IMG/VR virus record: IMGVR_UViG_3300037400_002553
Span: 10,204 to 74,203 of that record
Source: a virus
Lineage: Duplodnaviria; Caudoviricetes
Direction: 5' to 3' (one strand)
DNA length: 64,000 bases
The position numbers were made by a program, and so were the translations under genes. The notes beneath the pieces were generated by a model. It saw only the letters and a program-made list of their open reading frames with translations, was not told the origin of the DNA and ran no database searches. Each line of letters opens with the position of its first letter. Positions within the stretch are counted from its first letter, which is position 1. Shown here piece after piece: positions 1 through 64,000 of the stretch.

Positions 1-1822
1 CATCGATATGATTTATATTATCACTAGCGCCGTTGAAAAATACTCCTGGGTATTGATATTCACTGGTTTTCTCATCTTTACATAATGGAAACGGAGGTAT
101 TGTTGCATCTCCTTCCCAATATTTCGGTATGTCACTATTTTTATTAGTTAATCCTAAGTATGAAGAAGTCCTTTTTCCATCACCATTTGCAATTGAAGAG
201 TTAATGTTATCTAAAACATTTGTTCTTAATGCGTGTATAAAAGTATCAATATGTGCGAAAATCATTCTGAAAACATTCTCAATTGTAGGTCTGAATTTTA
301 ATTTCTTTTCTACAATATTTAACATTTCTTCGTCCGCATCTTTTCTTATACTTTCAAGTTCTTCTGTAACTAAGTCTAATCTTTTGTTTACCTCTTCTTC
401 AAAATTACCTTTGTAATATGTAAAATATCTATTAGGTATAAAAGTTCCTTCTTTTGATTTAATGCCAGGAACTTCTGTTTTAATACTATCTAAATAGTCT
501 ATTACTGAATCTATTTCTTTGTTGTTTGTATGTGCTATCTTATCATATAATGTGTTAACCTCTAGAGTAAAGTCTATATACTCACCAGTTAAATTTGCAC
601 TAGTGAAGTCATTTAAATTTAATTTATCATTTTCATTTTTTACATAATTTTGATTATATGTTAGAACCAAATTATTTAAATTGTCAAATTTTTGTTGTAT
701 TAATGTATGACGCAAACTGTCGCTAAATAATAAAAACGCCTTCGGATTTTTTTCGTTTTTATGAAATATTTTTATTTCATTTGTATTTGTTGTAAATTGA
801 GCATTAAATATATTAAATGCTTCTAAAATCTCTTCTAACGAATTTTTAGCATCATTTAATTTCTTATAAATTTTTAATATGTTGCTATTATTAAAACCAT
901 CATCATTTCCTTCTTTTTTTAATTCATAATATGCTTTAAGATATTCAACAAATGTCATTATTGGCTGTTCGTCTGTGTATTTAAATCTTCCTTCTGATGT
1001 TAACGTTTGACCAGACCAGTACTCATAATCATAATATGGTGCTGTAAAAATAAGACTCATTGGTAAATCTGTATATAAACCGTACATGTAACCAATAAAA
1101 CTTACATTTACATCAAAATTTCCATTTGTTGAATTAAAACTTGTTTTAAAATCATTAACGGCAAGTTGAAATGTTACCCTATTACCATAATAACCCATAA
1201 CAGTAAGCATAAAACGAGGATATGGGAAATGGAATAATGATTTAAAAAAACTAGAAGACATCTTACCATTCTCTTCTGATATCTTTTTATTTTTTTCTTC
1301 TTTACTTAAATTTTTATCATTTATTATAGCATCTATTCTTTTATTATGCACATATTCATTATCTGTAGGGCCAAATAGTGCAGCGGCTCTAACATCAGTA
1401 AATTTAATGTTAACTAATGGAAAAAAGTGTGAATCAAAACTAATATCGATAGAATCAATACCTAATGCCTCTTTTTGACTTTCTCCTTTAGCACTAACCT
1501 CTTGAAATGTTATATCAGTATAAGAATCTGTTAAGTAATTACTTTCATTATTAAAATCTTTTCCACTCATAAATGATATGAATTTTGATTCATACACATT
1601 GTTAGAGTTTTGATATATAGGTAATTTTGAGCCTAATCTATCTGGATTAATAACGCGAAGATCTACATTAAATTGTAAATCTTCTTGATTCCATGAAATA
1701 TTATCCAATGTAACGCCTTTTGATATATTTCCATTTTCATGTATTTTATATTCTGGAAAATCAGTTGGCTCTAAGTAGATGATTCTACCTTTTTTTGCTG
1801 CAAATTCATTGTTATTTTGCAT
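1..1822 (-). CDS. Large virion structural protein (probably baseplate hub/tail-associated), truncated by the window edge
   Basis: Not in the ORF track. ATG at 1822 reads MQNNNEFAAKKGRIIYLEPTDFP; spot-translated segments (SSSFFKSLFHFPYPRFMLTVMGYYG; EYQYPGVFFNGASDNINHID at base 1) are in frame and open. It lies in the baseplate operon. Confidence 0.7.
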   Translation of the reverse strand, partial: MQNNNEFAAKKGRIIYLEPTDFPEYKIHENGNISKGVTLDNISWNQEDLQFNVDLRVINPDRLGSKLPIYQNSNNVYESKFISFMSGKDFNNESNYLTDSYTDITFQEVSAKGESQKEALGIDSIDISFDSHFFPLVNIKFTDVRAAALFGPTDNEYVHNKRIDAIINDKNLSKEEKNKKISEENGKMSSSFFKSLFHFPYPRFMLTVMGYYGNRVTFQLAVNDFKTSFNSTNGNFDVNVSFIGYMYGLYTDLPMSLIFTAPYYDYEYWSGQTLTSEGRFKYTDEQPIMTFVEYLKAYYELKKEGNDDGFNNSNILKIYKKLNDAKNSLEEILEAFNIFNAQFTTNTNEIKIFHKNEKNPKAFLLFSDSLRHTLIQQKFDNLNNLVLTYNQNYVKNENDKLNLNDFTSANLTGEYIDFTLEVNTLYDKIAHTNNKEIDSVIDYLDSIKTEVPGIKSKEGTFIPNRYFTYYKGNFEEEVNKRLDLVTEELESIRKDADEEMLNIVEKKLKFRPTIENVFRMIFAHIDTFIHALRTNVLDNINSSIANGDGKRTSSYLGLTNKNSDIPKYWEGDATIPPFPLCKDEKTSEYQYPGVFFNGASDNINHID

Positions 1823-1831
1823 AATTTCATT

Positions 1832-2143
1832 TTATTTATACAAAGTATTATAAGCATTTATTGCATTGTTATATGCATCAATTGTTAAATTTAATGGAAA
1901 TGGTATTCTTAATATAGCACCATCTGGAATGTCAAATTCCATAGAACCATATTCTGGATTGGCCATCATAATTAACCAATCATAGTTTGGGTCGCCGTAA
2001 TATTTACTTGATAATAAATCAAGTCTTGTAACGCCAGCCTTATATATTTCCATATAATCCGTAGATTTACTATATATTGGAACCGATGGGACAATTTCAT
2101 ATTTCCCATTATTTAAAAACCTGCTATATCTATTATATGACAT
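1832..2143 (-). CDS. LysM-like baseplate wedge protein (gp53/tail-X-like)
   Basis: TRLDLLSSKYYGDPNYDWLIMMANP...IPDGAILRIP is a LysM-like pattern typical of baseplate proteins. Confidence 0.75.
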   Translation of the reverse strand: MSYNRYSRFLNNGKYEIVPSVPIYSKSTDYMEIYKAGVTRLDLLSSKYYGDPNYDWLIMMANPEYGSMEFDIPDGAILRIPFPLNLTIDAYNNAINAYNTLYK

Positions 2144-2195
2144 ATTTTATTATTGTTATATTAAAATATAATTATTTTATTATAAAAATACATAG

Positions 2196-5100
2196 TTACT
2201 TTTTACATTGACCATTTCCTTGTGATAAATTATAGCCGTTAAGATTTGTTTTTGCCTCATCATATTCTGCTTTATTTATCTTTGATTTATCGATGTAATC
2301 ATTATTATTGTTACCTTTTGGGTTTCTATAGAGTGTATAATCAGATTCATCTTCTGAAGGTTTAATATTGAATACGTAATCATAAGTCATATCACCACTT
2401 CCATTTGTATCTCTTCGCACTCTATCTGCTCTATTATCATATACACCAGTATTAGCATAATAATCAAATGAAACAGCATTTTGTAATCTACTAATAGGGC
2501 CTTCAAGTGATTGACCACCAATAATAGTAATACCTAAGTTAACTTTTGCATACATAGGTTGTACGCCAATGCCTTCTGGGTTTAAATCCCATTGCATACC
2601 ACCATTATCATAGTTAATATTAATATTATTAATAATAATTCTTGTATTAATAAAGTCGCCAATACGTAACACACAAACAGGCATTCTACCGAATGCTAGG
2701 TTATGTGCTGTCTTAACACCATTACCAGATTTTGCTTCGTATGTGTGCCCTTGTCGTGTACATTGATGTAAAAAATTTAAACGAGCATTAAATCCTTCTG
2801 GCGACATTGAGTGAAACGCTGGATTAAAATATTTAAACTTCTCTTTAATACTTTTGAATATTAGTGGATGTTCAATATTTAATTTCTCGAAATATTCGCT
2901 TTCAGTCTCATATCTAGTAACTCCACTACCAGTGAATACAGAATATAAATATTGGTCTTTCTTCTTATCTACAGTTTCTTTTAACTTACCCAATGTATCA
3001 CACTCACTCTTATATTTTTTCTTTAACTTTTGTGCCTCTTTTTCTTTTTCTGCTGCTTCTGCCGATTCTTTTTCTGCATTATATAAATTTTCAGCATTAC
3101 TTTTAACCTCTTCTGTTATTGCATTAATCCTATCAGATAAGAATTCCGTCATATTTGTTAATGGACCTTCTGGTGATAATACTGCATCCAAAACGTCTGA
3201 TATTGCATCACTCCTTTTTGGATCTTCAAGATCTTGATGGTCATAGAAGTATTTTAATATAGAAGCAAATCGTTCTGCATCATCTTTTAAAAATTCATCG
3301 TCAATACAACAATCGCTTGTTCCTATAAAGTTACTTACAAAATCACAAGTTTGATATAATACAGTACTTGTTGTTAAAGTATCACCATCACCATAATTAT
3401 GATCTACAGCATCTTTATACCCTAAATCTAATAAATATTTTAAATATATTGATTGTCTCAACTCGCAATATAAATCATCATTATTAAACAAATAATAGCA
3501 GCCATATTCAAACCCTTCGTCTACATTATTAATAATTTGTCTAACGGTTAAATATTCAATAAGAAGTAAATTATAACTTAAATTTCCACTACAATCTTCA
3601 CACTGTAACTCTGTATTATAACCACTGTAAGGAAAATATTCCCATGAAGCGGTTATGGCAGTTTCGTGTACTGGATAAGTTATTGACGTACCGTTACTAT
3701 TTTCTCCACGGAAATTACCAATACTAAAATCTGAATCACATTCAAACAACTTTTCGAAATATATCTCTGTTTTTGTTAAATCAATGTTAGTTGGCGTTCC
3801 ACCATTTATTTTGTTATATTCTTTAACTGCATCAGAATTCTTATTGTCAGCATTATTAAATTTAAGTTGTTCTTGTTCTATACTTTTTTCTAAATTACTT
3901 ATATTGTCATTTAATTCATCTATCTCATTTTCTAGTTTTTCCTTTTCCTCTATCGTTAATATATTAATTGTATTATTTTTACTATCAATCTCTTTCTGTT
4001 TTTCATTTCTCTCTTTTATTAAAATAGGTTTCTTATATTCTTCCTCTATTGATAAATGTGACAGTTCAAAATTTATAACATCAATACGGTCTTGTAATCT
4101 TTCAATACTTTCTTCTAGATCATTAATACTTGTATTTACACTTTCTAATTCTTCTTTTTTTTCTTCTATTTCAGATTCTTTATTTATTTTTTCGGTTTCA
4201 TAAGTGTCGATTAAAGTTTCCGCCGCATCCTTTTCTCTCTGAGTTTCAATCACTTTTATAGTTGCGGCTTGTTTTTTGGAATTATAATCATTTTGAAATT
4301 CAGATGGTACCCACGTTCCACCATCACTGTTTAAATGGTCTAAAAAATTACAGTTTAAATCTGTACTTATATCACCGCCAATACAAAGTGCTGGCATGAG
4401 ATATTTAAATCCATATTTTTCAACTAAAGGAAATACTACTTTTTTATTCCAATCATCATCTGATGCATTATTCCAATATGAATCATCTGTGTAATCTATT
4501 TCATTTTCTTTACACCATTTTTTAATTTCATTGTCAAAATTATTATATTCTAACTCAAAATCTTCATTATCAAAAATAATGTCATATTCATTAATTATAC
4601 TTGCCCCTGCTTTTAACTTATTATACCATTTTACAAATGCTTCCTCGTCTGTTTGTTCTTCTTTACGAGTCATTTCTTCCTCATTAGTTGCATTTTCTGA
4701 CATAGAAGATAAACTCTGTTTTGTACCAGGTAATGTATATTCTACCGTTACAAAAGCATATCTTTGTAATTTATTTTCTTTATCATTTGCTGATTTAGAA
4801 GGATCACTTTGTGATGATTGTGATGAAAATTCAATATTTTCATTATTTATTTCAATTCCATAAACATCTTCAGTAAACAATTTTTTAATTGATTCTGCTC
4901 TTCTAGCCGCTAACATTCCAGAATTCTTTTTATCGTTACTATCGGCACTACCAAAAATTTTAATAGAATCAATAGTTAATCCGTCTGATTTAAAATCTTC
5001 GGATAATTTTTTAACTGAATTGGCTGAACACCCATTTTTAAGCAAAAAATCTAATAATAAATTAGCATCAATATCTGATAACGCTTCCATTGCGTTATTA

Positions 5101-7706
5101 CTATTTTTTGTGTTCAATCTTTTTGCGGTAAGTAATGCAGCAATAACTTCTCCAAATGAATAATCGGCACCTTTTTGGAAATTTTTATTATCCAATTTAC
5201 TATTTAATTGATTTGAGTTTTTATCAATAAAACTTACGTTAGTTGGATTTGGTTCTTTTAAATATGCCCCTAATTTTTGTCTTAAATCGCTATCGACTTT
5301 ATATTTATAACACCACTTTCCATCACCAGTCTTATCAACTTCATCTGCGTCGTTTTTATATACATTAGTTGTATCACCTATACAATCATCTCTTCTTTCC
5401 CAATGGCATTTTGACACTCCTATCCACGCATCTTTAAATCCATCATCTATACTAGCAACACCATATTGTTTAGATATACCATCTCCTTGTGTTATTTCAT
5501 AGCCAACCCAAGCATTATATTCGCTACCTAATGCATCATTTGTTCTGAAAAATTCACAATTATTACCAACTAATATATATTTCCACCAGTCATTATAATA
5601 ATCTTTTATATTTTTACCACTTTTATCTGAAACTATGCCAGAAAAATTATTTGGGAAATATACATAGAAACTAAATTTTTCATGTCTTTTTAGTTCTGGT
5701 TCTGGATCTGGAGTAGTTTCTGGTTCTTCTTCAGTTGTTTCCTCTGATTTTTTAATTTCTGGCATTTCACAACCAGCAAAATAACGTAAAATATCACTAT
5801 CAATATCACTACTAAGATCACCGTCATCTAATCTAGAAAAACTATTAACTATAGAAGGATGATCGATTAATAATGTAAATGATAATGTACCTGTTCTATC
5901 TGTATTTGTGTATGTATAAACCTTTTCTCCGCGGCCGATAAATGTACTTTCATTCCATGCGACATTTACATTTTCACTAAATGATAAATCATATGGTGGA
6001 AACCACATAATTCTACCGCCATTTGGCCCTGTTTGCTCTTTACTAATATAATTTTCCTTTGTGAATTTAGGTACATCCTTCCACGCTAGATTTTCAATTG
6101 AAAACATACATTTATCAATTGACACGCCACTTTTACCTGCTGCTACGTCACCTTCTGATGGGCAAATATTAACAAAACCATTCTTATTAAGAACAGTGTT
6201 ATCACCTAAATACTTAGGGCCAATTAACTTTCTACTATCTTTATCTCTTGATCTATATTTTCCGTTAAGTTTTTGAACAGCCTCTATAGACATTGCAGTC
6301 GCTTCTCCATTATCATTAGTAATAATAAAAGGCCTAATTAATTTTTTTACTTGATTATATTGATGATGGTAGGTCCATGTACGACAATATGGATTATCAT
6401 AGCCATTAGTATCATCAGCATCTGCAACTTCGCTATCCTGTGCTTTTTTAGTTAATAAATTTCGGCCATGTGAATTTCCATATTTACTCTTTGCTGTATC
6501 AATAAATTCTTGTTCTGTTGGAATACCACCATCTACAGAAGTGTGAAAACGCCCAACCAACGTATTTAGTTTATGATAATTAAATAATTGTGCCGTCTTA
6601 CTTAATATTGATTTCTCATTCTTATTAAAATCTATTGCTTCATAATGCTCCCATGATGCATCATCTTCATTGGATGGCGCATTTTCATAAGTGTAAGTTG
6701 CATTATCGTTTTCATTATATATGTCATACGTCTTATCCGTGTTAGATTTATATACAGAAGTAAAGTTGCTTTGTGATATAAAATCAGTTAAATCAAGTAC
6801 ACTCTCCTTACCTTCAATATAATTAACATATCCTTCTTTACCTAACTCATACCCACTAAATCCTATATTGTGTTCTGCTAAATATTTCTTCGCATTTTCG
6901 ACATTTTTAGTCATCCAATGGATATTTAAATCTCCAACTGCATCTTTAAAACTATGAATAATATGGGCATCAGCCCCTAAATCTTCCCTTAACTCATAAT
7001 CACCAACACCTACACGAAGCATATCACCGAGTTTCGTAACATTAGAAAGATTATTACCATACTGATTAATCAAACTTCTTGTAATGTATTTTGTCTCACT
7101 TTTTCTATCACTATTAAATATAGCACCATTATATAGTAATGTTGAATACATAAAGTTAGTAATCGTACCCAATGGAGTATCAACACTCTTAAGATTATTA
7201 GTATTTGTGGTTATTATACCTTGTTTTGCTATAGGTATATTAATATCACGAATAACTCCAACCTCTGTCTGTCTTAATGCATTTTCCATGTATTGACCAG
7301 ATAGAAAGTCATTAATATATCTGACATGCCTTGAGTAAATATCTTCTCCTAAAACATCATCTAAATAAGATATATAATCAACATAATCCCCACCCCATGC
7401 TTGTATTTGATCAAAATTTAAATTCTTAACTGAATATATATCCTTTTTCCTATTTTTATTAAAGTATTTACGATTAATAGAATTACCATATGGTTCTGCA
7501 CCATTATGAGTGTAATCTAACAATGGTTGATTATTAGTGATTGAATATAAAGGTCTATCATAATCAATATTATAGACCTCTCCTATTGCTGGAACTAGAT
7601 TTTCAGTATATTGAAAATATTTACCGTAATTTCTTCTTAAATGTTCATCCCTTGTTTTTGAATTTTTATCCAATACACTAGGTACTTCTGCTATTTTTGA
7701 TTTCAT
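2196..7706 (-). CDS. Giant baseplate/tail-tube-initiator-like protein with an OmpA_C-like segment and a long coiled coil
   Basis: 1836 aa. Tube-initiator-like motifs (IMWFPPYDLSFSENVNVAWNESTFIGRGEKVYTY; PVCVLRIGDF...WDLNPEGIGVQPM), an OmpA-like stretch (IKIFGSADS...MLAARRAESIKKLF) and an E/K heptad region. Lies directly downstream of the tape measure gene. Confidence 0.65.
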   Translation of the reverse strand: MKSKIAEVPSVLDKNSKTRDEHLRRNYGKYFQYTENLVPAIGEVYNIDYDRPLYSITNNQPLLDYTHNGAEPYGNSINRKYFNKNRKKDIYSVKNLNFDQIQAWGGDYVDYISYLDDVLGEDIYSRHVRYINDFLSGQYMENALRQTEVGVIRDINIPIAKQGIITTNTNNLKSVDTPLGTITNFMYSTLLYNGAIFNSDRKSETKYITRSLINQYGNNLSNVTKLGDMLRVGVGDYELREDLGADAHIIHSFKDAVGDLNIHWMTKNVENAKKYLAEHNIGFSGYELGKEGYVNYIEGKESVLDLTDFISQSNFTSVYKSNTDKTYDIYNENDNATYTYENAPSNEDDASWEHYEAIDFNKNEKSILSKTAQLFNYHKLNTLVGRFHTSVDGGIPTEQEFIDTAKSKYGNSHGRNLLTKKAQDSEVADADDTNGYDNPYCRTWTYHHQYNQVKKLIRPFIITNDNGEATAMSIEAVQKLNGKYRSRDKDSRKLIGPKYLGDNTVLNKNGFVNICPSEGDVAAGKSGVSIDKCMFSIENLAWKDVPKFTKENYISKEQTGPNGGRIMWFPPYDLSFSENVNVAWNESTFIGRGEKVYTYTNTDRTGTLSFTLLIDHPSIVNSFSRLDDGDLSSDIDSDILRYFAGCEMPEIKKSEETTEEEPETTPDPEPELKRHEKFSFYVYFPNNFSGIVSDKSGKNIKDYYNDWWKYILVGNNCEFFRTNDALGSEYNAWVGYEITQGDGISKQYGVASIDDGFKDAWIGVSKCHWERRDDCIGDTTNVYKNDADEVDKTGDGKWCYKYKVDSDLRQKLGAYLKEPNPTNVSFIDKNSNQLNSKLDNKNFQKGADYSFGEVIAALLTAKRLNTKNSNNAMEALSDIDANLLLDFLLKNGCSANSVKKLSEDFKSDGLTIDSIKIFGSADSNDKKNSGMLAARRAESIKKLFTEDVYGIEINNENIEFSSQSSQSDPSKSANDKENKLQRYAFVTVEYTLPGTKQSLSSMSENATNEEEMTRKEEQTDEEAFVKWYNKLKAGASIINEYDIIFDNEDFELEYNNFDNEIKKWCKENEIDYTDDSYWNNASDDDWNKKVVFPLVEKYGFKYLMPALCIGGDISTDLNCNFLDHLNSDGGTWVPSEFQNDYNSKKQAATIKVIETQREKDAAETLIDTYETEKINKESEIEEKKEELESVNTSINDLEESIERLQDRIDVINFELSHLSIEEEYKKPILIKERNEKQKEIDSKNNTINILTIEEKEKLENEIDELNDNISNLEKSIEQEQLKFNNADNKNSDAVKEYNKINGGTPTNIDLTKTEIYFEKLFECDSDFSIGNFRGENSNGTSITYPVHETAITASWEYFPYSGYNTELQCEDCSGNLSYNLLLIEYLTVRQIINNVDEGFEYGCYYLFNNDDLYCELRQSIYLKYLLDLGYKDAVDHNYGDGDTLTTSTVLYQTCDFVSNFIGTSDCCIDDEFLKDDAERFASILKYFYDHQDLEDPKRSDAISDVLDAVLSPEGPLTNMTEFLSDRINAITEEVKSNAENLYNAEKESAEAAEKEKEAQKLKKKYKSECDTLGKLKETVDKKKDQYLYSVFTGSGVTRYETESEYFEKLNIEHPLIFKSIKEKFKYFNPAFHSMSPEGFNARLNFLHQCTRQGHTYEAKSGNGVKTAHNLAFGRMPVCVLRIGDFINTRIIINNININYDNGGMQWDLNPEGIGVQPMYAKVNLGITIIGGQSLEGPISRLQNAVSFDYYANTGVYDNRADRVRRDTNGSGDMTYDYVFNIKPSEDESDYTLYRNPKGNNNNDYIDKSKINKAEYDEAKTNLNGYNLSQGNGQCKK

Positions 7707-7842
7707 GATTTTTGATCAAATGGTTAATCTTTCTTTTTTATTTTCTTTCTCTATATATTCTTGATTTTAGATGTCTAATATTTATATACCAAGTATTATT
7801 AATTATAATTATTATTTTATATTTTTAAATACTTAGTATTAG

Positions 7843-7865
7843 TAATAACGCGCGCACGCGTATTA
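7843..7865 (-). terminator. CpG-rich hairpin overlapping the tape-measure stop codon
   Basis: Minus strand TAAT-ACGCG-TGCG-CGCGT-TATTA within a very AT-rich spacer; no clear U-tract. Confidence 0.35.
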
Positions 7866-10649
7866 TGCCATACCTATACCAAACTTATCATGGGTCTTAT
7901 TTCTTGCAATTCTAAATTCTTTTCTATTTAATAATTGTTCATTAATATAATCTATTACAGCAGGTTTTAATGAATCAAGTAATACCTTTGAATCAATAGT
8001 TGTTGTTTGGCCATTTAATGATAGTGTTAATGTGCCATTCATATTAATATTTATTGGTTCAATTGACAACTTATCAGCAACATTTGTTAACCCATTTTTA
8101 ATTGCTCCACCCGCTTTAACGACCATGCTTCTTAATTGATCTTTAATAGGCCTTACTGGTCCTCCATTAGCATATCCTTGTGCATTTATTGCGTCAAGTG
8201 TTCCTCTGTTTTTAGCGGCGGCCGCTGCATTTATAACATATTCACCATTTGATAACCTAGCGTGTATTAAATCATCTTTAGGACCTCCAGGACCTACTAC
8301 ACTACCACCATGAGAGAATAATTTCTTATTTCCCATGTCTACTTCCTTATCGTCTTTAATCCAATTGTTATCACTATATTTATATATATCCCATCCTTTA
8401 GTTTTTGCTTTTGTATATCCTTGTGCTTGTGCTGCATTTAATAAACTTATAAGTTTTTGATCAAATTCATCTTGTGAAAATTTACCTTTACCGTTTCTAC
8501 CTTTTTCTGCTTCTGCAATATCTTCTGCTGACATACCAAGTTGTTTTAGAATATTAACACTTCCGCTGTGTAACTTTCCAGTATAAAAATCATCAGAAAT
8601 ATCTTCAAATAACTCAGCATTTGCTTTATTGAGACCCATATTTTGAGCCATCTCCTCATCAGTGCCACCGACTAACTTAGCCATCATATTAACAATCCTA
8701 GTTTTCAATACATCTAAGATGTCGTTAAGTTTATCGGTCACCGTTCTTGTTGTTACGAGTATATCACCAACCGTAGCGCCTTCTTTTAATGTTTTTTGGT
8801 CGCTTTCATTCTTTAATCTCATTTTATCTTCCATTGTTAAAGAACTAACAGCCTTCGTTTCTTCATTCTCTTGACCAGCATTAAATGTTACAACTGCTTC
8901 GCCTTTCTCATTTATTCTCGCTATATTTTTAATATATGTTTCAGTAGGCTTATCAAGTCCCTTTCCTAATTGGCTAGTAACCATATTTTCTCTTGCTAGA
9001 TTCATAGCCATTGACATCATTTCAGATGGATCAACACCCATTTCCTGAGCGGCTTGTTTCATTCTTACACGGTTAAATGAGGTTATATCAATGTGTCCCT
9101 TTTTCTCATCAAATTTTGCCATTGATGAATACATATTAACCATACGATCCATTAAACCCTCTGCATCATTTAACCCCTCATAAAGCATTTGTAATGGATT
9201 TCCGAATCTAGCAAAATCTCCGCCCAAAACTGATAATCCAGCACCAGCCTGAACAGCGCCTTCTAGTGTTGATACTTTATCTGCAAATCTGGCTGCTTGG
9301 TCCATATTAAATTTAAGCGCCACAGAACGCTCTGCCATTCTCTCTAATGCTTTAACACCACTGGCAAATGTGTAATTTTGAGCCATTTTTAAGTTTTTAG
9401 TAACAGCATTAGTTACAGCCTTAGCATTTAAGCCATGTTTACCTGCAGTTGAATATATACTTGCAATCTTTTTATCTATAACATCAACTGATAAACCGAA
9501 AGTGTCATATTGTGAAATGACATCCTTATCAATACCAAATTTTGTTAAATCCTCTAATGATTTATATTGGCTTTTAGACATGTATTCAAAATTTCTACCT
9601 GTCTTTTCAGATAATTCTGCCATGTTTTTAAGGATGTCTTGCATTTTATATGCCATTCCACCCCACTTTGAAATTTCAGAAGCGACTGCCGATGCTTGAA
9701 TTTTCATTTTTTGCATTGCTCTCTCGCCACCACCTACATTTCTTACATAACCCTGCGCTGCAACGTTAAGTTTATCATATTCTTCTACCATCATGGCAAT
9801 ACCCTGTGCCGCTGCACCAATTGCCTTACCCCATGGGCCAAAATTACTAGTAATATCAGAAACTTGTTTACCAACGTCTGTTATTGATACTTTATCTTTA
9901 TTAAGAAAATTAGCAGTTTTTTCTAATCCAACCCCAGCACCGTTCACTAAACCAACACCAACGGCATTTGCGACGCCTTTAACTCCACGTCCTCCTCTTC
10001 CATATGCTTCAAGAATGTTTTTAGTAATATCTTTGTTAAGAATGTATTTTCCTAAATCACCCTTAAAACTACCATTTTCTCCTTTTCTAATTAATTCTTC
10101 CTTATATTTTTTATTGATTTCTTCCTGAAGTTTTGTTTTTATTTCCGCGTTTTTTCTCTCATTTTTAATTCTTTCTTCTATTGCGGACTTTTCTTCTTCA
10201 CTTAAAGATTTAAATTCATCCCTTAGTTTTTTTGCTTCTTTTAATTTTTCGTTTTCTTCTGAAAGTTCTTTTCTTTTTATAGTCAATAATTGCCTCATGG
10301 TCTTTTCTTCATCTTTGTTTAAAGCACCACTTGACAATTTATCTTTCATCTGATCAATAATATCTTGTTTTATTCTTCTTTGTTCCTGTTGAAATTTTAC
10401 ATCAGCATCTAATTCTTCCTCATGAGTTTTACTCTGTTCTTTTTTAATTTTTAATTCATTTAAATATATCTCGTTTAAATTCTTCTTAAAGTTTAATTCA
10501 TCACTTAAACTAAATAAAGACGTATTACCAAGCGACTCTACATTCACAGAGCCACCATTACTTCCGTTTGGCATATCAATTTTTAATTGACGAATTGCAT
10601 CCGAAAATGCCTCTTTTAATAAATTTATATCACTTCTTTCTAATGCCAT
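7863..10649 (-). CDS. Tail tape measure protein
   Basis: 928 aa, helical and A/G/K-rich. The C-terminal FSHGGSVVGPGGPKDDLIHARLSNGEYVINAAA motif is typical of tape measures. Sits between the tail chaperone and baseplate genes. Confidence 0.85.
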   Translation of the reverse strand: MALERSDINLLKEAFSDAIRQLKIDMPNGSNGGSVNVESLGNTSLFSLSDELNFKKNLNEIYLNELKIKKEQSKTHEEELDADVKFQQEQRRIKQDIIDQMKDKLSSGALNKDEEKTMRQLLTIKRKELSEENEKLKEAKKLRDEFKSLSEEEKSAIEERIKNERKNAEIKTKLQEEINKKYKEELIRKGENGSFKGDLGKYILNKDITKNILEAYGRGGRGVKGVANAVGVGLVNGAGVGLEKTANFLNKDKVSITDVGKQVSDITSNFGPWGKAIGAAAQGIAMMVEEYDKLNVAAQGYVRNVGGGERAMQKMKIQASAVASEISKWGGMAYKMQDILKNMAELSEKTGRNFEYMSKSQYKSLEDLTKFGIDKDVISQYDTFGLSVDVIDKKIASIYSTAGKHGLNAKAVTNAVTKNLKMAQNYTFASGVKALERMAERSVALKFNMDQAARFADKVSTLEGAVQAGAGLSVLGGDFARFGNPLQMLYEGLNDAEGLMDRMVNMYSSMAKFDEKKGHIDITSFNRVRMKQAAQEMGVDPSEMMSMAMNLARENMVTSQLGKGLDKPTETYIKNIARINEKGEAVVTFNAGQENEETKAVSSLTMEDKMRLKNESDQKTLKEGATVGDILVTTRTVTDKLNDILDVLKTRIVNMMAKLVGGTDEEMAQNMGLNKANAELFEDISDDFYTGKLHSGSVNILKQLGMSAEDIAEAEKGRNGKGKFSQDEFDQKLISLLNAAQAQGYTKAKTKGWDIYKYSDNNWIKDDKEVDMGNKKLFSHGGSVVGPGGPKDDLIHARLSNGEYVINAAAAAKNRGTLDAINAQGYANGGPVRPIKDQLRSMVVKAGGAIKNGLTNVADKLSIEPININMNGTLTLSLNGQTTTIDSKVLLDSLKPAVIDYINEQLLNRKEFRIARNKTHDKFGIGMA

Positions 10650-10673
10650 ATTTCTTTATATATTTTTTCTAAT

Positions 10674-10682
10674 TATAAATAC
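10674..10682 (-). promoter_or_regulatory. Putative late promoter GTATTTATA
   Basis: About 25 nt upstream of the tape-measure ATG; the same oriented motif recurs before many late genes. Confidence 0.5.
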
Positions 10683-10705
10683 TTTCTCCTATAATATTTA
10701 ACAAC

Positions 10706-10732
10706 AAAAAAACACTCAAATAGAGTGTTTTA
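10706..10732 (-). terminator. Rho-independent terminator
   Basis: AAACACTC-loop-GAGTGTTT followed by a T run on the minus strand, directly after the 10730 stop. Confidence 0.7.
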
Positions 10733-11029
10733 TTGCCTTTTTAAGTTAGATTGTTCCATTTCTGCATAAGCATTTAATGCTGCGCCATCAACAGTCTTAG
10801 GCTTACCGTCATTATGCTTACCTGGGTCGTTTGCTTCATTATGTCTTTTTATCCAATATTTTCTAATATATACTGGCATCTCATACATTACTGTTTCGTA
10901 TGGTATCTTGACGTAATTTACACACCCCCATATTTCATCCCATAATGCGTTTTCTGCTTCTGGATTATTAGATATTGACGAAAATAAACTGATCAAATCG
11001 CAGAAAGGTACTAACAGAGCCACCTCCAA
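10730..11029 (-). CDS. Small tail/baseplate assembly protein (gp51/GT-like), possibly a frameshift extension of the upstream gene
   Basis: LWDEIWGCVNYVKIPYETVMYEMPVYIRKYWIK. No ATG near the 5' end; overlaps the end of 10968..12443 in the +1 frame. Confidence 0.6.
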   Translation of the reverse strand: MEVALLVPFCDLISLFSSISNNPEAENALWDEIWGCVNYVKIPYETVMYEMPVYIRKYWIKRHNEANDPGKHNDGKPKTVDGAALNAYAEMEQSNLKRQ

Positions 11030-12443
11030 GACTCTTAGGACGTTCTACTTTTACATTATAATCAATTCCAGGTGTATTTTGAATAATGAATTTTCTATAT
11101 TCAGAAGCATCTTTAATGTTCATATTTAAAATATAGTTATTAATGTAATCTCTATTCTCTATGCCATTAACTGATACTGTTTGTAAAATTAATCTATCGG
11201 TTAATTCGTGCGTAAACGTATAATCAGCCATTTCGTCATATTTACTTACAATTTCATTATGAACGTCTTCAACCTCTTTTCTAATTTTTTCTTGTAAATC
11301 ATTATCAATAAGGTCATTTCCAGATATAGCATCAAGTAATTCATCAGAATACTTTCTTAACATCATTACTTTTACTTTATTAGACTCTTTAATCTTGAGT
11401 TTTTTCAAAAATTTTTCATCACGGTTTGTTAAGAATCTAAACTTAATTTTATCGTGTGTATTTGGTGTTTCAAAATCAAAAAATCCATTTTCATCACCCT
11501 TCAAATTAAAATCTTTATATTTTAATGTTGTTAAATCAATATTTGTTTCAAATTCCTTGCCAGTATCTGGATCCGTAACAATTATAGGATATTCATTTCC
11601 ATATCCAGTACCTCTTAACCATATGATTATTGCTTCAATATCACCCTGTAACAAACTATCAACATCGATTTTATCCATTACCTTTCTTTTTGCTATATGC
11701 TCAAGAAATTCTCCTTCTTTATATAAGTTTGGAGAAAAAATCATGTTTTCATCATATGCTGTTAAGTATGATACGCGCAATTCCTTTAATTTATTTTTGT
11801 AACATTCACCCTTAGATGGTAATTTTACCATTCCAAACATTTCTCTGCCATTCATTTCGAAAGGCTTATCTTCTTGTGATTGTTCTGACTTTTGAATTTC
11901 AAATTTAGGTGTATTTTCTACTCTTTGTGTATTTTCCTCAACCTGCAACTTTTCAACAACCTGATGATTAAATTCTGGTACGACCTGAGACCGTTCATCT
12001 AATTTAATAATAGGTTCATTATCAATAGAAGGAGCCTGAATTTTAAGTTCGCTAGTTTCTTGTCTTCCAGGGAAGTTAAGATTCTTCATTTGTTCCAAAT
12101 ATTTAGCCATTTCTTCCTTCTCCTCACTCTTTTTAACGATACTTTCGAGAGCACTTCTATCAATAGTCTTCTTTTTACCTTTTACACTTGATTTCAACTC
12201 TTCTTCAGTACCACCAAGGGCAACAAATCTATCAACTACGTCTTTTTGCATAGTTTTCATTAATTGTAATGCCTTTTCAGTGTCTTTTTCGCTATAAATT
12301 GGATTACCATCCTTATCTTTAGCCTCTTTACGGCGTTTAAGAGCATCAGCAATGCTCTTTTCATACATATTATATGAATTTATTAGTACACTTTTGGCTG
12401 TTTTCCTCTGTTCTGCTAATTCTTCTTTTGAAATTTGTGCCAT
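10968..12443 (-). CDS. Baseplate hub assembly/tail assembly chaperone (T4 gp26-like) with a charged N-terminal extension
   Basis: VKLPSKG...LTAYDENMI...LLQGDIEAIIIWLRGTGYG.EY...DPDTGKEFETNIDL. Lies upstream of the tape measure gene. Confidence 0.7.
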   Translation of the reverse strand: MAQISKEELAEQRKTAKSVLINSYNMYEKSIADALKRRKEAKDKDGNPIYSEKDTEKALQLMKTMQKDVVDRFVALGGTEEELKSSVKGKKKTIDRSALESIVKKSEEKEEMAKYLEQMKNLNFPGRQETSELKIQAPSIDNEPIIKLDERSQVVPEFNHQVVEKLQVEENTQRVENTPKFEIQKSEQSQEDKPFEMNGREMFGMVKLPSKGECYKNKLKELRVSYLTAYDENMIFSPNLYKEGEFLEHIAKRKVMDKIDVDSLLQGDIEAIIIWLRGTGYGNEYPIIVTDPDTGKEFETNIDLTTLKYKDFNLKGDENGFFDFETPNTHDKIKFRFLTNRDEKFLKKLKIKESNKVKVMMLRKYSDELLDAISGNDLIDNDLQEKIRKEVEDVHNEIVSKYDEMADYTFTHELTDRLILQTVSVNGIENRDYINNYILNMNIKDASEYRKFIIQNTPGIDYNVKVERPKSLGGGSVSTFLRFDQFIFVNI

Positions 12444-12459
12444 TTCTTTATTTAGTTTA

Positions 12460-13044
12460 CTATAAAGTTATTTTTTCTACTATAGTTGCAAAATATAGTG
12501 GATATTTATCGTCAGAATAATCCTCAAATATCTTACAATTTTTTAATGTGTATTTATTTCCGTCTGAAAGCACTATTTTTAGGTCGCGGGGAGGTAAGGC
12601 TTTTAGTTTTGTTTCAGAATCAAGGTCTTTATCATCCAAAACCCTATAACTATCATCCAACCAATATTTAATTTCACTTTCAGCGTCCTCATCAAGGCCT
12701 TCTGGATTGATATTTATGATTAAAACAAACATATCCTCTTCATCAGCCTTATCAAACAAGAAATCTTCATCAAAATTATTTCTATCTGAATCTAATAATA
12801 AGGCCTGTACCTCTACTTCATTATCATCATCTCCGTCATAGTATTCACCATAACTATTATCGTCATGCAAGTCATAAGAAAAGTCCCTGCTTTTATCTCT
12901 ATGTAAGAATGCATCAATCTGCTTATCTGTTCTACGGAATTTATCCATTACCATATCCTCATAAGCATCTCTTGTTAGTGTGCCTTCATATTTAAATTGA
13001 GCACTTTCAGTATCTTGTACTGGTATAATTAAATTTGTTAACAT
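12460..13044 (-). CDS. Acidic hypothetical protein
   Basis: 194-aa ORF, co-oriented with its neighbours. Confidence 0.6.
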   Translation of the reverse strand: MLTNLIIPVQDTESAQFKYEGTLTRDAYEDMVMDKFRRTDKQIDAFLHRDKSRDFSYDLHDDNSYGEYYDGDDDNEVEVQALLLDSDRNNFDEDFLFDKADEEDMFVLIININPEGLDEDAESEIKYWLDDSYRVLDDKDLDSETKLKALPPRDLKIVLSDGNKYTLKNCKIFEDYSDDKYPLYFATIVEKITL

Positions 13045-13046
13045 AA

Positions 13047-13223
13047 TTAAAATAGATTATTTATAATACACATCAACTGTTCTTCTATTGCCTTAATTCT
13101 TTCTTCTATAATTTCTTTTTCACTTTCTTCACATACGTCTAACTCGTATTTTAGAAAGTTAAACATATTATGGAGTTCAACAAAAGAAAGATGCTGTATC
13201 TTTTCGTTATTTATTTTCTTCAT
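13047..13223 (-). CDS. Small hypothetical protein (58 aa)
   Basis: Hand-translated MKKINNEKIQHLSFVELHNMFNFLKYELDVCEESEKEIIEERIKAIEEQL...; fills the gap between co-oriented genes. Confidence 0.55.
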   Translation of the reverse strand: MKKINNEKIQHLSFVELHNMFNFLKYELDVCEESEKEIIEERIKAIEEQLMCIINNLF

Positions 13224-13273
13224 ATTATTGCTTATTTTAAAAATAGTTATTTTTCATGAAAAGTAAACACTTT

Positions 13274-13786
13274 TTAGTGTCTTTTCTTTTTATTTTTGAT
13301 AGTTCCATCTAAATATGGTTTTAATTCCTCTTTTAAATATTTCATAACACTGCTTGGCGATTCATTAATATCTTTTTCCCAAACATAAATTAATTTAATC
13401 CCATTTGTCCTACACCATTTCCTTTTTAATTCATCAATCTTTATGTCTCGTTTTTGCGTCCTATCTAAATCTTTTTCCTCGTATAGCCTTGGATCTCCAT
13501 GCCAATAACTACCCTGTACTTCAATAATTGGGCCTCTCAAATCTGGACATATTCTAAAATCAAAATATCTACCAATAGATTCAGCCTTATATTGGTAAGT
13601 ATAATTGATGCCTAGTTTATCTAGAAAATCTCTTGCAAAACGTTCTTCCAACTTAGAAGTGCCATATTCTTGTTTTCCTTTTGCTCGTTCTCGCGCATAA
13701 CGAATTTTAGAGGCCTTCGTTCTTTCTATATGCTTTTTCTTTCTAGGAATAATAGTCTTAATATTTTTACGAATAGGTTGTGCCAT
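13274..13786 (-). CDS. Vsr/DUF559-like PD-(D/E)xK endonuclease
   Basis: GTSKLEERF...RYFDF...IIEVQGSYWHG...RDIKIDELK...NGIKLIYVWE. Confidence 0.75.
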   Translation of the reverse strand: MAQPIRKNIKTIIPRKKKHIERTKASKIRYARERAKGKQEYGTSKLEERFARDFLDKLGINYTYQYKAESIGRYFDFRICPDLRGPIIEVQGSYWHGDPRLYEEKDLDRTQKRDIKIDELKRKWCRTNGIKLIYVWEKDINESPSSVMKYLKEELKPYLDGTIKNKKKRH

Positions 13787-13962
13787 TACATATCATGTTT
13801 ATTTTTATACATATCAGCCATAGAATCATTAATCCAGCCACTTAATCCTTTAGTAAAGCCCATACTTTCCCAACGTTCGCGGATAAGTTTACGTGCTTCG
13901 GCCTGTATGCCAGTAGATATATTACCTACTTGGCCTTCATTTAAAAATTGTAATTTATTCAT
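13786..13962 (-). CDS. 58-aa protein resembling the N-terminal pro-domain of a gp23-type major capsid protein
   Basis: Hand-translated MNKLQFLNEGQVGNISTGIQAEARKLIRERWESMGFTKGLSGWINDSMADMYKNKHDM; TAATG overlap with the next gene. Confidence 0.6.
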   Translation of the reverse strand: MNKLQFLNEGQVGNISTGIQAEARKLIRERWESMGFTKGLSGWINDSMADMYKNKHDM

Positions 13963-14014
13963 AATATTTTTTTGCTATTTTTAGCCAATATAATTTCTTT
14001 TTTTCATTAAATAG

Positions 14015-14362
14015 TCATAGATCTAAGTTTTTCGGATCACTATGACTGATATTATATAAATCTTCAAACTTTTGGCAATTTTTTTTGAAACTTAACATAT
14101 CATCAAGTCCCATTTCAAACCATTCATTCATAATTTTATTACTTCCATACTTAATATGCATCCACTTCTCAATAAAGAACGGGTGTTCTGTTTGAAAATA
14201 ATCAACCAGATATATTTCTCCGCTATTTCCAGTCTGTAATTTCTTTATTCTACGCTCGATAGTACCTCTTGTTACGCCTATTTTATATATTCCTTCCTTT
14301 TCAAAGTCGCCTAATAAATAAACATAACCTTTTTTCTCGGTATTTTCATCTTTTATATTCAT
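14015..14362 (-). CDS. GIY-YIG superfamily (T5orf172-like) protein
   Basis: GYVYLL...YKIGVTR...RRIKKLQTGNS...IEKWMH...NEWF. Confidence 0.8.
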   Translation of the reverse strand: MNIKDENTEKKGYVYLLGDFEKEGIYKIGVTRGTIERRIKKLQTGNSGEIYLVDYFQTEHPFFIEKWMHIKYGSNKIMNEWFEMGLDDMLSFKKNCQKFEDLYNISHSDPKNLDL

Positions 14363-14495
14363 TTTTACTTCGCAAAACTATATTTATATATGAATAATAT
14401 GATTTTTTTAGGAAAAGTAAATATTTTTTACCTATAAACAACTATTTATTAGTAATAAAAGACGAATAATCAATTCAATAAAAACGTTTTATACA

Positions 14496-14924
14496 ATGAA
14501 TAAGAAGAATTATTTAAAAGAACTCAATGAAATCAAGAGTATCGCTGATAAAATCAAAAAAATCAATCTTAATGAACAAATAAGTTTTGAAGATGACGAA
14601 GATTTTAACGATTTATACGGAAACGATGATGAACAGCCAGTAGAGGAACCAGTTCAAGAACCAGAAGTTCCAGCAGAGGAACCAGTTCAAGAACCAGATC
14701 AGTGTGCGGATGGTGAATGTAACTTAGACAAGAAATCTACCGAGGAAGTTGGTATGGAAGAACTTGATAAAATGGGTGAAGTAGACCAAATCCGTAAAAT
14801 CACTCTTAATGGTATGACAAAACTTGCAGACCACCCAGAAGATCCTCAATTCCAAGCACTTTTGAAGATATTCCAAATCTGCAATAAATCTGTTGATACA
14901 AAAGAAGATGGTGGTGAAAAATAA
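14496..14924 (+). CDS. Acidic hypothetical protein, candidate head-internal protein
   Basis: 142 aa; N-terminal LKELNE/LNEQ motifs; EEPVQEP repeat; preceded by CTATTTATT. Confidence 0.6.
   Translation: MNKKNYLKELNEIKSIADKIKKINLNEQISFEDDEDFNDLYGNDDEQPVEEPVQEPEVPAEEPVQEPDQCADGECNLDKKSTEEVGMEELDKMGEVDQIRKITLNGMTKLADHPEDPQFQALLKIFQICNKSVDTKEDGGEK
14642..14698 (+). repeat. 24-bp direct repeat with a 33-bp period (EEPVQEP x2)
   Basis: AGAGGAACCAGTTCAAGAACCAGA at 14642 and 14675. Confidence 0.85.
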
Positions 14925-14958
14925 TTTAATTTTTTTCATCAAAAACTTATAAGTGATA

Positions 14959-14967
14959 CTATTTATA
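14959..14967 (+). promoter_or_regulatory. Putative late promoter CTATTTATA
   Basis: 40 nt upstream of the tail tube ATG. Confidence 0.5.
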
Positions 14968-15006
14968 ATAAACGAAAATAACTAAGATTAAAAAGACTAT
15001 AATAAT

Positions 15007-15495
15007 ATGAGTGATTTACTTCAAAGAATGCCGTTACAGTTCGAACCTCTAAGAAAAAATAGATGGGTGGTTCGTTTTCCAAGTGACTTAGGTATATCAG
15101 AATGGATGCTTTCATCTGCATCTCGTCCAAAATTAACACAGAGCTCAACAGAAATACAATTCCTTAATACTTCTACTTATGTAGTTGGAAGATACACATG
15201 GGATAGTTTGCAATTTACCTTCAGAGACCCAATCGCGCCATCAGCATCTCAAGCATTAATGGAGTGGATTCGTCTTTGCTCTGAGTCAGTAACTGGACGT
15301 CAAGGCTATGCTGCTGGATATAAGAGAGATATTGAGTTGGAAATGCTTGATCCTACAGGCGTTTGTGTTCAGAAATGGATTTTAAAAAATGCCTGGATTT
15401 CGAATTGTGATTTTGGGTCACTTTCTTACTCAGATGATGCCATCGCTGACATTACTGCTACAATAGTTCTAGATTATGCGATACTCGCGTACTAA
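15007..15495 (+). CDS. Tail tube protein (T4 gp19-like)
   Basis: FEPLRKNRW...SASRPK...GRYTWDSLQFTFRDPI..SASQALMEW...GYKRDIELEMLDPTGVCVQKWILKNAW; 162 aa. Confidence 0.9.
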   Translation: MSDLLQRMPLQFEPLRKNRWVVRFPSDLGISEWMLSSASRPKLTQSSTEIQFLNTSTYVVGRYTWDSLQFTFRDPIAPSASQALMEWIRLCSESVTGRQGYAAGYKRDIELEMLDPTGVCVQKWILKNAWISNCDFGSLSYSDDAIADITATIVLDYAILAY

Positions 15496-15531
15496 CCTGA
15501 TTATCAAGCAGTTACATTATTATAACATTAT

Positions 15532-15560
15532 AAAAGCCGATAAAAATTCGGCTTTTATTT
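15532..15560 (+). terminator. Rho-independent terminator
   Basis: AAAAGCCGA-TAAAAAT-TCGGCTTTT followed by a T run, after the tube gene. Confidence 0.75.
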
Positions 15561-15643
15561 TTTTATATGTATACATATTTTTTTTGTATATTTATAGTAC
15601 TTTATCTATGGGAAAAAGTATTTATAGTAAAAAAAGAAGAAAT

Positions 15644-17527
15644 ATGTATAGTTTTAATGAATTTATAGAAAGGGCAAAAAAAGTACATGGTGACAAATAC
15701 AATTATTCAAAAGTTAATATAGTAGATAATAATGAAAAAGTTTGTATTATATGCCCAAAACATGGTGAATTTTGGCAAACGCCAAAAAGTCATATTGTTA
15801 GAAAATATGGTTGTCCTAAATGTGGCCGTGAAATATGTGCAAATAAAACAAAGAAAACTAATAATGAAATTATTAATGATTTTTTTTCTGTACATGGCAA
15901 AAAATATGACTACAGTAAAGTAGAATATACTAATGCATATACCAAAGTATGTATTATATGTCCAAAGCATGGTGAATTTTGGCAAACACCGCATGATCAT
16001 TTAAAAGGTGTTGGCTGTCCAAAATGTGGCATGGAAAAGCAAAAAGAAATTCTTTCAGATACTTATCCTATTTTTTTAGAAAAAGCAAAAAAAGTACATG
16101 GGAATAAGTATGATTACTCAAAAGTAGATTATATAAACCAAAATACTAAAATTTGTATTATATGCCCAAAGCATGGTGAATTTTGGCAAACACCAAACAA
16201 CCATCTTCGTGGGGAGGGATGTAGAATATGTGGCATAGAGTCAACTAAATATTATCGAAGTTTAAAACAAGATGATTTTATAAAAAGATCAAATAAAAAA
16301 TTTAATAATTTCTATGATTATTCAAAAACAGATTTAAATCATAGAGATGAAAATGGAAAAATAATTATTACTTGCCCACTACACGGTGATTTTCTAGCAA
16401 ACCCGTCTTGGCATCTATCTGGGGTTGGATGTCCAAAATGCGGAAAATCTGAAAAATATACTACTGAAGAATTCATAGAAAAGGCAATAAATAAACATAA
16501 AAACAAATATACATATGAAAAAGTTGAATATGTAAACTGTCAAACTAAAGTACCTATTACATGTCCAAAACATGGTATTTTTTATCAAGCACCAAGTGAA
16601 CATTTATACGGTAAAGGTTGTCCAAAATGTGGAAACCAAATATCAAAAGCAGAAGATGAAATATATAATTTTTGTTGTGAACAAATAGGTGAAGAAAATG
16701 TTCAGCAGAGAAATAGACTTATTATCCACCCGTATGAATTAGACATTTACTTACGTTCATTAGGATATGCAATTGAATATAATGGGTTAAGATGGCATTC
16801 AGAAAAATTCGGAAAGGATAGATATTACCATCTAAATAAATTAAATGCTTGTAAAGAAAGGGGTATTAAACTAATCCAGATATTCGAGGATGAATATGTA
16901 AATAAACGAGATATTGTGTATAATAAGTTAAAACATATAATGAAATTTGATCAAAAATTACCTAGAATACCTGGCAGAAAATGTAAAGTAACGGAAATTT
17001 CTATTAACGAAGCAAAAGATTTTCTAAACAAATACCATATTCAAGGTTATGTTGGTTCTAAAGTTTATTTAGGTGCTTTTTATGATAAAGAATTAGTTGC
17101 TGTAATGACGTTTAAAACATTAAATAGAAATCCTCTAAATTGGGAATTAACGAGATTCGCAAGTAACTATAATTACATTTGCCAAGGTGTCGGAGGAAAA
17201 TTATTCACTCACTTTATAAAGAATTATAATCCAGAAGAAATTAAATCTTTTGCTGATAGGAGATGGACTATCAACGAAGAAAATAACATATACACAAAAT
17301 TAGGTTTTGAATTTGACTCTTATACCAATCCAGATTATCATTACTATAGAGAAGAAGACGGTCCAATTAGACAACATAAATTTGCTTTTAGAAAAAATAG
17401 ACTAAACAAGAAGTATGGCTTACCATTATCCATGACAGAAGAAGAGATGACTGAAAATTTAGGCTATACAAAAATATACGATTGCGGACTTATAAAATAT
17501 ACATGGAACAAAAAAAGAGAGGTTTAA
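15644..17527 (+). mobile_element. Free-standing homing-endonuclease-like gene (five Zn-ribbon repeats, PD-(D/E)xK domain, Hef-like C-terminus)
   Basis: Five CPxHGxFxxxPxxHxxxxGCxxC-type units, then YELDIY...AIEYNGLRWHS, then FLNKYHIQG...WELTRFA...ADRRW. The start is more likely ATG 15644, after the TATTTATA motif, than 15476. Confidence 0.75.
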
Positions 17528-17540
17528 ACCTCTCTTTTTT
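17511..17540. terminator. Bidirectional terminator between convergent genes
   Basis: AAAAAAGAGAGG-TTTAAA-CCTCTCTTTTTT. Confidence 0.8.
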
Positions 17541-17557
17541 CTTTATTATAGGAAATA

Positions 17558-20500
17558 TTAAATATCGCTGAAGGATACGCCTTGAGGAGTGACCATAAAC
17601 TCAATCTCGATATATTCGAGGGTTGGAGTAGGTTTAACCCATAGTTTACATTGGATTTCGTGAGCATCCATCATTTCAGGAGTTTGTTCTACATCCAATC
17701 TGTAATCTGTAATACCTCTATCTCTCTTGATTTGAGCAAGGATTGGGTTAACAATGTCCTCGAATTCTGCTTTTAGAGTTGTATCATTAGGCTCGAAGAG
17801 TAATACTCTTGTAGACTCAATGATAAGTTTTCTCATGTAAAGCATCAATCTCACTGTGTTAACTCTGTTCATTGGAGTGTCACCAGTGTACATTGTTTTA
17901 TTACCCCAAACCTTAACACCATCTTGTGAGAATGTCTTTAATGGGTTGATACGACCATCGTAAACATTATCCTCATCCTCAAGTTTAGCAAAGAAGTGCA
18001 TTCTAGTGCAATCAACTTTACCTCTCTCAATACCTGCAGGTGCATACCATGGGAATTTCTTGTTATCAACGTCAGCCATATTTCTCAATACGTCCTTAGT
18101 TGCAGGAAGATTAATAAAGATATTATTCTCACTATCGAAGAATTTAACCCAAGGATAGTATGTACATGCATAATATGTATCGATACCTACATCTTCAAGG
18201 TTTTCAGCAGCATCTGCAGATGAGTACATCTCGTCAATTGCGTCTGAAGCGCCCCAAGGCTTATCAGGAGTATCAACTACATATAATGTATCTTGACGTT
18301 TTTCCTCAATCATGTCGAGTGCATCTTCAACAAGTAATGTGTTGTTTACGTAATCGATGCCTGGAGTAGCAAACAAGTTGATTATATACTTCTCTGGAAT
18401 CTCAAATTGGTTATAGCCAGCTAAGAAAGCGTAATAGTCAGATGTGATACAGTTTCCTTCAAGTGCTAGGCTTGTTCCATCTTGGATTTTAGAGAATGTT
18501 TGTCCGTATCCGTTTTTAATTGTACCCTTATATTTATTTGCTTTAAATTCGTCTGTATTTGTACGCGCGTTACGATAAATATCCCATCCATCGAAACCAC
18601 CATAGAAGCACATTGTGAACTTACGCAATGCTTTATCAGCATAGATTGTATCTTCCATATCTTGTTCACTACCAATTACTGGTGCACTACCTCCTACAGG
18701 TGTATTATTTACAGATACACAATCCCATGTAATTGATGAAGTATTTAAGTCTCCGTCAATGGTAATTGTAATTCCGCTTAATTCTTGTTTTATCTCATCT
18801 GATAGTGTAGAATCAAGGTGGAATGGGTGTGTATATCCGTGAGTAAACTCATCCGTGTACGCATTTTTGCCTTTATAAGAAAGCATGTCGGTATCTATAC
18901 CAGTTAAATCTGACAAACCGAAGTATTGACGTTTTGCCTTGATATCATCATCAAGAATAGTGTTATATTTGAATGAAGGGGCGATTAATTGACTAGTACC
19001 CTCTTTTTTGTCTGAATAATCACGTACAGGGTAGCCTAAGAAACCGCATGGAACACAATTTTGTGTCATATCATTTTCAATAACCTCTACCATGATAAAT
19101 TTAGATTTCAATTCATATGCACCATCTAATGTACCAATTTGTAGTCCAATATATTTTGGATCACCAGGAACCATAGTAAGATTCTTAAATGACTCAAGAA
19201 TTGTTACATTACCGTCAGAATCACCGAAGTCACGAACATATACATCAAATCTTCCATCATCTGGGCGAATATTAGCAATAGAAATCTTTACTTCAGTATT
19301 AGATTCTGTACCGTCAGAAATAGTGTGGAATCTGAAAAGTTTCTTAACTTGTAAGTTCTTTCCATCACCCTTTAACTCTGAAACAACCCAAGGAGTTGAT
19401 GCACAACGGAATTGATCATGGTAATCACTCATATCATTTAATGGCACAAGAATATCTTTATCATTTTCATCCTTGTCTAAACAAACAAATGCATCATATT
19501 CCAATACTTTAACCGCTTTAACTGTATCATTGAGCGTTCCAGCACTTATACTTTCAACTGTAATTCCACTTCCGCTTTCGTCTTTTAATTCAACATATAT
19601 ATATTTTTTTACACCGTTAGTAGGATCTATAAATGATTTAACAGTATAAATACTACCTACCGTCATTGCGCTAGTTTCAGAAGTAATAGTATTAGCACTA
19701 TTTGTTATATGGAATACAAATCCGTTACCAGTATCGCCACTAAATTCTTCTCCATTTTCTGCACAAATAAATGTTTGACCAAGTTGTTTTCTTGTTAAAC
19801 TTGTCTCAGGAATAGTAACGAAGTCTTTAACTGGATCCGCAACAGCAGAAATTACCAACTCGTTAACTTTTTTAAGTTCTCTAGTTGTTCCACTTGTTCC
19901 AGTAACAGTTATTCCGCCAATTTCAGAAACTTTTTGTCTGGTAATCAAGTCATCCAACATTACATCATATAATTCCTCAACGAAAATTGCGGATGTTCCC
20001 TCACTTGCTTTAGAACCAAGGACATTATAGATATAATCCTTAGTACCAGCGTTTAATGAAACTGGATAACGACCAACCTCAACATATTCTCCCTTTTCTT
20101 GATCGAATTTATGTGCAACCAATGTAAATTGGCCATAGTTAATCGCATTAATTGGATAAGTTTCAGTGCTTGCAGTAGTTGCTGTTACGGAGCCACAATT
20201 AACCAAAACAGATACGTTAGTGTAAGGTTCAATAGTTACTTTATCACATGCAAATTGCAATGTATCATATTTAGAAATTGGGTTACACTCAGTACCAACA
20301 TTTGCATACTTTTTGTAAACACCTCTTGAACGTAATACTGCAATCACATGTGTTTCTGTTTGGGCAGAGTCCGTTGCAGTGATTAAGAATGCAGGGCCTG
20401 CATTATAGCCGCTAAGTCCTAAAACACGGCAAACATAAAGACGATCTGATGCTGACAAATATGATTTAGCAATGTAAGGTAATTGATATTTAGGATATTG

Positions 20501-20710
20501 AGAATCCTTAAATTTCTCTGCGCTAGTACCACCAAAATAGTCTCTAAATTGGTTATAATCTTGAACTAAAATTGGTTCAAAAGCAGGACCTTTAAGCGTC
20601 TCACCAGCAATACCCAATGTAGTTACACCTAATGTTTTCGCAGCATAAGAAAGATCTGTGAATTTAGTATAAACTCCAGGACTTGAATGTGTTCCTCTAA
20701 TTTTTCCCAT
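17558..20710 (-). CDS. Tail sheath protein (T4 gp18-like)
   Basis: SPGVY...GETLKGPAFEP N-terminus; C-terminal NLFATPGIDY...WYAPAGIERG...RINPL...VWGNKT...RVNTVRL...LFEPND. Confidence 0.95.
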   Translation of the reverse strand: MGKIRGTHSSPGVYTKFTDLSYAAKTLGVTTLGIAGETLKGPAFEPILVQDYNQFRDYFGGTSAEKFKDSQYPKYQLPYIAKSYLSASDRLYVCRVLGLSGYNAGPAFLITATDSAQTETHVIAVLRSRGVYKKYANVGTECNPISKYDTLQFACDKVTIEPYTNVSVLVNCGSVTATTASTETYPINAINYGQFTLVAHKFDQEKGEYVEVGRYPVSLNAGTKDYIYNVLGSKASEGTSAIFVEELYDVMLDDLITRQKVSEIGGITVTGTSGTTRELKKVNELVISAVADPVKDFVTIPETSLTRKQLGQTFICAENGEEFSGDTGNGFVFHITNSANTITSETSAMTVGSIYTVKSFIDPTNGVKKYIYVELKDESGSGITVESISAGTLNDTVKAVKVLEYDAFVCLDKDENDKDILVPLNDMSDYHDQFRCASTPWVVSELKGDGKNLQVKKLFRFHTISDGTESNTEVKISIANIRPDDGRFDVYVRDFGDSDGNVTILESFKNLTMVPGDPKYIGLQIGTLDGAYELKSKFIMVEVIENDMTQNCVPCGFLGYPVRDYSDKKEGTSQLIAPSFKYNTILDDDIKAKRQYFGLSDLTGIDTDMLSYKGKNAYTDEFTHGYTHPFHLDSTLSDEIKQELSGITITIDGDLNTSSITWDCVSVNNTPVGGSAPVIGSEQDMEDTIYADKALRKFTMCFYGGFDGWDIYRNARTNTDEFKANKYKGTIKNGYGQTFSKIQDGTSLALEGNCITSDYYAFLAGYNQFEIPEKYIINLFATPGIDYVNNTLLVEDALDMIEEKRQDTLYVVDTPDKPWGASDAIDEMYSSADAAENLEDVGIDTYYACTYYPWVKFFDSENNIFINLPATKDVLRNMADVDNKKFPWYAPAGIERGKVDCTRMHFFAKLEDEDNVYDGRINPLKTFSQDGVKVWGNKTMYTGDTPMNRVNTVRLMLYMRKLIIESTRVLLFEPNDTTLKAEFEDIVNPILAQIKRDRGITDYRLDVEQTPEMMDAHEIQCKLWVKPTPTLEYIEIEFMVTPQGVSFSDI

Positions 20711-20752
20711 AATTATTATTTTATTTTAATTTGATTATTCACTTATTTTATA

Positions 20753-20760
20753 ATAAATAC
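20753..20760 (-). promoter_or_regulatory. Putative late promoter GTATTTAT
   Basis: 43 nt upstream of the sheath ATG. Confidence 0.5.
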
Positions 20761-20810
20761 TTTCTTTCTTTCGAAAAATACAGTTAGTTTGTATTTATTT
20801 TACTAAAATT

Positions 20811-21857
20811 TTATACTTTAGTGCCATTAATGATGAATGTAGCCTCTTTGTTTTTAACTATTTTATTACACATAACCTTTATTTCATCACCGTTATGAAG
20901 TGTTACGTTTCCATCTATCTTATCTCCATTAACATAAATTTTGTAATTATTGAGTATATTATCAAGGTCGACTCCAGTCATTTCAAAATCCGTATCGTTT
21001 TTAAAATGAATTATGTTCTTGGTACACTTTATCGGGAAGAAAACTGTTATTTTAATATCTTTACCATTTTCACAATCTTCAATTTCAGCATCTGGTATAT
21101 TTATTTTACTAGGCATGGATAATATATTAACGCCTCTCTTTATTGGAATCTCTTCAACTCTATAGTCATCCTCAGTTATGATATATGCCATTACTTTAAT
21201 ATTAAATGTTTGTGCATAGTACTGTCTATCATCTATTTGATAAGATGATTCGTCAGATATACTCTCTAATGTCATTGGCATGAAGTGCCCATTTGGCCTA
21301 ATATAACACTGTCTTGCCCTAAACTTTCTATTGATTAATGTGTTGAACTCATTTATCTTGTCGTATTTGTTTGTAAATACAGATATTTTATAAACCAAAT
21401 CAATTGCTGTTGGCTGATGCATTTTTAGTACTAAGAATGACTCTGACCCATTATCATCCAATACAATTTGTTTCTTCATTGTATAGAATCTATCTTCACC
21501 TGGTACGTTCCAGTAGCCATTTTGTATTTTGCCTAATTCTGGGTTATTATCACGGCTAATAGATTTAAAATTTAATAGAATATTTTTATCTTTATCTGTA
21601 AAACGCCACGATTGGGTATATTCTGAGAATCTTTGATTACTAAACAACACCATCGTTGGAAATTCTCTTCCATCATCGGACGTAATTGTTAAATCCTGTT
21701 CGACCCAGCGTTTAAAATCATCATCAATGTCTTTATACTCCACAGTTTTAGGTAGGAAGGTACCGTTTTTCAGTATCTCCGACATTAATTCATACCTTCT
21801 GTCATTTCCGACATAATGTGAATGTATGTCTAAATAATTTTTATACTCTTCTGCCAT
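20811..21857 (-). CDS. Neck/tail-completion protein (gp15-like)
   Basis: LPKTV.YKDID..F...QPTAIDLVYKISVFT...EFNTL...FMPMTLESISDES...YYAQTF.IKVMAY; adjacent to the sheath gene. Confidence 0.65.
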   Translation of the reverse strand: MAEEYKNYLDIHSHYVGNDRRYELMSEILKNGTFLPKTVEYKDIDDDFKRWVEQDLTITSDDGREFPTMVLFSNQRFSEYTQSWRFTDKDKNILLNFKSISRDNNPELGKIQNGYWNVPGEDRFYTMKKQIVLDDNGSESFLVLKMHQPTAIDLVYKISVFTNKYDKINEFNTLINRKFRARQCYIRPNGHFMPMTLESISDESSYQIDDRQYYAQTFNIKVMAYIITEDDYRVEEIPIKRGVNILSMPSKINIPDAEIEDCENGKDIKITVFFPIKCTKNIIHFKNDTDFEMTGVDLDNILNNYKIYVNGDKIDGNVTLHNGDEIKVMCNKIVKNKEATFIINGTKV

Positions 21858-22399
21858 TAAATACCTTGTGTTTCCGTAACATCACCAACAGAAGCACATA
21901 CTATATTTCTATAATATGGCTCATATCCATAAAGTGTATGTTTATTATCGTAATTAACCCTACCATCATCTGCAACTGTAAAAAACTCCATATGGTCTGG
22001 TGTTACTTGTAATCCGATATAATCGCCTAAATGTATTTCGCAGTTATTCTCATCCAACTCCTTCTGAAGTATCTGGAATTCAAGTTTTCCTACCTTTTTA
22101 TAATAGTTTTTAATCTTCTGAACATCATATGTCTTCAATTCGGCCTGATTTAACTTATACATACAGTTAAGTTCAATAGGTGTTTTGAATACTAAATCCT
22201 TAAATTTAGCCTCTTGATATACATCATCTATTTTAGTGTTCTCCCTATCAACTTCATACAATACAACAGTCTGATTTAGCACTTTGTTTATATACTCCAT
22301 GCTAAATCCAAGTTGCATATTAAATTGATGTTCCGAGAAGAACATATTATTCCTATTGATAGGATTTTTTCTTTTAATATCTGTTGTATTTAACTTCAT
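21857..22399 (-). CDS. Head-closure/neck protein (gp14-like)
   Basis: VVLYEVDRENT..DDVY.E...PIELNC...GKLEF.I...EL...EIHLGDYIG. Confidence 0.65.
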   Translation of the reverse strand: MKLNTTDIKRKNPINRNNMFFSEHQFNMQLGFSMEYINKVLNQTVVLYEVDRENTKIDDVYQEAKFKDLVFKTPIELNCMYKLNQAELKTYDVQKIKNYYKKVGKLEFQILQKELDENNCEIHLGDYIGLQVTPDHMEFFTVADDGRVNYDNKHTLYGYEPYYRNIVCASVGDVTETQGI

Positions 22400-22401
22400 A
22401 A

Positions 22402-22545
22402 TTACGCTCTACCTTGGCCACGATAGGATTTTTTATAATTCTTTGAACTTTTAAGTCTTGATGTTTTACATTTTGATATCACACCTGGGCGTTTTTTGTG
22501 AGGTGTTGCTATAAATGAAAAACTACTATTTGTTACTTTTGCCAT
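22402..22545 (-). CDS. Small basic protein (47 aa)
   Basis: Hand-translated MAKVTNSSFSFIATPHKKRPGVISKCKTSRLKSSKNYKKSYRGQGRA. Confidence 0.6.
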   Translation of the reverse strand: MAKVTNSSFSFIATPHKKRPGVISKCKTSRLKSSKNYKKSYRGQGRA

Positions 22546-22572
22546 TTTATTTATTTTTTAATGTTTTGTTTA

Positions 22573-23532
22573 TTATTTGTATTTTACAACTTTCCCAGAA
22601 GTTTTATTATAGGCGTACATATGGAAAACTGCGTTATCTACATAAGACAGACCACCATAGGCTCTAACATTATAATCTTGATTACTATCTGAAAGTAATG
22701 AAATATCACCAAATGTCAAACTAGTTGGTTCTTGTTTATTTAGGCCCAACACGTTGTGCAACGTTCCAGGATAACTCTCCATAGCATATGCCTCATATTT
22801 TAAATTACTATAAGATCCGTTATAAAAAAATAAAGGATAATACCATGCTATATAATTATTATTGAGAACTGGTGAAAAAGTACTTGAATTATAGTTGTTT
22901 GTTGTACTTGTTCTTTTTAAATAAGAAACTTGTTGCAATTGTCCGCTTGTACTTGACCATATAAGTCCCCTAAAATACGTCCCATCATAGTGATACCACG
23001 AAACCCATTTATCTAAACTAGATTCAACTCCCGAGATACTATCAGTGCCAAGATTATAATCCCAAATTGCTGTACGGGCTTTGATGTATTTACTACAAAA
23101 ATGTAAATTTGAAGAGGCATCTCTATAAGCAAACCAACAATCAACACCTGGCCAATTATATGAATTAGTTCTTGTTTTTAGTAAACTAATAGAATTACCA
23201 TCAAAGTATAATATATGTAATGGGACACTATAATTACTATTACCTCCATATAAACATATATAGTTATCTTTAACAACGCCGTTATGATATTTTGAAGAAA
23301 GTTCAATAGAATCCAAATCATTCCCATTTAAATCGAAAACATGCAGTGTATGTACAGTCGAACTCCATTGGTCGAATACTAATACATATACATACGGGCT
23401 GTTATCAAATTTATACAAGAATGATTTTTCACCAGACAACTGATTGATTGCATTAACAACTGTTTCAAATGGATCACCAGACATATGTCCGCCGTCCTGT
23501 TGCATTATCAATGTTCTTCTAATATCACTCAT
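22573..23532 (-). CDS. Putative tail-tip/receptor-binding protein with N-terminal MSDIRRTLIM peptide
   Basis: Y/S/N-rich beta-type sequence; ATG 23532 overlaps the upstream stop. Confidence 0.55.
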   Translation of the reverse strand: MSDIRRTLIMQQDGGHMSGDPFETVVNAINQLSGEKSFLYKFDNSPYVYVLVFDQWSSTVHTLHVFDLNGNDLDSIELSSKYHNGVVKDNYICLYGGNSNYSVPLHILYFDGNSISLLKTRTNSYNWPGVDCWFAYRDASSNLHFCSKYIKARTAIWDYNLGTDSISGVESSLDKWVSWYHYDGTYFRGLIWSSTSGQLQQVSYLKRTSTTNNYNSSTFSPVLNNNYIAWYYPLFFYNGSYSNLKYEAYAMESYPGTLHNVLGLNKQEPTSLTFGDISLLSDSNQDYNVRAYGGLSYVDNAVFHMYAYNKTSGKVVKYK

Positions 23533-23998
23533 TATCCCATTCACCTATAACACCTAAATTATTTTCTATGCTAACTAAATATTTTTTATTTGTTTGCGTA
23601 TTCAAATCCTTCATCCATACTACTGTATCAGGTACATATAACGCTGTCGCAACGTTACCGCTTGTAAATTGAAACATATATTCATTAACGATATTTGAAT
23701 CACCAGAAACAAAAGTAATATTCAAAACCTCCCTCTCGCCGAACATATACATTTTATTTGGTTCAATACTAAAAGTATTTCCACTATCAGATGTTTTATC
23801 AATTACAGGTATGCTTCCTCCTCCAGCAGATACTAATTCCTCAATTTTAGAAGAGGAATATGTTGTCTCATTTGAAACATTATTATCATCAATTGCTGCG
23901 ACGATAGTTTCTTGTGGGATAAAATATTCGGAATCCGCTCCATCATAATTAGAAAATTCTCCGTTATAGTAATTTTTATAATCTCTCATTTTATTCAA
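23525..23998 (-). CDS. Tail-fibre adaptor-like small protein
   Basis: TYSSSKIEEL motif plus IEPNKMYMF...VNEYMFQFTSG...VVW...KYLVSIENNLG domain, paralogous to the C-terminus of 29568..31775. Confidence 0.55.
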   Translation of the reverse strand: MNKMRDYKNYYNGEFSNYDGADSEYFIPQETIVAAIDDNNVSNETTYSSSKIEELVSAGGGSIPVIDKTSDSGNTFSIEPNKMYMFGEREVLNITFVSGDSNIVNEYMFQFTSGNVATALYVPDTVVWMKDLNTQTNKKYLVSIENNLGVIGEWDNE

Positions 23999-24128
23999 AA
24001 ATGTTTATACACTATTATTTACTTATAAATAGTTTTTATCATCGAAATAATATAATTTTTGTATATTTATTTTGTATTTATATACAGAAAGCGAAAAATA
24101 ACACAAAGTAACAAATAAGATATAAATT

Positions 24129-25283
24129 ATGCAAAAAGAAAGTAAAGTACAATTATCAAAAATGATGTCTTTAATGGAACGTATGGATAAACATTACACC
24201 AATGATCAAGCAAAGGTTTTATTAGAGAACGATTTGAGAAGCAAAAATCTTTTAAAAGAAGAAATTGAAGAGGCTGATAGGGGTACAGCCGTTCAAATTG
24301 ACAACAACACTTACTCATTAAGTGATCCAGAAGAATTAGTTAGAGTGTTATCCAAGAAAGATATGACGCCCCAAAAAGGCTGGTTTGTAACCATGGGTTA
24401 TGTATGCGGCGTTACGGAATTAGGCGATAAACAAATTCAAAAAGGTGTCGACTCATTTGAACCAGGTTCCCCAGAAAGAGTAAAATCATTAGGTTTCGAT
24501 AGATTAAATAACATTATTGATAATCCAACGATTATTGATAAGGGTATAAATAAAGGCAAAATTAAAAACCCATATATGCCAGATAGTAATTCAAACTTTA
24601 TTGTTAAAGTTGAAAAAATACAACTAATGTATGGTAGAAATGAAGAATATGGCAAGCGTAAACAAGATGTCGAACACGATTTAGAGGCATACCAACACGA
24701 GAATCCAGAAGATGTACAACATTATATCGATTATGTAGCAAATAGGCCAAAGAATCCATATCAAATAACAAGTTTCCCACAACAAGCATATGGTATGAAG
24801 AGCGACAATAGAACAAGAGTTCCAAATACCAACATATTCCAGTATCCAGACGGAAGTTATGAAATGGACTTCAATACTCCTCTTAAAGTTTATAAACGTC
24901 TAAAGGTTGCTTATTTCTTAATTAATGACGAAAATAATATTGAAGAAATAACCCCAGAAGAAGTAAAAGCATACGTTGACTTATTTGGTGTTAAAGCAAA
25001 TAAAAAAGTTGCTAACGAGGATGAAATTGTCGCAAGAGTTGAGAAATTTATAAACGATACAAAGACAAAACGCCATAATGGGGACTTATATAATCACTAC
25101 AAACTAAATAGCATCTTCTTACTTAACTTTGCAACAGAAGATGGAAGACAAAAATTACAATTCTACAATCCAAACGCTGTTGTTAGATTTGTTAAGGGAA
25201 AGGAATTGAAGAGCGGAATAACTCCTTCAAGATATACAGCATCTGGACTGCTTAAACCTCATCTTGAAAAAATGAAACAATAA
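24129..25283 (+). CDS. Hypothetical protein (N-terminal LME/LLE/LKE motifs)
   Basis: 384-aa ORF followed by a terminator. Confidence 0.65.
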   Translation: MQKESKVQLSKMMSLMERMDKHYTNDQAKVLLENDLRSKNLLKEEIEEADRGTAVQIDNNTYSLSDPEELVRVLSKKDMTPQKGWFVTMGYVCGVTELGDKQIQKGVDSFEPGSPERVKSLGFDRLNNIIDNPTIIDKGINKGKIKNPYMPDSNSNFIVKVEKIQLMYGRNEEYGKRKQDVEHDLEAYQHENPEDVQHYIDYVANRPKNPYQITSFPQQAYGMKSDNRTRVPNTNIFQYPDGSYEMDFNTPLKVYKRLKVAYFLINDENNIEEITPEEVKAYVDLFGVKANKKVANEDEIVARVEKFINDTKTKRHNGDLYNHYKLNSIFLLNFATEDGRQKLQFYNPNAVVRFVKGKELKSGITPSRYTASGLLKPHLEKMKQ

Positions 25284-25300
25284 TTTTAGTTCATAATTTT

Positions 25301-25331
25301 TAGGGAGATAAGAAATTATCTCCTATTTTTT
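25301..25331 (+). terminator. Rho-independent terminator
   Basis: TAGGGAGATAA-GAAA-TTATCTCCTA followed by TTTTTT. Confidence 0.65.
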
Positions 25332-25363
25332 GTATATTTACAAAGAATAATACAAAACTTACA

Positions 25364-27367
25364 ATGGCAAACTTAAAAAAGACAACACAGGCACTCGAAA
25401 TTCTCAAGAATTATGAAGGAGAAAATCCGTATATCCTAATGTTAAAGAGGGACATGTTTGTTTATGAGGATCCAGACGCAGTTGGAGACTTTCAGATAAA
25501 CTATATCCTTAAAAATCACGATTATAAGCCTAAAACAATAAACAGATATACAAAAATACCAGAATGGTACGGCCTAGATAGACAAGAAAAGTGGAATACC
25601 GAATTTGTACCTCAAAAATTACTTGTTTGTTCAATTTTTGGTGAAACGGATATTTCTTATAGTTGTTATGTACAGTACAGACAGTCCGTACCACCTGTTA
25701 TGTGTTTTTTACCAAAGAAAGCAATTATAAATAACCTATTCGTTGAGGATTATAATAAAATAGAAGTTGATTTTGATAGGTACGATAGATTATCAAATGC
25801 AAAATCGGAAGGTAGAAAGTTAAAACCACACCAAAAAGAGGCTGTTAAATTCTTATTGTCAAGAAAAAAATGTATGTTATGTGACGAGCAGGGATTAGGA
25901 AAAACAACATCCTTATCAGTAGCCGCTATTGAAGGTAATTTCGACTCCGTATTGATTATCTGCCCAGCATCATTAAAGACAAACTGGAAAACCGAATTAT
26001 CATATTACGTTGATGAACGATATATTACCGTAGTTGATGGATTTAGTGACAAAAACAAAAAAGAATTAGAGAAGTTCCTTGGGTATGGTATAGGAAAATC
26101 TGGAAAAAAGAGAGAAGAACTATTAGAAGATGTAAAACAATATGGCAAATGGCAAGATAATCGTTTTGTCATCGTTAACTATGACATATTAGACGATTTT
26201 TATACACTATCAAGTGTCAGAAGTGAGTCGTCCGTTAAGGAATTAGTTGAAAACAATCCAATGCTGAAATATATTTACAATAAAAAGGCCTGTATTATAA
26301 TGGATGAGGTCCATATTCTAACGGATAGTTCATCTAAACGCTATAAAATCATTAATAATTTGATCAAAAGGGGTAAACCAGAAAGTATATATCTTGCAAC
26401 AGGAACTCCAGTGACAAATAACCCATTGAATTTATACTATTTACTAGCACTTATTGAGAATGAGATAACGGCCGACTATAATTATTACATTAATACCTAT
26501 TGCGAAGCAAAGAAATTCCCAGCAAAAGGAGAAAGAGAGCGTTGTGAGAGAGAATTTTTAAGAATGAAAGGTAAATCATCGTGGTATGATTTAACTAACG
26601 CAGAAAAAGAAGGGCTAAAGGACTATATTTCAAAGCACGCAAAGATGATTACCACAGCAACTGGTTCTGATAACCTTAATGAATTGCAAGAAAAGATATC
26701 TCATATCTATTTAAGAAGAACAAAAGATATACTCGACCTACCTCCGAAGTATCTACATGAAGTATTTTATGACTTAACGGTTGATCAAAAGAAAGAGTAT
26801 AACAGATTGTGGGAAGAATATGAGGCAGAACAAAAACAACTCGATCAGGATAAGGAATTAAATAAGGAGTTGCTTGAGGGAAGTATCTATCGAAGTTATC
26901 TTGCAAACATAATGGTTCCAAAAACAATAGAATTGGCTAACTCTATTATATCAAAAGGTAATAAAGTCGTAATTGCATGCTGTTTTGACGAGGAATTATA
27001 CTCATTACGTGATTATTATAAAGATAAATGTGTTATTTATAACGGGAAGATGGGACTCAAGGATAAAGACGCCGCAAAAGATAAATTTCAGAATGATGAT
27101 AATTGTATGGTATTCATCGGAAATGTCATTAGTGCTGGAAAAGGCATCACACTGATTAAATCTCACGACCTTATATTCAACTCATTTAACTATTCAAATG
27201 CTGATTGTAAGCAAGTCGAGGATAGAATACATAGAATTGGGCAAACACATGACTGTGATATCTATTATCAGTTCTTTAGAGAGACACAGTGTGAGAATGT
27301 TTGGAATATCGTATTGAAAAAACAAAGAATAACTGAAGCATTAATAAAAAAAGAAGAGGAGAAATAA
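25364..27367 (+). CDS. SNF2-family (HARP/SMARCAL1-like) helicase
   Basis: LKPHQ, LCDEQGLGKT (Walker A), LIICPASLKTNW, IMDEVH, LATGTPVTN, QVEDRIHRIGQ. Confidence 0.9.
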   Translation: MANLKKTTQALEILKNYEGENPYILMLKRDMFVYEDPDAVGDFQINYILKNHDYKPKTINRYTKIPEWYGLDRQEKWNTEFVPQKLLVCSIFGETDISYSCYVQYRQSVPPVMCFLPKKAIINNLFVEDYNKIEVDFDRYDRLSNAKSEGRKLKPHQKEAVKFLLSRKKCMLCDEQGLGKTTSLSVAAIEGNFDSVLIICPASLKTNWKTELSYYVDERYITVVDGFSDKNKKELEKFLGYGIGKSGKKREELLEDVKQYGKWQDNRFVIVNYDILDDFYTLSSVRSESSVKELVENNPMLKYIYNKKACIIMDEVHILTDSSSKRYKIINNLIKRGKPESIYLATGTPVTNNPLNLYYLLALIENEITADYNYYINTYCEAKKFPAKGERERCEREFLRMKGKSSWYDLTNAEKEGLKDYISKHAKMITTATGSDNLNELQEKISHIYLRRTKDILDLPPKYLHEVFYDLTVDQKKEYNRLWEEYEAEQKQLDQDKELNKELLEGSIYRSYLANIMVPKTIELANSIISKGNKVVIACCFDEELYSLRDYYKDKCVIYNGKMGLKDKDAAKDKFQNDDNCMVFIGNVISAGKGITLIKSHDLIFNSFNYSNADCKQVEDRIHRIGQTHDCDIYYQFFRETQCENVWNIVLKKQRITEALIKKEEEK

Positions 27368-27368
27368 T

Positions 27369-27611
27369 ATGGAAAAAAGAATGAATTGGAAAGAAAAAGG
27401 AATGTGGGTAATAAGAGACTTTGATGGAATCTTATATATCTGTAACAGAAAGCCATATAAAAACTTTCACGACGAATTTGATTTTGTATGGAGTTGCGAG
27501 GGCGATTTTATTAGATTAGATTCGAAAAACTTCGATGATTTAAAGCCACAAGACGATCCAGTTGAGGTTGATGTCGTTGATTTATGGAAAAACAGAAAAA
27601 TAACAGACTAA
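27369..27611 (+). CDS. Small hypothetical protein
   Basis: 80-aa ORF (WVIRDFDG.LY...KP) directly after the helicase. Confidence 0.6.
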   Translation: MEKRMNWKEKGMWVIRDFDGILYICNRKPYKNFHDEFDFVWSCEGDFIRLDSKNFDDLKPQDDPVEVDVVDLWKNRKITD

Positions 27612-27632
27612 AATAAGCCTGCTATTTTATTT

Positions 27633-27701
27633 TTAATTAATATCTGGTCCTGGAGTTATTGTTCCAGTAGATAATGCATTTGAAAAAAAATCTGTTATGA
27701 A
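27633..27701 (-). pseudogene. Orphan C-terminal remnant of a tail-tip gene
   Basis: FITDFFSNALSTGTITPGPDIN-stop, with an in-frame TAG upstream and no start codon. Confidence 0.4.
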
Positions 27702-27772
27702 CTATATATACTTATACAAGTTGCGAAGAGCAGATAAGCGAGAAGAATATGTAAACTATTCGGGTTCATTTT

Positions 27773-28486
27773 TTATAAATTATTACTCCATATTGTTTGT
27801 CCACTATTAGTGTCTTTTATGTACATTGCGGACGTTTCATTTATATCGTAGTTGCTTGTAAAATATGCCACAGTAGAGTTTACATTTACTGTACGACTAT
27901 TTGGGAAAGACGAATTCCAATAAGACACATAATTTTTATCTATGTCATAATAATATATAGGATTGCGTAATAAGAATGTTATCCTTGATGAGGGTAAAGT
28001 ATTAGGAACGATAATTGAACATCCAATAGGGCTGGCACCAAAATTACGCGTATAATATCTAAAAATATAATTTCCCAAACTGATTTCCTTTTCACCCAAA
28101 ATCACATATGCATCCTCTATTTGTTTATCTGGGAGATACCCCAATACTACATTTTCAACTTGGCTTATGTTTGTACATATAGATACATATTTACAAGGAG
28201 AAACATTTCTGAAATAGGAATATCCAGTAAAATATTCTACATATTGCCAAGTTTCTTGTTGTCTGTATAACTTACAATTATCGAAGTCTAATATATTTGT
28301 ATCTCCTAAATATACTTTATGACTAAGATTTGAATCTAATTGTATATTCACAATACTTGCATAGTTAGCATCTTCTTCGAGGATAATATTTCCATTACTT
28401 CTGACTATCTTATAACCATACAGCCAGGCATTTCCTATGCTTTGCATCTGCATCATCAGCCTTCTTCTCTCTAATAACGTACTCAT
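27773..28486 (-). CDS. Putative tail-tip protein with N-terminal MSTLLERRRLMM peptide
   Basis: 237 aa, Y/N/S-rich; ATGA overlap with the upstream ORF; AAAGGAGG upstream. Confidence 0.6.
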   Translation of the reverse strand: MSTLLERRRLMMQMQSIGNAWLYGYKIVRSNGNIILEEDANYASIVNIQLDSNLSHKVYLGDTNILDFDNCKLYRQQETWQYVEYFTGYSYFRNVSPCKYVSICTNISQVENVVLGYLPDKQIEDAYVILGEKEISLGNYIFRYYTRNFGASPIGCSIIVPNTLPSSRITFLLRNPIYYYDIDKNYVSYWNSSFPNSRTVNVNSTVAYFTSNYDINETSAMYIKDTNSGQTIWSNNL

Positions 28487-29206
28487 GCAGCAATCCTCCT
28501 TTCTCTAGAATCACTACATAAAATATTGATTATTAAGAGTTTACCCCCCCCACACATTGGCGGATTTGAAGCTATAATGTTGCCTATTTGGAATATTCCA
28601 ACGCCTGGATAAAATGCATTGTTAATATTGTCAATTACACCACAAATTCCATTTTTCAAATATGGGTAAAGGTCTAACAATGTATTACCATCTTCTATTA
28701 TTTTTAAATTTAAATGGTCTGCTTCCTTGTGCACTTTTAAATATTTCAAGTTGATTATCATAAACAAAAATATCATTTTCATTACCACTTCTTTTTCTCT
28801 GTCTATATGGCATTTCAACCCCATTTTTTAATATTTTAAGTTCACTATCAGTAACATAAATTTTGTAATTTGCACTTTCTTCCTGGGAAAAATTAGATAT
28901 TACTTGAATTGTTGGAGAAGTTGTTTTTCCAACTCTCCCTTGAATAATATTACCTCCATAAACCCCACTCTTTAATATTACACAACCACAAAATTTATTT
29001 TCCCATACATCAAGGTCTTTACGATTGCTTATACCAAAACCAACAATATTTGGAACATTTTCAAATTCAAAAATAAATCTAGTTTTTTTATTATATATGT
29101 ATGATACTGGGATATAAGATGATGTATTATAATTCATTATCCAATCAATGTATCCACTTTCTCTACCCATTATCACATTTCTCCTATTTAACAATTCCTT
29201 ACTCAT
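28483..29206 (-). pseudogene. Frameshifted tail-tip (beta-sandwich-like) gene, MSKELLNRRNVIMG...
   Basis: ORF 28685..29206 ends RPFKFKNNRRW*, while the +1 frame continues LKIIEDGNTLLDLYPYLKNGICGVIDNINNAFY, which reads as the natural C-terminus. Confidence 0.55.
28544..28551 (-). repeat. G8 homopolymer immediately before TAA
   Basis: Minus strand TGT-GGGGGGGG-TAAACTC; the only long G/C run noticed in the window. Confidence 0.85.
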
Positions 29207-29540
29207 CTCTATGTGGTTGATTTTTCGCCCAAGTTATTGCTTCTTCTACAAAGTTATAATATTCCTGAAATGCTTCTGGTTCTACATCTCTCTTCCTTTG
29301 TACTTCAAATTCTTGGTTAATAGAATATCTCTCTCTTATTTTACCTTCTACTAATTCTTCAACAGTAGGTAAATATGGTTCTGGTTCTGGAGCCACATAT
29401 TCTTCCCATCCTTCATTCATAAAAACCTCTAAGGTAGGGTTAAATATCATAAAACCATCTATCGTAATAGATGTTAATACCTTACCGTTCTTCACTGTAA
29501 ATGTTCTTATAACTCCGTCTTTTATAAATGTCTTACTCAT
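29199..29540 (-). CDS. Tail-fibre assembly chaperone-like protein
   Basis: IFNPT.E...EGWEEY...PEP...LVEGKIRERYSINQEF...AFQEYYNFVEE; lies directly after the fibre gene. Confidence 0.5.
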   Translation of the reverse strand: MSKTFIKDGVIRTFTVKNGKVLTSITIDGFMIFNPTLEVFMNEGWEEYVAPEPEPYLPTVEELVEGKIRERYSINQEFEVQRKRDVEPEAFQEYYNFVEEAITWAKNQPHRDE

Positions 29541-29567
29541 AATATATAGTAGTATTTTAAATATTTT

Positions 29568-31775
29568 TTATGATTGAGAAGGTAGTGTTATTTCAGCAAA
29601 TACACCAATATGTTCCATAATTGACACCTCGAATATTTTCCCACTTGTTCCACCGTCAAATACTGGTACTATTCCAGCATTCCAATTAATAGGATAAGAC
29701 ATGTCGAAGTCAATTGTTAGTGTATCACCAGGTGCTATATTGATTAAGAAGTGGTATTCTTGTACGTTTGTACTTCCAGAATCATAGATAAATGATAATG
29801 TCACATTATCAACTCCTTCTTCTAATACGTATAGTGTGTTTGCACTAATTAATGTCATTCCACTAGTAATACCAGAATCAATTATCACTATTGGTGTTTC
29901 ACCTAAATTATTGATTACTTCTTGTACTGTGCTTGCAGATGTTATATTTGAGCCATTGTAATCACCTATACCGTTAACATATAAGTCTCCGTTGTTCATC
30001 ACTTCAATGGCATTCTTTCTATCATAAATAGAGGTACCTATACCGATTGAATCAATAGTTAATCCACTATGTGTTTCATTATATATACCACTTGCGCGTT
30101 CATAATTATTGCTTGTCTTTGTCCCGTATCCCTCTGAGTGGGAAGCGATTCCAATGGCGGTAGTTGCCTGTCCTTCAGCATGTGAAGATGCACTTACAGC
30201 AACATTACTCCTTGTTACGACTCCACAACCACCACCATATGCTGTATCAGTTTTAAGTGTGTCTGGTGGATAAACATTTACAATCTCACTATAGAATAAT
30301 GGGTTAATTGTAAAAACATATGTATATTTTGTAACTCCACTAACTTCTTCTTGTGTTTTTATTGTTTCTGATATTGGTAACACTCTCCTAAAATCAGCCA
30401 CATCAGTTAAATAAATAACCCTGATTTCATTTATATCAACATCCGTTATAGTTGTAACTGTTACCGTGTGTGCCGTATCATCATGAGAATAATTTTCCCA
30501 ATCATAAAACTGTATAGAATTATAATTTCCGCCCTCTGAGTGTGAAAAATTACCAATCGCAATATTTTCGCTTCCCTCTGCATGTGAACTATTACCATAC
30601 GCACAAGTATTATGTCCTTCACCATGCGCTGCTTGATTTACTGCAACGCCTTGTTGCCCTTCTGCCTGGGAGTTTTGCCCTAATGCCTGAGAACCAGACC
30701 CAGTGGCAGTAGATGCCGTTCCCATTGCCTTAGTATTACAACCTCTTGCATTTGCCCAAAAATTAGATGCTTCAGTACCCTCTCCTTCGGCATGAGAATA
30801 ATGCCCAGAAGCAATTGTATTATATCCTTCGGCGTGTGAATAAGAGCCAGAAGCAGTTGTCCCGTTTCCTTCTGCGTGAGAATCTCCCCCAGATGCCGTT
30901 GTCCCGTTTCCTTCAGCATGAGAGGCAGTATTAGAAGCGGTCGTACCATTTCCTTCAGCGTGTGAATAAGAGCCAGAAGCAGTTGTTCTATTACCTTCTG
31001 CATGTGCCCCGAAATGTCCAGATGCCGTTGTAAGATTTCCCTCTGAGTGTGAATATTGCCCAGATGCCTTTGTTTGATATCCTTCAGAATGGGCTGCAGA
31101 GAGTAAAGCACCAGTTTCCTCGACTAAATCTACCGTCGTAAAAGTAGTTGTCGCAGTAATTGGTATTTCAGTATCGAACCTGACATCATAACCAGAAGTA
31201 CTAATATTAATTACATTGGCATAAGCAGTAAAACTACTTAATAATTTTTTGAATCTAACAGTGTTTCCTAAAGCCAATTTACCAATCATTGATTCGGAGA
31301 ATATAGCGATGTCTCTATTCTCTATATTAACGGTACATTTGGGCAAACTCACTACATTTCTGTACCCGCCAACTCCTTCTGCGTGTGCAGAAGCGCCATC
31401 GGCCAATGTTCCGCTACCCTCAGCATGAGAAGAAGCACCATTGGCCACAGTATCAGTTCCTTCTGCGTGGGCAGAAGATGCACTAGCAACCGTATTACGA
31501 CCCTCGGCAAATGAATTAGCCCCAGTTGCGGTATTATTTCCAACAACAGCAAAACTTGTTGCGCCAGTATCAAAGATATAACCCTCAGCCGATATAGTAT
31601 TAGACGAATCTATTGAAATATTTGTTCCAGGTATCAACGTGTCCTGTTTATTCCCTATTTCAGAATTAATCTTTTCAGAACTCCATGTTGAACCTGTGTC
31701 TATTACACCATCATTAATTAAATAAGAGACCTTAACACGTCTTACATAATTGTCATATTGATTTACATTACTCAT
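29568..31775 (-). CDS. Tail fibre with YadA/Hep_Hag-like head repeats
   Basis: Many 14-aa S/AHAEGxxTxASG repeats; C-terminal adaptor-like domain. Confidence 0.8.
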   Translation of the reverse strand: MSNVNQYDNYVRRVKVSYLINDGVIDTGSTWSSEKINSEIGNKQDTLIPGTNISIDSSNTISAEGYIFDTGATSFAVVGNNTATGANSFAEGRNTVASASSAHAEGTDTVANGASSHAEGSGTLADGASAHAEGVGGYRNVVSLPKCTVNIENRDIAIFSESMIGKLALGNTVRFKKLLSSFTAYANVINISTSGYDVRFDTEIPITATTTFTTVDLVEETGALLSAAHSEGYQTKASGQYSHSEGNLTTASGHFGAHAEGNRTTASGSYSHAEGNGTTASNTASHAEGNGTTASGGDSHAEGNGTTASGSYSHAEGYNTIASGHYSHAEGEGTEASNFWANARGCNTKAMGTASTATGSGSQALGQNSQAEGQQGVAVNQAAHGEGHNTCAYGNSSHAEGSENIAIGNFSHSEGGNYNSIQFYDWENYSHDDTAHTVTVTTITDVDINEIRVIYLTDVADFRRVLPISETIKTQEEVSGVTKYTYVFTINPLFYSEIVNVYPPDTLKTDTAYGGGCGVVTRSNVAVSASSHAEGQATTAIGIASHSEGYGTKTSNNYERASGIYNETHSGLTIDSIGIGTSIYDRKNAIEVMNNGDLYVNGIGDYNGSNITSASTVQEVINNLGETPIVIIDSGITSGMTLISANTLYVLEEGVDNVTLSFIYDSGSTNVQEYHFLINIAPGDTLTIDFDMSYPINWNAGIVPVFDGGTSGKIFEVSIMEHIGVFAEITLPSQS

Positions 31776-31819
31776 ATTATATAAAATAGAACATTGTTTT
31801 TTTTTCTTATATTTTTTTA

Positions 31820-33556
31820 TTATTCTATCACAGCGTCTTCTACAGTCCAGTTATCTGGGATACCGTTCTTGTCTCTTGTCCAACTTGTTGCATCTTGGTG
31901 TTTAACAAATGTGCCACTACTTGCCACACCATTCACCCAATTAATAGTACTATTATTTTGATTTATGCCATTAACAGCAAGACATTTAATATAATTTAAA
32001 CTACTACAACCATTGAACATATCACCATAACAACTACTTGCCAATGTAGTTGCTGGTAATTCTGGCGCGGTTGTTAATCTACTACAACTAGAGAACATAG
32101 CAGCATAACACCATTCTGCTAATGTAGTAGCGGGCAACTCAGGTACATCTGTTAAACTTGTGCAACCTTTGAACATACTAGTATAACAATAATTAGCCAA
32201 TGTTGTTGCTGGTAACTCTGGAGCCGTCGTTAAACTTGTGCAACCTTGGAACATATAGTTATAGCACGCTTCAGACAATTCAGTTGCTGGTAATACTATC
32301 CTTTTTTCTTCTGTCATAAATATAGGCGTTGCGGCAAATAATGAATCAAAAATACCATCTTGCCCATTTGCAAACACTGTTAAATCATATAATTTTGAAA
32401 AATCATCCATTCCAAGAAGCGACATAATATTACCATATACTAAACATGGTTTATCAATTCTAAATGAATTTGTTGCATATGCGTCATTATATCCAGAGAT
32501 ACCGTTATTTCTAAAACTATCCGATTTAAACCTTATTTTATCGCCTGAGTTTATTGTTATGATATCTGGCGTATCATCGTCTACGTCTTTAAATGTTATT
32601 TCTCCCCAAACGCCATTATTGATTGAATAATAAATTGTGGCATTGATAGGGTCAACATCCCAATCTGCACCTTCTGAGTATATAAATGTAATATTTGTGT
32701 CATCATTTAATGCTTCGAATGTTAAGTATTCTTTCCTCATATCCTTTGGTATCTCATGATTCTCAATTCCACTAATAAAATCAGCCGTTTTAAATACAAC
32801 CAATTCTCCATCATCGTTCATTGATATATCACATTCTGAGATTGGAAAATCTATATAACTATTTACACAAGTAGGTTTAAATATATTTGTATTACAATCT
32901 TTTCCTGTTACTCTAATTTTATTAATTGTTTGTTTACCCGTTTCAGAATTTACACAAGGTAAAATTTTGTTATTATATACGCCATTAACATAACCATTTA
33001 ATGAATAATCTTCTCCATTATTACCAAATGTATATTCGCCGTCTTTTTGTAATATATTTTTAAAATCAAAAGGCGCTTCGTTATTATAGTCATCTTTCAT
33101 GTAATATATTATGCCTTTACTGTTTTCAGTATCAGCGAACTCAAATCTCCTATCGCCATTATCGAGACTATATTTAATTTCCCATACATTGATATTGCAT
33201 TCATCAAAATACCCGTCACTATTACTGTTTAAACATACAAAGCCATTTTCATTTAAACTATTCGTTGTATTAGCAAACAAAATTAAGTCAAATGGATGCT
33301 CGGCAGAACTAATACTTTCATCCTCACTATATACCTTTGTTACATAGTCAGTCATCCTATATAACATACCAGGTTTTAATTTACCATTATCTCTTAAAGA
33401 AACCAATTCATTATATGTAACATTAGTCATTAAATCAGTTGTAATACCAGTTAATGCATCTGCCACATATTGTTTAATCCATTTCTTTGCATCCTCTATA
33501 TTGGTTTTTAAGCCATAATAGTTTAATATTTCATATGTTTTATCTGTATCTGCCAT
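31820..33556 (-). CDS. Tail-fibre-associated protein with C-terminal PELPATTLA (LRR-like) repeats
   Basis: Four CYxxMFxxC..L..xPELPATTLA-type units; N-terminal fibre-type motif LNYYGLK. Confidence 0.7.
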   Translation of the reverse strand: MADTDKTYEILNYYGLKTNIEDAKKWIKQYVADALTGITTDLMTNVTYNELVSLRDNGKLKPGMLYRMTDYVTKVYSEDESISSAEHPFDLILFANTTNSLNENGFVCLNSNSDGYFDECNINVWEIKYSLDNGDRRFEFADTENSKGIIYYMKDDYNNEAPFDFKNILQKDGEYTFGNNGEDYSLNGYVNGVYNNKILPCVNSETGKQTINKIRVTGKDCNTNIFKPTCVNSYIDFPISECDISMNDDGELVVFKTADFISGIENHEIPKDMRKEYLTFEALNDDTNITFIYSEGADWDVDPINATIYYSINNGVWGEITFKDVDDDTPDIITINSGDKIRFKSDSFRNNGISGYNDAYATNSFRIDKPCLVYGNIMSLLGMDDFSKLYDLTVFANGQDGIFDSLFAATPIFMTEEKRIVLPATELSEACYNYMFQGCTSLTTAPELPATTLANYCYTSMFKGCTSLTDVPELPATTLAEWCYAAMFSSCSRLTTAPELPATTLASSCYGDMFNGCSSLNYIKCLAVNGINQNNSTINWVNGVASSGTFVKHQDATSWTRDKNGIPDNWTVEDAVIE

Positions 33557-33671
33557 AATAATCTGTATTATAGATTGTTTTAATTAAATTTGTATCGTTT
33601 TACTATACTAATAAAATAGTACATTTTCATTAGTTTTGGGCTATTTTCACTTATACTGAAAACGAACCGTT

Positions 33672-33962
33672 TTATATATACATAATACCATTTTTTATTC
33701 CTTCATCAGTTAACTCAATGTAAGCAACATTATTACTAATTTCATCTGCACTGTATATAATACCATTTTTAATATATACGTCACCTCCACCGAACCACAA
33801 TTCATGTATTTCATCATCAGTAATAAATGTGTACCCGTCTTTGACGAGGTACATTGCTTCAGGGTCATAGCTGTAGCCACCAACGGTGCCACCGTTGATT
33901 AATATCTCGTAATTCTCACGAGAGATTTTTATGATTGTTTCTAATTTTCCTATATTTGCCAT
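33672..33962 (-). CDS. Small tail-fibre-associated hypothetical protein
   Basis: ISRENYEIL...DPEAMYLV...ITDDEIHEL motifs. Confidence 0.55.
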   Translation of the reverse strand: MANIGKLETIIKISRENYEILINGGTVGGYSYDPEAMYLVKDGYTFITDDEIHELWFGGGDVYIKNGIIYSADEISNNVAYIELTDEGIKNGIMYI

Positions 33963-34095
33963 TTTTTATTAAAAAATTTACTATATAATGGTATTTTTTT
34001 TGTTATTTGGATGTATTTATATAACAGAGAGCAACTTCGATGACTCCTTTGATTGGTACCTGTGGTACGTGAGGATGTTGGGTCTGCTCTCTTTT

Positions 34096-34848
34096 TTAAT
34101 ATATTCTATAATACGTTATCCAGTTCTTCTTATCAGTACTATTAATATTGTTTTTCATCGCCCTATATTTATAATGATAAATACTTTTACGGCGAGGGCA
34201 TCTAGATACTATTGGTATTATAGTTATTGTATTTCTTAATCCACAACCCCTATTATTTGTCTTTATTTTGTTTAGAAACGAGTGAGACAAATTATTTTTA
34301 GACGATAAACCAATAAGTTTTACTAAATGTTTTTTATTACGCATTATTTTTTTACCACGCTCAACATAACTCCAAAAAGTCTCCTTATACGAACGTTGAT
34401 GTTGTTTTTTATAACGTCTAGTTCTGGATATTACATTATATGAGTCAATAGTTAATTTTCTAATACATATAATATTACCGTCTCGGATAATAAAATTTTG
34501 TGAGGTTGTGTTTGCATTTAAATTTCTTGCCTTTCTGACAAATTGTTTTACATATTCTACATCATTCATTTTAGAAAAATCTAAATTCTCTGGCACTGTA
34601 AATATACATGCGATACCCCACACCATTTCATTTTCGTTAATAGGATACGGTTTGACATATGAATAACCAACATCGTGTTCTTCATCTTTATATTTCACCA
34701 TGCCATCTTGAAAATAATACTGCATTCCAGGCACAGAATTAGGCCTTATTACTCTACCAAACACAACTGTAGGCATATCACCAATTGGTAATATGTTATA
34801 TAACTTATCATCTTGCCTATTATGTACTCTACTTACAAATTGTCCCAT
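34096..34848 (-). CDS. Hypothetical protein, paralog 1 (basic C-terminus)
   Basis: N-terminal ~120 aa paralogous to 35088..35864. Confidence 0.7.
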   Translation of the reverse strand: MGQFVSRVHNRQDDKLYNILPIGDMPTVVFGRVIRPNSVPGMQYYFQDGMVKYKDEEHDVGYSYVKPYPINENEMVWGIACIFTVPENLDFSKMNDVEYVKQFVRKARNLNANTTSQNFIIRDGNIICIRKLTIDSYNVISRTRRYKKQHQRSYKETFWSYVERGKKIMRNKKHLVKLIGLSSKNNLSHSFLNKIKTNNRGCGLRNTITIIPIVSRCPRRKSIYHYKYRAMKNNINSTDKKNWITYYRIY

Positions 34849-34920
34849 ATCTTTTACTATATAATATTTCTATATATAATAAATACTTTCTACGCAGAAA
34901 AACAAACACATATTAACAAC

Positions 34921-34949
34921 AAAAATAACCGCCAAGAAATTGACGGCTA
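34921..34949 (-). terminator. Rho-independent terminator
   Basis: Minus strand TAGCCGTCAA-TTTC-TTGGCGGTTA followed by TTTTT. Confidence 0.7.
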
Positions 34950-35016
34950 TAAAAATATTTTTAGAAAAAAATTACTTTTTCTTGCATTTTTTTAATATAT
35001 GGTAGTATTTATATAT

Positions 35017-35089
35017 GGCGAACGACATTCATAAAACCTTATTCCAATGACTTTTGTCTCGGTGGTATTTGAAGCTGTTCGTTTTTTTT
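35017..35089 (+). ncRNA. Candidate structured small RNA (or 11-aa micro-ORF MANDIHKTLFQ)
   Basis: TTGCAT (34982) and GTATTTAT (35005) upstream; GGCGAAC/GTTCGTT closing stem; inner GAC-TTTT-GTC hairpin; T8 tail. Confidence 0.3.
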
Positions 35090-35864
35090 ATACCTCTTTC
35101 AGTTTCCATCCGCCTACTATACCTTCTTCGAAGTTGTACCATTTAGCGGTTCGTATAAATTCATGCCTTTCTCCTGTTGTGTTATATTTAACTCGTTGAA
35201 GTCCAGAATTCTCGTATTTGACTTTATATTTTACTCTTCCAACTGGTATTAATGTGAATTTATTTGGCTTATTTTTTGTTTGCCCTAATAAGGGGTTTTC
35301 AATATGTCCATCATGCCCATTTAAAAAATCAGAAAAACGCTCACCTTCAGACATTGAAACCTCTCCGCAAACACTATTTACTTTTCTATATACTGGCTCA
35401 TCGTTATATATTTTTTTCCTCCTTTTACAAGTAACTACAACATATTTTCCTGGTGCATCTAATGGTTTAATACATTTAATATGACCATTCTCAATAACAT
35501 AATATGGAGAAGTTGTTTTAGCATTTAAATTTTGTGCTTTTCTACAAAATTGCTTAACATATTCCACATCAGATAACTTGGAATAATCAAAATTATCAGG
35601 TATTGTAAATATACAAGGAGTACCCCATTTATCCTCACCTAATTCCTGTTCTTCAACCGCATAAGGTGTAACGTGTTCAAAAGTTTTGGAACTTCCTTCT
35701 ACATGCCATTTAACCCATCCATCTGGAAAATAATATTGCATTCCAGGAACGCTATTTTCTCTAATTACTCTACCGAATACAACTGTCGGCATATCTCCAA
35801 GAGGTAATATATTATACACTTTACCATCTTCTTTACTATGAACTCTACTAGCGAAATTTCCCAT
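35088..35864 (-). CDS. Hypothetical protein, paralog 2
   Basis: MGNFASRVH...YNILPLGDMPTVVFGRVIRENSVPGMQYYF. Confidence 0.7.
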   Translation of the reverse strand: MGNFASRVHSKEDGKVYNILPLGDMPTVVFGRVIRENSVPGMQYYFPDGWVKWHVEGSSKTFEHVTPYAVEEQELGEDKWGTPCIFTIPDNFDYSKLSDVEYVKQFCRKAQNLNAKTTSPYYVIENGHIKCIKPLDAPGKYVVVTCKRRKKIYNDEPVYRKVNSVCGEVSMSEGERFSDFLNGHDGHIENPLLGQTKNKPNKFTLIPVGRVKYKVKYENSGLQRVKYNTTGERHEFIRTAKWYNFEEGIVGGWKLKEV

Positions 35865-35872
35865 AATATTAA

Positions 35873-36307
35873 TTAATATTTTTTGTTTTCTTTATATTTT
35901 TTATAGGCATTATCTCTTTGTTCTTTTGTTAAAAAGAATCCATTGTTATTGATATATGCTTCGTATATTATTTTCTCATATACATGTCTATCATCCATAT
36001 TTTTAAATGATTCATCGAATAATTTCAAATCATCTATGGTGATATTCATATGTTTACATAATTCTGGTACCAGGAATTTACCTGCAGCCATTGGTGTTTT
36101 CTTACAATGCTCTAATTCATAATCTATGAATTTCTTTTTAGGCATTGTTTTATAGAAGAATATATCTGTTCCTTTACCTCTTGCATTCATGAATAGTTTA
36201 TATAATTTAGGTTCATCCTGAAATTCAATATAATCCTTATCATGCGAGGTATAATCATTATATTCCTTAAAAAATACCTGACTTCCTATTTCTATTCGTT
36301 TATTCAT
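35873..36307 (-). CDS. Putative minimal Pol-beta-superfamily nucleotidyltransferase
   Basis: IEIGSQVFF...SHDKDY fits a GS...DxD signature. Confidence 0.4.
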   Translation of the reverse strand: MNKRIEIGSQVFFKEYNDYTSHDKDYIEFQDEPKLYKLFMNARGKGTDIFFYKTMPKKKFIDYELEHCKKTPMAAGKFLVPELCKHMNITIDDLKLFDESFKNMDDRHVYEKIIYEAYINNNGFFLTKEQRDNAYKKYKENKKY

Positions 36308-36384
36308 AATGTTATTTAATTATTATAATTGTTTTGTATGAATACCATCCGACATAATCTCTCAAGATTGTTCTTACATTTATA

Positions 36385-38058
36385 TTAATTTTGCTCCTCG
36401 GTATATATCATTTCTAATGGTGTTGGATTGTATACAACATTTGGGAAATATTCAATTCTATCAAATGGCATTTTACTTGGTGCCTCTGAATAGTCAAGAT
36501 TTTCATCCCAATTAAACCATGTTACAAATTCTGGCGAATCCATTGTAAAAGGTAACGACGAAATCCAAAGTGTATTTGTTAAAATTTTTTGTTGAGCCAA
36601 GTCATCATCTACAGTTGCTTTTACTTTATTACAATATCTGTACCACACGAAACATCTTTGACCATTGTATTCGACTGTTTCTCCATCATATTGTAAATAA
36701 TCTCCTTTACCATCTTCAATAAAGCCAGATTCAAGGTCATAATTGTACATTCTAACTCCAACATTAGCCATTTTAACTTTTCTCTCGCCATTATCATACT
36801 CATTAACTTGAGCAATACAAATATGGGCTGGCATTATATAATCCTTTTTATCCTCTCCACTGTCAATCGCTATGAGATATGCAATCTCTGGTGAATCTTC
36901 TGTTAATGGTAAATCTGGTTCTAAAGTTGTTGTTAATAAGAGCAAATGGCTATTAACGAAAAATTCCTCAAAACTACCTCCATTATATTCTTCATATGGT
37001 CTCCAAAGATAATATGTTTCACCTTCAAATTCATATGTTTCATCATTCTCATTAATGAATGCTTCTTTTAATGTTAATGGGTATGAATTTGTTGATTCAT
37101 ATGTATAACTACTATGCTCACTGCTATCAATAACAAGGTATCTTTTAATAATTTTATTATCTTCATAAACTCTATCAGGGAAGTACTCTATTCTATCGAA
37201 TGGTAAATCAACTGGGTCTGGATAACCGTCATCATAACTTATGCATGTTACAAATTCTGGTGAGTCTTTTGTAAATGGGAGGCTATGTATCCATAGTGTG
37301 TTAGTGTAAATTTGTTGTAAATTATACCAACCGTTATCTTTTCCTTCCTCGGTACATAATTCATCCGTATCATATCTATTCCACACAAAGCATCTTTGCC
37401 CTTCATAATCAACTGTTTCTCCATCGTATTGGAAATAATCCCATATATAATCATCCCCGCTATAATCAATTAGGCCATAATTAGTTTCATAAGCATACAT
37501 TCTAACTCCGACATTAGCCATCCTGGTTTCTTGCTCTCCAGTATTATATTCTATACATTCAGATAAGAAAATATACTTACCATCAGTATAAGTTGTTATA
37601 TTATCAACTTCGCCAGTTCCATTTGTTATAATAATTATATAACCAAATTCGCTTGAATCCATTGTAAAAGGTAATGAAACATCTAAATTGCTTGTTAATA
37701 AATAGACATATGAGTCTTGCCTGTTATTAAACGGTTCAGGATTTGTACTTTCATTGTACTGTGCATACCCCTTCCATACATAATACGTGTTTCCTTCAAA
37801 CTCCATTGTTTCATCATTTTCATTGACAAATGATTCTAACAGAGACAATGGATATTTATTAGTTTTTTCTATTAAGTAATTACTATGTTCACTACTATCC
37901 CTCACCAAATATCTCTTGACAATTTTCTTTTCTGGCGGCTCAGGTTCTACCCATTTAGCAGGATAGGCAGGAAAATATCTTTCCCCGCCCATATAGATTG
38001 CCCATTCATGGTTATCTATTTTCGTGTTATAATATTTCGGTATTAAAATTTCACTCAT
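36385..38058 (-). CDS. Acidic virion-type protein with an internal duplication
   Basis: Two ~250-aa units, each starting KI.KRYLV.DSSEHS and containing MANVGVRMY and QYDGETV.Y.GQRCFVW.RY. Confidence 0.75.
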   Translation of the reverse strand: MSEILIPKYYNTKIDNHEWAIYMGGERYFPAYPAKWVEPEPPEKKIVKRYLVRDSSEHSNYLIEKTNKYPLSLLESFVNENDETMEFEGNTYYVWKGYAQYNESTNPEPFNNRQDSYVYLLTSNLDVSLPFTMDSSEFGYIIIITNGTGEVDNITTYTDGKYIFLSECIEYNTGEQETRMANVGVRMYAYETNYGLIDYSGDDYIWDYFQYDGETVDYEGQRCFVWNRYDTDELCTEEGKDNGWYNLQQIYTNTLWIHSLPFTKDSPEFVTCISYDDGYPDPVDLPFDRIEYFPDRVYEDNKIIKRYLVIDSSEHSSYTYESTNSYPLTLKEAFINENDETYEFEGETYYLWRPYEEYNGGSFEEFFVNSHLLLLTTTLEPDLPLTEDSPEIAYLIAIDSGEDKKDYIMPAHICIAQVNEYDNGERKVKMANVGVRMYNYDLESGFIEDGKGDYLQYDGETVEYNGQRCFVWYRYCNKVKATVDDDLAQQKILTNTLWISSLPFTMDSPEFVTWFNWDENLDYSEAPSKMPFDRIEYFPNVVYNPTPLEMIYTEEQN

Positions 38059-41005
38059 CCCCCGTTAAGTCTATTACTGTTATGGAGCCACTTCCACTAC
38101 CTGAGATTTGTTTCCAATAATCTTTTTTATAGATATCTCTGTTATATTTTGGATTCGGGTAATATTCATATTTTAAATTATTGAATGTAATACCTTTAAC
38201 AATGCATCTTCTGCCATATTGTTCTGGATTTTCGCCATATTGTGTCCAAATTTTTATATAATCACAATCTCTACCTTGTAATGAAACCGTTTCTCTTAAT
38301 AGTGGGTTTTGAATGTAGGTACGTTGTAATTTATATATTGTATATTTTTCACCTTGTGGATAATTGTCTATATAATCAAACAATATGTTTTCACCATCGG
38401 TATGATTAACAGTCATTACAACGTTATTTATTTTTAATTTACCCCCCTGTCTTAATGAATTTATAAAATTTATGATATCTTCGCTTGATGGGCCTTTAAT
38501 ACCATATATTGGGTAGCCAGAACTAATCCCTTTACTATTTGCCAAAAAACTTGTTTCTACCCATTCCTCTGTATATTCATCACTATATTTTTTAAACCAC
38601 ACATTTTTTGTTTGTTGTGGAGTTAAAATTTGGCTTACTCCTGTTCCAGGTGTTTCGTGGTCAACAAATGTTACATATTCTCCTTCGACGACAGATATTT
38701 CTCTATCAAAACGCAAAAGCCAAGCACTGACATCATCACGATATGTATAGTTTATAATATTGTACGCTTCGCCATTATAATTTACATTTGTATAACCTTC
38801 ATCTAATATGCTAATAAACACATCTATTGGTGTACCATTCGTTGAACGGATATATGCTTCATATGGCTCCAATTCTCCATCTTTAAAAAGTTCCCATCCA
38901 CTACTTACGCATTCACTAGTCCCTATTTCAACATATATATTAGCATTATCTGTCGTATAATCTTTAATATCAGAATCTGGGCCATTCCATGATTGTAAAT
39001 TTACTTCTACTTCATTGAAAAGGAATCTTTTATTATCACCCTCATCTCTCATGGCGAGTAATACGCTACCGTAGTCATTACTACTACCAAGTTGCATACC
39101 TCTACCTTTTGTATTCTGTATCAATATGCTGCTACCACTAACATAATAATCCTCATAGGCTGCGCTTACAATATCTATTCTATCTTGGAATATAAAATTA
39201 CGTAATGAATTTCCACAATATCCCTGTGTTTTGTAATCACGTGAAAATTCTCTTAAATCAAGAGATAATCCAGAGTCATTATGTACTGCGGTATATAAAC
39301 TATTATTCCATCTCAATAGTTGTTTTAATCTATTTTCACAAGAATCAGTTTGTCCTTCTTCGATGATTGGCAAATCTTCATCATTAGGCCAGTCATATGT
39401 CTGTACGTCGCCAATACATGGTTTGTTAAATAAATCAGTATAACTACCAGTCCTTGCAACTTTTGGTAAAGCATTAATTTTGTCTTCTATATCTTGTATC
39501 TTAGCAATCTGAGACCAATAATATCTATCGCCTTCACCTTCACCTTTTTTAATTATTTTATGTAAATAACAACGTCTATTCGTATTGATATATACTTCAG
39601 AAGAAGCGGGAACATTTACAATAGTCCATTTCTTTTCTAATAAATTTATATTATCAAATACTTCAACCTCATATTCCTCAGTATCTCCAGCATCGCCATC
39701 ATTAACTTCTATCGTTGTATAATCCTGCTCTATAATCGCTTCTTGTGTTGAACTATTAAAACTGATATAAGGACTAAAATATAAATCAACATCTGTTTTG
39801 GTTGAAAGGAAAATAGAACCACTGTTATTCTTAGTGCCGACACGGATTGGTGTAATTGTAACTCTTTCTCCTAAGTCATTTATCCAATAACGGTTATCAG
39901 CGTAAATTTGTTCAATTCCATTAACACTATCAATCCAAACTTCACTTGGGTCAATATATCCACGCAACTCATCAGTATCATTAATTTGTCCACCTGTTTT
40001 AGGATGTACAATATCTATAACGAATCCACCCTCACCAGGATTATATTCTGCATCAGTAACGTAAATATTATTATTCTCAATCTCCCTATAGAATCTTTTT
40101 CTTGTGTCCTCCGTTGCTGGTGTTGTATCTTCTATCGGCAATTCTTCTTCAGAAACCTCTTCCCATACCAAGAAATCAGAGAATATACTGTTTTCATAAT
40201 CCTCTCGACTTGCACATGAAGCTAATTGGAGTGTTAATGATTTGAGAAGAAATGGGCTATTATCCTTAAGATAAAGATAATCCGCATAATTCATTTCTGT
40301 ATATGAACCATTCTCACCAAAGGTTTCAGTATGAGTTTGTACTTGAGGCGGATATTCTGTATCTGTTTCATCTGTAAAAGAATATACTCCGTCTAATAAG
40401 TCATCTGCACTAATCTGAATATCACCTTGATATGATTCTTCATCTTCCTCATTATAATTCGATTGATATTTTACTGTATATCCCCTTATATATAGTGTGT
40501 TCCAATAATTGAATTGTTCTTTATCGTTTCTTTGTTCGAATGCAAATTCAAAATCTTTATCCAACAATATAGAGTCTTTTTCTTTAGGTAAATCAAGACA
40601 AGTAAAATCCGTTCCCCCATCGTTATAAACCATCACAATATTCATTCCATTCTGATTAATGAAATCCATGAATATTTCCCTTGTGACATATCCATCTCCA
40701 TTAGTTGGAATCTTACTAAAATCCAACGTAAGCGTGTTTAATTTCTTTGCCCTATATAATTCCCCATCATATGCATAAATCTTTCCTAATTGCTCTTGAG
40801 ATGGGTACAACGGCAATTCAGATAGTTCTTCCACTACCTTCTCCGTATCTCTAATGGCCTTGGCATTTTCTTCCATATATTCATCCAGGCCATTAACATC
40901 ACTTGTTTCATGTCTGTGCCCTATTTGAGAAAAATATTCATTAATTTTATCCCATAGATATTGAACACCAATTTTATCTAAAAATCTTTTATTGTCGTTT
41001 GCCAT
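38051..41005 (-). CDS. Large tail-fibre-like protein
   Basis: N-terminal RFLDKIGVQYLWDKI and HRHETSDVNGL; internal LPKVARTGSYTDL fibre motif. Confidence 0.65.
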   Translation of the reverse strand: MANDNKRFLDKIGVQYLWDKINEYFSQIGHRHETSDVNGLDEYMEENAKAIRDTEKVVEELSELPLYPSQEQLGKIYAYDGELYRAKKLNTLTLDFSKIPTNGDGYVTREIFMDFINQNGMNIVMVYNDGGTDFTCLDLPKEKDSILLDKDFEFAFEQRNDKEQFNYWNTLYIRGYTVKYQSNYNEEDEESYQGDIQISADDLLDGVYSFTDETDTEYPPQVQTHTETFGENGSYTEMNYADYLYLKDNSPFLLKSLTLQLASCASREDYENSIFSDFLVWEEVSEEELPIEDTTPATEDTRKRFYREIENNNIYVTDAEYNPGEGGFVIDIVHPKTGGQINDTDELRGYIDPSEVWIDSVNGIEQIYADNRYWINDLGERVTITPIRVGTKNNSGSIFLSTKTDVDLYFSPYISFNSSTQEAIIEQDYTTIEVNDGDAGDTEEYEVEVFDNINLLEKKWTIVNVPASSEVYINTNRRCYLHKIIKKGEGEGDRYYWSQIAKIQDIEDKINALPKVARTGSYTDLFNKPCIGDVQTYDWPNDEDLPIIEEGQTDSCENRLKQLLRWNNSLYTAVHNDSGLSLDLREFSRDYKTQGYCGNSLRNFIFQDRIDIVSAAYEDYYVSGSSILIQNTKGRGMQLGSSNDYGSVLLAMRDEGDNKRFLFNEVEVNLQSWNGPDSDIKDYTTDNANIYVEIGTSECVSSGWELFKDGELEPYEAYIRSTNGTPIDVFISILDEGYTNVNYNGEAYNIINYTYRDDVSAWLLRFDREISVVEGEYVTFVDHETPGTGVSQILTPQQTKNVWFKKYSDEYTEEWVETSFLANSKGISSGYPIYGIKGPSSEDIINFINSLRQGGKLKINNVVMTVNHTDGENILFDYIDNYPQGEKYTIYKLQRTYIQNPLLRETVSLQGRDCDYIKIWTQYGENPEQYGRRCIVKGITFNNLKYEYYPNPKYNRDIYKKDYWKQISGSGSGSITVIDLTGDE

Positions 41006-41033
41006 TGTATTAGTCTATATATTTTCTTTTTAA

Positions 41034-41858
41034 TTAACAATCTATTAAATTTCCTGGGATACATTGAGGCACTAATATTTCATCTAATTCCTCCTCTGTT
41101 ATTACATCTATATCATCATTGGATACTAAAAATTTCCATTTATATTCGTCTGGTACTGATATTTCTGTTTTTTTGTATAATTGAATTAAATGTTGATTAC
41201 TCTTGAAATATCTAAACCTATTTCCACCACTGTTCTTTTGTAATTTAGGCCCTGCACTTGACGTTACAATTACATTTCCATTTTCATCAAAACTAATAGT
41301 ATTTACAAACGGTGCATCCGCATTTGTATTCATACCATTACTATTAGACGTTCTACCAATATATAGCCCGCTTTTTGATTGTATAGATACTCCGCCGTCA
41401 ATATCCGATATAATAAATGCCGAATCACTCGTTGTTCCATCAAATGGTATCTCATCATCTTCTATAGTTACGGAAATAACATTACCATCAACGTCTAATG
41501 TAGATAATGAACCATCAAAAGCAATACTACTTGCCTCACGCACAAATAAATATTCCCCACCACTCACATATTCATTAATATCAGTAACCTTTTTCCACAC
41601 ATAAGTACTTTCACCTGGAGTCTTGTCTACAACCATTACATTATCATTTTCATCCCTGAAAATAAAATTTCTATCTTCTTCTGTTGGATTAGATAGTGAC
41701 AAACCAGGGAAAATAGATTTCTCTATCTTCTTTGATAATTTATGTGTAGGATTCTCTAATGAACCACCACATGTTACATCATTTGTTGAATGAGATTGCT
41801 CCGATACAACCTTATCCTTTATATCTATACTACTATTTTCGTAATTACTATTTTTCAT
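41034..41858 (-). CDS. Tail-associated hypothetical protein with a Bacteroidota-type beta domain
   Basis: WKKVTD...SGGEYLFV...FRYFKS...IQLYKK; C-terminal ITEEELDEIL. Confidence 0.55.
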   Translation of the reverse strand: MKNSNYENSSIDIKDKVVSEQSHSTNDVTCGGSLENPTHKLSKKIEKSIFPGLSLSNPTEEDRNFIFRDENDNVMVVDKTPGESTYVWKKVTDINEYVSGGEYLFVREASSIAFDGSLSTLDVDGNVISVTIEDDEIPFDGTTSDSAFIISDIDGGVSIQSKSGLYIGRTSNSNGMNTNADAPFVNTISFDENGNVIVTSSAGPKLQKNSGGNRFRYFKSNQHLIQLYKKTEISVPDEYKWKFLVSNDDIDVITEEELDEILVPQCIPGNLIDC

Positions 41859-41908
41859 ATATCAATAAATACTTTTTAATGTAGGAATTAATATAATATC
41901 TGGCAGAA

Positions 41909-44900
41909 TTATTCTATCACGGCATCCTCTACTGTCCAGTTAGTTGGTATACCATTATTGCTCGTAGGCCAACTTGTTGCTTCAGGATGTTTAACAAATG
42001 TGCCACTATTTGTTTGAACACCATATACCCATTGATATGTACTGTCATTCTGGTTTATACCATTAACCGCCAGACATTTAATATAATTTAAACTTGTACA
42101 ACCATGGAACATACTTTTATAACAATAATTTGCTAATGTAGTTGCTGGTAACACAGGCGCTGTTGTTAAACTACTACAACCTTGGAACATACTATTATAA
42201 CAACCTTCTGCTAATGTAGTAGCAGGTAATATTGACGGTGCAGTTGTTAAACCAGTACAATCTTGGAACATATAACAATAACAATTACTTGCTAATGTAG
42301 TAGCAGGTAATTCTGGAGCAGTTGTTAAACCAATACAATTATAGAACATATAAAAATAACAACCTTCCGCTAATGTGGCGGCAGGTAACACAAAATCATC
42401 TACATTTACTATTGCATAACAATTTTGGAATAATCTATAAAATTCATAATAATTAACATATTCTAATTCTTCATTGTAGTCTTTAAGGTACATTATATTA
42501 CCCAATAAATCACATTGACCATTTACAATATTAAACCATGTATAACTACCTCCATCTCTACTAAATCCATTAGGATTATATCCTCTAAAATATACATAAT
42601 CACTATATCCTTCACTTAAAGAAATAGTTAAATTATTGTTATTCCAAATATTATACCAATTCAATCCATCATAACTATATTCAACATTGGCTGGATAACT
42701 TCCATTATAGCCCATTGAGATATTAGTAACATCATTAGAAATAGATTTAACCATTATTGCTTTTACTTCTCTATGGTGAGCATATAATGTCATATTCCCT
42801 ACAACGTAGTCCTCTTCGAAATTCCATTCATTTCCATCCTCATCTTCCCAGTATTCGAATTCATATAAATCTTTATGTACACTTCCTGGGTCTTCTATGT
42901 ATGCACCACAACGTACATATTGTACTGATGGTGTTGTTTCTCCACTTAAACTATCAAATGTAATGGTATATATACTATTACCGAAGATTAATTCTCTATA
43001 ATCATACCAATCTTCTGATTCACGATAATCTGTGATTAAATCATCTGGCACTATAATGAGAGAAAGATTATCACAACCTTGGAATGCATTTGTATTTTGC
43101 AAATTAATTTTATTTGGATTATTTGACAAATCAACCGTTTCGAGAGAAGTGCATAATGTAAAACAACTTTTTGGTATTAATGTTACGCTGCTTCCGATGG
43201 TTGCGTATGTTAAACTCTGACAAAAGCCAAATGCTGAATTACCAATATTTATAACACTATGCGGTATATTAATACTGATTAAGCCGCGGCATCCAAAAAA
43301 TGAACCATCCCCGATAGTTACTATTGTGTTTGGAATGGTAATAGCTGTTATTTTTTCAAGCGAAAAACATAAAGTATTTGGTATAGTTGTACAATGTTCA
43401 CCAAACTCAAATTCTGTTATTGTTTGATTATGGTTATTAAATTTAGTTTCATACCCACTTAACGATGTATCATTAACATCCCATACTACTCTTCGTAAAT
43501 TATTACAATTACTAAATGCATTATTAGATAATGTTCTAACATTTTGAGGAATAGTAACAGCCGATATACTTGAAACTGCAAATGCAAAATTATTAATATT
43601 AACCGTACTATCTGTCATAGTAATGTTGCTCAAATTTGTATTTCCGCCAAACAAATTAGTACTAATAGTTTCAATATTATTAGTATTAACGCTTCTCAAA
43701 TCACAATTTGCAAATGCGCCAACACCAGCAACAGTAACACTATCAGGAATAGTAATAGCAGTTAATGAAGAATCATTCATAAATGCTTGATTACCAATTG
43801 TAGTTACATTATTACCTAATGTTACATCACTCAAACTACTACAATCTTTGAATAGATAGTTAGAAATAATAGGTACATTAATATTAACCACTTGTAAAGC
43901 AATACAACTTCTAAATGTTGATTCTCCTATACTTTCTACTGTGTCAGGCACAACAACAGTACCATTCAACGCCGTACAACCACGGAACACATTATCACCA
44001 ATTGTTAATAAACCATCAGGTAATGTAATACTCGTCAATCTTGTACATTCATCGAATGCACCACTTGCAATATGTTTAATATTATCGGGTAATGTGGTAA
44101 CATTACAACCTTGAATAAGTGTTAATTGATTGTTAATAGCAGAACGTCTACCTCTTGTGGCAACTGGCTTCTCTATAATACAATTACATTCTACACCTTG
44201 GCTATTTCTACTTGTATATTTAGGGTTATTCTCATCTACTACTAGGCTTTGTAAACCATCACAACTTGCGATTGCATATGTTTCAATATCTGTTAAACCA
44301 CTTGGTATATATAGATTTTCTAAGTGAACACATCTGAATAATGTATATGCTGGCAAACTCGCAATATTTTCGAGGTTGATTTCTCTAATTCTACTGTAAT
44401 CCAAGAATACTCTATATGTTTCACCGTCACTTAACTTATTAATGCCAGTAAATTCAGGTAATTCAGTCCATGACTCTAATTCATAGAAACAGTTACCATA
44501 ATGCACTTCATTAACATAATGCGCATCATTAAGGAGATATTTTACACCATTTTTACCATAGCAGAAACACTCGCTTATGTTAAAATAATTACCATTTTTA
44601 TCCCAACACACGCCTTCATATAGATTATAACCCACCATAATGATGTTGTCTACACCATCCTCGTCATATATAATACTATCATAAACTGGAATAATATTTC
44701 CATTCTCATCCTCAATAACGGTTAATTTTTTTGACGCTTCTGCTACCATTTCGTCTGTAATGCTTTGTATTTCACTTAATGTTATATAATCAGGGCTACT
44801 ACTCCAACCATTTTCATAACAAATTTTTAATAATATCCTATTATCATCACTTGTCATAAACGGAGTAATATAATATACCGTTGATTCGGCTTCCACATTT

Positions 44901-45598
44901 CTCAATGTTGTTATATTCGTATCCCAATATCCTCCGTTAACAAACTCTGAATAATCTAATTCTGGGTATCTTAACAATGTATTTGTATCAGTTACCTTAA
45001 CATCGGTTATATGTGTAGATATTTCTTCACCCTCTCTCTTTTTTCTAAAATGTATGGTTATTTCTGGTTTTTCATTGATTTGATATTCAGGTTTCCATCC
45101 ATCCTTATTATTTGTTTCCCATTCGCCTTCATATACAAATCTCCAACTACCTTCATATGTTTTTCCAGTATCCTCACCAACATATTCGGATGCATCTACG
45201 ATAACGATATAATCACCTTGTCTTGGCATTCTGTTTCCTTCACCATCTTCTGGATATTCGTCGCTATCAGTTGGAACATCATTCCACGTATTCCAATTTC
45301 CCCTAAAAGCAGAACTTGTACTATGAATTAAATCAAGTACGTATTGTTTGTCGGCTAATTGATTTAGCGGAGTTGCAGCATCTGGAATGAGTGCTTCAAC
45401 ATTTTCATTTGTTTCACCATATAATCTAGTACCTAGATAAATTTCAAAATGCACTGGATTCTCACATCTTACAAACCATAAATAACCAAGTTTTTCAGAA
45501 TCTTGTAACTCTGAAAAAGCGGTTTTTGTCATTTGTTTTATACCTAAAAACGGTCTTTGTTCTACGGACATATTATAATCTATATATTTTATTATCAA
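41909..45598 (-). CDS. BspA-type LRR adhesin-like virion protein with a Listeria/Bacteroides repeat and C-terminal PATTLA repeats
   Basis: LRR_5-like units (ITLPDGLLTIGDNVFRGC), YTITFDSLSGE...FEYW repeat, and four PATTLA-type units. The start may be 45570 (MSVEQ). Confidence 0.8.
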   Translation of the reverse strand: MIIKYIDYNMSVEQRPFLGIKQMTKTAFSELQDSEKLGYLWFVRCENPVHFEIYLGTRLYGETNENVEALIPDAATPLNQLADKQYVLDLIHSTSSAFRGNWNTWNDVPTDSDEYPEDGEGNRMPRQGDYIVIVDASEYVGEDTGKTYEGSWRFVYEGEWETNNKDGWKPEYQINEKPEITIHFRKKREGEEISTHITDVKVTDTNTLLRYPELDYSEFVNGGYWDTNITTLRNVEAESTVYYITPFMTSDDNRILLKICYENGWSSSPDYITLSEIQSITDEMVAEASKKLTVIEDENGNIIPVYDSIIYDEDGVDNIIMVGYNLYEGVCWDKNGNYFNISECFCYGKNGVKYLLNDAHYVNEVHYGNCFYELESWTELPEFTGINKLSDGETYRVFLDYSRIREINLENIASLPAYTLFRCVHLENLYIPSGLTDIETYAIASCDGLQSLVVDENNPKYTSRNSQGVECNCIIEKPVATRGRRSAINNQLTLIQGCNVTTLPDNIKHIASGAFDECTRLTSITLPDGLLTIGDNVFRGCTALNGTVVVPDTVESIGESTFRSCIALQVVNINVPIISNYLFKDCSSLSDVTLGNNVTTIGNQAFMNDSSLTAITIPDSVTVAGVGAFANCDLRSVNTNNIETISTNLFGGNTNLSNITMTDSTVNINNFAFAVSSISAVTIPQNVRTLSNNAFSNCNNLRRVVWDVNDTSLSGYETKFNNHNQTITEFEFGEHCTTIPNTLCFSLEKITAITIPNTIVTIGDGSFFGCRGLISINIPHSVINIGNSAFGFCQSLTYATIGSSVTLIPKSCFTLCTSLETVDLSNNPNKINLQNTNAFQGCDNLSLIIVPDDLITDYRESEDWYDYRELIFGNSIYTITFDSLSGETTPSVQYVRCGAYIEDPGSVHKDLYEFEYWEDEDGNEWNFEEDYVVGNMTLYAHHREVKAIMVKSISNDVTNISMGYNGSYPANVEYSYDGLNWYNIWNNNNLTISLSEGYSDYVYFRGYNPNGFSRDGGSYTWFNIVNGQCDLLGNIMYLKDYNEELEYVNYYEFYRLFQNCYAIVNVDDFVLPAATLAEGCYFYMFYNCIGLTTAPELPATTLASNCYCYMFQDCTGLTTAPSILPATTLAEGCYNSMFQGCSSLTTAPVLPATTLANYCYKSMFHGCTSLNYIKCLAVNGINQNDSTYQWVYGVQTNSGTFVKHPEATSWPTSNNGIPTNWTVEDAVIE

Positions 45599-45601
45599 TT
45601 A

Positions 45602-46447
45602 TTACATTTTATAGAAGGTATCAGCAAATTTTAATATACCATTTAAATGAACTCTAACAATTGCATTTTTACCCTCATCACTAGTAATGAATCTTGCGTC
45701 ATCTATATTTGTGTAGAAGAAATTTTCAGTCAATACCGCTGGCATATTTGCCTTAACTAACACAGTAAAATCGGACTCCCAATCTCTATCTCCATCTTTT
45801 TTATCTGTTCTTATAGTTTTACCAAGAGGCTTTAATATCTCCTCGGCAGCATCATATAAGCAATCAGCCAATTTATCAGAATTGTTTTGGCCCTTCGTTG
45901 TGAAACAACTCCATCCGTTAGCCTTTGTCCATTTATCACCCATCCCATCAGCGTCAGAATGAATTGAAATATAAACTCCTTTCTTGCCGCTTTTCTTTAC
46001 ATAATCATTTGCCCTACCAGCCCTTTTTGATAGACCAAGGTCTGTGTCCTTATCCCTTTCTGCATCAGTAGTGATGAACACATCAATACCAAACTCTCTT
46101 AACATTGGCTTTAGTATATAAGCAATTTCTCTATTAAATTCCCACTCTTCAAATGGTATTTCTGGACTGGAAACTTTTTTAAGTGAATATGGTGATTTTT
46201 TTCCTGGTGTAGTAATCGCGTGCCCTGGATCAAGAACAACTACTAATCCGTTATACATTTTTCTGCTATCAGCAATTCCAATTGCTTCACCTTCATTAAT
46301 TTCATTCATAACATTTTCCTCCTTATTAATTATAATTTCATCAATAACCTCATCCGTAGATTTAACATCTACTATAATCGGCTCACTATTATTTGTTTTT
46401 ACAAATAATGATTTAATGAATTCTATTATTTTTCTTATAATACTCAT
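45602..46447 (-). CDS. N-acetylmuramoyl-L-alanine amidase (Amidase_3), probable endolysin
   Basis: VVLDPGH...EWEFN...LSKRAGRAN...ISIHSD...FTVL...MPAVLTENFF. Confidence 0.9.
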   Translation of the reverse strand: MSIIRKIIEFIKSLFVKTNNSEPIIVDVKSTDEVIDEIIINKEENVMNEINEGEAIGIADSRKMYNGLVVVLDPGHAITTPGKKSPYSLKKVSSPEIPFEEWEFNREIAYILKPMLREFGIDVFITTDAERDKDTDLGLSKRAGRANDYVKKSGKKGVYISIHSDADGMGDKWTKANGWSCFTTKGQNNSDKLADCLYDAAEEILKPLGKTIRTDKKDGDRDWESDFTVLVKANMPAVLTENFFYTNIDDARFITSDEGKNAIVRVHLNGILKFADTFYKM

Positions 46448-46500
46448 TTATGATAAATACTTTTTCCATGAATAAAACAAAATAATTTTGCCCTAAAATA

Positions 46501-46528
46501 TTGACACAATCAAATTTTTATGTATATT
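46501..46528 (+). promoter_or_regulatory. Sigma70-like promoter for the DNA polymerase gene
   Basis: TTGACA-N16-TATATT, about 65 nt before the ATG. Confidence 0.55.
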
Positions 46529-46591
46529 TAATTTGAAAATAAGTGGATGTATGTCTATTGCATACTAACACAAACGCTAATATTATAATTT

Positions 46592-49500
46592 ATGGACAAA
46601 CAAAAAAAGACTATTTCTATGGAAGAAGTGGGTAAATTTCTAGAAGGTAGAGACCCACAAGAACGTATAGTAAATCTGCTATACAGTTATCAAAACAATT
46701 ATGTTACCGTTGTGTACCGCAACGAAAATGATCAAAAGTGTACGAATGACGAACCATTCTTTCCTTTTGTATGGGCAACAAAGTATGCTTGCCTAAAGTT
46801 AGCACAAGTAGGTAAAGATAAACTCACGAAGATGATGCGTGAGTATGGCATCTGGGTAAAGAAACTTAGTAACACAGATGTTGACGGAAATGTAATCGAT
46901 TCATTTAATGATGGTTATATGTTCCAATTCTACTCAACAAGACCGATGTCTTATCAAAAGTTTCTAGAGTTCTTTAGGAATGCAGGAAACCCAGTATATG
47001 GGAAAGACAATGCACAGCAAAGCGCCACAGAAAGCCGCCAATATCTCGCAATTCCACCACAAGAGCAGTTCCTAATTCAAACAGGAAAGCGCTTTTTTAA
47101 GGGATACGATGATTATGATCAACTTCTCCGAATGATATTCGACTTGGAGACCGAAGGCCTTAATCCAAGAAAAGACCGTATCAAACTAAACGGTGTTAAG
47201 TTGAACCGACCAGTTACAGTTAATGGCGTGACATATAAAGATTGGGGTCGAATATTTGATCTAAAAGGAAAAACAAAAGAGGAAAAAGATAAGTCAGAGT
47301 TGGAAATCATTGAATTAATGCTCAAACTTATCTATACTTTTAAACCAGATGTTATTACAGCACACAACGGAGAGAACTTTGACTGGAACTTCCTTATTGT
47401 TCGATGTGAAGAACTTGGTACAAGTATGGAAGAGTTGTCAAAGAAATATTTTAATGGAGACTATATCAGAAAAGAGGAGAAGCCAAGTATTCTTAAACTT
47501 GGTGGAGAAATTGAAGAGTTCTATAGAACAATCGTTCCAAATACAACTGTTACAGACTCTCTACATGCAGTTCGTCGAGCACAAGCAACTGATAGTAATT
47601 TCTTAAAAGCAGACCTTAAGTATTCTTCTAAATATCTTGGTTTAAAGAAAGATAATCGTGTATATACGCCAGGTGCTGAAATTGATAAAATTTTGGTGGA
47701 CACAGAACATAAATATGCTTTCAACGATAAAGATGGAGATTGGTATGTATACGATCCAAATTCTGAAAACGGAAAAGATATTGAGTTCAAAAAGGGTAAA
47801 GATGGAGATAGACCATTTGTCAAATACACACGAAACTATCTCGCTGATGGCTACGAATTAGTAACTGGCCGTTACATTATTGAACGATACTTGTTGGATG
47901 ACCTATGGGAGTGTGACAGGGTTGAATATACACTGAACGGTACTGATTTCATGTTAACAAAAATGATTCCGCTTCCATTTAGTAAATGTTGTACTATGGG
48001 TACTGCAGGCCAATGGAAGGCTATCATGCTTGCATGGAGTTATGAAAACGGATTAGCAATACCTCTTGCAGAAAACACTGGCGCATTTACTGGAGGTTTG
48101 TCTCGACTCGTAAAGGTAGGTTATATTGATAATGTCGTAAAGTTAGACTTTAACTCTCTTTATCCATCCATTATTTTAACGTGGGCAATATCCGACGAAA
48201 ATGACCTAATGAAGGCCATGCTTTACATGCTCGAATACGTATTAACTACGCGCGAAAAATATAAAGGACTAAAGAAAAGTGCTGGAAAGGTTGTTGATAA
48301 GTTCAATGAGCGAAATAATAGTGGAGAAAAATTGACGGCAGAAGAAATTGCCGAATGGGAGCAAGCAAAGAATGAATATAAGTCCAATGATAATAGACAG
48401 ATGGTTGTTAAAAAGTTGGGTAACTCGTTCTTTGGTTCTTATGGCAGTAATAATGGTGCTGTATTCCCATGGAAATCAACAAAGTGTGCTGAGCAAACAA
48501 CTTGTACTGGTCGTCAATGCTTGCGACTTATGATTAGCCATTTCCATAATCTTGGATATCAGCCAATTGTAGGCGATACTGATGGTTTTAACTTTAAATT
48601 ACCAGATAGCAGCCAGTTTAGATATACAAAAGAACATCCATATATTGGACTTGGGCTAAACCGAGAGGTAAAGGAAGGCAAAGAATACATTGGATTTGAG
48701 GCTGATGTTGCGGAGTTCAATGATATGTATATGAAAGATTTCCATTATTCGCCTTATGCGGTAAATAAGATGGGTCTTGGAATTGATGAGGTAGTTACAT
48801 CAACCATTAACTTCTCGCGCAAGAACTATGCAGACTATTTCCCAGAGAATCCATATCCAGAGGATGTAAAACTCGTTGGAAATACCATTAAGTCAAAGAA
48901 AATGCCAGAATATATTGCAAAATTCCTCGCTATTGGTATTCGATTGTTACTACAGGGCAAAGGCCAAGCATTCCTTGATGAATATTATAATTATATTGGC
49001 AAAATTTACAACTATAAGATACCTTTGAGAGACATTGCTACAAAGGGTAAAATCAAAAAGAGTATTGAAGAGTATAAGAAAGATATTCAGGAAATTACAA
49101 AGGCTGGTAGACCAAAGTCTCGTCAAGCATGGTACGAATTGGCAATTAAATATAACCTTATTGTTGATAATGGAGATACCGTATATTATATCAATACTGG
49201 CAAGAGCAAATCACATTCTGATGTCAAAAAGGTAACGCATTATTACTATATCAACGAAAATAGCGATAGAGTTGAGTTTACAAAGGATATTGATAAGAAA
49301 TATAAGGCCCACAAACAGGAACTTGGAGATAAGTGCTTATCAAAGCAAGCATGGATTGAACAGGAATATCCAAATTACTTTACCGAGGACGAAATCATCT
49401 TTAATTGTGTTCCAGTTCCAAACGACGTGATTAATTCAGAAAGAGACGAGTTCTGCAGCGAAGACAACGGTATTGAATATAATGTGGCAAAGTACATTGA

Positions 49501-50041
49501 TATGTTCAATAAGCGAATCACTCCTCTACTTGTATGCTTTAGTCGAGAAATACGAGATAAGATTCTTATTGAGAACCCAGAGGATAGACAATATTTCACG
49601 GAGCAAGAATGTGAGTTGACATCTGGAGAGCCAAATAAGCCAAGCGACCAAGATACATACGAGCAACTTATGACAATGGAGGATAAGGAAATTAAGTTCT
49701 GGTCAAAATATGACTTAGTTCCTCCGTTCTTGAAAGAGTGTGGAATGGGAGATTGGGAAGTAATCAAACAAGACTACTTTGATAGAATGGCAAAAGAAAA
49801 GGAACTCGGTGTTGATAAAGAACGCGAAGCATATTCAGAAGCATTGAATAAGTTGACAAAAGAAGAAATTAATAATTTCATTGAAGAAGGAGAAATGCCA
49901 GCGTCAATTCTTAAGATTGTTGATATCGATCCGAAATCAAACGACTTTGTTTCAAAAACTTATAGCGACGTTGTTATAGGCAGTATAAATGATATTACCG
50001 ACAAACAATGGGACTATTACTTTGATGAAATCGCGGATTAA
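46592..50041 (+). CDS. Family B DNA polymerase with 3'-5' exonuclease
   Basis: ExoI FDLETEG, ExoII HNGENFD, KLDFNSLYPSII, KKLGNSFFG, VGDTDG, RKNYA. Confidence 0.93.
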   Translation: MDKQKKTISMEEVGKFLEGRDPQERIVNLLYSYQNNYVTVVYRNENDQKCTNDEPFFPFVWATKYACLKLAQVGKDKLTKMMREYGIWVKKLSNTDVDGNVIDSFNDGYMFQFYSTRPMSYQKFLEFFRNAGNPVYGKDNAQQSATESRQYLAIPPQEQFLIQTGKRFFKGYDDYDQLLRMIFDLETEGLNPRKDRIKLNGVKLNRPVTVNGVTYKDWGRIFDLKGKTKEEKDKSELEIIELMLKLIYTFKPDVITAHNGENFDWNFLIVRCEELGTSMEELSKKYFNGDYIRKEEKPSILKLGGEIEEFYRTIVPNTTVTDSLHAVRRAQATDSNFLKADLKYSSKYLGLKKDNRVYTPGAEIDKILVDTEHKYAFNDKDGDWYVYDPNSENGKDIEFKKGKDGDRPFVKYTRNYLADGYELVTGRYIIERYLLDDLWECDRVEYTLNGTDFMLTKMIPLPFSKCCTMGTAGQWKAIMLAWSYENGLAIPLAENTGAFTGGLSRLVKVGYIDNVVKLDFNSLYPSIILTWAISDENDLMKAMLYMLEYVLTTREKYKGLKKSAGKVVDKFNERNNSGEKLTAEEIAEWEQAKNEYKSNDNRQMVVKKLGNSFFGSYGSNNGAVFPWKSTKCAEQTTCTGRQCLRLMISHFHNLGYQPIVGDTDGFNFKLPDSSQFRYTKEHPYIGLGLNREVKEGKEYIGFEADVAEFNDMYMKDFHYSPYAVNKMGLGIDEVVTSTINFSRKNYADYFPENPYPEDVKLVGNTIKSKKMPEYIAKFLAIGIRLLLQGKGQAFLDEYYNYIGKIYNYKIPLRDIATKGKIKKSIEEYKKDIQEITKAGRPKSRQAWYELAIKYNLIVDNGDTVYYINTGKSKSHSDVKKVTHYYYINENSDRVEFTKDIDKKYKAHKQELGDKCLSKQAWIEQEYPNYFTEDEIIFNCVPVPNDVINSERDEFCSEDNGIEYNVAKYIDMFNKRITPLLVCFSREIRDKILIENPEDRQYFTEQECELTSGEPNKPSDQDTYEQLMTMEDKEIKFWSKYDLVPPFLKECGMGDWEVIKQDYFDRMAKEKELGVDKEREAYSEALNKLTKEEINNFIEEGEMPASILKIVDIDPKSNDFVSKTYSDVVIGSINDITDKQWDYYFDEIAD

Positions 50042-50044
50042 AAG

Positions 50045-50070
50045 AAACGGGGGCTTATGCCTCCGTTTTT
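50045..50070. terminator. Bidirectional terminator
   Basis: AAACGGGGGC-TTAT-GCCTCCGTTT between convergent genes. Confidence 0.8.
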
Positions 50071-50545
50071 ATAGTTTAATAATTAGTTTTAATGGTGCTA
50101 TAACCTTATCTTTTCCAACTGTTGAATAAGCCCATTTATCATTGAACATACATAGTAATACGTATTTCATGCAAGACACCTCTACGCAGTTAATCTTACA
50201 GAATTTATCTTTTATTGAAATACCAAGCCTATTATCTATTATATCAAATTTAGGGTTATTATATCTTGCCAGTGGAATCATTAATACAACACAATTATTA
50301 TGATCGTCGGCAATTTCGTTATACTCTTCTCCGTTCGCGAGTAGTTCGGCCAATTCTTCAACTGGTATGACAGATGGCATGTCCATACATATATCAACAA
50401 CAGAATCCATGCTTCTCATTTGAGATACGGTATCAATTTCTTTTATTTCATCTCCTGTCAATTGAAGTATGTGCTCTATTGATTCATCAGTTATTTCACC
50501 GTCAACTGTTTTTATCGGCATATATCCAAAATAATACACTATCAT
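50069..50545 (-). CDS. Hypothetical protein
   Basis: 158-aa ORF with an ATGA overlap to the upstream gene. Confidence 0.6.
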   Translation of the reverse strand: MIVYYFGYMPIKTVDGEITDESIEHILQLTGDEIKEIDTVSQMRSMDSVVDICMDMPSVIPVEELAELLANGEEYNEIADDHNNCVVLMIPLARYNNPKFDIIDNRLGISIKDKFCKINCVEVSCMKYVLLCMFNDKWAYSTVGKDKVIAPLKLIIKL

Positions 50546-52392
50546 AATTCATCAGAATTATTATTTTTGTTATTATTATTGTCTTCTAGTGTTTTAATTC
50601 TCTCCTCAAGACTTGAAATATATGAACGTAGATAATCGAATGTTTCTTTACTTTCAGAAGCATTACGCATATAGTTCTTAAATTTATTAACTTTACACTT
50701 TTCTTCAAGAGCAGCAATCTTAGCCAACAAGTATTCAATAGAATTTTCTTCTTCAGTAGATTTTTGAATACATTTTCTAATTTTCTCGGCTCTACTTACT
50801 GTATTTTCTTCATCGTTTTCACAACCTTCAATTATATCGTTTTCAAATAGTGCGTTGTTTTTAATTTCATTATATTGTAGTTGGCAATCATAAAATTTAA
50901 ATGATCTTAAATCACCGATAAATGTTCCACCGAAGTTTTCTTCAATTGGTAATATTCTACAGTAAGGATGATTATAATTATCTACCCACATACTTTCAGC
51001 AAGGCCCTGTGTTCCTCCTCCGAGTGATATATTGAACGGAACGCCCTCTTGTTTATCGAAGTATTCGTTTAATTCTTTAAATCTAAATTCTGGTAATTCT
51101 TTTGATACTAATTTAAGATAACCATTAACATAGATGAATATTTTCATTGTTCTATTTCCGAGCGAGTTTCCACATTTATCTACTCCACCGTCTAAAATTT
51201 TAAACATCACATTAATAGTATTCCATTTGTCATTTTTAACTATATCAGAAAAACTATTTTCAGATATGACACCATACCCACTATCCGAGTTGCAATCTTT
51301 TACTAAATATTTATATCCAATACTACCATCTTCATTTATTTTCAAAGCAAATGCGTTATTTTCAACATCACTCATTATAGAATATTCTTTGCTTTGGCCA
51401 GTAACACTATCAAAATATTCGGCTATAGTATCAACGGTATAACCGCTTTTCCCTCTATTCATCAACAAAAATAAATTATCATTTCCAGGAAATTTCCCTT
51501 GGTCAATAACAACCTTAGTATCATCGTCATCCCACGTATCAACGGTATAGCCATTTTTTGTCCTGTCAAATATTAAAAATTTATTATCAGTGGTCACCTC
51601 AAAATAATCGCCATTATTTAATTTATGATCATTTGACGTTTCTATTTCATTCTTATTTGAATCAAAACAATTATTTTCAAAACCATTTCTAAACGGATAC
51701 TTTGTCAAATCTTCTCCGTTGAATCTGCCAAATTTATTTTCGTTTCTCGTACCAATATAGAAGAATATACCCTTGTTTTCTGGATGTTCCACATTAAGAG
51801 TCATTCCACTTTCTTCATAATCAGTTCTAGGGCGAATTACGAACTCAAGATTCCAACATCTTTCAATATTCGCTGGCAATACCTCATAGTCAAAGCCATT
51901 TAATTTATAAAAACCCTGCATGAAACCGCCCTTAAATGCATAATATCTATCGCGGTCATCTTGCATTACTTCTGCTTGATAATTATAGTATTTTGAGTTT
52001 CCTTGTGCTGGATATAAATGTAATTTTGCATCCCCGCTTTCCAACTCCATAGAAGAACCAGTTAGGACACCGATAAATTCATCTAAAGTTATGGTGTTAT
52101 CATAAAGTATTCGGCCGTTATCAATTCCAGTAAATCCAAAGTCGTCTAATTTTACATCATTATTCAAATAATTCTCATATGTAAAACCACTAAATGACGA
52201 AAGATTCCCATCCTCGTCTATACAACCATCTATATTTGTGTCAATATAAGAAATTAAGCACCTTTTTGTTAATTCACCATCAATTTCGACTGTGTGTGAA
52301 TTGTCTTGAGAAAGAACAAAGTCTAGTTCCCTGTCTCTATTAATGATTAATCTAGGTTTCCATCTCTTATATTTATTTAAAATTTCTGCCAT
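50542..52392 (-). CDS. Putative virion structural protein (LamG/ConA-like central part)
   Basis: 616 aa; GFMQGFYKL, GIFFYIGTRNENKF, KIFIYVNGYL...FNISLGGGTQGL...FIGDL. Confidence 0.55.
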   Translation of the reverse strand: MAEILNKYKRWKPRLIINRDRELDFVLSQDNSHTVEIDGELTKRCLISYIDTNIDGCIDEDGNLSSFSGFTYENYLNNDVKLDDFGFTGIDNGRILYDNTITLDEFIGVLTGSSMELESGDAKLHLYPAQGNSKYYNYQAEVMQDDRDRYYAFKGGFMQGFYKLNGFDYEVLPANIERCWNLEFVIRPRTDYEESGMTLNVEHPENKGIFFYIGTRNENKFGRFNGEDLTKYPFRNGFENNCFDSNKNEIETSNDHKLNNGDYFEVTTDNKFLIFDRTKNGYTVDTWDDDDTKVVIDQGKFPGNDNLFLLMNRGKSGYTVDTIAEYFDSVTGQSKEYSIMSDVENNAFALKINEDGSIGYKYLVKDCNSDSGYGVISENSFSDIVKNDKWNTINVMFKILDGGVDKCGNSLGNRTMKIFIYVNGYLKLVSKELPEFRFKELNEYFDKQEGVPFNISLGGGTQGLAESMWVDNYNHPYCRILPIEENFGGTFIGDLRSFKFYDCQLQYNEIKNNALFENDIIEGCENDEENTVSRAEKIRKCIQKSTEEENSIEYLLAKIAALEEKCKVNKFKNYMRNASESKETFDYLRSYISSLEERIKTLEDNNNNKNNNSDEL

Positions 52393-52451
52393 AAATATTG
52401 AATTATTTCTAATACTAAATATATTTATCTATAAATAAAGTATCTATAAAT

Positions 52452-53249
52452 ATGAAAAAAATACTATTCACAGAAAAACAAATAAAGTCTATTTTGGGCG
52501 AGGAAGCATTTACATATTTAGACAAAGAGGATAATGGTATGGATTTTCCAGAAGATTCTTTAGTTGCGACTGGAGGAGAGGTATTGACAAACGATCCTGA
52601 TGCTGACGAATTCCCAACTACGGATAAAATCGCCGCTTCAAAAACCAGAAGTCATCCTTTCTATCGCAACTCTGGATATGGAACAATGTTTGAGGGTAAA
52701 AAAAAAATTGTAAAAAATGATGAAGGAGAAGTAGTACCAGATACATGCCCAGAGTGCGGAAGTAAAATTGGTTTATACGTTCAAGGTGAACCAGTTTACT
52801 TATGTTCCAATAAAGAATGTGGTAAGTATTTTGGTACAATGCCATTTTCTAAAAAATTATATGAAAGAAATCATCAATTAGATGGAAGAACTTTTAGGCT
52901 CGGTAAAAAGACGAATCAGCAAATAGACAATATGGCCAATAATAATCCTGGTGATAAAATGTTGAATAATATGTCAAAGGATAAAAACGCAAGTGCAAAT
53001 TGTCTTGCCGTCCGTCAAACAAGATTAAAACAAATGAAACAAAACAATCCAGAACGCTATGAACGAATTAATGGGGATAGTCTCGAAAATGCGATTGATG
53101 ATAGATTAAATATTGCAAGAGCGGAAACAAAAACAGCATCATCAAATATTCAAGAGCCTCTTATGAATACGATTCAAACAGCAAGAACTGGGACTGGAAA
53201 AGGTCATAGGAAAAATAATGGAACAACAATTTATTACGAAAATAATTAA
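52452..53249 (+). CDS. Candidate head-internal protein with a Zn ribbon
   Basis: MKKILFTEKQIKSILGEE; CPECG...CSNKEC. Confidence 0.6.
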   Translation: MKKILFTEKQIKSILGEEAFTYLDKEDNGMDFPEDSLVATGGEVLTNDPDADEFPTTDKIAASKTRSHPFYRNSGYGTMFEGKKKIVKNDEGEVVPDTCPECGSKIGLYVQGEPVYLCSNKECGKYFGTMPFSKKLYERNHQLDGRTFRLGKKTNQQIDNMANNNPGDKMLNNMSKDKNASANCLAVRQTRLKQMKQNNPERYERINGDSLENAIDDRLNIARAETKTASSNIQEPLMNTIQTARTGTGKGHRKNNGTTIYYENN

Positions 53250-53301
53250 AAACTATTGATTTTTTGAAAATAATAATTATAATATAAACATAGAATAAGA
53301 T

Positions 53302-53667
53302 ATGGCACAACAATCTAGATTGGAAAAAGAAGCGTTCATCAAAAGACCAGAACTTGAAATGATGAACACATATCAGGATGATATTAACGAATATTCTTCT
53401 GAACATAAAAATGCAATAAGCGACGGAGACGTTAAAGGTAAAGGTGTGGGCGGTTCCGCTCATCCATATTTATTACCTAATCCAGACGAACCAAAAACAA
53501 GTTATAAACCAACATTAAGAACCGACGATGGCGGTGGCGCATTAGACATTGCACAAAGAGAAACATTAGAAAATATCAACATTTACAGTAGAGAGAATCA
53601 ATATGGCCCAAATTTTGTTGACACAAGTAAAAATGTTGCAGATGGTCAATATGTTGTTATCAAGTAA
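53302..53667 (+). CDS. Hypothetical protein
   Basis: 121 aa; TAATG overlap with the WYL gene. Confidence 0.65.
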   Translation: MAQQSRLEKEAFIKRPELEMMNTYQDDINEYSSEHKNAISDGDVKGKGVGGSAHPYLLPNPDEPKTSYKPTLRTDDGGGALDIAQRETLENINIYSRENQYGPNFVDTSKNVADGQYVVIK

Positions 53668-54542
53668 TGGCAAAAATAAATAATACAATATTAAGAAAAG
53701 CAGTAAACGAGGCCGCCACCCCACAACAAGTTACCGATGCCATCAAAAAGAGATATGGCGTATGGATAAAATATGGTAATGGAAATGAAAAGGGTGGCGG
53801 AAAGCGCTATATAGAACCAGTCGCCTATGGTACCATGAAGGGAACTGGAAACCCCGTCATACGTGCATTTCAGCCATTTGGAGATACAAAAACAAAAATT
53901 CCACATTGGAAAATGTTCCGATTAGACAAGATTGAAGATTGGAAGCCAAATAGAAATAGACATTTTGACGACCCATCAAAGGGACAGTTTGCCAAGGGAA
54001 AATTTACCCCAACTGGTGCTGAAGGTGCATTCAACCCAAACGGAGACAATTCAATGGACCAAGTTTTCATTGTTGCAGACTTCGAGGGTGCAAAACAAAG
54101 ATACAATGCAAACCTCAAAAAACACAATGACGAGGTTAATGCGAAAAAGGTTGAACAAGATCCATTCTACAACCTAAGGCAAAACATTAAAAAATCCATT
54201 AAGGGAGACCCAGATATTATGAAGAGAGTTGCCGAATGGCAAAAACAAAAAGAGGAGCGAGAAAAAAAGAAACAAGCACCAAATCAGCAAAGTTCTGAAG
54301 AAATGGCCTCTATACGCTCCTTCGGAAATAATAATATAGTTCAAACAAGTGGCCCAGTAACAAAAGGAAACACTGAAAAACAGGCAGTTGTACAGCAAAC
54401 GCCTAAAAATGATGAATATCAAAAAATAGCACAAAATGGTCCAGTCTATAAGCAACAAACGGAAGAACCAATAGAAACTGGAGAAGAGAATAAAGAAGAA
54501 GATTTAAATAACGAACAAAATGGATCAGAACACAGTAGATAA
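53667..54542 (+). CDS. WYL-domain protein with a low-complexity C-terminus
   Basis: IKYGNG...KRYIEPVAYG...VIRAFQ...WKMFRLDKIEDW. Confidence 0.7.
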   Translation: MAKINNTILRKAVNEAATPQQVTDAIKKRYGVWIKYGNGNEKGGGKRYIEPVAYGTMKGTGNPVIRAFQPFGDTKTKIPHWKMFRLDKIEDWKPNRNRHFDDPSKGQFAKGKFTPTGAEGAFNPNGDNSMDQVFIVADFEGAKQRYNANLKKHNDEVNAKKVEQDPFYNLRQNIKKSIKGDPDIMKRVAEWQKQKEEREKKKQAPNQQSSEEMASIRSFGNNNIVQTSGPVTKGNTEKQAVVQQTPKNDEYQKIAQNGPVYKQQTEEPIETGEENKEEDLNNEQNGSEHSR

Positions 54543-55122
54543 CATAATCGCGAATGCGGCTTTGTTAATGAATGACGAAAGATTTAATGAAATAGTTGAG
54601 GCCAAATCAATGAGCACTCATCGTAGAGCGAAGGCAAACGGAGGAAAACTAGATGCTGGTGGCGGCGGTGGCGTGTCATCAGACCTAGTGCTTTTCGAAG
54701 CACAGGCTGGATTTGGTGGTGGTGGAAGCAGATCTTCTGCTGGACAGCATTTAATACCAAAAGTTCAGACACAACAAAGAAAGAGCAATTTGCCACCAGA
54801 AATTCAAGAATCATTTAAGAAGATGCCACCATTGTCTGGCGGAGAAATAGGCGTTCCAGCCTCATATACACAATCAAGAAGTGTTATACAAGAGCAACAA
54901 TACGCCCCACAGCCTCAATACCAGACACAAGCACCAGCCGCTCCAGCAAGTATTGACTACAATTACATTAAATACTTAGTTAGCGAGTGTATTAAGGAGA
55001 ATATGAATCAACTAAATGAAAGTGCTAGCCTTAGTGGTATTAAATTAGTCGGAGGTGGCAAAATTCAATTTACAGATTCAAAAGGAAATGTATTTGAAGG
55101 CGTATTAAAACGTGTAAAATAA
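54520..55122 (+). CDS. Hypothetical protein
   Basis: 200 aa; LPPEIQESFKKMP; C-terminal IQFTDSKGNVFEG. Confidence 0.65.
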   Translation: MDQNTVDNIIANAALLMNDERFNEIVEAKSMSTHRRAKANGGKLDAGGGGGVSSDLVLFEAQAGFGGGGSRSSAGQHLIPKVQTQQRKSNLPPEIQESFKKMPPLSGGEIGVPASYTQSRSVIQEQQYAPQPQYQTQAPAAPASIDYNYIKYLVSECIKENMNQLNESASLSGIKLVGGGKIQFTDSKGNVFEGVLKRVK

Positions 55123-55143
55123 ATGATTGTAGCATTTTTTTAG

Positions 55144-55173
55144 AAAAATCGGGTATTTTTACTCGATTTTTTT
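55144..55173 (+). terminator. Rho-independent terminator
   Basis: AAAAATCGGGT-ATTTTT-ACTCGATTTTT followed by further Ts. Confidence 0.7.
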
Positions 55174-55231
55174 ATTTTTCTGTTTACATTAAACTTTTTT
55201 TCATTATTTTTTAGTAAAAATAATATTTAAC

Positions 55232-56467
55232 ATGAGTAAAATTAACATTTTAGTAGTAGCATCAGACAATATTGGCGGAGTCGGATTCTATCGCTCCAGC
55301 CAGCCTCATAAAAAATTAGAGGAATTGTTTCCAGATGAATTTAATGTAGAATATAACATGCAGCCAGACTGGAATAACTTAGATTATTTTAAGCAATTCA
55401 ATATAATTCATATTCATAAGGGTGTTTTTAATAATGACGAAAGTTTCGTTAGAGCATTGAAATCTTTTAAGGATATGAATATTACAACAGTAATGGATAT
55501 TGACGACCACTGGAAACTTGATTTTCGTCACCCACAAAATTTAATTCAAAGACAGATGAAATTAGACGAAAAAGTTAAACGTAATTTCGGTTTATTTGAC
55601 TACGTAACAACTACGACAAAAATTTTCGCAAATGAAATTAAACCATTTAACAAGAACGTAGTTGTATTTCCAAACGCCATCGACCCAGATGATGAAAGAT
55701 TTAAGATTGTAAAAAATCCGTCACAAAAATTAAGAATTGGCCTTATTATGGGGTCCACCCATGAGCATGATTTAATGATTATGGATGGCTTTGTTAATAA
55801 GTTGCCTAAAGACGTTCTAGATAAAATAGAGTTTGTGCTTTGCGGATTCGATCTTAGGGGCGTTATGAGAATGATTGATAGCACAACTGGCGAGGTGAAA
55901 ACTAGACCAATCGAGCCAAAAGAGAGTGTTTGGTATCGCTACGAAAAAATGGTAACAGATAATTATAAAATTGTGTCACCACAATATAAAGCATTCTTGG
56001 AGTCATTCGTTGTCGATGCCGATTATCCAAATCACGAAGCAGAAGGCTATCATAGATGTTGGACGAAAGACATGGACCACTACTATCAACACTATGCAAA
56101 TGTAGATGTTCTTTTAGCACCACTTGAGATTAGTAAATTTAATAAGGTTAAATCACAACTCAAGGTTATTGAAGCGGCATTCTCTCACACTGCGATAATC
56201 GCCTCTGATTTTGGTCCTTATACCCTCGATTTAAAGAATATATTTGTAAAAGGTGGAGGTATTGATGAAACTGGTAATGCAATCCTAATTGACGAGAAGA
56301 AAAATCACAAAGATTGGGTTAAAGCAATTGAAAAATTAGTAAAAAATCCAGAATTAGTTACTTTATTGCAAAATAATCTTTACAATAGTATTAAAGATGT
56401 TTATAATTTAAGTAAAGTAACAACTGACAGAGCAAATTGGTACAAAGAAATAGTAAAGAAAGCATGA
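55232..56467 (+). CDS. GT-B (GT4-like) glycosyltransferase
   Basis: GVGFYRS.QP, VMDIDDHW, VFPNAID, IGLIMGSTHEHDL, DVLLAPL...FN..KSQLKVIEA. Confidence 0.85.
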   Translation: MSKINILVVASDNIGGVGFYRSSQPHKKLEELFPDEFNVEYNMQPDWNNLDYFKQFNIIHIHKGVFNNDESFVRALKSFKDMNITTVMDIDDHWKLDFRHPQNLIQRQMKLDEKVKRNFGLFDYVTTTTKIFANEIKPFNKNVVVFPNAIDPDDERFKIVKNPSQKLRIGLIMGSTHEHDLMIMDGFVNKLPKDVLDKIEFVLCGFDLRGVMRMIDSTTGEVKTRPIEPKESVWYRYEKMVTDNYKIVSPQYKAFLESFVVDADYPNHEAEGYHRCWTKDMDHYYQHYANVDVLLAPLEISKFNKVKSQLKVIEAAFSHTAIIASDFGPYTLDLKNIFVKGGGIDETGNAILIDEKKNHKDWVKAIEKLVKNPELVTLLQNNLYNSIKDVYNLSKVTTDRANWYKEIVKKA

Positions 56468-56964
56468 CAGAATATATACTAACAAGATACCATAGCGATG
56501 GTAAAATATCCTACTCTTGGGGGCCTAAAGAAAAACAGTTTGACGGCAGGCTGATAACATGGAATCATAAATGGCTCAGACGTGAGGCCTTTAAATTAAA
56601 AGAAGGTGAAAGCAAGATATATCTTTACAACCCATATGGTGATGGAATTGTAATTGATAAAGAGGAGAAAGTAAGAGATTTTTTAATCGACGTTTACTTT
56701 TGGTTCAAAGAAGATTGGAGATATAGTTTAAAAAGTCTCAAAAGAAGGATAGTACAAAAATGGGATTATTTTTGGCTTCCCAGACAAGAGAAAGAAGAGT
56801 TGAAGCACATGTGGGACGGAATACAAATAGTTCCAATGCATGTGAAATCAATAAACGCCGATCTAGTACCAGAACAGCCACTACCTACAGAAAACATTCC
56901 ACATGGAGAATTATATTATTTTGATTTAATAACAAACGACAATAACAATAAAAAACAGATATGA
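56464..56964 (+). CDS. Hypothetical protein with a gp23/Gol-like C-terminal peptide
   Basis: ATGA overlap at 56464; C-terminal SINADLVPEQPLPTENIPHGELYYFD. Confidence 0.55.
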   Translation: MTEYILTRYHSDGKISYSWGPKEKQFDGRLITWNHKWLRREAFKLKEGESKIYLYNPYGDGIVIDKEEKVRDFLIDVYFWFKEDWRYSLKSLKRRIVQKWDYFWLPRQEKEELKHMWDGIQIVPMHVKSINADLVPEQPLPTENIPHGELYYFDLITNDNNNKKQI

Positions 56965-57554
56965 GAATTTGTATTACATTAGATGACGTATTGAGGGCCA
57001 AAACGTATCAGTTTGGCAGAATGTATCAAAAATACATTGATCAGGACATAGACTTGGAGAGGCTTGACATGTCGTCTGGCGACCTTCAAAAAATATTTGG
57101 GTTTAAGAATAAAAAGGATTTTGAAAAATTCCTATATGAGGATTACGCATTTAATATTTTTGCGGAAGCACCAGAGTGCGATAAGATGCTTGGTAAGGAA
57201 TTAAATTTATGGCAACTCAAGTTGGAAGATGATGATGATTTGAAAGAGCCAGTAGAAATTGTATTATCAAACACAAGAGAGTTTAACCAGTCAATTGGCT
57301 TTACATATTTCTTCTTATCGAAGTTGGCGACCAGAGCAAGAAGAGTATTCTTTCCAAAAGATCATATGGATGTATGGAATGAGTGCGATATTTTAATTAC
57401 TGCGGACCAAAAGTTGTTACAAAACAAACCAGAAGGAAAGATTGCAATTAAGATAGTAACCGATTATAATGGCGATTGCCCATGTGACTACAAATATGAT
57501 AGTATGAAAGAATTAATTGCTGATAGCGAATTAATTGACAAGATATTGAGATAA
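56961..57554 (+). CDS. HAD-superfamily 5'(3')-nucleotidase-like protein
   Basis: ICITLDDVLR (degenerate DxDxV motif), WNECDILITAD. Confidence 0.6.
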   Translation: MRICITLDDVLRAKTYQFGRMYQKYIDQDIDLERLDMSSGDLQKIFGFKNKKDFEKFLYEDYAFNIFAEAPECDKMLGKELNLWQLKLEDDDDLKEPVEIVLSNTREFNQSIGFTYFFLSKLATRARRVFFPKDHMDVWNECDILITADQKLLQNKPEGKIAIKIVTDYNGDCPCDYKYDSMKELIADSELIDKILR

Positions 57555-57570
57555 TATTGGAGGGCGATAT

Positions 57571-57987
57571 ATGGCGAAAGAAAAACAAACAGAAATTGTG
57601 ATGATTGACGGAACAGAATATTACTTCAATCTTAAAAAGATATGTGAATTTATCAGTTACCGAACAGATAAAACTGATAAAGAGAAAGAAGTTGTAGACA
57701 ACTACGAATACGATTCAGACTTATCAGAGGTAAAATTATCGACAAAAATAGTAAGAGAATTAACCTCACCAAATGATACTCAATATGATACAATCAAATA
57801 CGACCTAATTAAAACATTTATAATTCAACTAATCACCTATTCTGACAAAGCAAAAATGCATGTTCCAGATGCAGATGATTTCGAAGTTCCAATAATTAAC
57901 ATTAATTATATGCCAATAGGAACAAGAATTGTGTTTAACACACTAGTTGAAGAAGGAATATTAATAAGAAAAGAAAACAAACAATAA
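57571..57987 (+). CDS. Hypothetical protein
   Basis: 138-aa ORF in the operon. Confidence 0.65.
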   Translation: MAKEKQTEIVMIDGTEYYFNLKKICEFISYRTDKTDKEKEVVDNYEYDSDLSEVKLSTKIVRELTSPNDTQYDTIKYDLIKTFIIQLITYSDKAKMHVPDADDFEVPIININYMPIGTRIVFNTLVEEGILIRKENKQ

Positions 57988-57991
57988 TATT

Positions 57992-59092
57992 ATGGATAAG
58001 AAAGAAATGAAATTGGCGCTAAAGAACATTGAAAGCGCGATTAAAAATGTTGAAAAGAAAAATTTTAAACTCCTTTTCTTCGTAGCAGATTCAAAGGGAG
58101 CACCAGTTGGTTCATTGGCATATACATATGAACTGGCATACAGGCTAAAAGAATTAGGATATAAGGTACAAATGCTTTATGCTGAGAATGATTTCGTTGG
58201 TGTTAAGGATTGGTTGGGCGAAAAATATGCAAGCCTTCCACACTTCAATTCACAGAAGGATAATATTGATGTTTCACCATCAGACTTCTTGTTTATTCCA
58301 GAATTATTCTCAAATGTAATGGCAAAGACAAAGACACTTCCATGTAAAAAGATTGCTATTCTCCAAAGTTTCAACTACTTAACAGAGTTAATTCCATTAG
58401 GCTCATCATGGGAATCACTTGGTGTTAGAGACTGCATCACAACATCAAAATCAATGGAAGAACGCCTAAAAGAAATTTTCCCATCAACAAAGACATATGT
58501 AATCAGACCATCGATTGATGGTGTATTCTCACAAACAAAAAAGGCTAAATTAATTGTAAATATTATCTCTAAAGACGAGAATGATATCAATAGAGTCGTT
58601 AAACCATTCAAATGGCGTTATCCAATCTACGACTTTGTTACATTCCGCTATATCAATGGAAGAAGTCGCGATGAAGAGGCACAATATTTAAGAGAAGGTG
58701 CAATTTCAATTTGGATTGATGATAAAACAGATTTTGGATATACAGCATTAGAGGCAATGGCAAGCGGTAATATTGTTATCGGCAAAATTCCAGAGAATAC
58801 ACCAGAATGGATGCTCGATAAAAACGGTGAATTGGTTGATAATGGTGTATGGTTCTATAAGATGAGAGAATTGCCTGGGCTACTATCAAGTGTAATTCAA
58901 ACATTACTCTACGATAAGATCCCGCAAGGACTCTACGAAAATATGGAAGAAACTGTTTCAAATTACACAGAAGAAAAACAATTAGAGGATATTAAATCTG
59001 TATTAGAAGAAGTTTTCAAAACCAGGGAAAAAGAGTTACATCTAATGGCAGACGCTTTGAAAAATAATTTAAATGAAGATACTAAGAAATAA
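57992..59092 (+). CDS. GT-B (GT4-like) glycosyltransferase
   Basis: DFLFIPELF, VIRPSID, IWIDDKTDFGYTALEAMASGNIVIG (ExxFGxxxxEAM-like motif). Confidence 0.8.
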   Translation: MDKKEMKLALKNIESAIKNVEKKNFKLLFFVADSKGAPVGSLAYTYELAYRLKELGYKVQMLYAENDFVGVKDWLGEKYASLPHFNSQKDNIDVSPSDFLFIPELFSNVMAKTKTLPCKKIAILQSFNYLTELIPLGSSWESLGVRDCITTSKSMEERLKEIFPSTKTYVIRPSIDGVFSQTKKAKLIVNIISKDENDINRVVKPFKWRYPIYDFVTFRYINGRSRDEEAQYLREGAISIWIDDKTDFGYTALEAMASGNIVIGKIPENTPEWMLDKNGELVDNGVWFYKMRELPGLLSSVIQTLLYDKIPQGLYENMEETVSNYTEEKQLEDIKSVLEEVFKTREKELHLMADALKNNLNEDTKK

Positions 59093-59093
59093 T

Positions 59094-59810
59094 ATGGAAG
59101 AGAATAAACAAATTACGGTCATAGTACCAGTTCATAAGTTTGACGAAGAAGTTAAAACATTGTTGGCAAGAGCCGTTGAAAGCGTAGATAAGGAATACTG
59201 CGATTTATTGTTCGTTGGTCCTAATGATGTTTTGTTAGCACTAAAAAATACATACAAAGACGCTACATTTATTAAGAATGAGGATACAGACGTTTATCAA
59301 CAAATAAACAAAGCGGCATTTCAATGTGTTACACCTTATTTTACCGTTCTTGAGTTTGATGATGTATTGTTACCAAACTGGTATACAACATTAGTTAATG
59401 AGATTCAAGGTAATACAGTAACTATCCCTCTAAATGAATTTGTAGATGGCGGTAATTTTAGAGCATTCGGAAATGAGATTGCTTGGGACGCAGCATTCAT
59501 CCATGAAGATGGAGAAATTGGATATATTACAGAAGAAGAGTTAAAATTGTTTAATAATTTTAATGTAACTGGTGCAGTTATTAAGACGGAGGATTTTATT
59601 TCTCTTGGTAATCTAAAGCCAGAATTTAAAATCTTCACGTGGTACGAATTTTTAATGAGAGTTGCGCGTGCAGGAAAGACAATATATGTTATTCCAAGGG
59701 TATGCTATTCACATACCGTTCTTAGAAATGGTTCGTATATGGTAGAAATGGAATCAACAATTAATAAAGAAGAAATTTCAGACTTATTGAACAAAGTACT
59801 AGGTGAATAA
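59094..59810 (+). CDS. GT-A (GT2-like) glycosyltransferase
   Basis: ITVIVPVH, YFTVLEFDD (DxD-like), EFLMRVARAG. Confidence 0.75.
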   Translation: MEENKQITVIVPVHKFDEEVKTLLARAVESVDKEYCDLLFVGPNDVLLALKNTYKDATFIKNEDTDVYQQINKAAFQCVTPYFTVLEFDDVLLPNWYTTLVNEIQGNTVTIPLNEFVDGGNFRAFGNEIAWDAAFIHEDGEIGYITEEELKLFNNFNVTGAVIKTEDFISLGNLKPEFKIFTWYEFLMRVARAGKTIYVIPRVCYSHTVLRNGSYMVEMESTINKEEISDLLNKVLGE

Positions 59811-59972
59811 AATAAGAAGACATTACGTGTGTGTGGGTGTATAACCCACACGCATTATGTTATATTAAACTAAAAAACAAGGTACTGTTTAGGTATAATA
59901 TTAGGGAAGCGCAATGATATTTTGCGGGTAGTGTTTATATAACGTTAGTGTTATACAAAACTATTTATACAA

Positions 59973-60932
59973 ATGGAGGAAGAATTATTTAAAAACACGG
60001 AAGAACAACCAGTAAAAAAGAAAAGAGGAAGAAAACCATCCAAAGACAAAAAAAGTAAATATTATTTCTCGGACAAAGAAGAGGCTGCTGTTATTGACTA
60101 TAATCAATATAGCAAAACAATTTCCGAAAGCACAACAAAAATGCTAAAATTAGTGTTTGATTGTGACGATGAAGGGTTAAAACTATTACGTTCAGGTAGG
60201 ACAACATTCGAAATGCTTAATATTGCCGAAAATATGCCTATTGAGGATAAAAATAAAGCATATCAAATTTCCGAATTAAAAAATATAATTGAATGTTCCA
60301 GGATTGAAAATGAAAAAATATACAATACAATATTACGCCCAGTATTTTCAAAGATGATAGAATCGATTATGAGAAGGTATAAATTATATGTGCCGAATGA
60401 AGAATCTGGCGACACATTTAATGATACGCTATCGTTTTTGATCACAAAGATGGATAGATATGATGAAGATAAAGACACAAAGGCATATTCATATTATGGC
60501 AATATTTGTAAAAACTATATTATTGGTAAAATACAACAATACGACAAATCTTTAGTTAGAAATCCATCTTATGATGATGAAGATACTGATATCGACATAA
60601 TGAATGATAACAAGTATGTTTCATTAAACGATCCAGGAACAAAGATAGCCAAAGAAATCGTTAACAAATTAATTAAACAATTTACAATAATGGCAGATAA
60701 TCCAGATACTTATGATTTGAAAGAAAATGAAGTTAAATTAGGTAGAGCACTAGCAAATCTATTAGAGAATTGGGACTATGTTATATCTACGGATGGAAGC
60801 AATAAATTAAATAAGAACGCAATTCTATTTTTTTTAAGGGAGCAAACTGGGATGGATACGAAAGGAATTAGAGACAATATGAAAAAGTTTAAGAACGAAT
60901 TCCTAATTATCAAAAAATATGTCATTGAGTAG
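59973..60932 (+). CDS. Late-transcription sigma factor (gp55-like)
   Basis: KKRGRKP...YYFS..EE.AV; FSKMIESIMRRY...DTLSFLITK.DRYD...KAYSYYGNICKNY. Confidence 0.6.
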   Translation: MEEELFKNTEEQPVKKKRGRKPSKDKKSKYYFSDKEEAAVIDYNQYSKTISESTTKMLKLVFDCDDEGLKLLRSGRTTFEMLNIAENMPIEDKNKAYQISELKNIIECSRIENEKIYNTILRPVFSKMIESIMRRYKLYVPNEESGDTFNDTLSFLITKMDRYDEDKDTKAYSYYGNICKNYIIGKIQQYDKSLVRNPSYDDEDTDIDIMNDNKYVSLNDPGTKIAKEIVNKLIKQFTIMADNPDTYDLKENEVKLGRALANLLENWDYVISTDGSNKLNKNAILFFLREQTGMDTKGIRDNMKKFKNEFLIIKKYVIE

Positions 60933-60981
60933 ACAAAAATAAGGCTAAAATACTATTTATTATATATAATATAGAACAATT

Positions 60982-61398
60982 ATGGGACCACAAAAGAAGA
61001 AATATAGCGTTAAATTAAATAACGTAGAGAAAATAGAAGAGTTGTTACAGGAAACTTACGATCTTGCGTGCCGCCAACATGCTCAAATACAAGATGAGAT
61101 AAACAAAATTGCAAACTCAACAAAATTAAGTGAGTTAGAAATTGACGGTAAAGAAAAATATGGAAAAATTATGAACAACTATCTCGCCCTTCAACAAAAG
61201 GCTACCGCACAAAAATTTGATATAGCAAAGTTAATGGCGGAAGTTGTTAAACACGGAGGTGATGTAAATGGTGCTCTTGGTGAATTCGGTAGTAAAGGCG
61301 TTCCAACATCATTAGACCTAACAAAATTAAGGGAGATTGCAAGAAATGCATCAACGCAAGATACTGATAGTTCTCAAAAATACAACATTAAGGGTTAA
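60982..61398 (+). CDS. Helical hypothetical protein
   Basis: 138 aa; preceded by CTATTTAT. Confidence 0.65.
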   Translation: MGPQKKKYSVKLNNVEKIEELLQETYDLACRQHAQIQDEINKIANSTKLSELEIDGKEKYGKIMNNYLALQQKATAQKFDIAKLMAEVVKHGGDVNGALGEFGSKGVPTSLDLTKLREIARNASTQDTDSSQKYNIKG

Positions 61399-61403
61399 TA
61401 AGT

Positions 61404-63341
61404 ATGTCTAAACTAAAGGATAGCAAATCGAATGTACTTGGTTCAATTGCAGCAATGCAAACTCTATTAGAGAGATACCCAGTACTTACAACAACTGACT
61501 CAATGTTAACTAATTTTAGCGTTAACACGTCAGTTGGATTTTTGCTTGATGTACTAACGATATTCGGTGTTTCACAAGACGATCTTATCAAATGGATTTC
61601 AAAACTACTAACTGGTTCTGGGGACGGACAAGACGGATTATTAGTGGTAATCGAACAAGCCGTTAAAGCAATTTTAATGGCTAACATCAAAGATATGTGG
61701 ACATGTTATGTCGATCCAATCATACCAGATAGTGTTCTAAGATATTCAAACCCAGTTTTCCCAGCTAAGTCTGCCTCAATAAGTCAAACCGAAGTAAGGA
61801 AAGATCCATACACAATAGTCCCACAAAATGATAAAAACAATAAAAAGATTGAAATAGATTTAAACCAAATTGATTTATTCGGCATATTTAATCACTGCCC
61901 ATCCGATAAAAACGGTGGATTATTTTATTTTGATGCATATGAATCAATTTGTTATCCAGATGACGGAAATATACCGTATTTAAGCCCGAACAATTTATGG
62001 AAATCGTGTGATTTTAATGCTTATTTATGGTATATAATAAACAAGGGTACACTATCTAATCTAACCGATTTGCAACAATCTTGCTGGGATAATAGAAACA
62101 AATATGTTAAGGAGTTCAAAGGCAATAGAAATTTAAGGAATGAGTTTTTTGATATCGGAAATTGTACTGGATATACAGTTGCACCCGAAAAAACAATCGA
62201 AATTACAGACACAGACTCAAAAGAAAGTGTTTATAAAAAACAAATTATATTATGTGAATTTGAAGAAAGACCGACTCCATCCACAAATGAAAGCGGAACA
62301 CTTGGATACCCATCATCAAATATCTTAAGGGTATGGTTAAATGCTAATAGATATTACCATACTGAGAAGATAGAGGTGCCAGATATTCATAATCCAGGCC
62401 AAATAACTACAATGGAGTTTAATAAAACTATATTTGAATTCAATTATGACTATATTTATAGTCTAAAACTATTTGATTCAAAAACGCTCATCGCTCAAAT
62501 ACTAGATGCCATGTTGGGGCTAAGCGCATCTATTTCACTAAGTTTTTCAATGCAACAAAAAATGATTGAAGCAAAAATTGGTGAAATTGTTAAAAAAGTT
62601 ATAGAGGCAGACGATACTTCATCATCAGACTGTTACTATGAATTTTCAAATGACGAATATGATAGACTAGTAACCGAAGCAACAAATAACTACTCTGGTG
62701 TCTATTCAACAAACGTTGCCGAAGGTTCGTATGGCGCCGTTGATGCTGAAGCAATTTTAGATTCTCTTAGGAATATAAAACAAAGTGATAACCTGGTCGA
62801 ACAGCAGGCAAGCATAACAAAAACACTTGAAGAAATAATGGCAACCGCTGCGTCTCCAGCAAGTATAACGGATGAATGCAAATTCTCGTTCGGATTGAAC
62901 TTTATTAAAGATTTTATTATGCAAACTGTTACACAAATTGTATTGCAAGTACTATCTCCTAAGGTTGCTATATTATACCAAATAAATGGTGCAATAATGG
63001 GAACTAATGTTGACAATATGAAATCATGGGAAAACTTCTTAAAGAATTTCCAAAATGTATTGTTTAACATTATCAAACAAGTAAAAGATATCATAGTAGA
63101 AGAGTTGTACAAGTTTGTTATGGACCAACTCAAACCACTATTAGAGTTGATGATCGCAAAAATTGCCCTAGAAACAGTAATGTATTACAAGGAATTGATT
63201 GAGCAACTATTATTTGGTTGTTTCGCCTTCCCTGGATTTGGCGGCTCTAATGGTAATAACATGGTTATTGATAATGTTAATTATGCTGATATAACAACAG
63301 AAGCAGAACCTACGGATTATGATAATGATACAAAATGTTAA
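61404..63341 (+). CDS. Putative virion structural protein
   Basis: 645-aa ORF in a late-type operon. Confidence 0.6.
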   Translation: MSKLKDSKSNVLGSIAAMQTLLERYPVLTTTDSMLTNFSVNTSVGFLLDVLTIFGVSQDDLIKWISKLLTGSGDGQDGLLVVIEQAVKAILMANIKDMWTCYVDPIIPDSVLRYSNPVFPAKSASISQTEVRKDPYTIVPQNDKNNKKIEIDLNQIDLFGIFNHCPSDKNGGLFYFDAYESICYPDDGNIPYLSPNNLWKSCDFNAYLWYIINKGTLSNLTDLQQSCWDNRNKYVKEFKGNRNLRNEFFDIGNCTGYTVAPEKTIEITDTDSKESVYKKQIILCEFEERPTPSTNESGTLGYPSSNILRVWLNANRYYHTEKIEVPDIHNPGQITTMEFNKTIFEFNYDYIYSLKLFDSKTLIAQILDAMLGLSASISLSFSMQQKMIEAKIGEIVKKVIEADDTSSSDCYYEFSNDEYDRLVTEATNNYSGVYSTNVAEGSYGAVDAEAILDSLRNIKQSDNLVEQQASITKTLEEIMATAASPASITDECKFSFGLNFIKDFIMQTVTQIVLQVLSPKVAILYQINGAIMGTNVDNMKSWENFLKNFQNVLFNIIKQVKDIIVEELYKFVMDQLKPLLELMIAKIALETVMYYKELIEQLLFGCFAFPGFGGSNGNNMVIDNVNYADITTEAEPTDYDNDTKC

Positions 63342-63354
63342 AAGTTAATTAATT

Positions 63355-63747
63355 ATGAATATACAAACTATTTGTGATGGAATAACAAAAGCAATTGATG
63401 CTGTTAGAGTCCCTTTTACTTACATACCAGCAATAATATTAGTATGTAGTGCTGTAAAACGACCTGGCTTATCCGCAATGATCATTGCTTCTAACATCAT
63501 TAAAAGGCAAAGTGAGGCTGGCGCCCCATCTGGATCGGCCGCAGACGGAAGCGCAAATGTTGCTGAAGCAATGGAGAGAATTAGAGTAGAAGAAATGGTT
63601 CGCGCTCTAAAAATGGATGCTAGAATACAAATTGGTATTCCTATTGGCGGTATACAAATTACTGGTACTGGAGGAAATGCTGGTGGTCCAGTTCAAATTA
63701 CTGGGTTTAATATTAACGCACCTCACGGTGATGGTGTTTTAAATTAA
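63355..63747 (+). CDS. Hypothetical protein with a glycine-rich C-terminus
   Basis: RPGLSAM...RQSEAG...GTGGNAGGPV. Confidence 0.65.
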   Translation: MNIQTICDGITKAIDAVRVPFTYIPAIILVCSAVKRPGLSAMIIASNIIKRQSEAGAPSGSAADGSANVAEAMERIRVEEMVRALKMDARIQIGIPIGGIQITGTGGNAGGPVQITGFNINAPHGDGVLN

Positions 63748-63756
63748 GATAATAAT

Positions 63757-63788
63757 AAAAGGGTAAATATTGTTATTTACCCCTTTTT
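63757..63788. terminator. Bidirectional terminator
   Basis: AAAAGGGTAAATA-TTGT-TATTTACCCCTTTT between convergent genes. Confidence 0.7.
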
Positions 63789-64000
63789 ATTAGATCAAAA
63801 GTTTTTTTAATACTTTTAGAAGTGTGGTATTTATCATATATTCCGTTATATTTCCCTTTAAAATTATGATCCGTTATGTAAAATAATTCTACCCCATTTT
63901 CTTTACACAATTTATTTTTTTTAACATCTCGTTCAATAGTTTTACTAAAATATTCGTTAATTTTATTTTCATCCGTTGTATTCCACCATTTTTTATTAGA
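63773..64000 (-). CDS. C-terminus of a DUF559-like/homing endonuclease (partial)
   Basis: Hand-translated ...IERDVKKNKLCKENGVELFYITD...KRGK-stop. Confidence 0.6.
   Translation of the reverse strand, partial: SNKKWWNTTDENKINEYFSKTIERDVKKNKLCKENGVELFYITDHNFKGKYNGIYDKYHTSKSIKKTFDLIKRGK

What the first reader, a model, noticed from the sequence alone, without database searches (positions are those of the whole stretch)
22573..31775. Candidate plug-and-play tail-tip system: adaptor domain plus RRxxxM-tagged small proteins, in two cassettes
Seen: 23525..23998 and 29568..31775 share an N-terminal T(Y/W)SS.KI motif and a C-terminal domain (I.(P/A)N.(M/L)Y...V(N/Q)EY.F...W...K(Y/I)(L/F).VSI...(L/I)G). 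Each is followed by genes with otherwise unrelated Y/N/S-rich bodies but similar N-termini: MSDIRRTLIM, MSKELLNRRNVIM and MSTLLERRRLMM. Inference: the RR..M peptide docks interchangeable receptor-binding domains onto the adaptor, giving a swappable host-range module. I know of no functional description of this pairing.
Basis: partly seen in the sequence, partly recalled or inferred. Interest (0 to 1): 0.72.

Follow-up and report, generated by a model that had tools for sequence, protein, structure and literature searches.

The report
Socket-and-plug joint for phage tail tips
This gut-type phage, like well over a thousand uncultured relatives, ends its tail fibres in a conserved acidic domain, and the next gene always starts with an arginine-rich peptide (consensus MSxFRRRLMM) on an interchangeable host-binding protein, which looks like an undescribed plug-and-socket way of swapping host range.

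Summary
The window has exactly two copies of a ~95-residue C-terminal beta-sandwich: one on the 157-aa protein and a diverged one on the 735-aa fibre. It has exactly three genes that start with an RR peptide.

The domain is widespread: 1,852 clusters at 50% identity. It sits at the extreme C-terminus in 139 of 149 sampled proteins. It has no Pfam model and no relative in the PDB by sequence.

In 58 of 64 distinct loci, the translationally coupled downstream gene starts with MSxFRRRLM(M). The background rate is about 2 in 930 ORFs. In the reverse test, 29 of 37 DNA-pattern hits have the domain directly upstream. Arg, Ser and Leu codons vary, so selection acts on the peptide.

The bodies behind the peptide are unrelated: beta-propeller, ConA-like lectin, BspA LRR. 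A near-identical relative phage (flanking genes 95-97% identical) carries a completely different body, and the break lies just after the peptide codons.

The predicted fold resembles the XD1 domain of T4 gp9/gp10 and CBA120 TSP4. The domain is net acidic.

Physical docking is inferred, not shown; a single-chain AF2 test was inconclusive.

The closest known systems are the branching-domain plus docking-peptide RBP systems of Klebsiella, G7C and CBA120 phages. I rate this a new variant of a known kind.

The parts
23525..23998 (-). Mini-fibre or adaptor gene 1 (157 aa from TTG; probable ATG start at 23989)
   Evidence: ORF list. phmmer finds 1,852 clusters of relatives.
23528..23815 (-). Socket domain 1 (res 62-157): 8-strand beta-sandwich, canonical NEYMFQF..SG..AT..P..W...NK.Y.VSI.NNLGVIGE
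   Evidence: AF2 pLDDT 94-98. Profile E 4e-40. VIA Z 6.6-7.3 to TSP4 XD1, KP1 baseplate protein and Pa223 spike.
23825..23863 (-). Neck helix carrying the TYSSSKIEELV motif
   Evidence: AF2 helix at res 49-58. phrog_1162 tail fibre, E 5e-4.
22573..23532 (-). RR protein 1 (319 aa): MSDIRRTLIM peptide followed by a beta-propeller-like body
   Evidence: Its ATG overlaps the adaptor stop by 8 nt. The ESM Atlas model resembles lactonase/YncE propellers, TM 0.58. Weak DUF5711 hit.
23503..23532 (-). Plug peptide 1 (MSDIRRTLIM)
   Evidence: Regex scan. Homology to relative L130 ends here.
29568..31775 (-). Long fibre (735 aa) with YadA-head-like SHAEG repeats
   Evidence: PF05658, 30.6 bits, above cut-off. 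phrog_25468, E 1e-46.
29589..29891 (-). Socket domain 2 (res 629-729), a diverged copy
   Evidence: hmmsearch E 7.6e-7 and hhalign probability 83%. Second-best hit in the contig scan.
29199..29540 (-). 113-aa companion protein (N-terminal module ..NP..E....GWEEY.P), possible fibre chaperone
   Evidence: 44-69% identical to the small proteins that follow RR genes in L124, L129 and L130. A relative in L017 carries DUF4376.
28685..29206 (-). RR protein 2, frame A (173 aa, MSKELLNRRNVIM)
   Evidence: Res 29-103 match positions 15-89 of the HMM for the EYIESTGTQYIDT-type RR family.
28483..28824 (-). RR protein 2, frame B, used after a +1 shift near 28700; its TGA overlaps the next ATG
   Evidence: Res 34-73 match HMM positions 134-174, E 8e-6. 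Sequence read directly.
27773..28486 (-). RR protein 3 (237 aa, MSTLLERRRLMM), an orphan body
   Evidence: The only hit in 5.8 billion proteins is itself. ATGA overlap and AAAGGAGG ribosome-binding site.

Best explanation
The region encodes two copies of a two-piece, serially joined tail fibre.

The proximal piece is either a 157-aa mini-fibre or the 735-aa YadA-like fibre. Each ends in an acidic, XD1-like beta-sandwich, which I call the socket. The distal pieces are separately encoded receptor-binding proteins. Each starts with a short basic peptide, which I call the plug; its family consensus is MSxFRRRLMM.

I infer that the plug binds the free distal face of the socket, mainly through its three arginines plus a hydrophobic L-M-M patch. 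That would hang the binding body (beta-propeller, jelly-roll or lectin, LRR) on the fibre tip.

Socket and plug are conserved while the bodies are not. Recombination just behind the plug codons therefore exchanges host specificity without disturbing tail assembly. A small companion protein (113 aa here) probably acts as a fibre chaperone.

Shown: both motifs exist, they are obligately adjacent and translationally coupled, selection acts on the peptide, the bodies are exchanged, and the fold class and charge are as stated. Inferred: physical docking, presence in the virion, and the receptor-binding role.
For: 1. The domain is a real, large family: 1,852 clusters at E<=1e-3 and 500 at E<=1e-10. 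It is C-terminal in 139 of 149 sampled proteins.

2. Forward test: 58 of 64 distinct socket loci have an RR-peptide gene starting within -22 to +45 nt of the stop, most of them within -8 to +1. The background is 2 non-family matches among about 930 other ORFs. An independent metagenome sample gave the same result, 22 of 30 pairs plus 2 near-variants.

3. Reverse test: a DNA pattern for MSxFRRRLMM gave 37 loci, and 29 have the socket within 600 nt upstream at E 1e-10 to 1e-42. Most of the rest are chance hits in alternative frames, a second gene in a tandem pair, or a truncated flank.

4. Arg codons vary (AGA, AGG, CGN), Ser varies (AGY, TCY) and Leu varies (TTR, CTN), so the constraint is on the peptide.

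5. Bodies are exchanged behind identical plugs. L111 versus L113, L084 and L110 have sockets 95-97% identical but unrelated bodies. The close relative L130 has flanking genes 95-97% identical at the protein level and 87% at the DNA level. Its homology to the window stops about 9 codons into the RR gene and resumes at the RR stop.

6. The bodies look like binding domains: Laminin_G_3, BspA LRR_5, and a beta-propeller.

7. The socket fold has the same structural neighbours as TSP4 XD1 and T4 gp9 (PMC8825819). Its mean net charge is -6.4, which complements RRR.

8. Some family members carry a covalently fused extra C-terminal domain in place of a plug partner. This places the attachment site at the distal end.

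9. Cultured Enterocloster phages have a diverged pair.
Against: There is no direct evidence of binding. AF2 of a natural in-frame read-through construct (L021: socket, 5-residue linker, plug) left the plug at pLDDT about 51. That test was monomeric, used a short linker and had no alignment for the peptide.

PMC8825819 states that XD1 domains in gp9, gp10 and TSP4 do not bind trimeric partners, although in those proteins both faces are occupied by the chain.

The fold matches are only Z 6-7, which is within the range of common arrangements.

Some plug genes are tiny (33-34 or 71 aa) and cannot be receptor binders. The window has three plug genes for two sockets. In cassette 2 a companion gene separates the socket from the plugs. 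A beta-propeller body need not be trimeric.
Confidence: 0.65

Rival explanations
1. The RR proteins are Tfa-like assembly chaperones or transient caps. They bind the fibre's C-terminal domain to fold it. They are not the receptor binders and may not stay on the virion.
For: The gene order (fibre, then a coupled downstream gene) is the same as for Mu, P2 and lambda Tfa and for the Alteromonas V22 chaperone caps (PMC10579305, PMC7289586). Some RR genes are only 33-71 aa.
Against: The cassette already has a separate small companion protein related to DUF4376 chaperone-type proteins. RR bodies are large, very diverse lectin, LRR and propeller domains that are swapped between close relatives. That is the behaviour of specificity determinants, not of a chaperone matched to a conserved domain.
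Confidence: 0.1
2. Socket and plug are conserved and adjacent because they form a recombination and translational-coupling junction of a mobile fibre cassette. The RR proteins attach to another tail component, such as the baseplate, and not to the upstream protein.
For: Homology between relatives breaks exactly behind the plug codons. The genes overlap by 1-8 nt. AF2 gave no confident intramolecular docking.
Against: Synonymous codon turnover shows selection on the amino acids, not on the DNA. The pair travels together in myoviruses and siphoviruses, in Bacteroidota and Bacillota contexts with otherwise unrelated tails, so no common third partner is evident. The charges are complementary.
Confidence: 0.12
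3. The RR N-terminus is an export or membrane signal (Tat-like or signal-peptide-like) rather than a docking element.
For: There are consecutive arginines near the N-terminus. One abundant Phocaeicola-prophage variant reads RRRLLILAAM, which is mildly hydrophobic.
Against: The canonical peptides are followed by polar or charged residues (for example SVKKQNEY, QQDGGH) with no hydrophobic region or cleavage site, as the sequences show directly. The proteins sit in tail modules of lytic and temperate phages.
Confidence: 0.02

Closest known systems
Anchor-branch RBP systems of Klebsiella podophages KP32, K11 and KP34: branching domain of RBP1 plus conserved docking peptide of RBP2 (PMC6872550; shown experimentally in PMC13352976)
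   Same: A short, conserved N-terminal peptide on a separately encoded, exchangeable RBP is paired with a conserved beta-sandwich domain on the preceding RBP. The genes are adjacent. The system is used for modular host-range change.
   Different: The Klebsiella branching domain is T4gp10 D2/D3-like and lies internally, upstream of RBP1's own depolymerase, so the complex is branched. Here the domain is terminal, giving a serial joint. Its fold neighbours are XD1-type, it has no sequence similarity to the Klebsiella domain, and the peptide is strongly basic. The Klebsiella peptides lack positive charge (PMC6872550). The hosts here are gut Bacteroidota and Bacillota.
CBA120 TSP1-4 complex, G7C gp66/gp63.1 and T4 gp10 with gp11/gp12 (PMC8825819)
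   Same: XD-type beta-sandwich modules organise multi-RBP complexes. An acidic XD surface complements a basic partner N-terminus. The socket's best solved-structure neighbours include TSP4 res 79-180 (XD1), Z 6.6-6.8.
   Different: In those phages XD2 and XD3 do the binding, not XD1. The partners use folded N-terminal domains rather than a ~10-residue peptide. There is no detectable sequence homology.
K1E, K1-5 and SP6 adapter protein with 7- and 11-residue tailspike peptides (as summarised in PMC6872550)
   Same: Very short N-terminal peptides are sufficient to attach alternative tailspikes.
   Different: The adapter is a dedicated protein with a T4gp10-like domain in podoviruses. The peptide sequences are unrelated.
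Tail-fibre chaperones and caps: DUF4376 in Alteromonas V22 and A5 (PMC7289586, PMC10579305)
   Same: A small protein encoded right after the fibre or RBP. The window's 113-aa protein shares an N-terminal module with companion proteins, one of which has DUF4376.
   Different: This applies to the companion protein, not to the RR proteins. The 113-aa protein itself has no Pfam hit.

Membership tests
Anchor-branch RBP system (branching domain plus conserved docking peptide) | Secondary RBPs share a short conserved N-terminal peptide while their bodies differ | tested here: met
   MSxFRRRLM(M) in 58 of 64 distinct loci. Bodies are unrelated.
Anchor-branch RBP system (branching domain plus conserved docking peptide) | The partner domain is T4gp10 D2/D3 (XD2/XD3)-like | tested here: inconclusive
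   Fold searches give XD1-type neighbours (TSP4 79-180, gp9, CpaA, StcE), Z 6-7.3. XD2 and XD3 were not listed, which does not exclude them.
Anchor-branch RBP system (branching domain plus conserved docking peptide) | The domain lies upstream of the primary RBP's own receptor-binding module, so the complex branches | tested here: not met
   The domain ends within 8 residues of the C-terminus in 139 of 149 proteins, including both window copies.
Anchor-branch RBP system (branching domain plus conserved docking peptide) | Physical interaction between the peptide and the domain | tested here: inconclusive
   In the single-chain read-through AF2 model the domain has pLDDT about 95 and the peptide about 51. 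No multimer tool was available.
XD1-like fold (T4 gp9 middle domain, gp10 D1, CBA120 TSP4 XD1) | Beta-sandwich that superposes over most of the domain, with the same set of structural neighbours | tested here: inconclusive
   84-87 of about 95 residues align, rmsd 2.7-3.3, Z 6.6-7.3. The neighbour set (TSP4 XD1, 6O38, 4DNY, 1QEX) matches the table in PMC8825819. Z is below 8, so this may be only a common arrangement.
Tfa/DUF4376 tail-fibre chaperones (considered for the RR proteins) | Match to the chaperone family models | tested here: not met
   No such Pfam or PHROG hit for any window or locus RR protein. DUF4376 was found only in a companion protein.
Tat or Sec signal peptide | Basic region followed by a hydrophobic region of at least ~12 residues and a cleavage motif | tested here: not met
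   Read directly from the sequences: polar or charged residues follow LMM.
YadA-head repeat proteins (the 735-aa fibre shaft) | PF05658 above the gathering score | tested here: met
   30.6 bits against a cut-off of 25.

The most novel reading that the evidence does not exclude
The socket domain and the MSxFRRRLMM plug form one cross-phylum docking standard, shared by myoviruses, siphoviruses and prophages of gut Bacteroidota and Bacillota. Any plug-tagged binding protein could then be mounted on any socket-ended fibre. The plug would also serve as a sequence tag that identifies the host-specificity genes of uncultured gut phages.
Probability: 0.5. Interest if true: 0.72.

Novelty: new variant of a known kind. 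Interest (0 to 1): 0.62.

Why it matters
Receptor-binding proteins of uncultured gut phages are mostly unannotated 'hypothetical proteins'. A 10-residue tag plus a ~95-residue domain, both detectable by simple profiles, would mark the fibre tip and the specificity gene in well over a thousand phage lineages.

It would also explain how these phages exchange host range, by recombination right behind the plug. And it would give a defined junction for testing or re-targeting phages of gut commensals.

The domain has no Pfam family and no solved structure, so it is a clear target for both.

Tried and rejected
1. AF2 of a natural read-through fusion (L021, TAA read as Gly) was meant to see the plug fold back on the socket. 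The peptide was not placed confidently, so the test is inconclusive. A first alignment that included the plug peptides was discarded because MAFFT misaligned them onto the domain.

2. No natural socket-plug-body fusions were found among 150 representatives. Proteins with an internal domain lack the plug.

3. Homologue searches for the 237-aa RR protein and for the 735-aa C-terminus returned only the proteins themselves. tblastn of the 323-aa, the 173-aa and a canonical RR protein against cultured phages found nothing.

4. A profile search of the PDB with the socket alignment found nothing meaningful.

5. A full-text search for RRRLM-type strings found no phage paper. The tentaclin paper (PMC10743442) describes a different architecture.

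6. My first narrow HMM missed the 735-aa copy. A broader profile recovered it.

8. A conserved programmed frameshift that would fuse socket and RR protein was rejected, because the overlap phases differ between loci (-8, -4, -1, +1, +12).
Full report
**Context.** The window is 64 kb of a single 74.2-kb contig with about 31% G+C. It belongs to a contractile-tailed phage: the 1050-aa gene at 17558-20710 is a tail sheath.

The finding covers a minus-strand run of tail genes. A three-gene plus-strand island at 24129-27611 interrupts it (a 384-aa unknown, an SNF2-type helicase matching phrog_62, and an 80-aa ORF).

In transcription order, cassette 2 is:
- the 735-aa fibre (29568-31775);
- a 113-aa protein (29199-29540);
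- RR gene 2 (28483-29206, frameshifted);
- RR gene 3 (27773-28486).

Cassette 1 is the 157-aa protein (23525-23998) followed by RR gene 1 (22573-23532). After it come 180-aa and 348-aa proteins and the sheath.

The 157-aa protein and the last ~145 residues of the 735-aa fibre align at 31% identity, E 0.009. That is marginal on its own. A profile built from 213 family members matches residues 629-729 of the fibre at E 7.6e-7, and hhalign gives 83% probability over 93 columns. In a six-frame scan of the whole contig these two proteins are the only hits (E 4e-40 and 7e-4; the next is 0.42).

All three RR genes are translationally coupled to the gene before them. Two overlap it by 8 nt and one has an ATGA overlap.

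In the 157-aa protein it begins the helix predicted just before the domain.

**The domain is a large, unannotated family.** phmmer of the 157-aa protein against 1.84 billion representatives found 1,852 clusters at E<=1e-3 and 500 at E<=1e-10.

In 139 of 149 sampled proteins (72-1052 aa long) the domain ends within 8 residues of the C-terminus. The ten exceptions either repeat it in tandem or carry a further 75-141-aa (511 aa in one protein) C-terminal extension fused directly to it, with no RR peptide.

Neither window copy has a Pfam match for this domain. A profile search of all PDB sequences found nothing.

AF2 with a 34-sequence alignment gives an eight-strand beta-sandwich at pLDDT 94-98. 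Its best solved neighbours (VIA Z 7.3-6.0, 80-87 residues aligned) are:
- the C-terminal domain of the Pa223 capsid spike;
- a Klebsiella phage KP1 baseplate protein;
- CBA120 TSP4 residues 79-180;
- CpaA (6O38);
- StcE (4DNY).

Foldseek also lists T4 gp9 and gp10, weakly. PMC8825819 reports this same neighbour set for the TSP4 XD1 domain. I therefore read the fold as XD1-like, with the caveat that Z below 8 can be a common arrangement.

In BFVD, 90 viral proteins match at E<=1e-3, and many of those with an annotation are tail fibres. The domain is acidic, with a mean net charge of -6.4 over 34 members.

**The pairing is the rule, in both directions.**

Forward test. An alignment-based scan of IMG/VR returned 80 loci. 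Combined with the genome-collection and cultured-phage loci, these gave 64 distinct pairs of socket tail and downstream N-terminus. In 58 of them the next gene starts within a few bases of the stop, most often at -8, -4, -1 or +1. That gene begins with the RR peptide, whose consensus is MSxFRRRLM(M).

Two of the five loci without a strict match (a sixth ran off its contig end) are the cultured Enterocloster phages, which read MSFLRREQM and MSLMHREQM.

Among about 980 distinct ORFs of at least 100 aa in the same loci, only two outside this family match the regex.

Reverse test. A degenerate DNA pattern for MSxFRRRLMM found 37 loci in IMG/VR, and 29 have the domain within 600 nt upstream at E 1e-10 to 1e-42. 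The eight without it are:
- four matches that are not credible RR genes: three lie in alternative frames of large ORFs and one is a non-family peptide;
- one that is the second of two tandem RR genes;
- one with a single intervening gene;
- one with a truncated flank;
- and the last, a 34-aa micro-ORF of the kind described below.

An independent scan of metagenome contigs reproduced the rule.

Carriers include contigs binned to Bacteroidales, Bacilli, Erysipelotrichaceae, Eubacterium, Clostridia and Gastranaerophilales, and a Phocaeicola plebeius isolate genome. Siphoviruses of Enterocloster bolteae also carry the pair.

**Selection acts on the peptide, not on the DNA.** Across 42 distinct 30-nt versions, the Arg codons use AGA, AGG, CGA, CGC, CGG and CGT. 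Ser switches between AGY and TCY, and Leu between TTR and CTN.

**The bodies are interchangeable.** RR proteins range from about 150 to 640 aa. They carry Laminin_G_3 (ConA-like), BspA-type LRR or Lcl_C-like regions, or no known domain.

The window's RR1 body is beta-propeller-like in the ESM Atlas model (TM 0.58 to lactonase/YncE-type propellers).

RR2 is a frameshifted member of the common EYIESTGTQYIDT...FYxNxGxGxF family. Its two frames match the N- and C-terminal parts of that family's HMM in order.

RR3 is an orphan.

Sockets that are 93-97% identical over their last 100 residues, followed by plugs that are identical or nearly so, sit in front of unrelated bodies. Examples are L111 versus L113, L084 and L110, and L022 versus L071.

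The most telling case is L130, a close relative of this very phage. Its 180-aa and 348-aa genes are 96.7% and 94.5% identical to the window's. DNA identity is 87% from window position 22577 onwards, and the RR1 stop codon is at 22573-22575.

The socket plus the first ~9 RR codons align at 74% (window 23768-23507). Everything between is unrelated: a 239-aa body of a different kind in L130 against the 319-aa propeller here. The exchange unit therefore begins immediately behind the plug.

In the other direction, the C-terminal two-thirds of the window's 578-aa LRR protein (31820-33556) recurs elsewhere as RR-tagged proteins. The same body can thus be mounted in different ways.

**A third cassette member.** The 113-aa protein is 44-69% identical to the small proteins that normally follow the RR genes (L124, L129, L130).

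Longer relatives share its N-terminal module. One carries DUF4376, and two have sub-threshold CBM_5_12 matches. DUF4376 is the tail-fibre chaperone domain of Alteromonas phages (PMC7289586, PMC10579305).

This makes a chaperone role more likely for the companion protein than for the RR proteins.

**Mechanism.** The best-supported reading is a serial socket-and-plug joint. The acidic, XD1-like terminal domain of the proximal fibre receives the basic and hydrophobic N-terminal peptide of a separately encoded binding protein. Recombination behind the plug then swaps specificity.

The binding step itself is inferred. My one available test was AF2 of a natural in-frame read-through of L021 (socket, 5 residues, plug). 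The domain was modelled at pLDDT about 95 and the plug at about 51. The test is weak because it was monomeric, tightly tethered and had no alignment for the peptide.

Other points against the reading, or left open:
- PMC8825819 says XD1 modules of gp9, gp10 and TSP4 do not bind trimeric partners, although there both faces continue into the chain.
- Some loci have plug-only micro-ORFs.
- The window has three plugs for two sockets.

**Comparison with known systems.** Conceptually this is the docking-peptide principle known from Klebsiella KP32, KP34 and K11, from G7C, from K1-5 and SP6, and from CBA120 (PMC6872550, PMC13352976, PMC8825819). It differs in several ways:
- the domain (XD1-type neighbours, no sequence similarity);
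- the position (terminal, so serial rather than branched);
- the peptide (tri-arginine);
- the hosts (gut anaerobes).

I found no description of this pair. The scan's own notes hold analogous docking-peptide findings on other DNA, but none that share this sequence.

**Verdict.** I rate it a new variant of a known kind.

Noticed in passing
window 28483-29206 (-): RR gene 2 is split by a +1 frameshift at or near an A-run (about 28699-28712). A G8 tract lies at about 28545-28552 in the continuing frame. This could be an assembly error, a pseudogene or slippage.
   Followed up: partly
window 24129-27611 (+): A three-gene plus-strand island splits the minus-strand tail-fibre module into the two cassettes. 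It holds a 384-aa unknown, a 667-aa SNF2-type helicase and an 80-aa ORF.
   Followed up: no
window 31820-33556 (-): Residues ~260-575 of the 578-aa BspA-like LRR protein are 32-44% identical to RR-tagged proteins in other phages (L124, L153, L148). Here the same body carries a different 260-aa N-terminus instead of the plug.
   Followed up: partly
L087, L097, L101, L116, L119, L152, L155, L157: In one lineage the plug is a free-standing 34-aa micro-ORF (MSxFRRRLMMM... ending in a repeated WFRSEGWFRSE.W motif). In at least L087, L097, L101 and L119 a large gene, more than 1,200 aa where complete, follows it. It may be a separate adaptor peptide.
   Followed up: partly
L003-L005, L131-L136; L023-L074, L126: Other plug-only ORFs exist. 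A 33-aa ORF is coupled to a 677-aa gene. A 71-aa basic protein (RRRLLILAAM...) lies just before the amidase in an abundant Phocaeicola-type prophage group.
   Followed up: no
L129 (Ga0326514_10007697) 2817-4860: A relative carries two socket/RR cassettes in direct tandem (socket, RR 130 aa, companion, socket, then MVISDIRRRIL...). This resembles the window's two cassettes.
   Followed up: no
window 15476-17527 (+): A 683-aa HNH/homing-endonuclease-like gene with several repeated matches lies on the opposite strand just beside the sheath gene.
   Followed up: no
P0084, P0150: Some proteins carry the socket domain two or three times in tandem, so the module can also stack within one chain.
   Followed up: no
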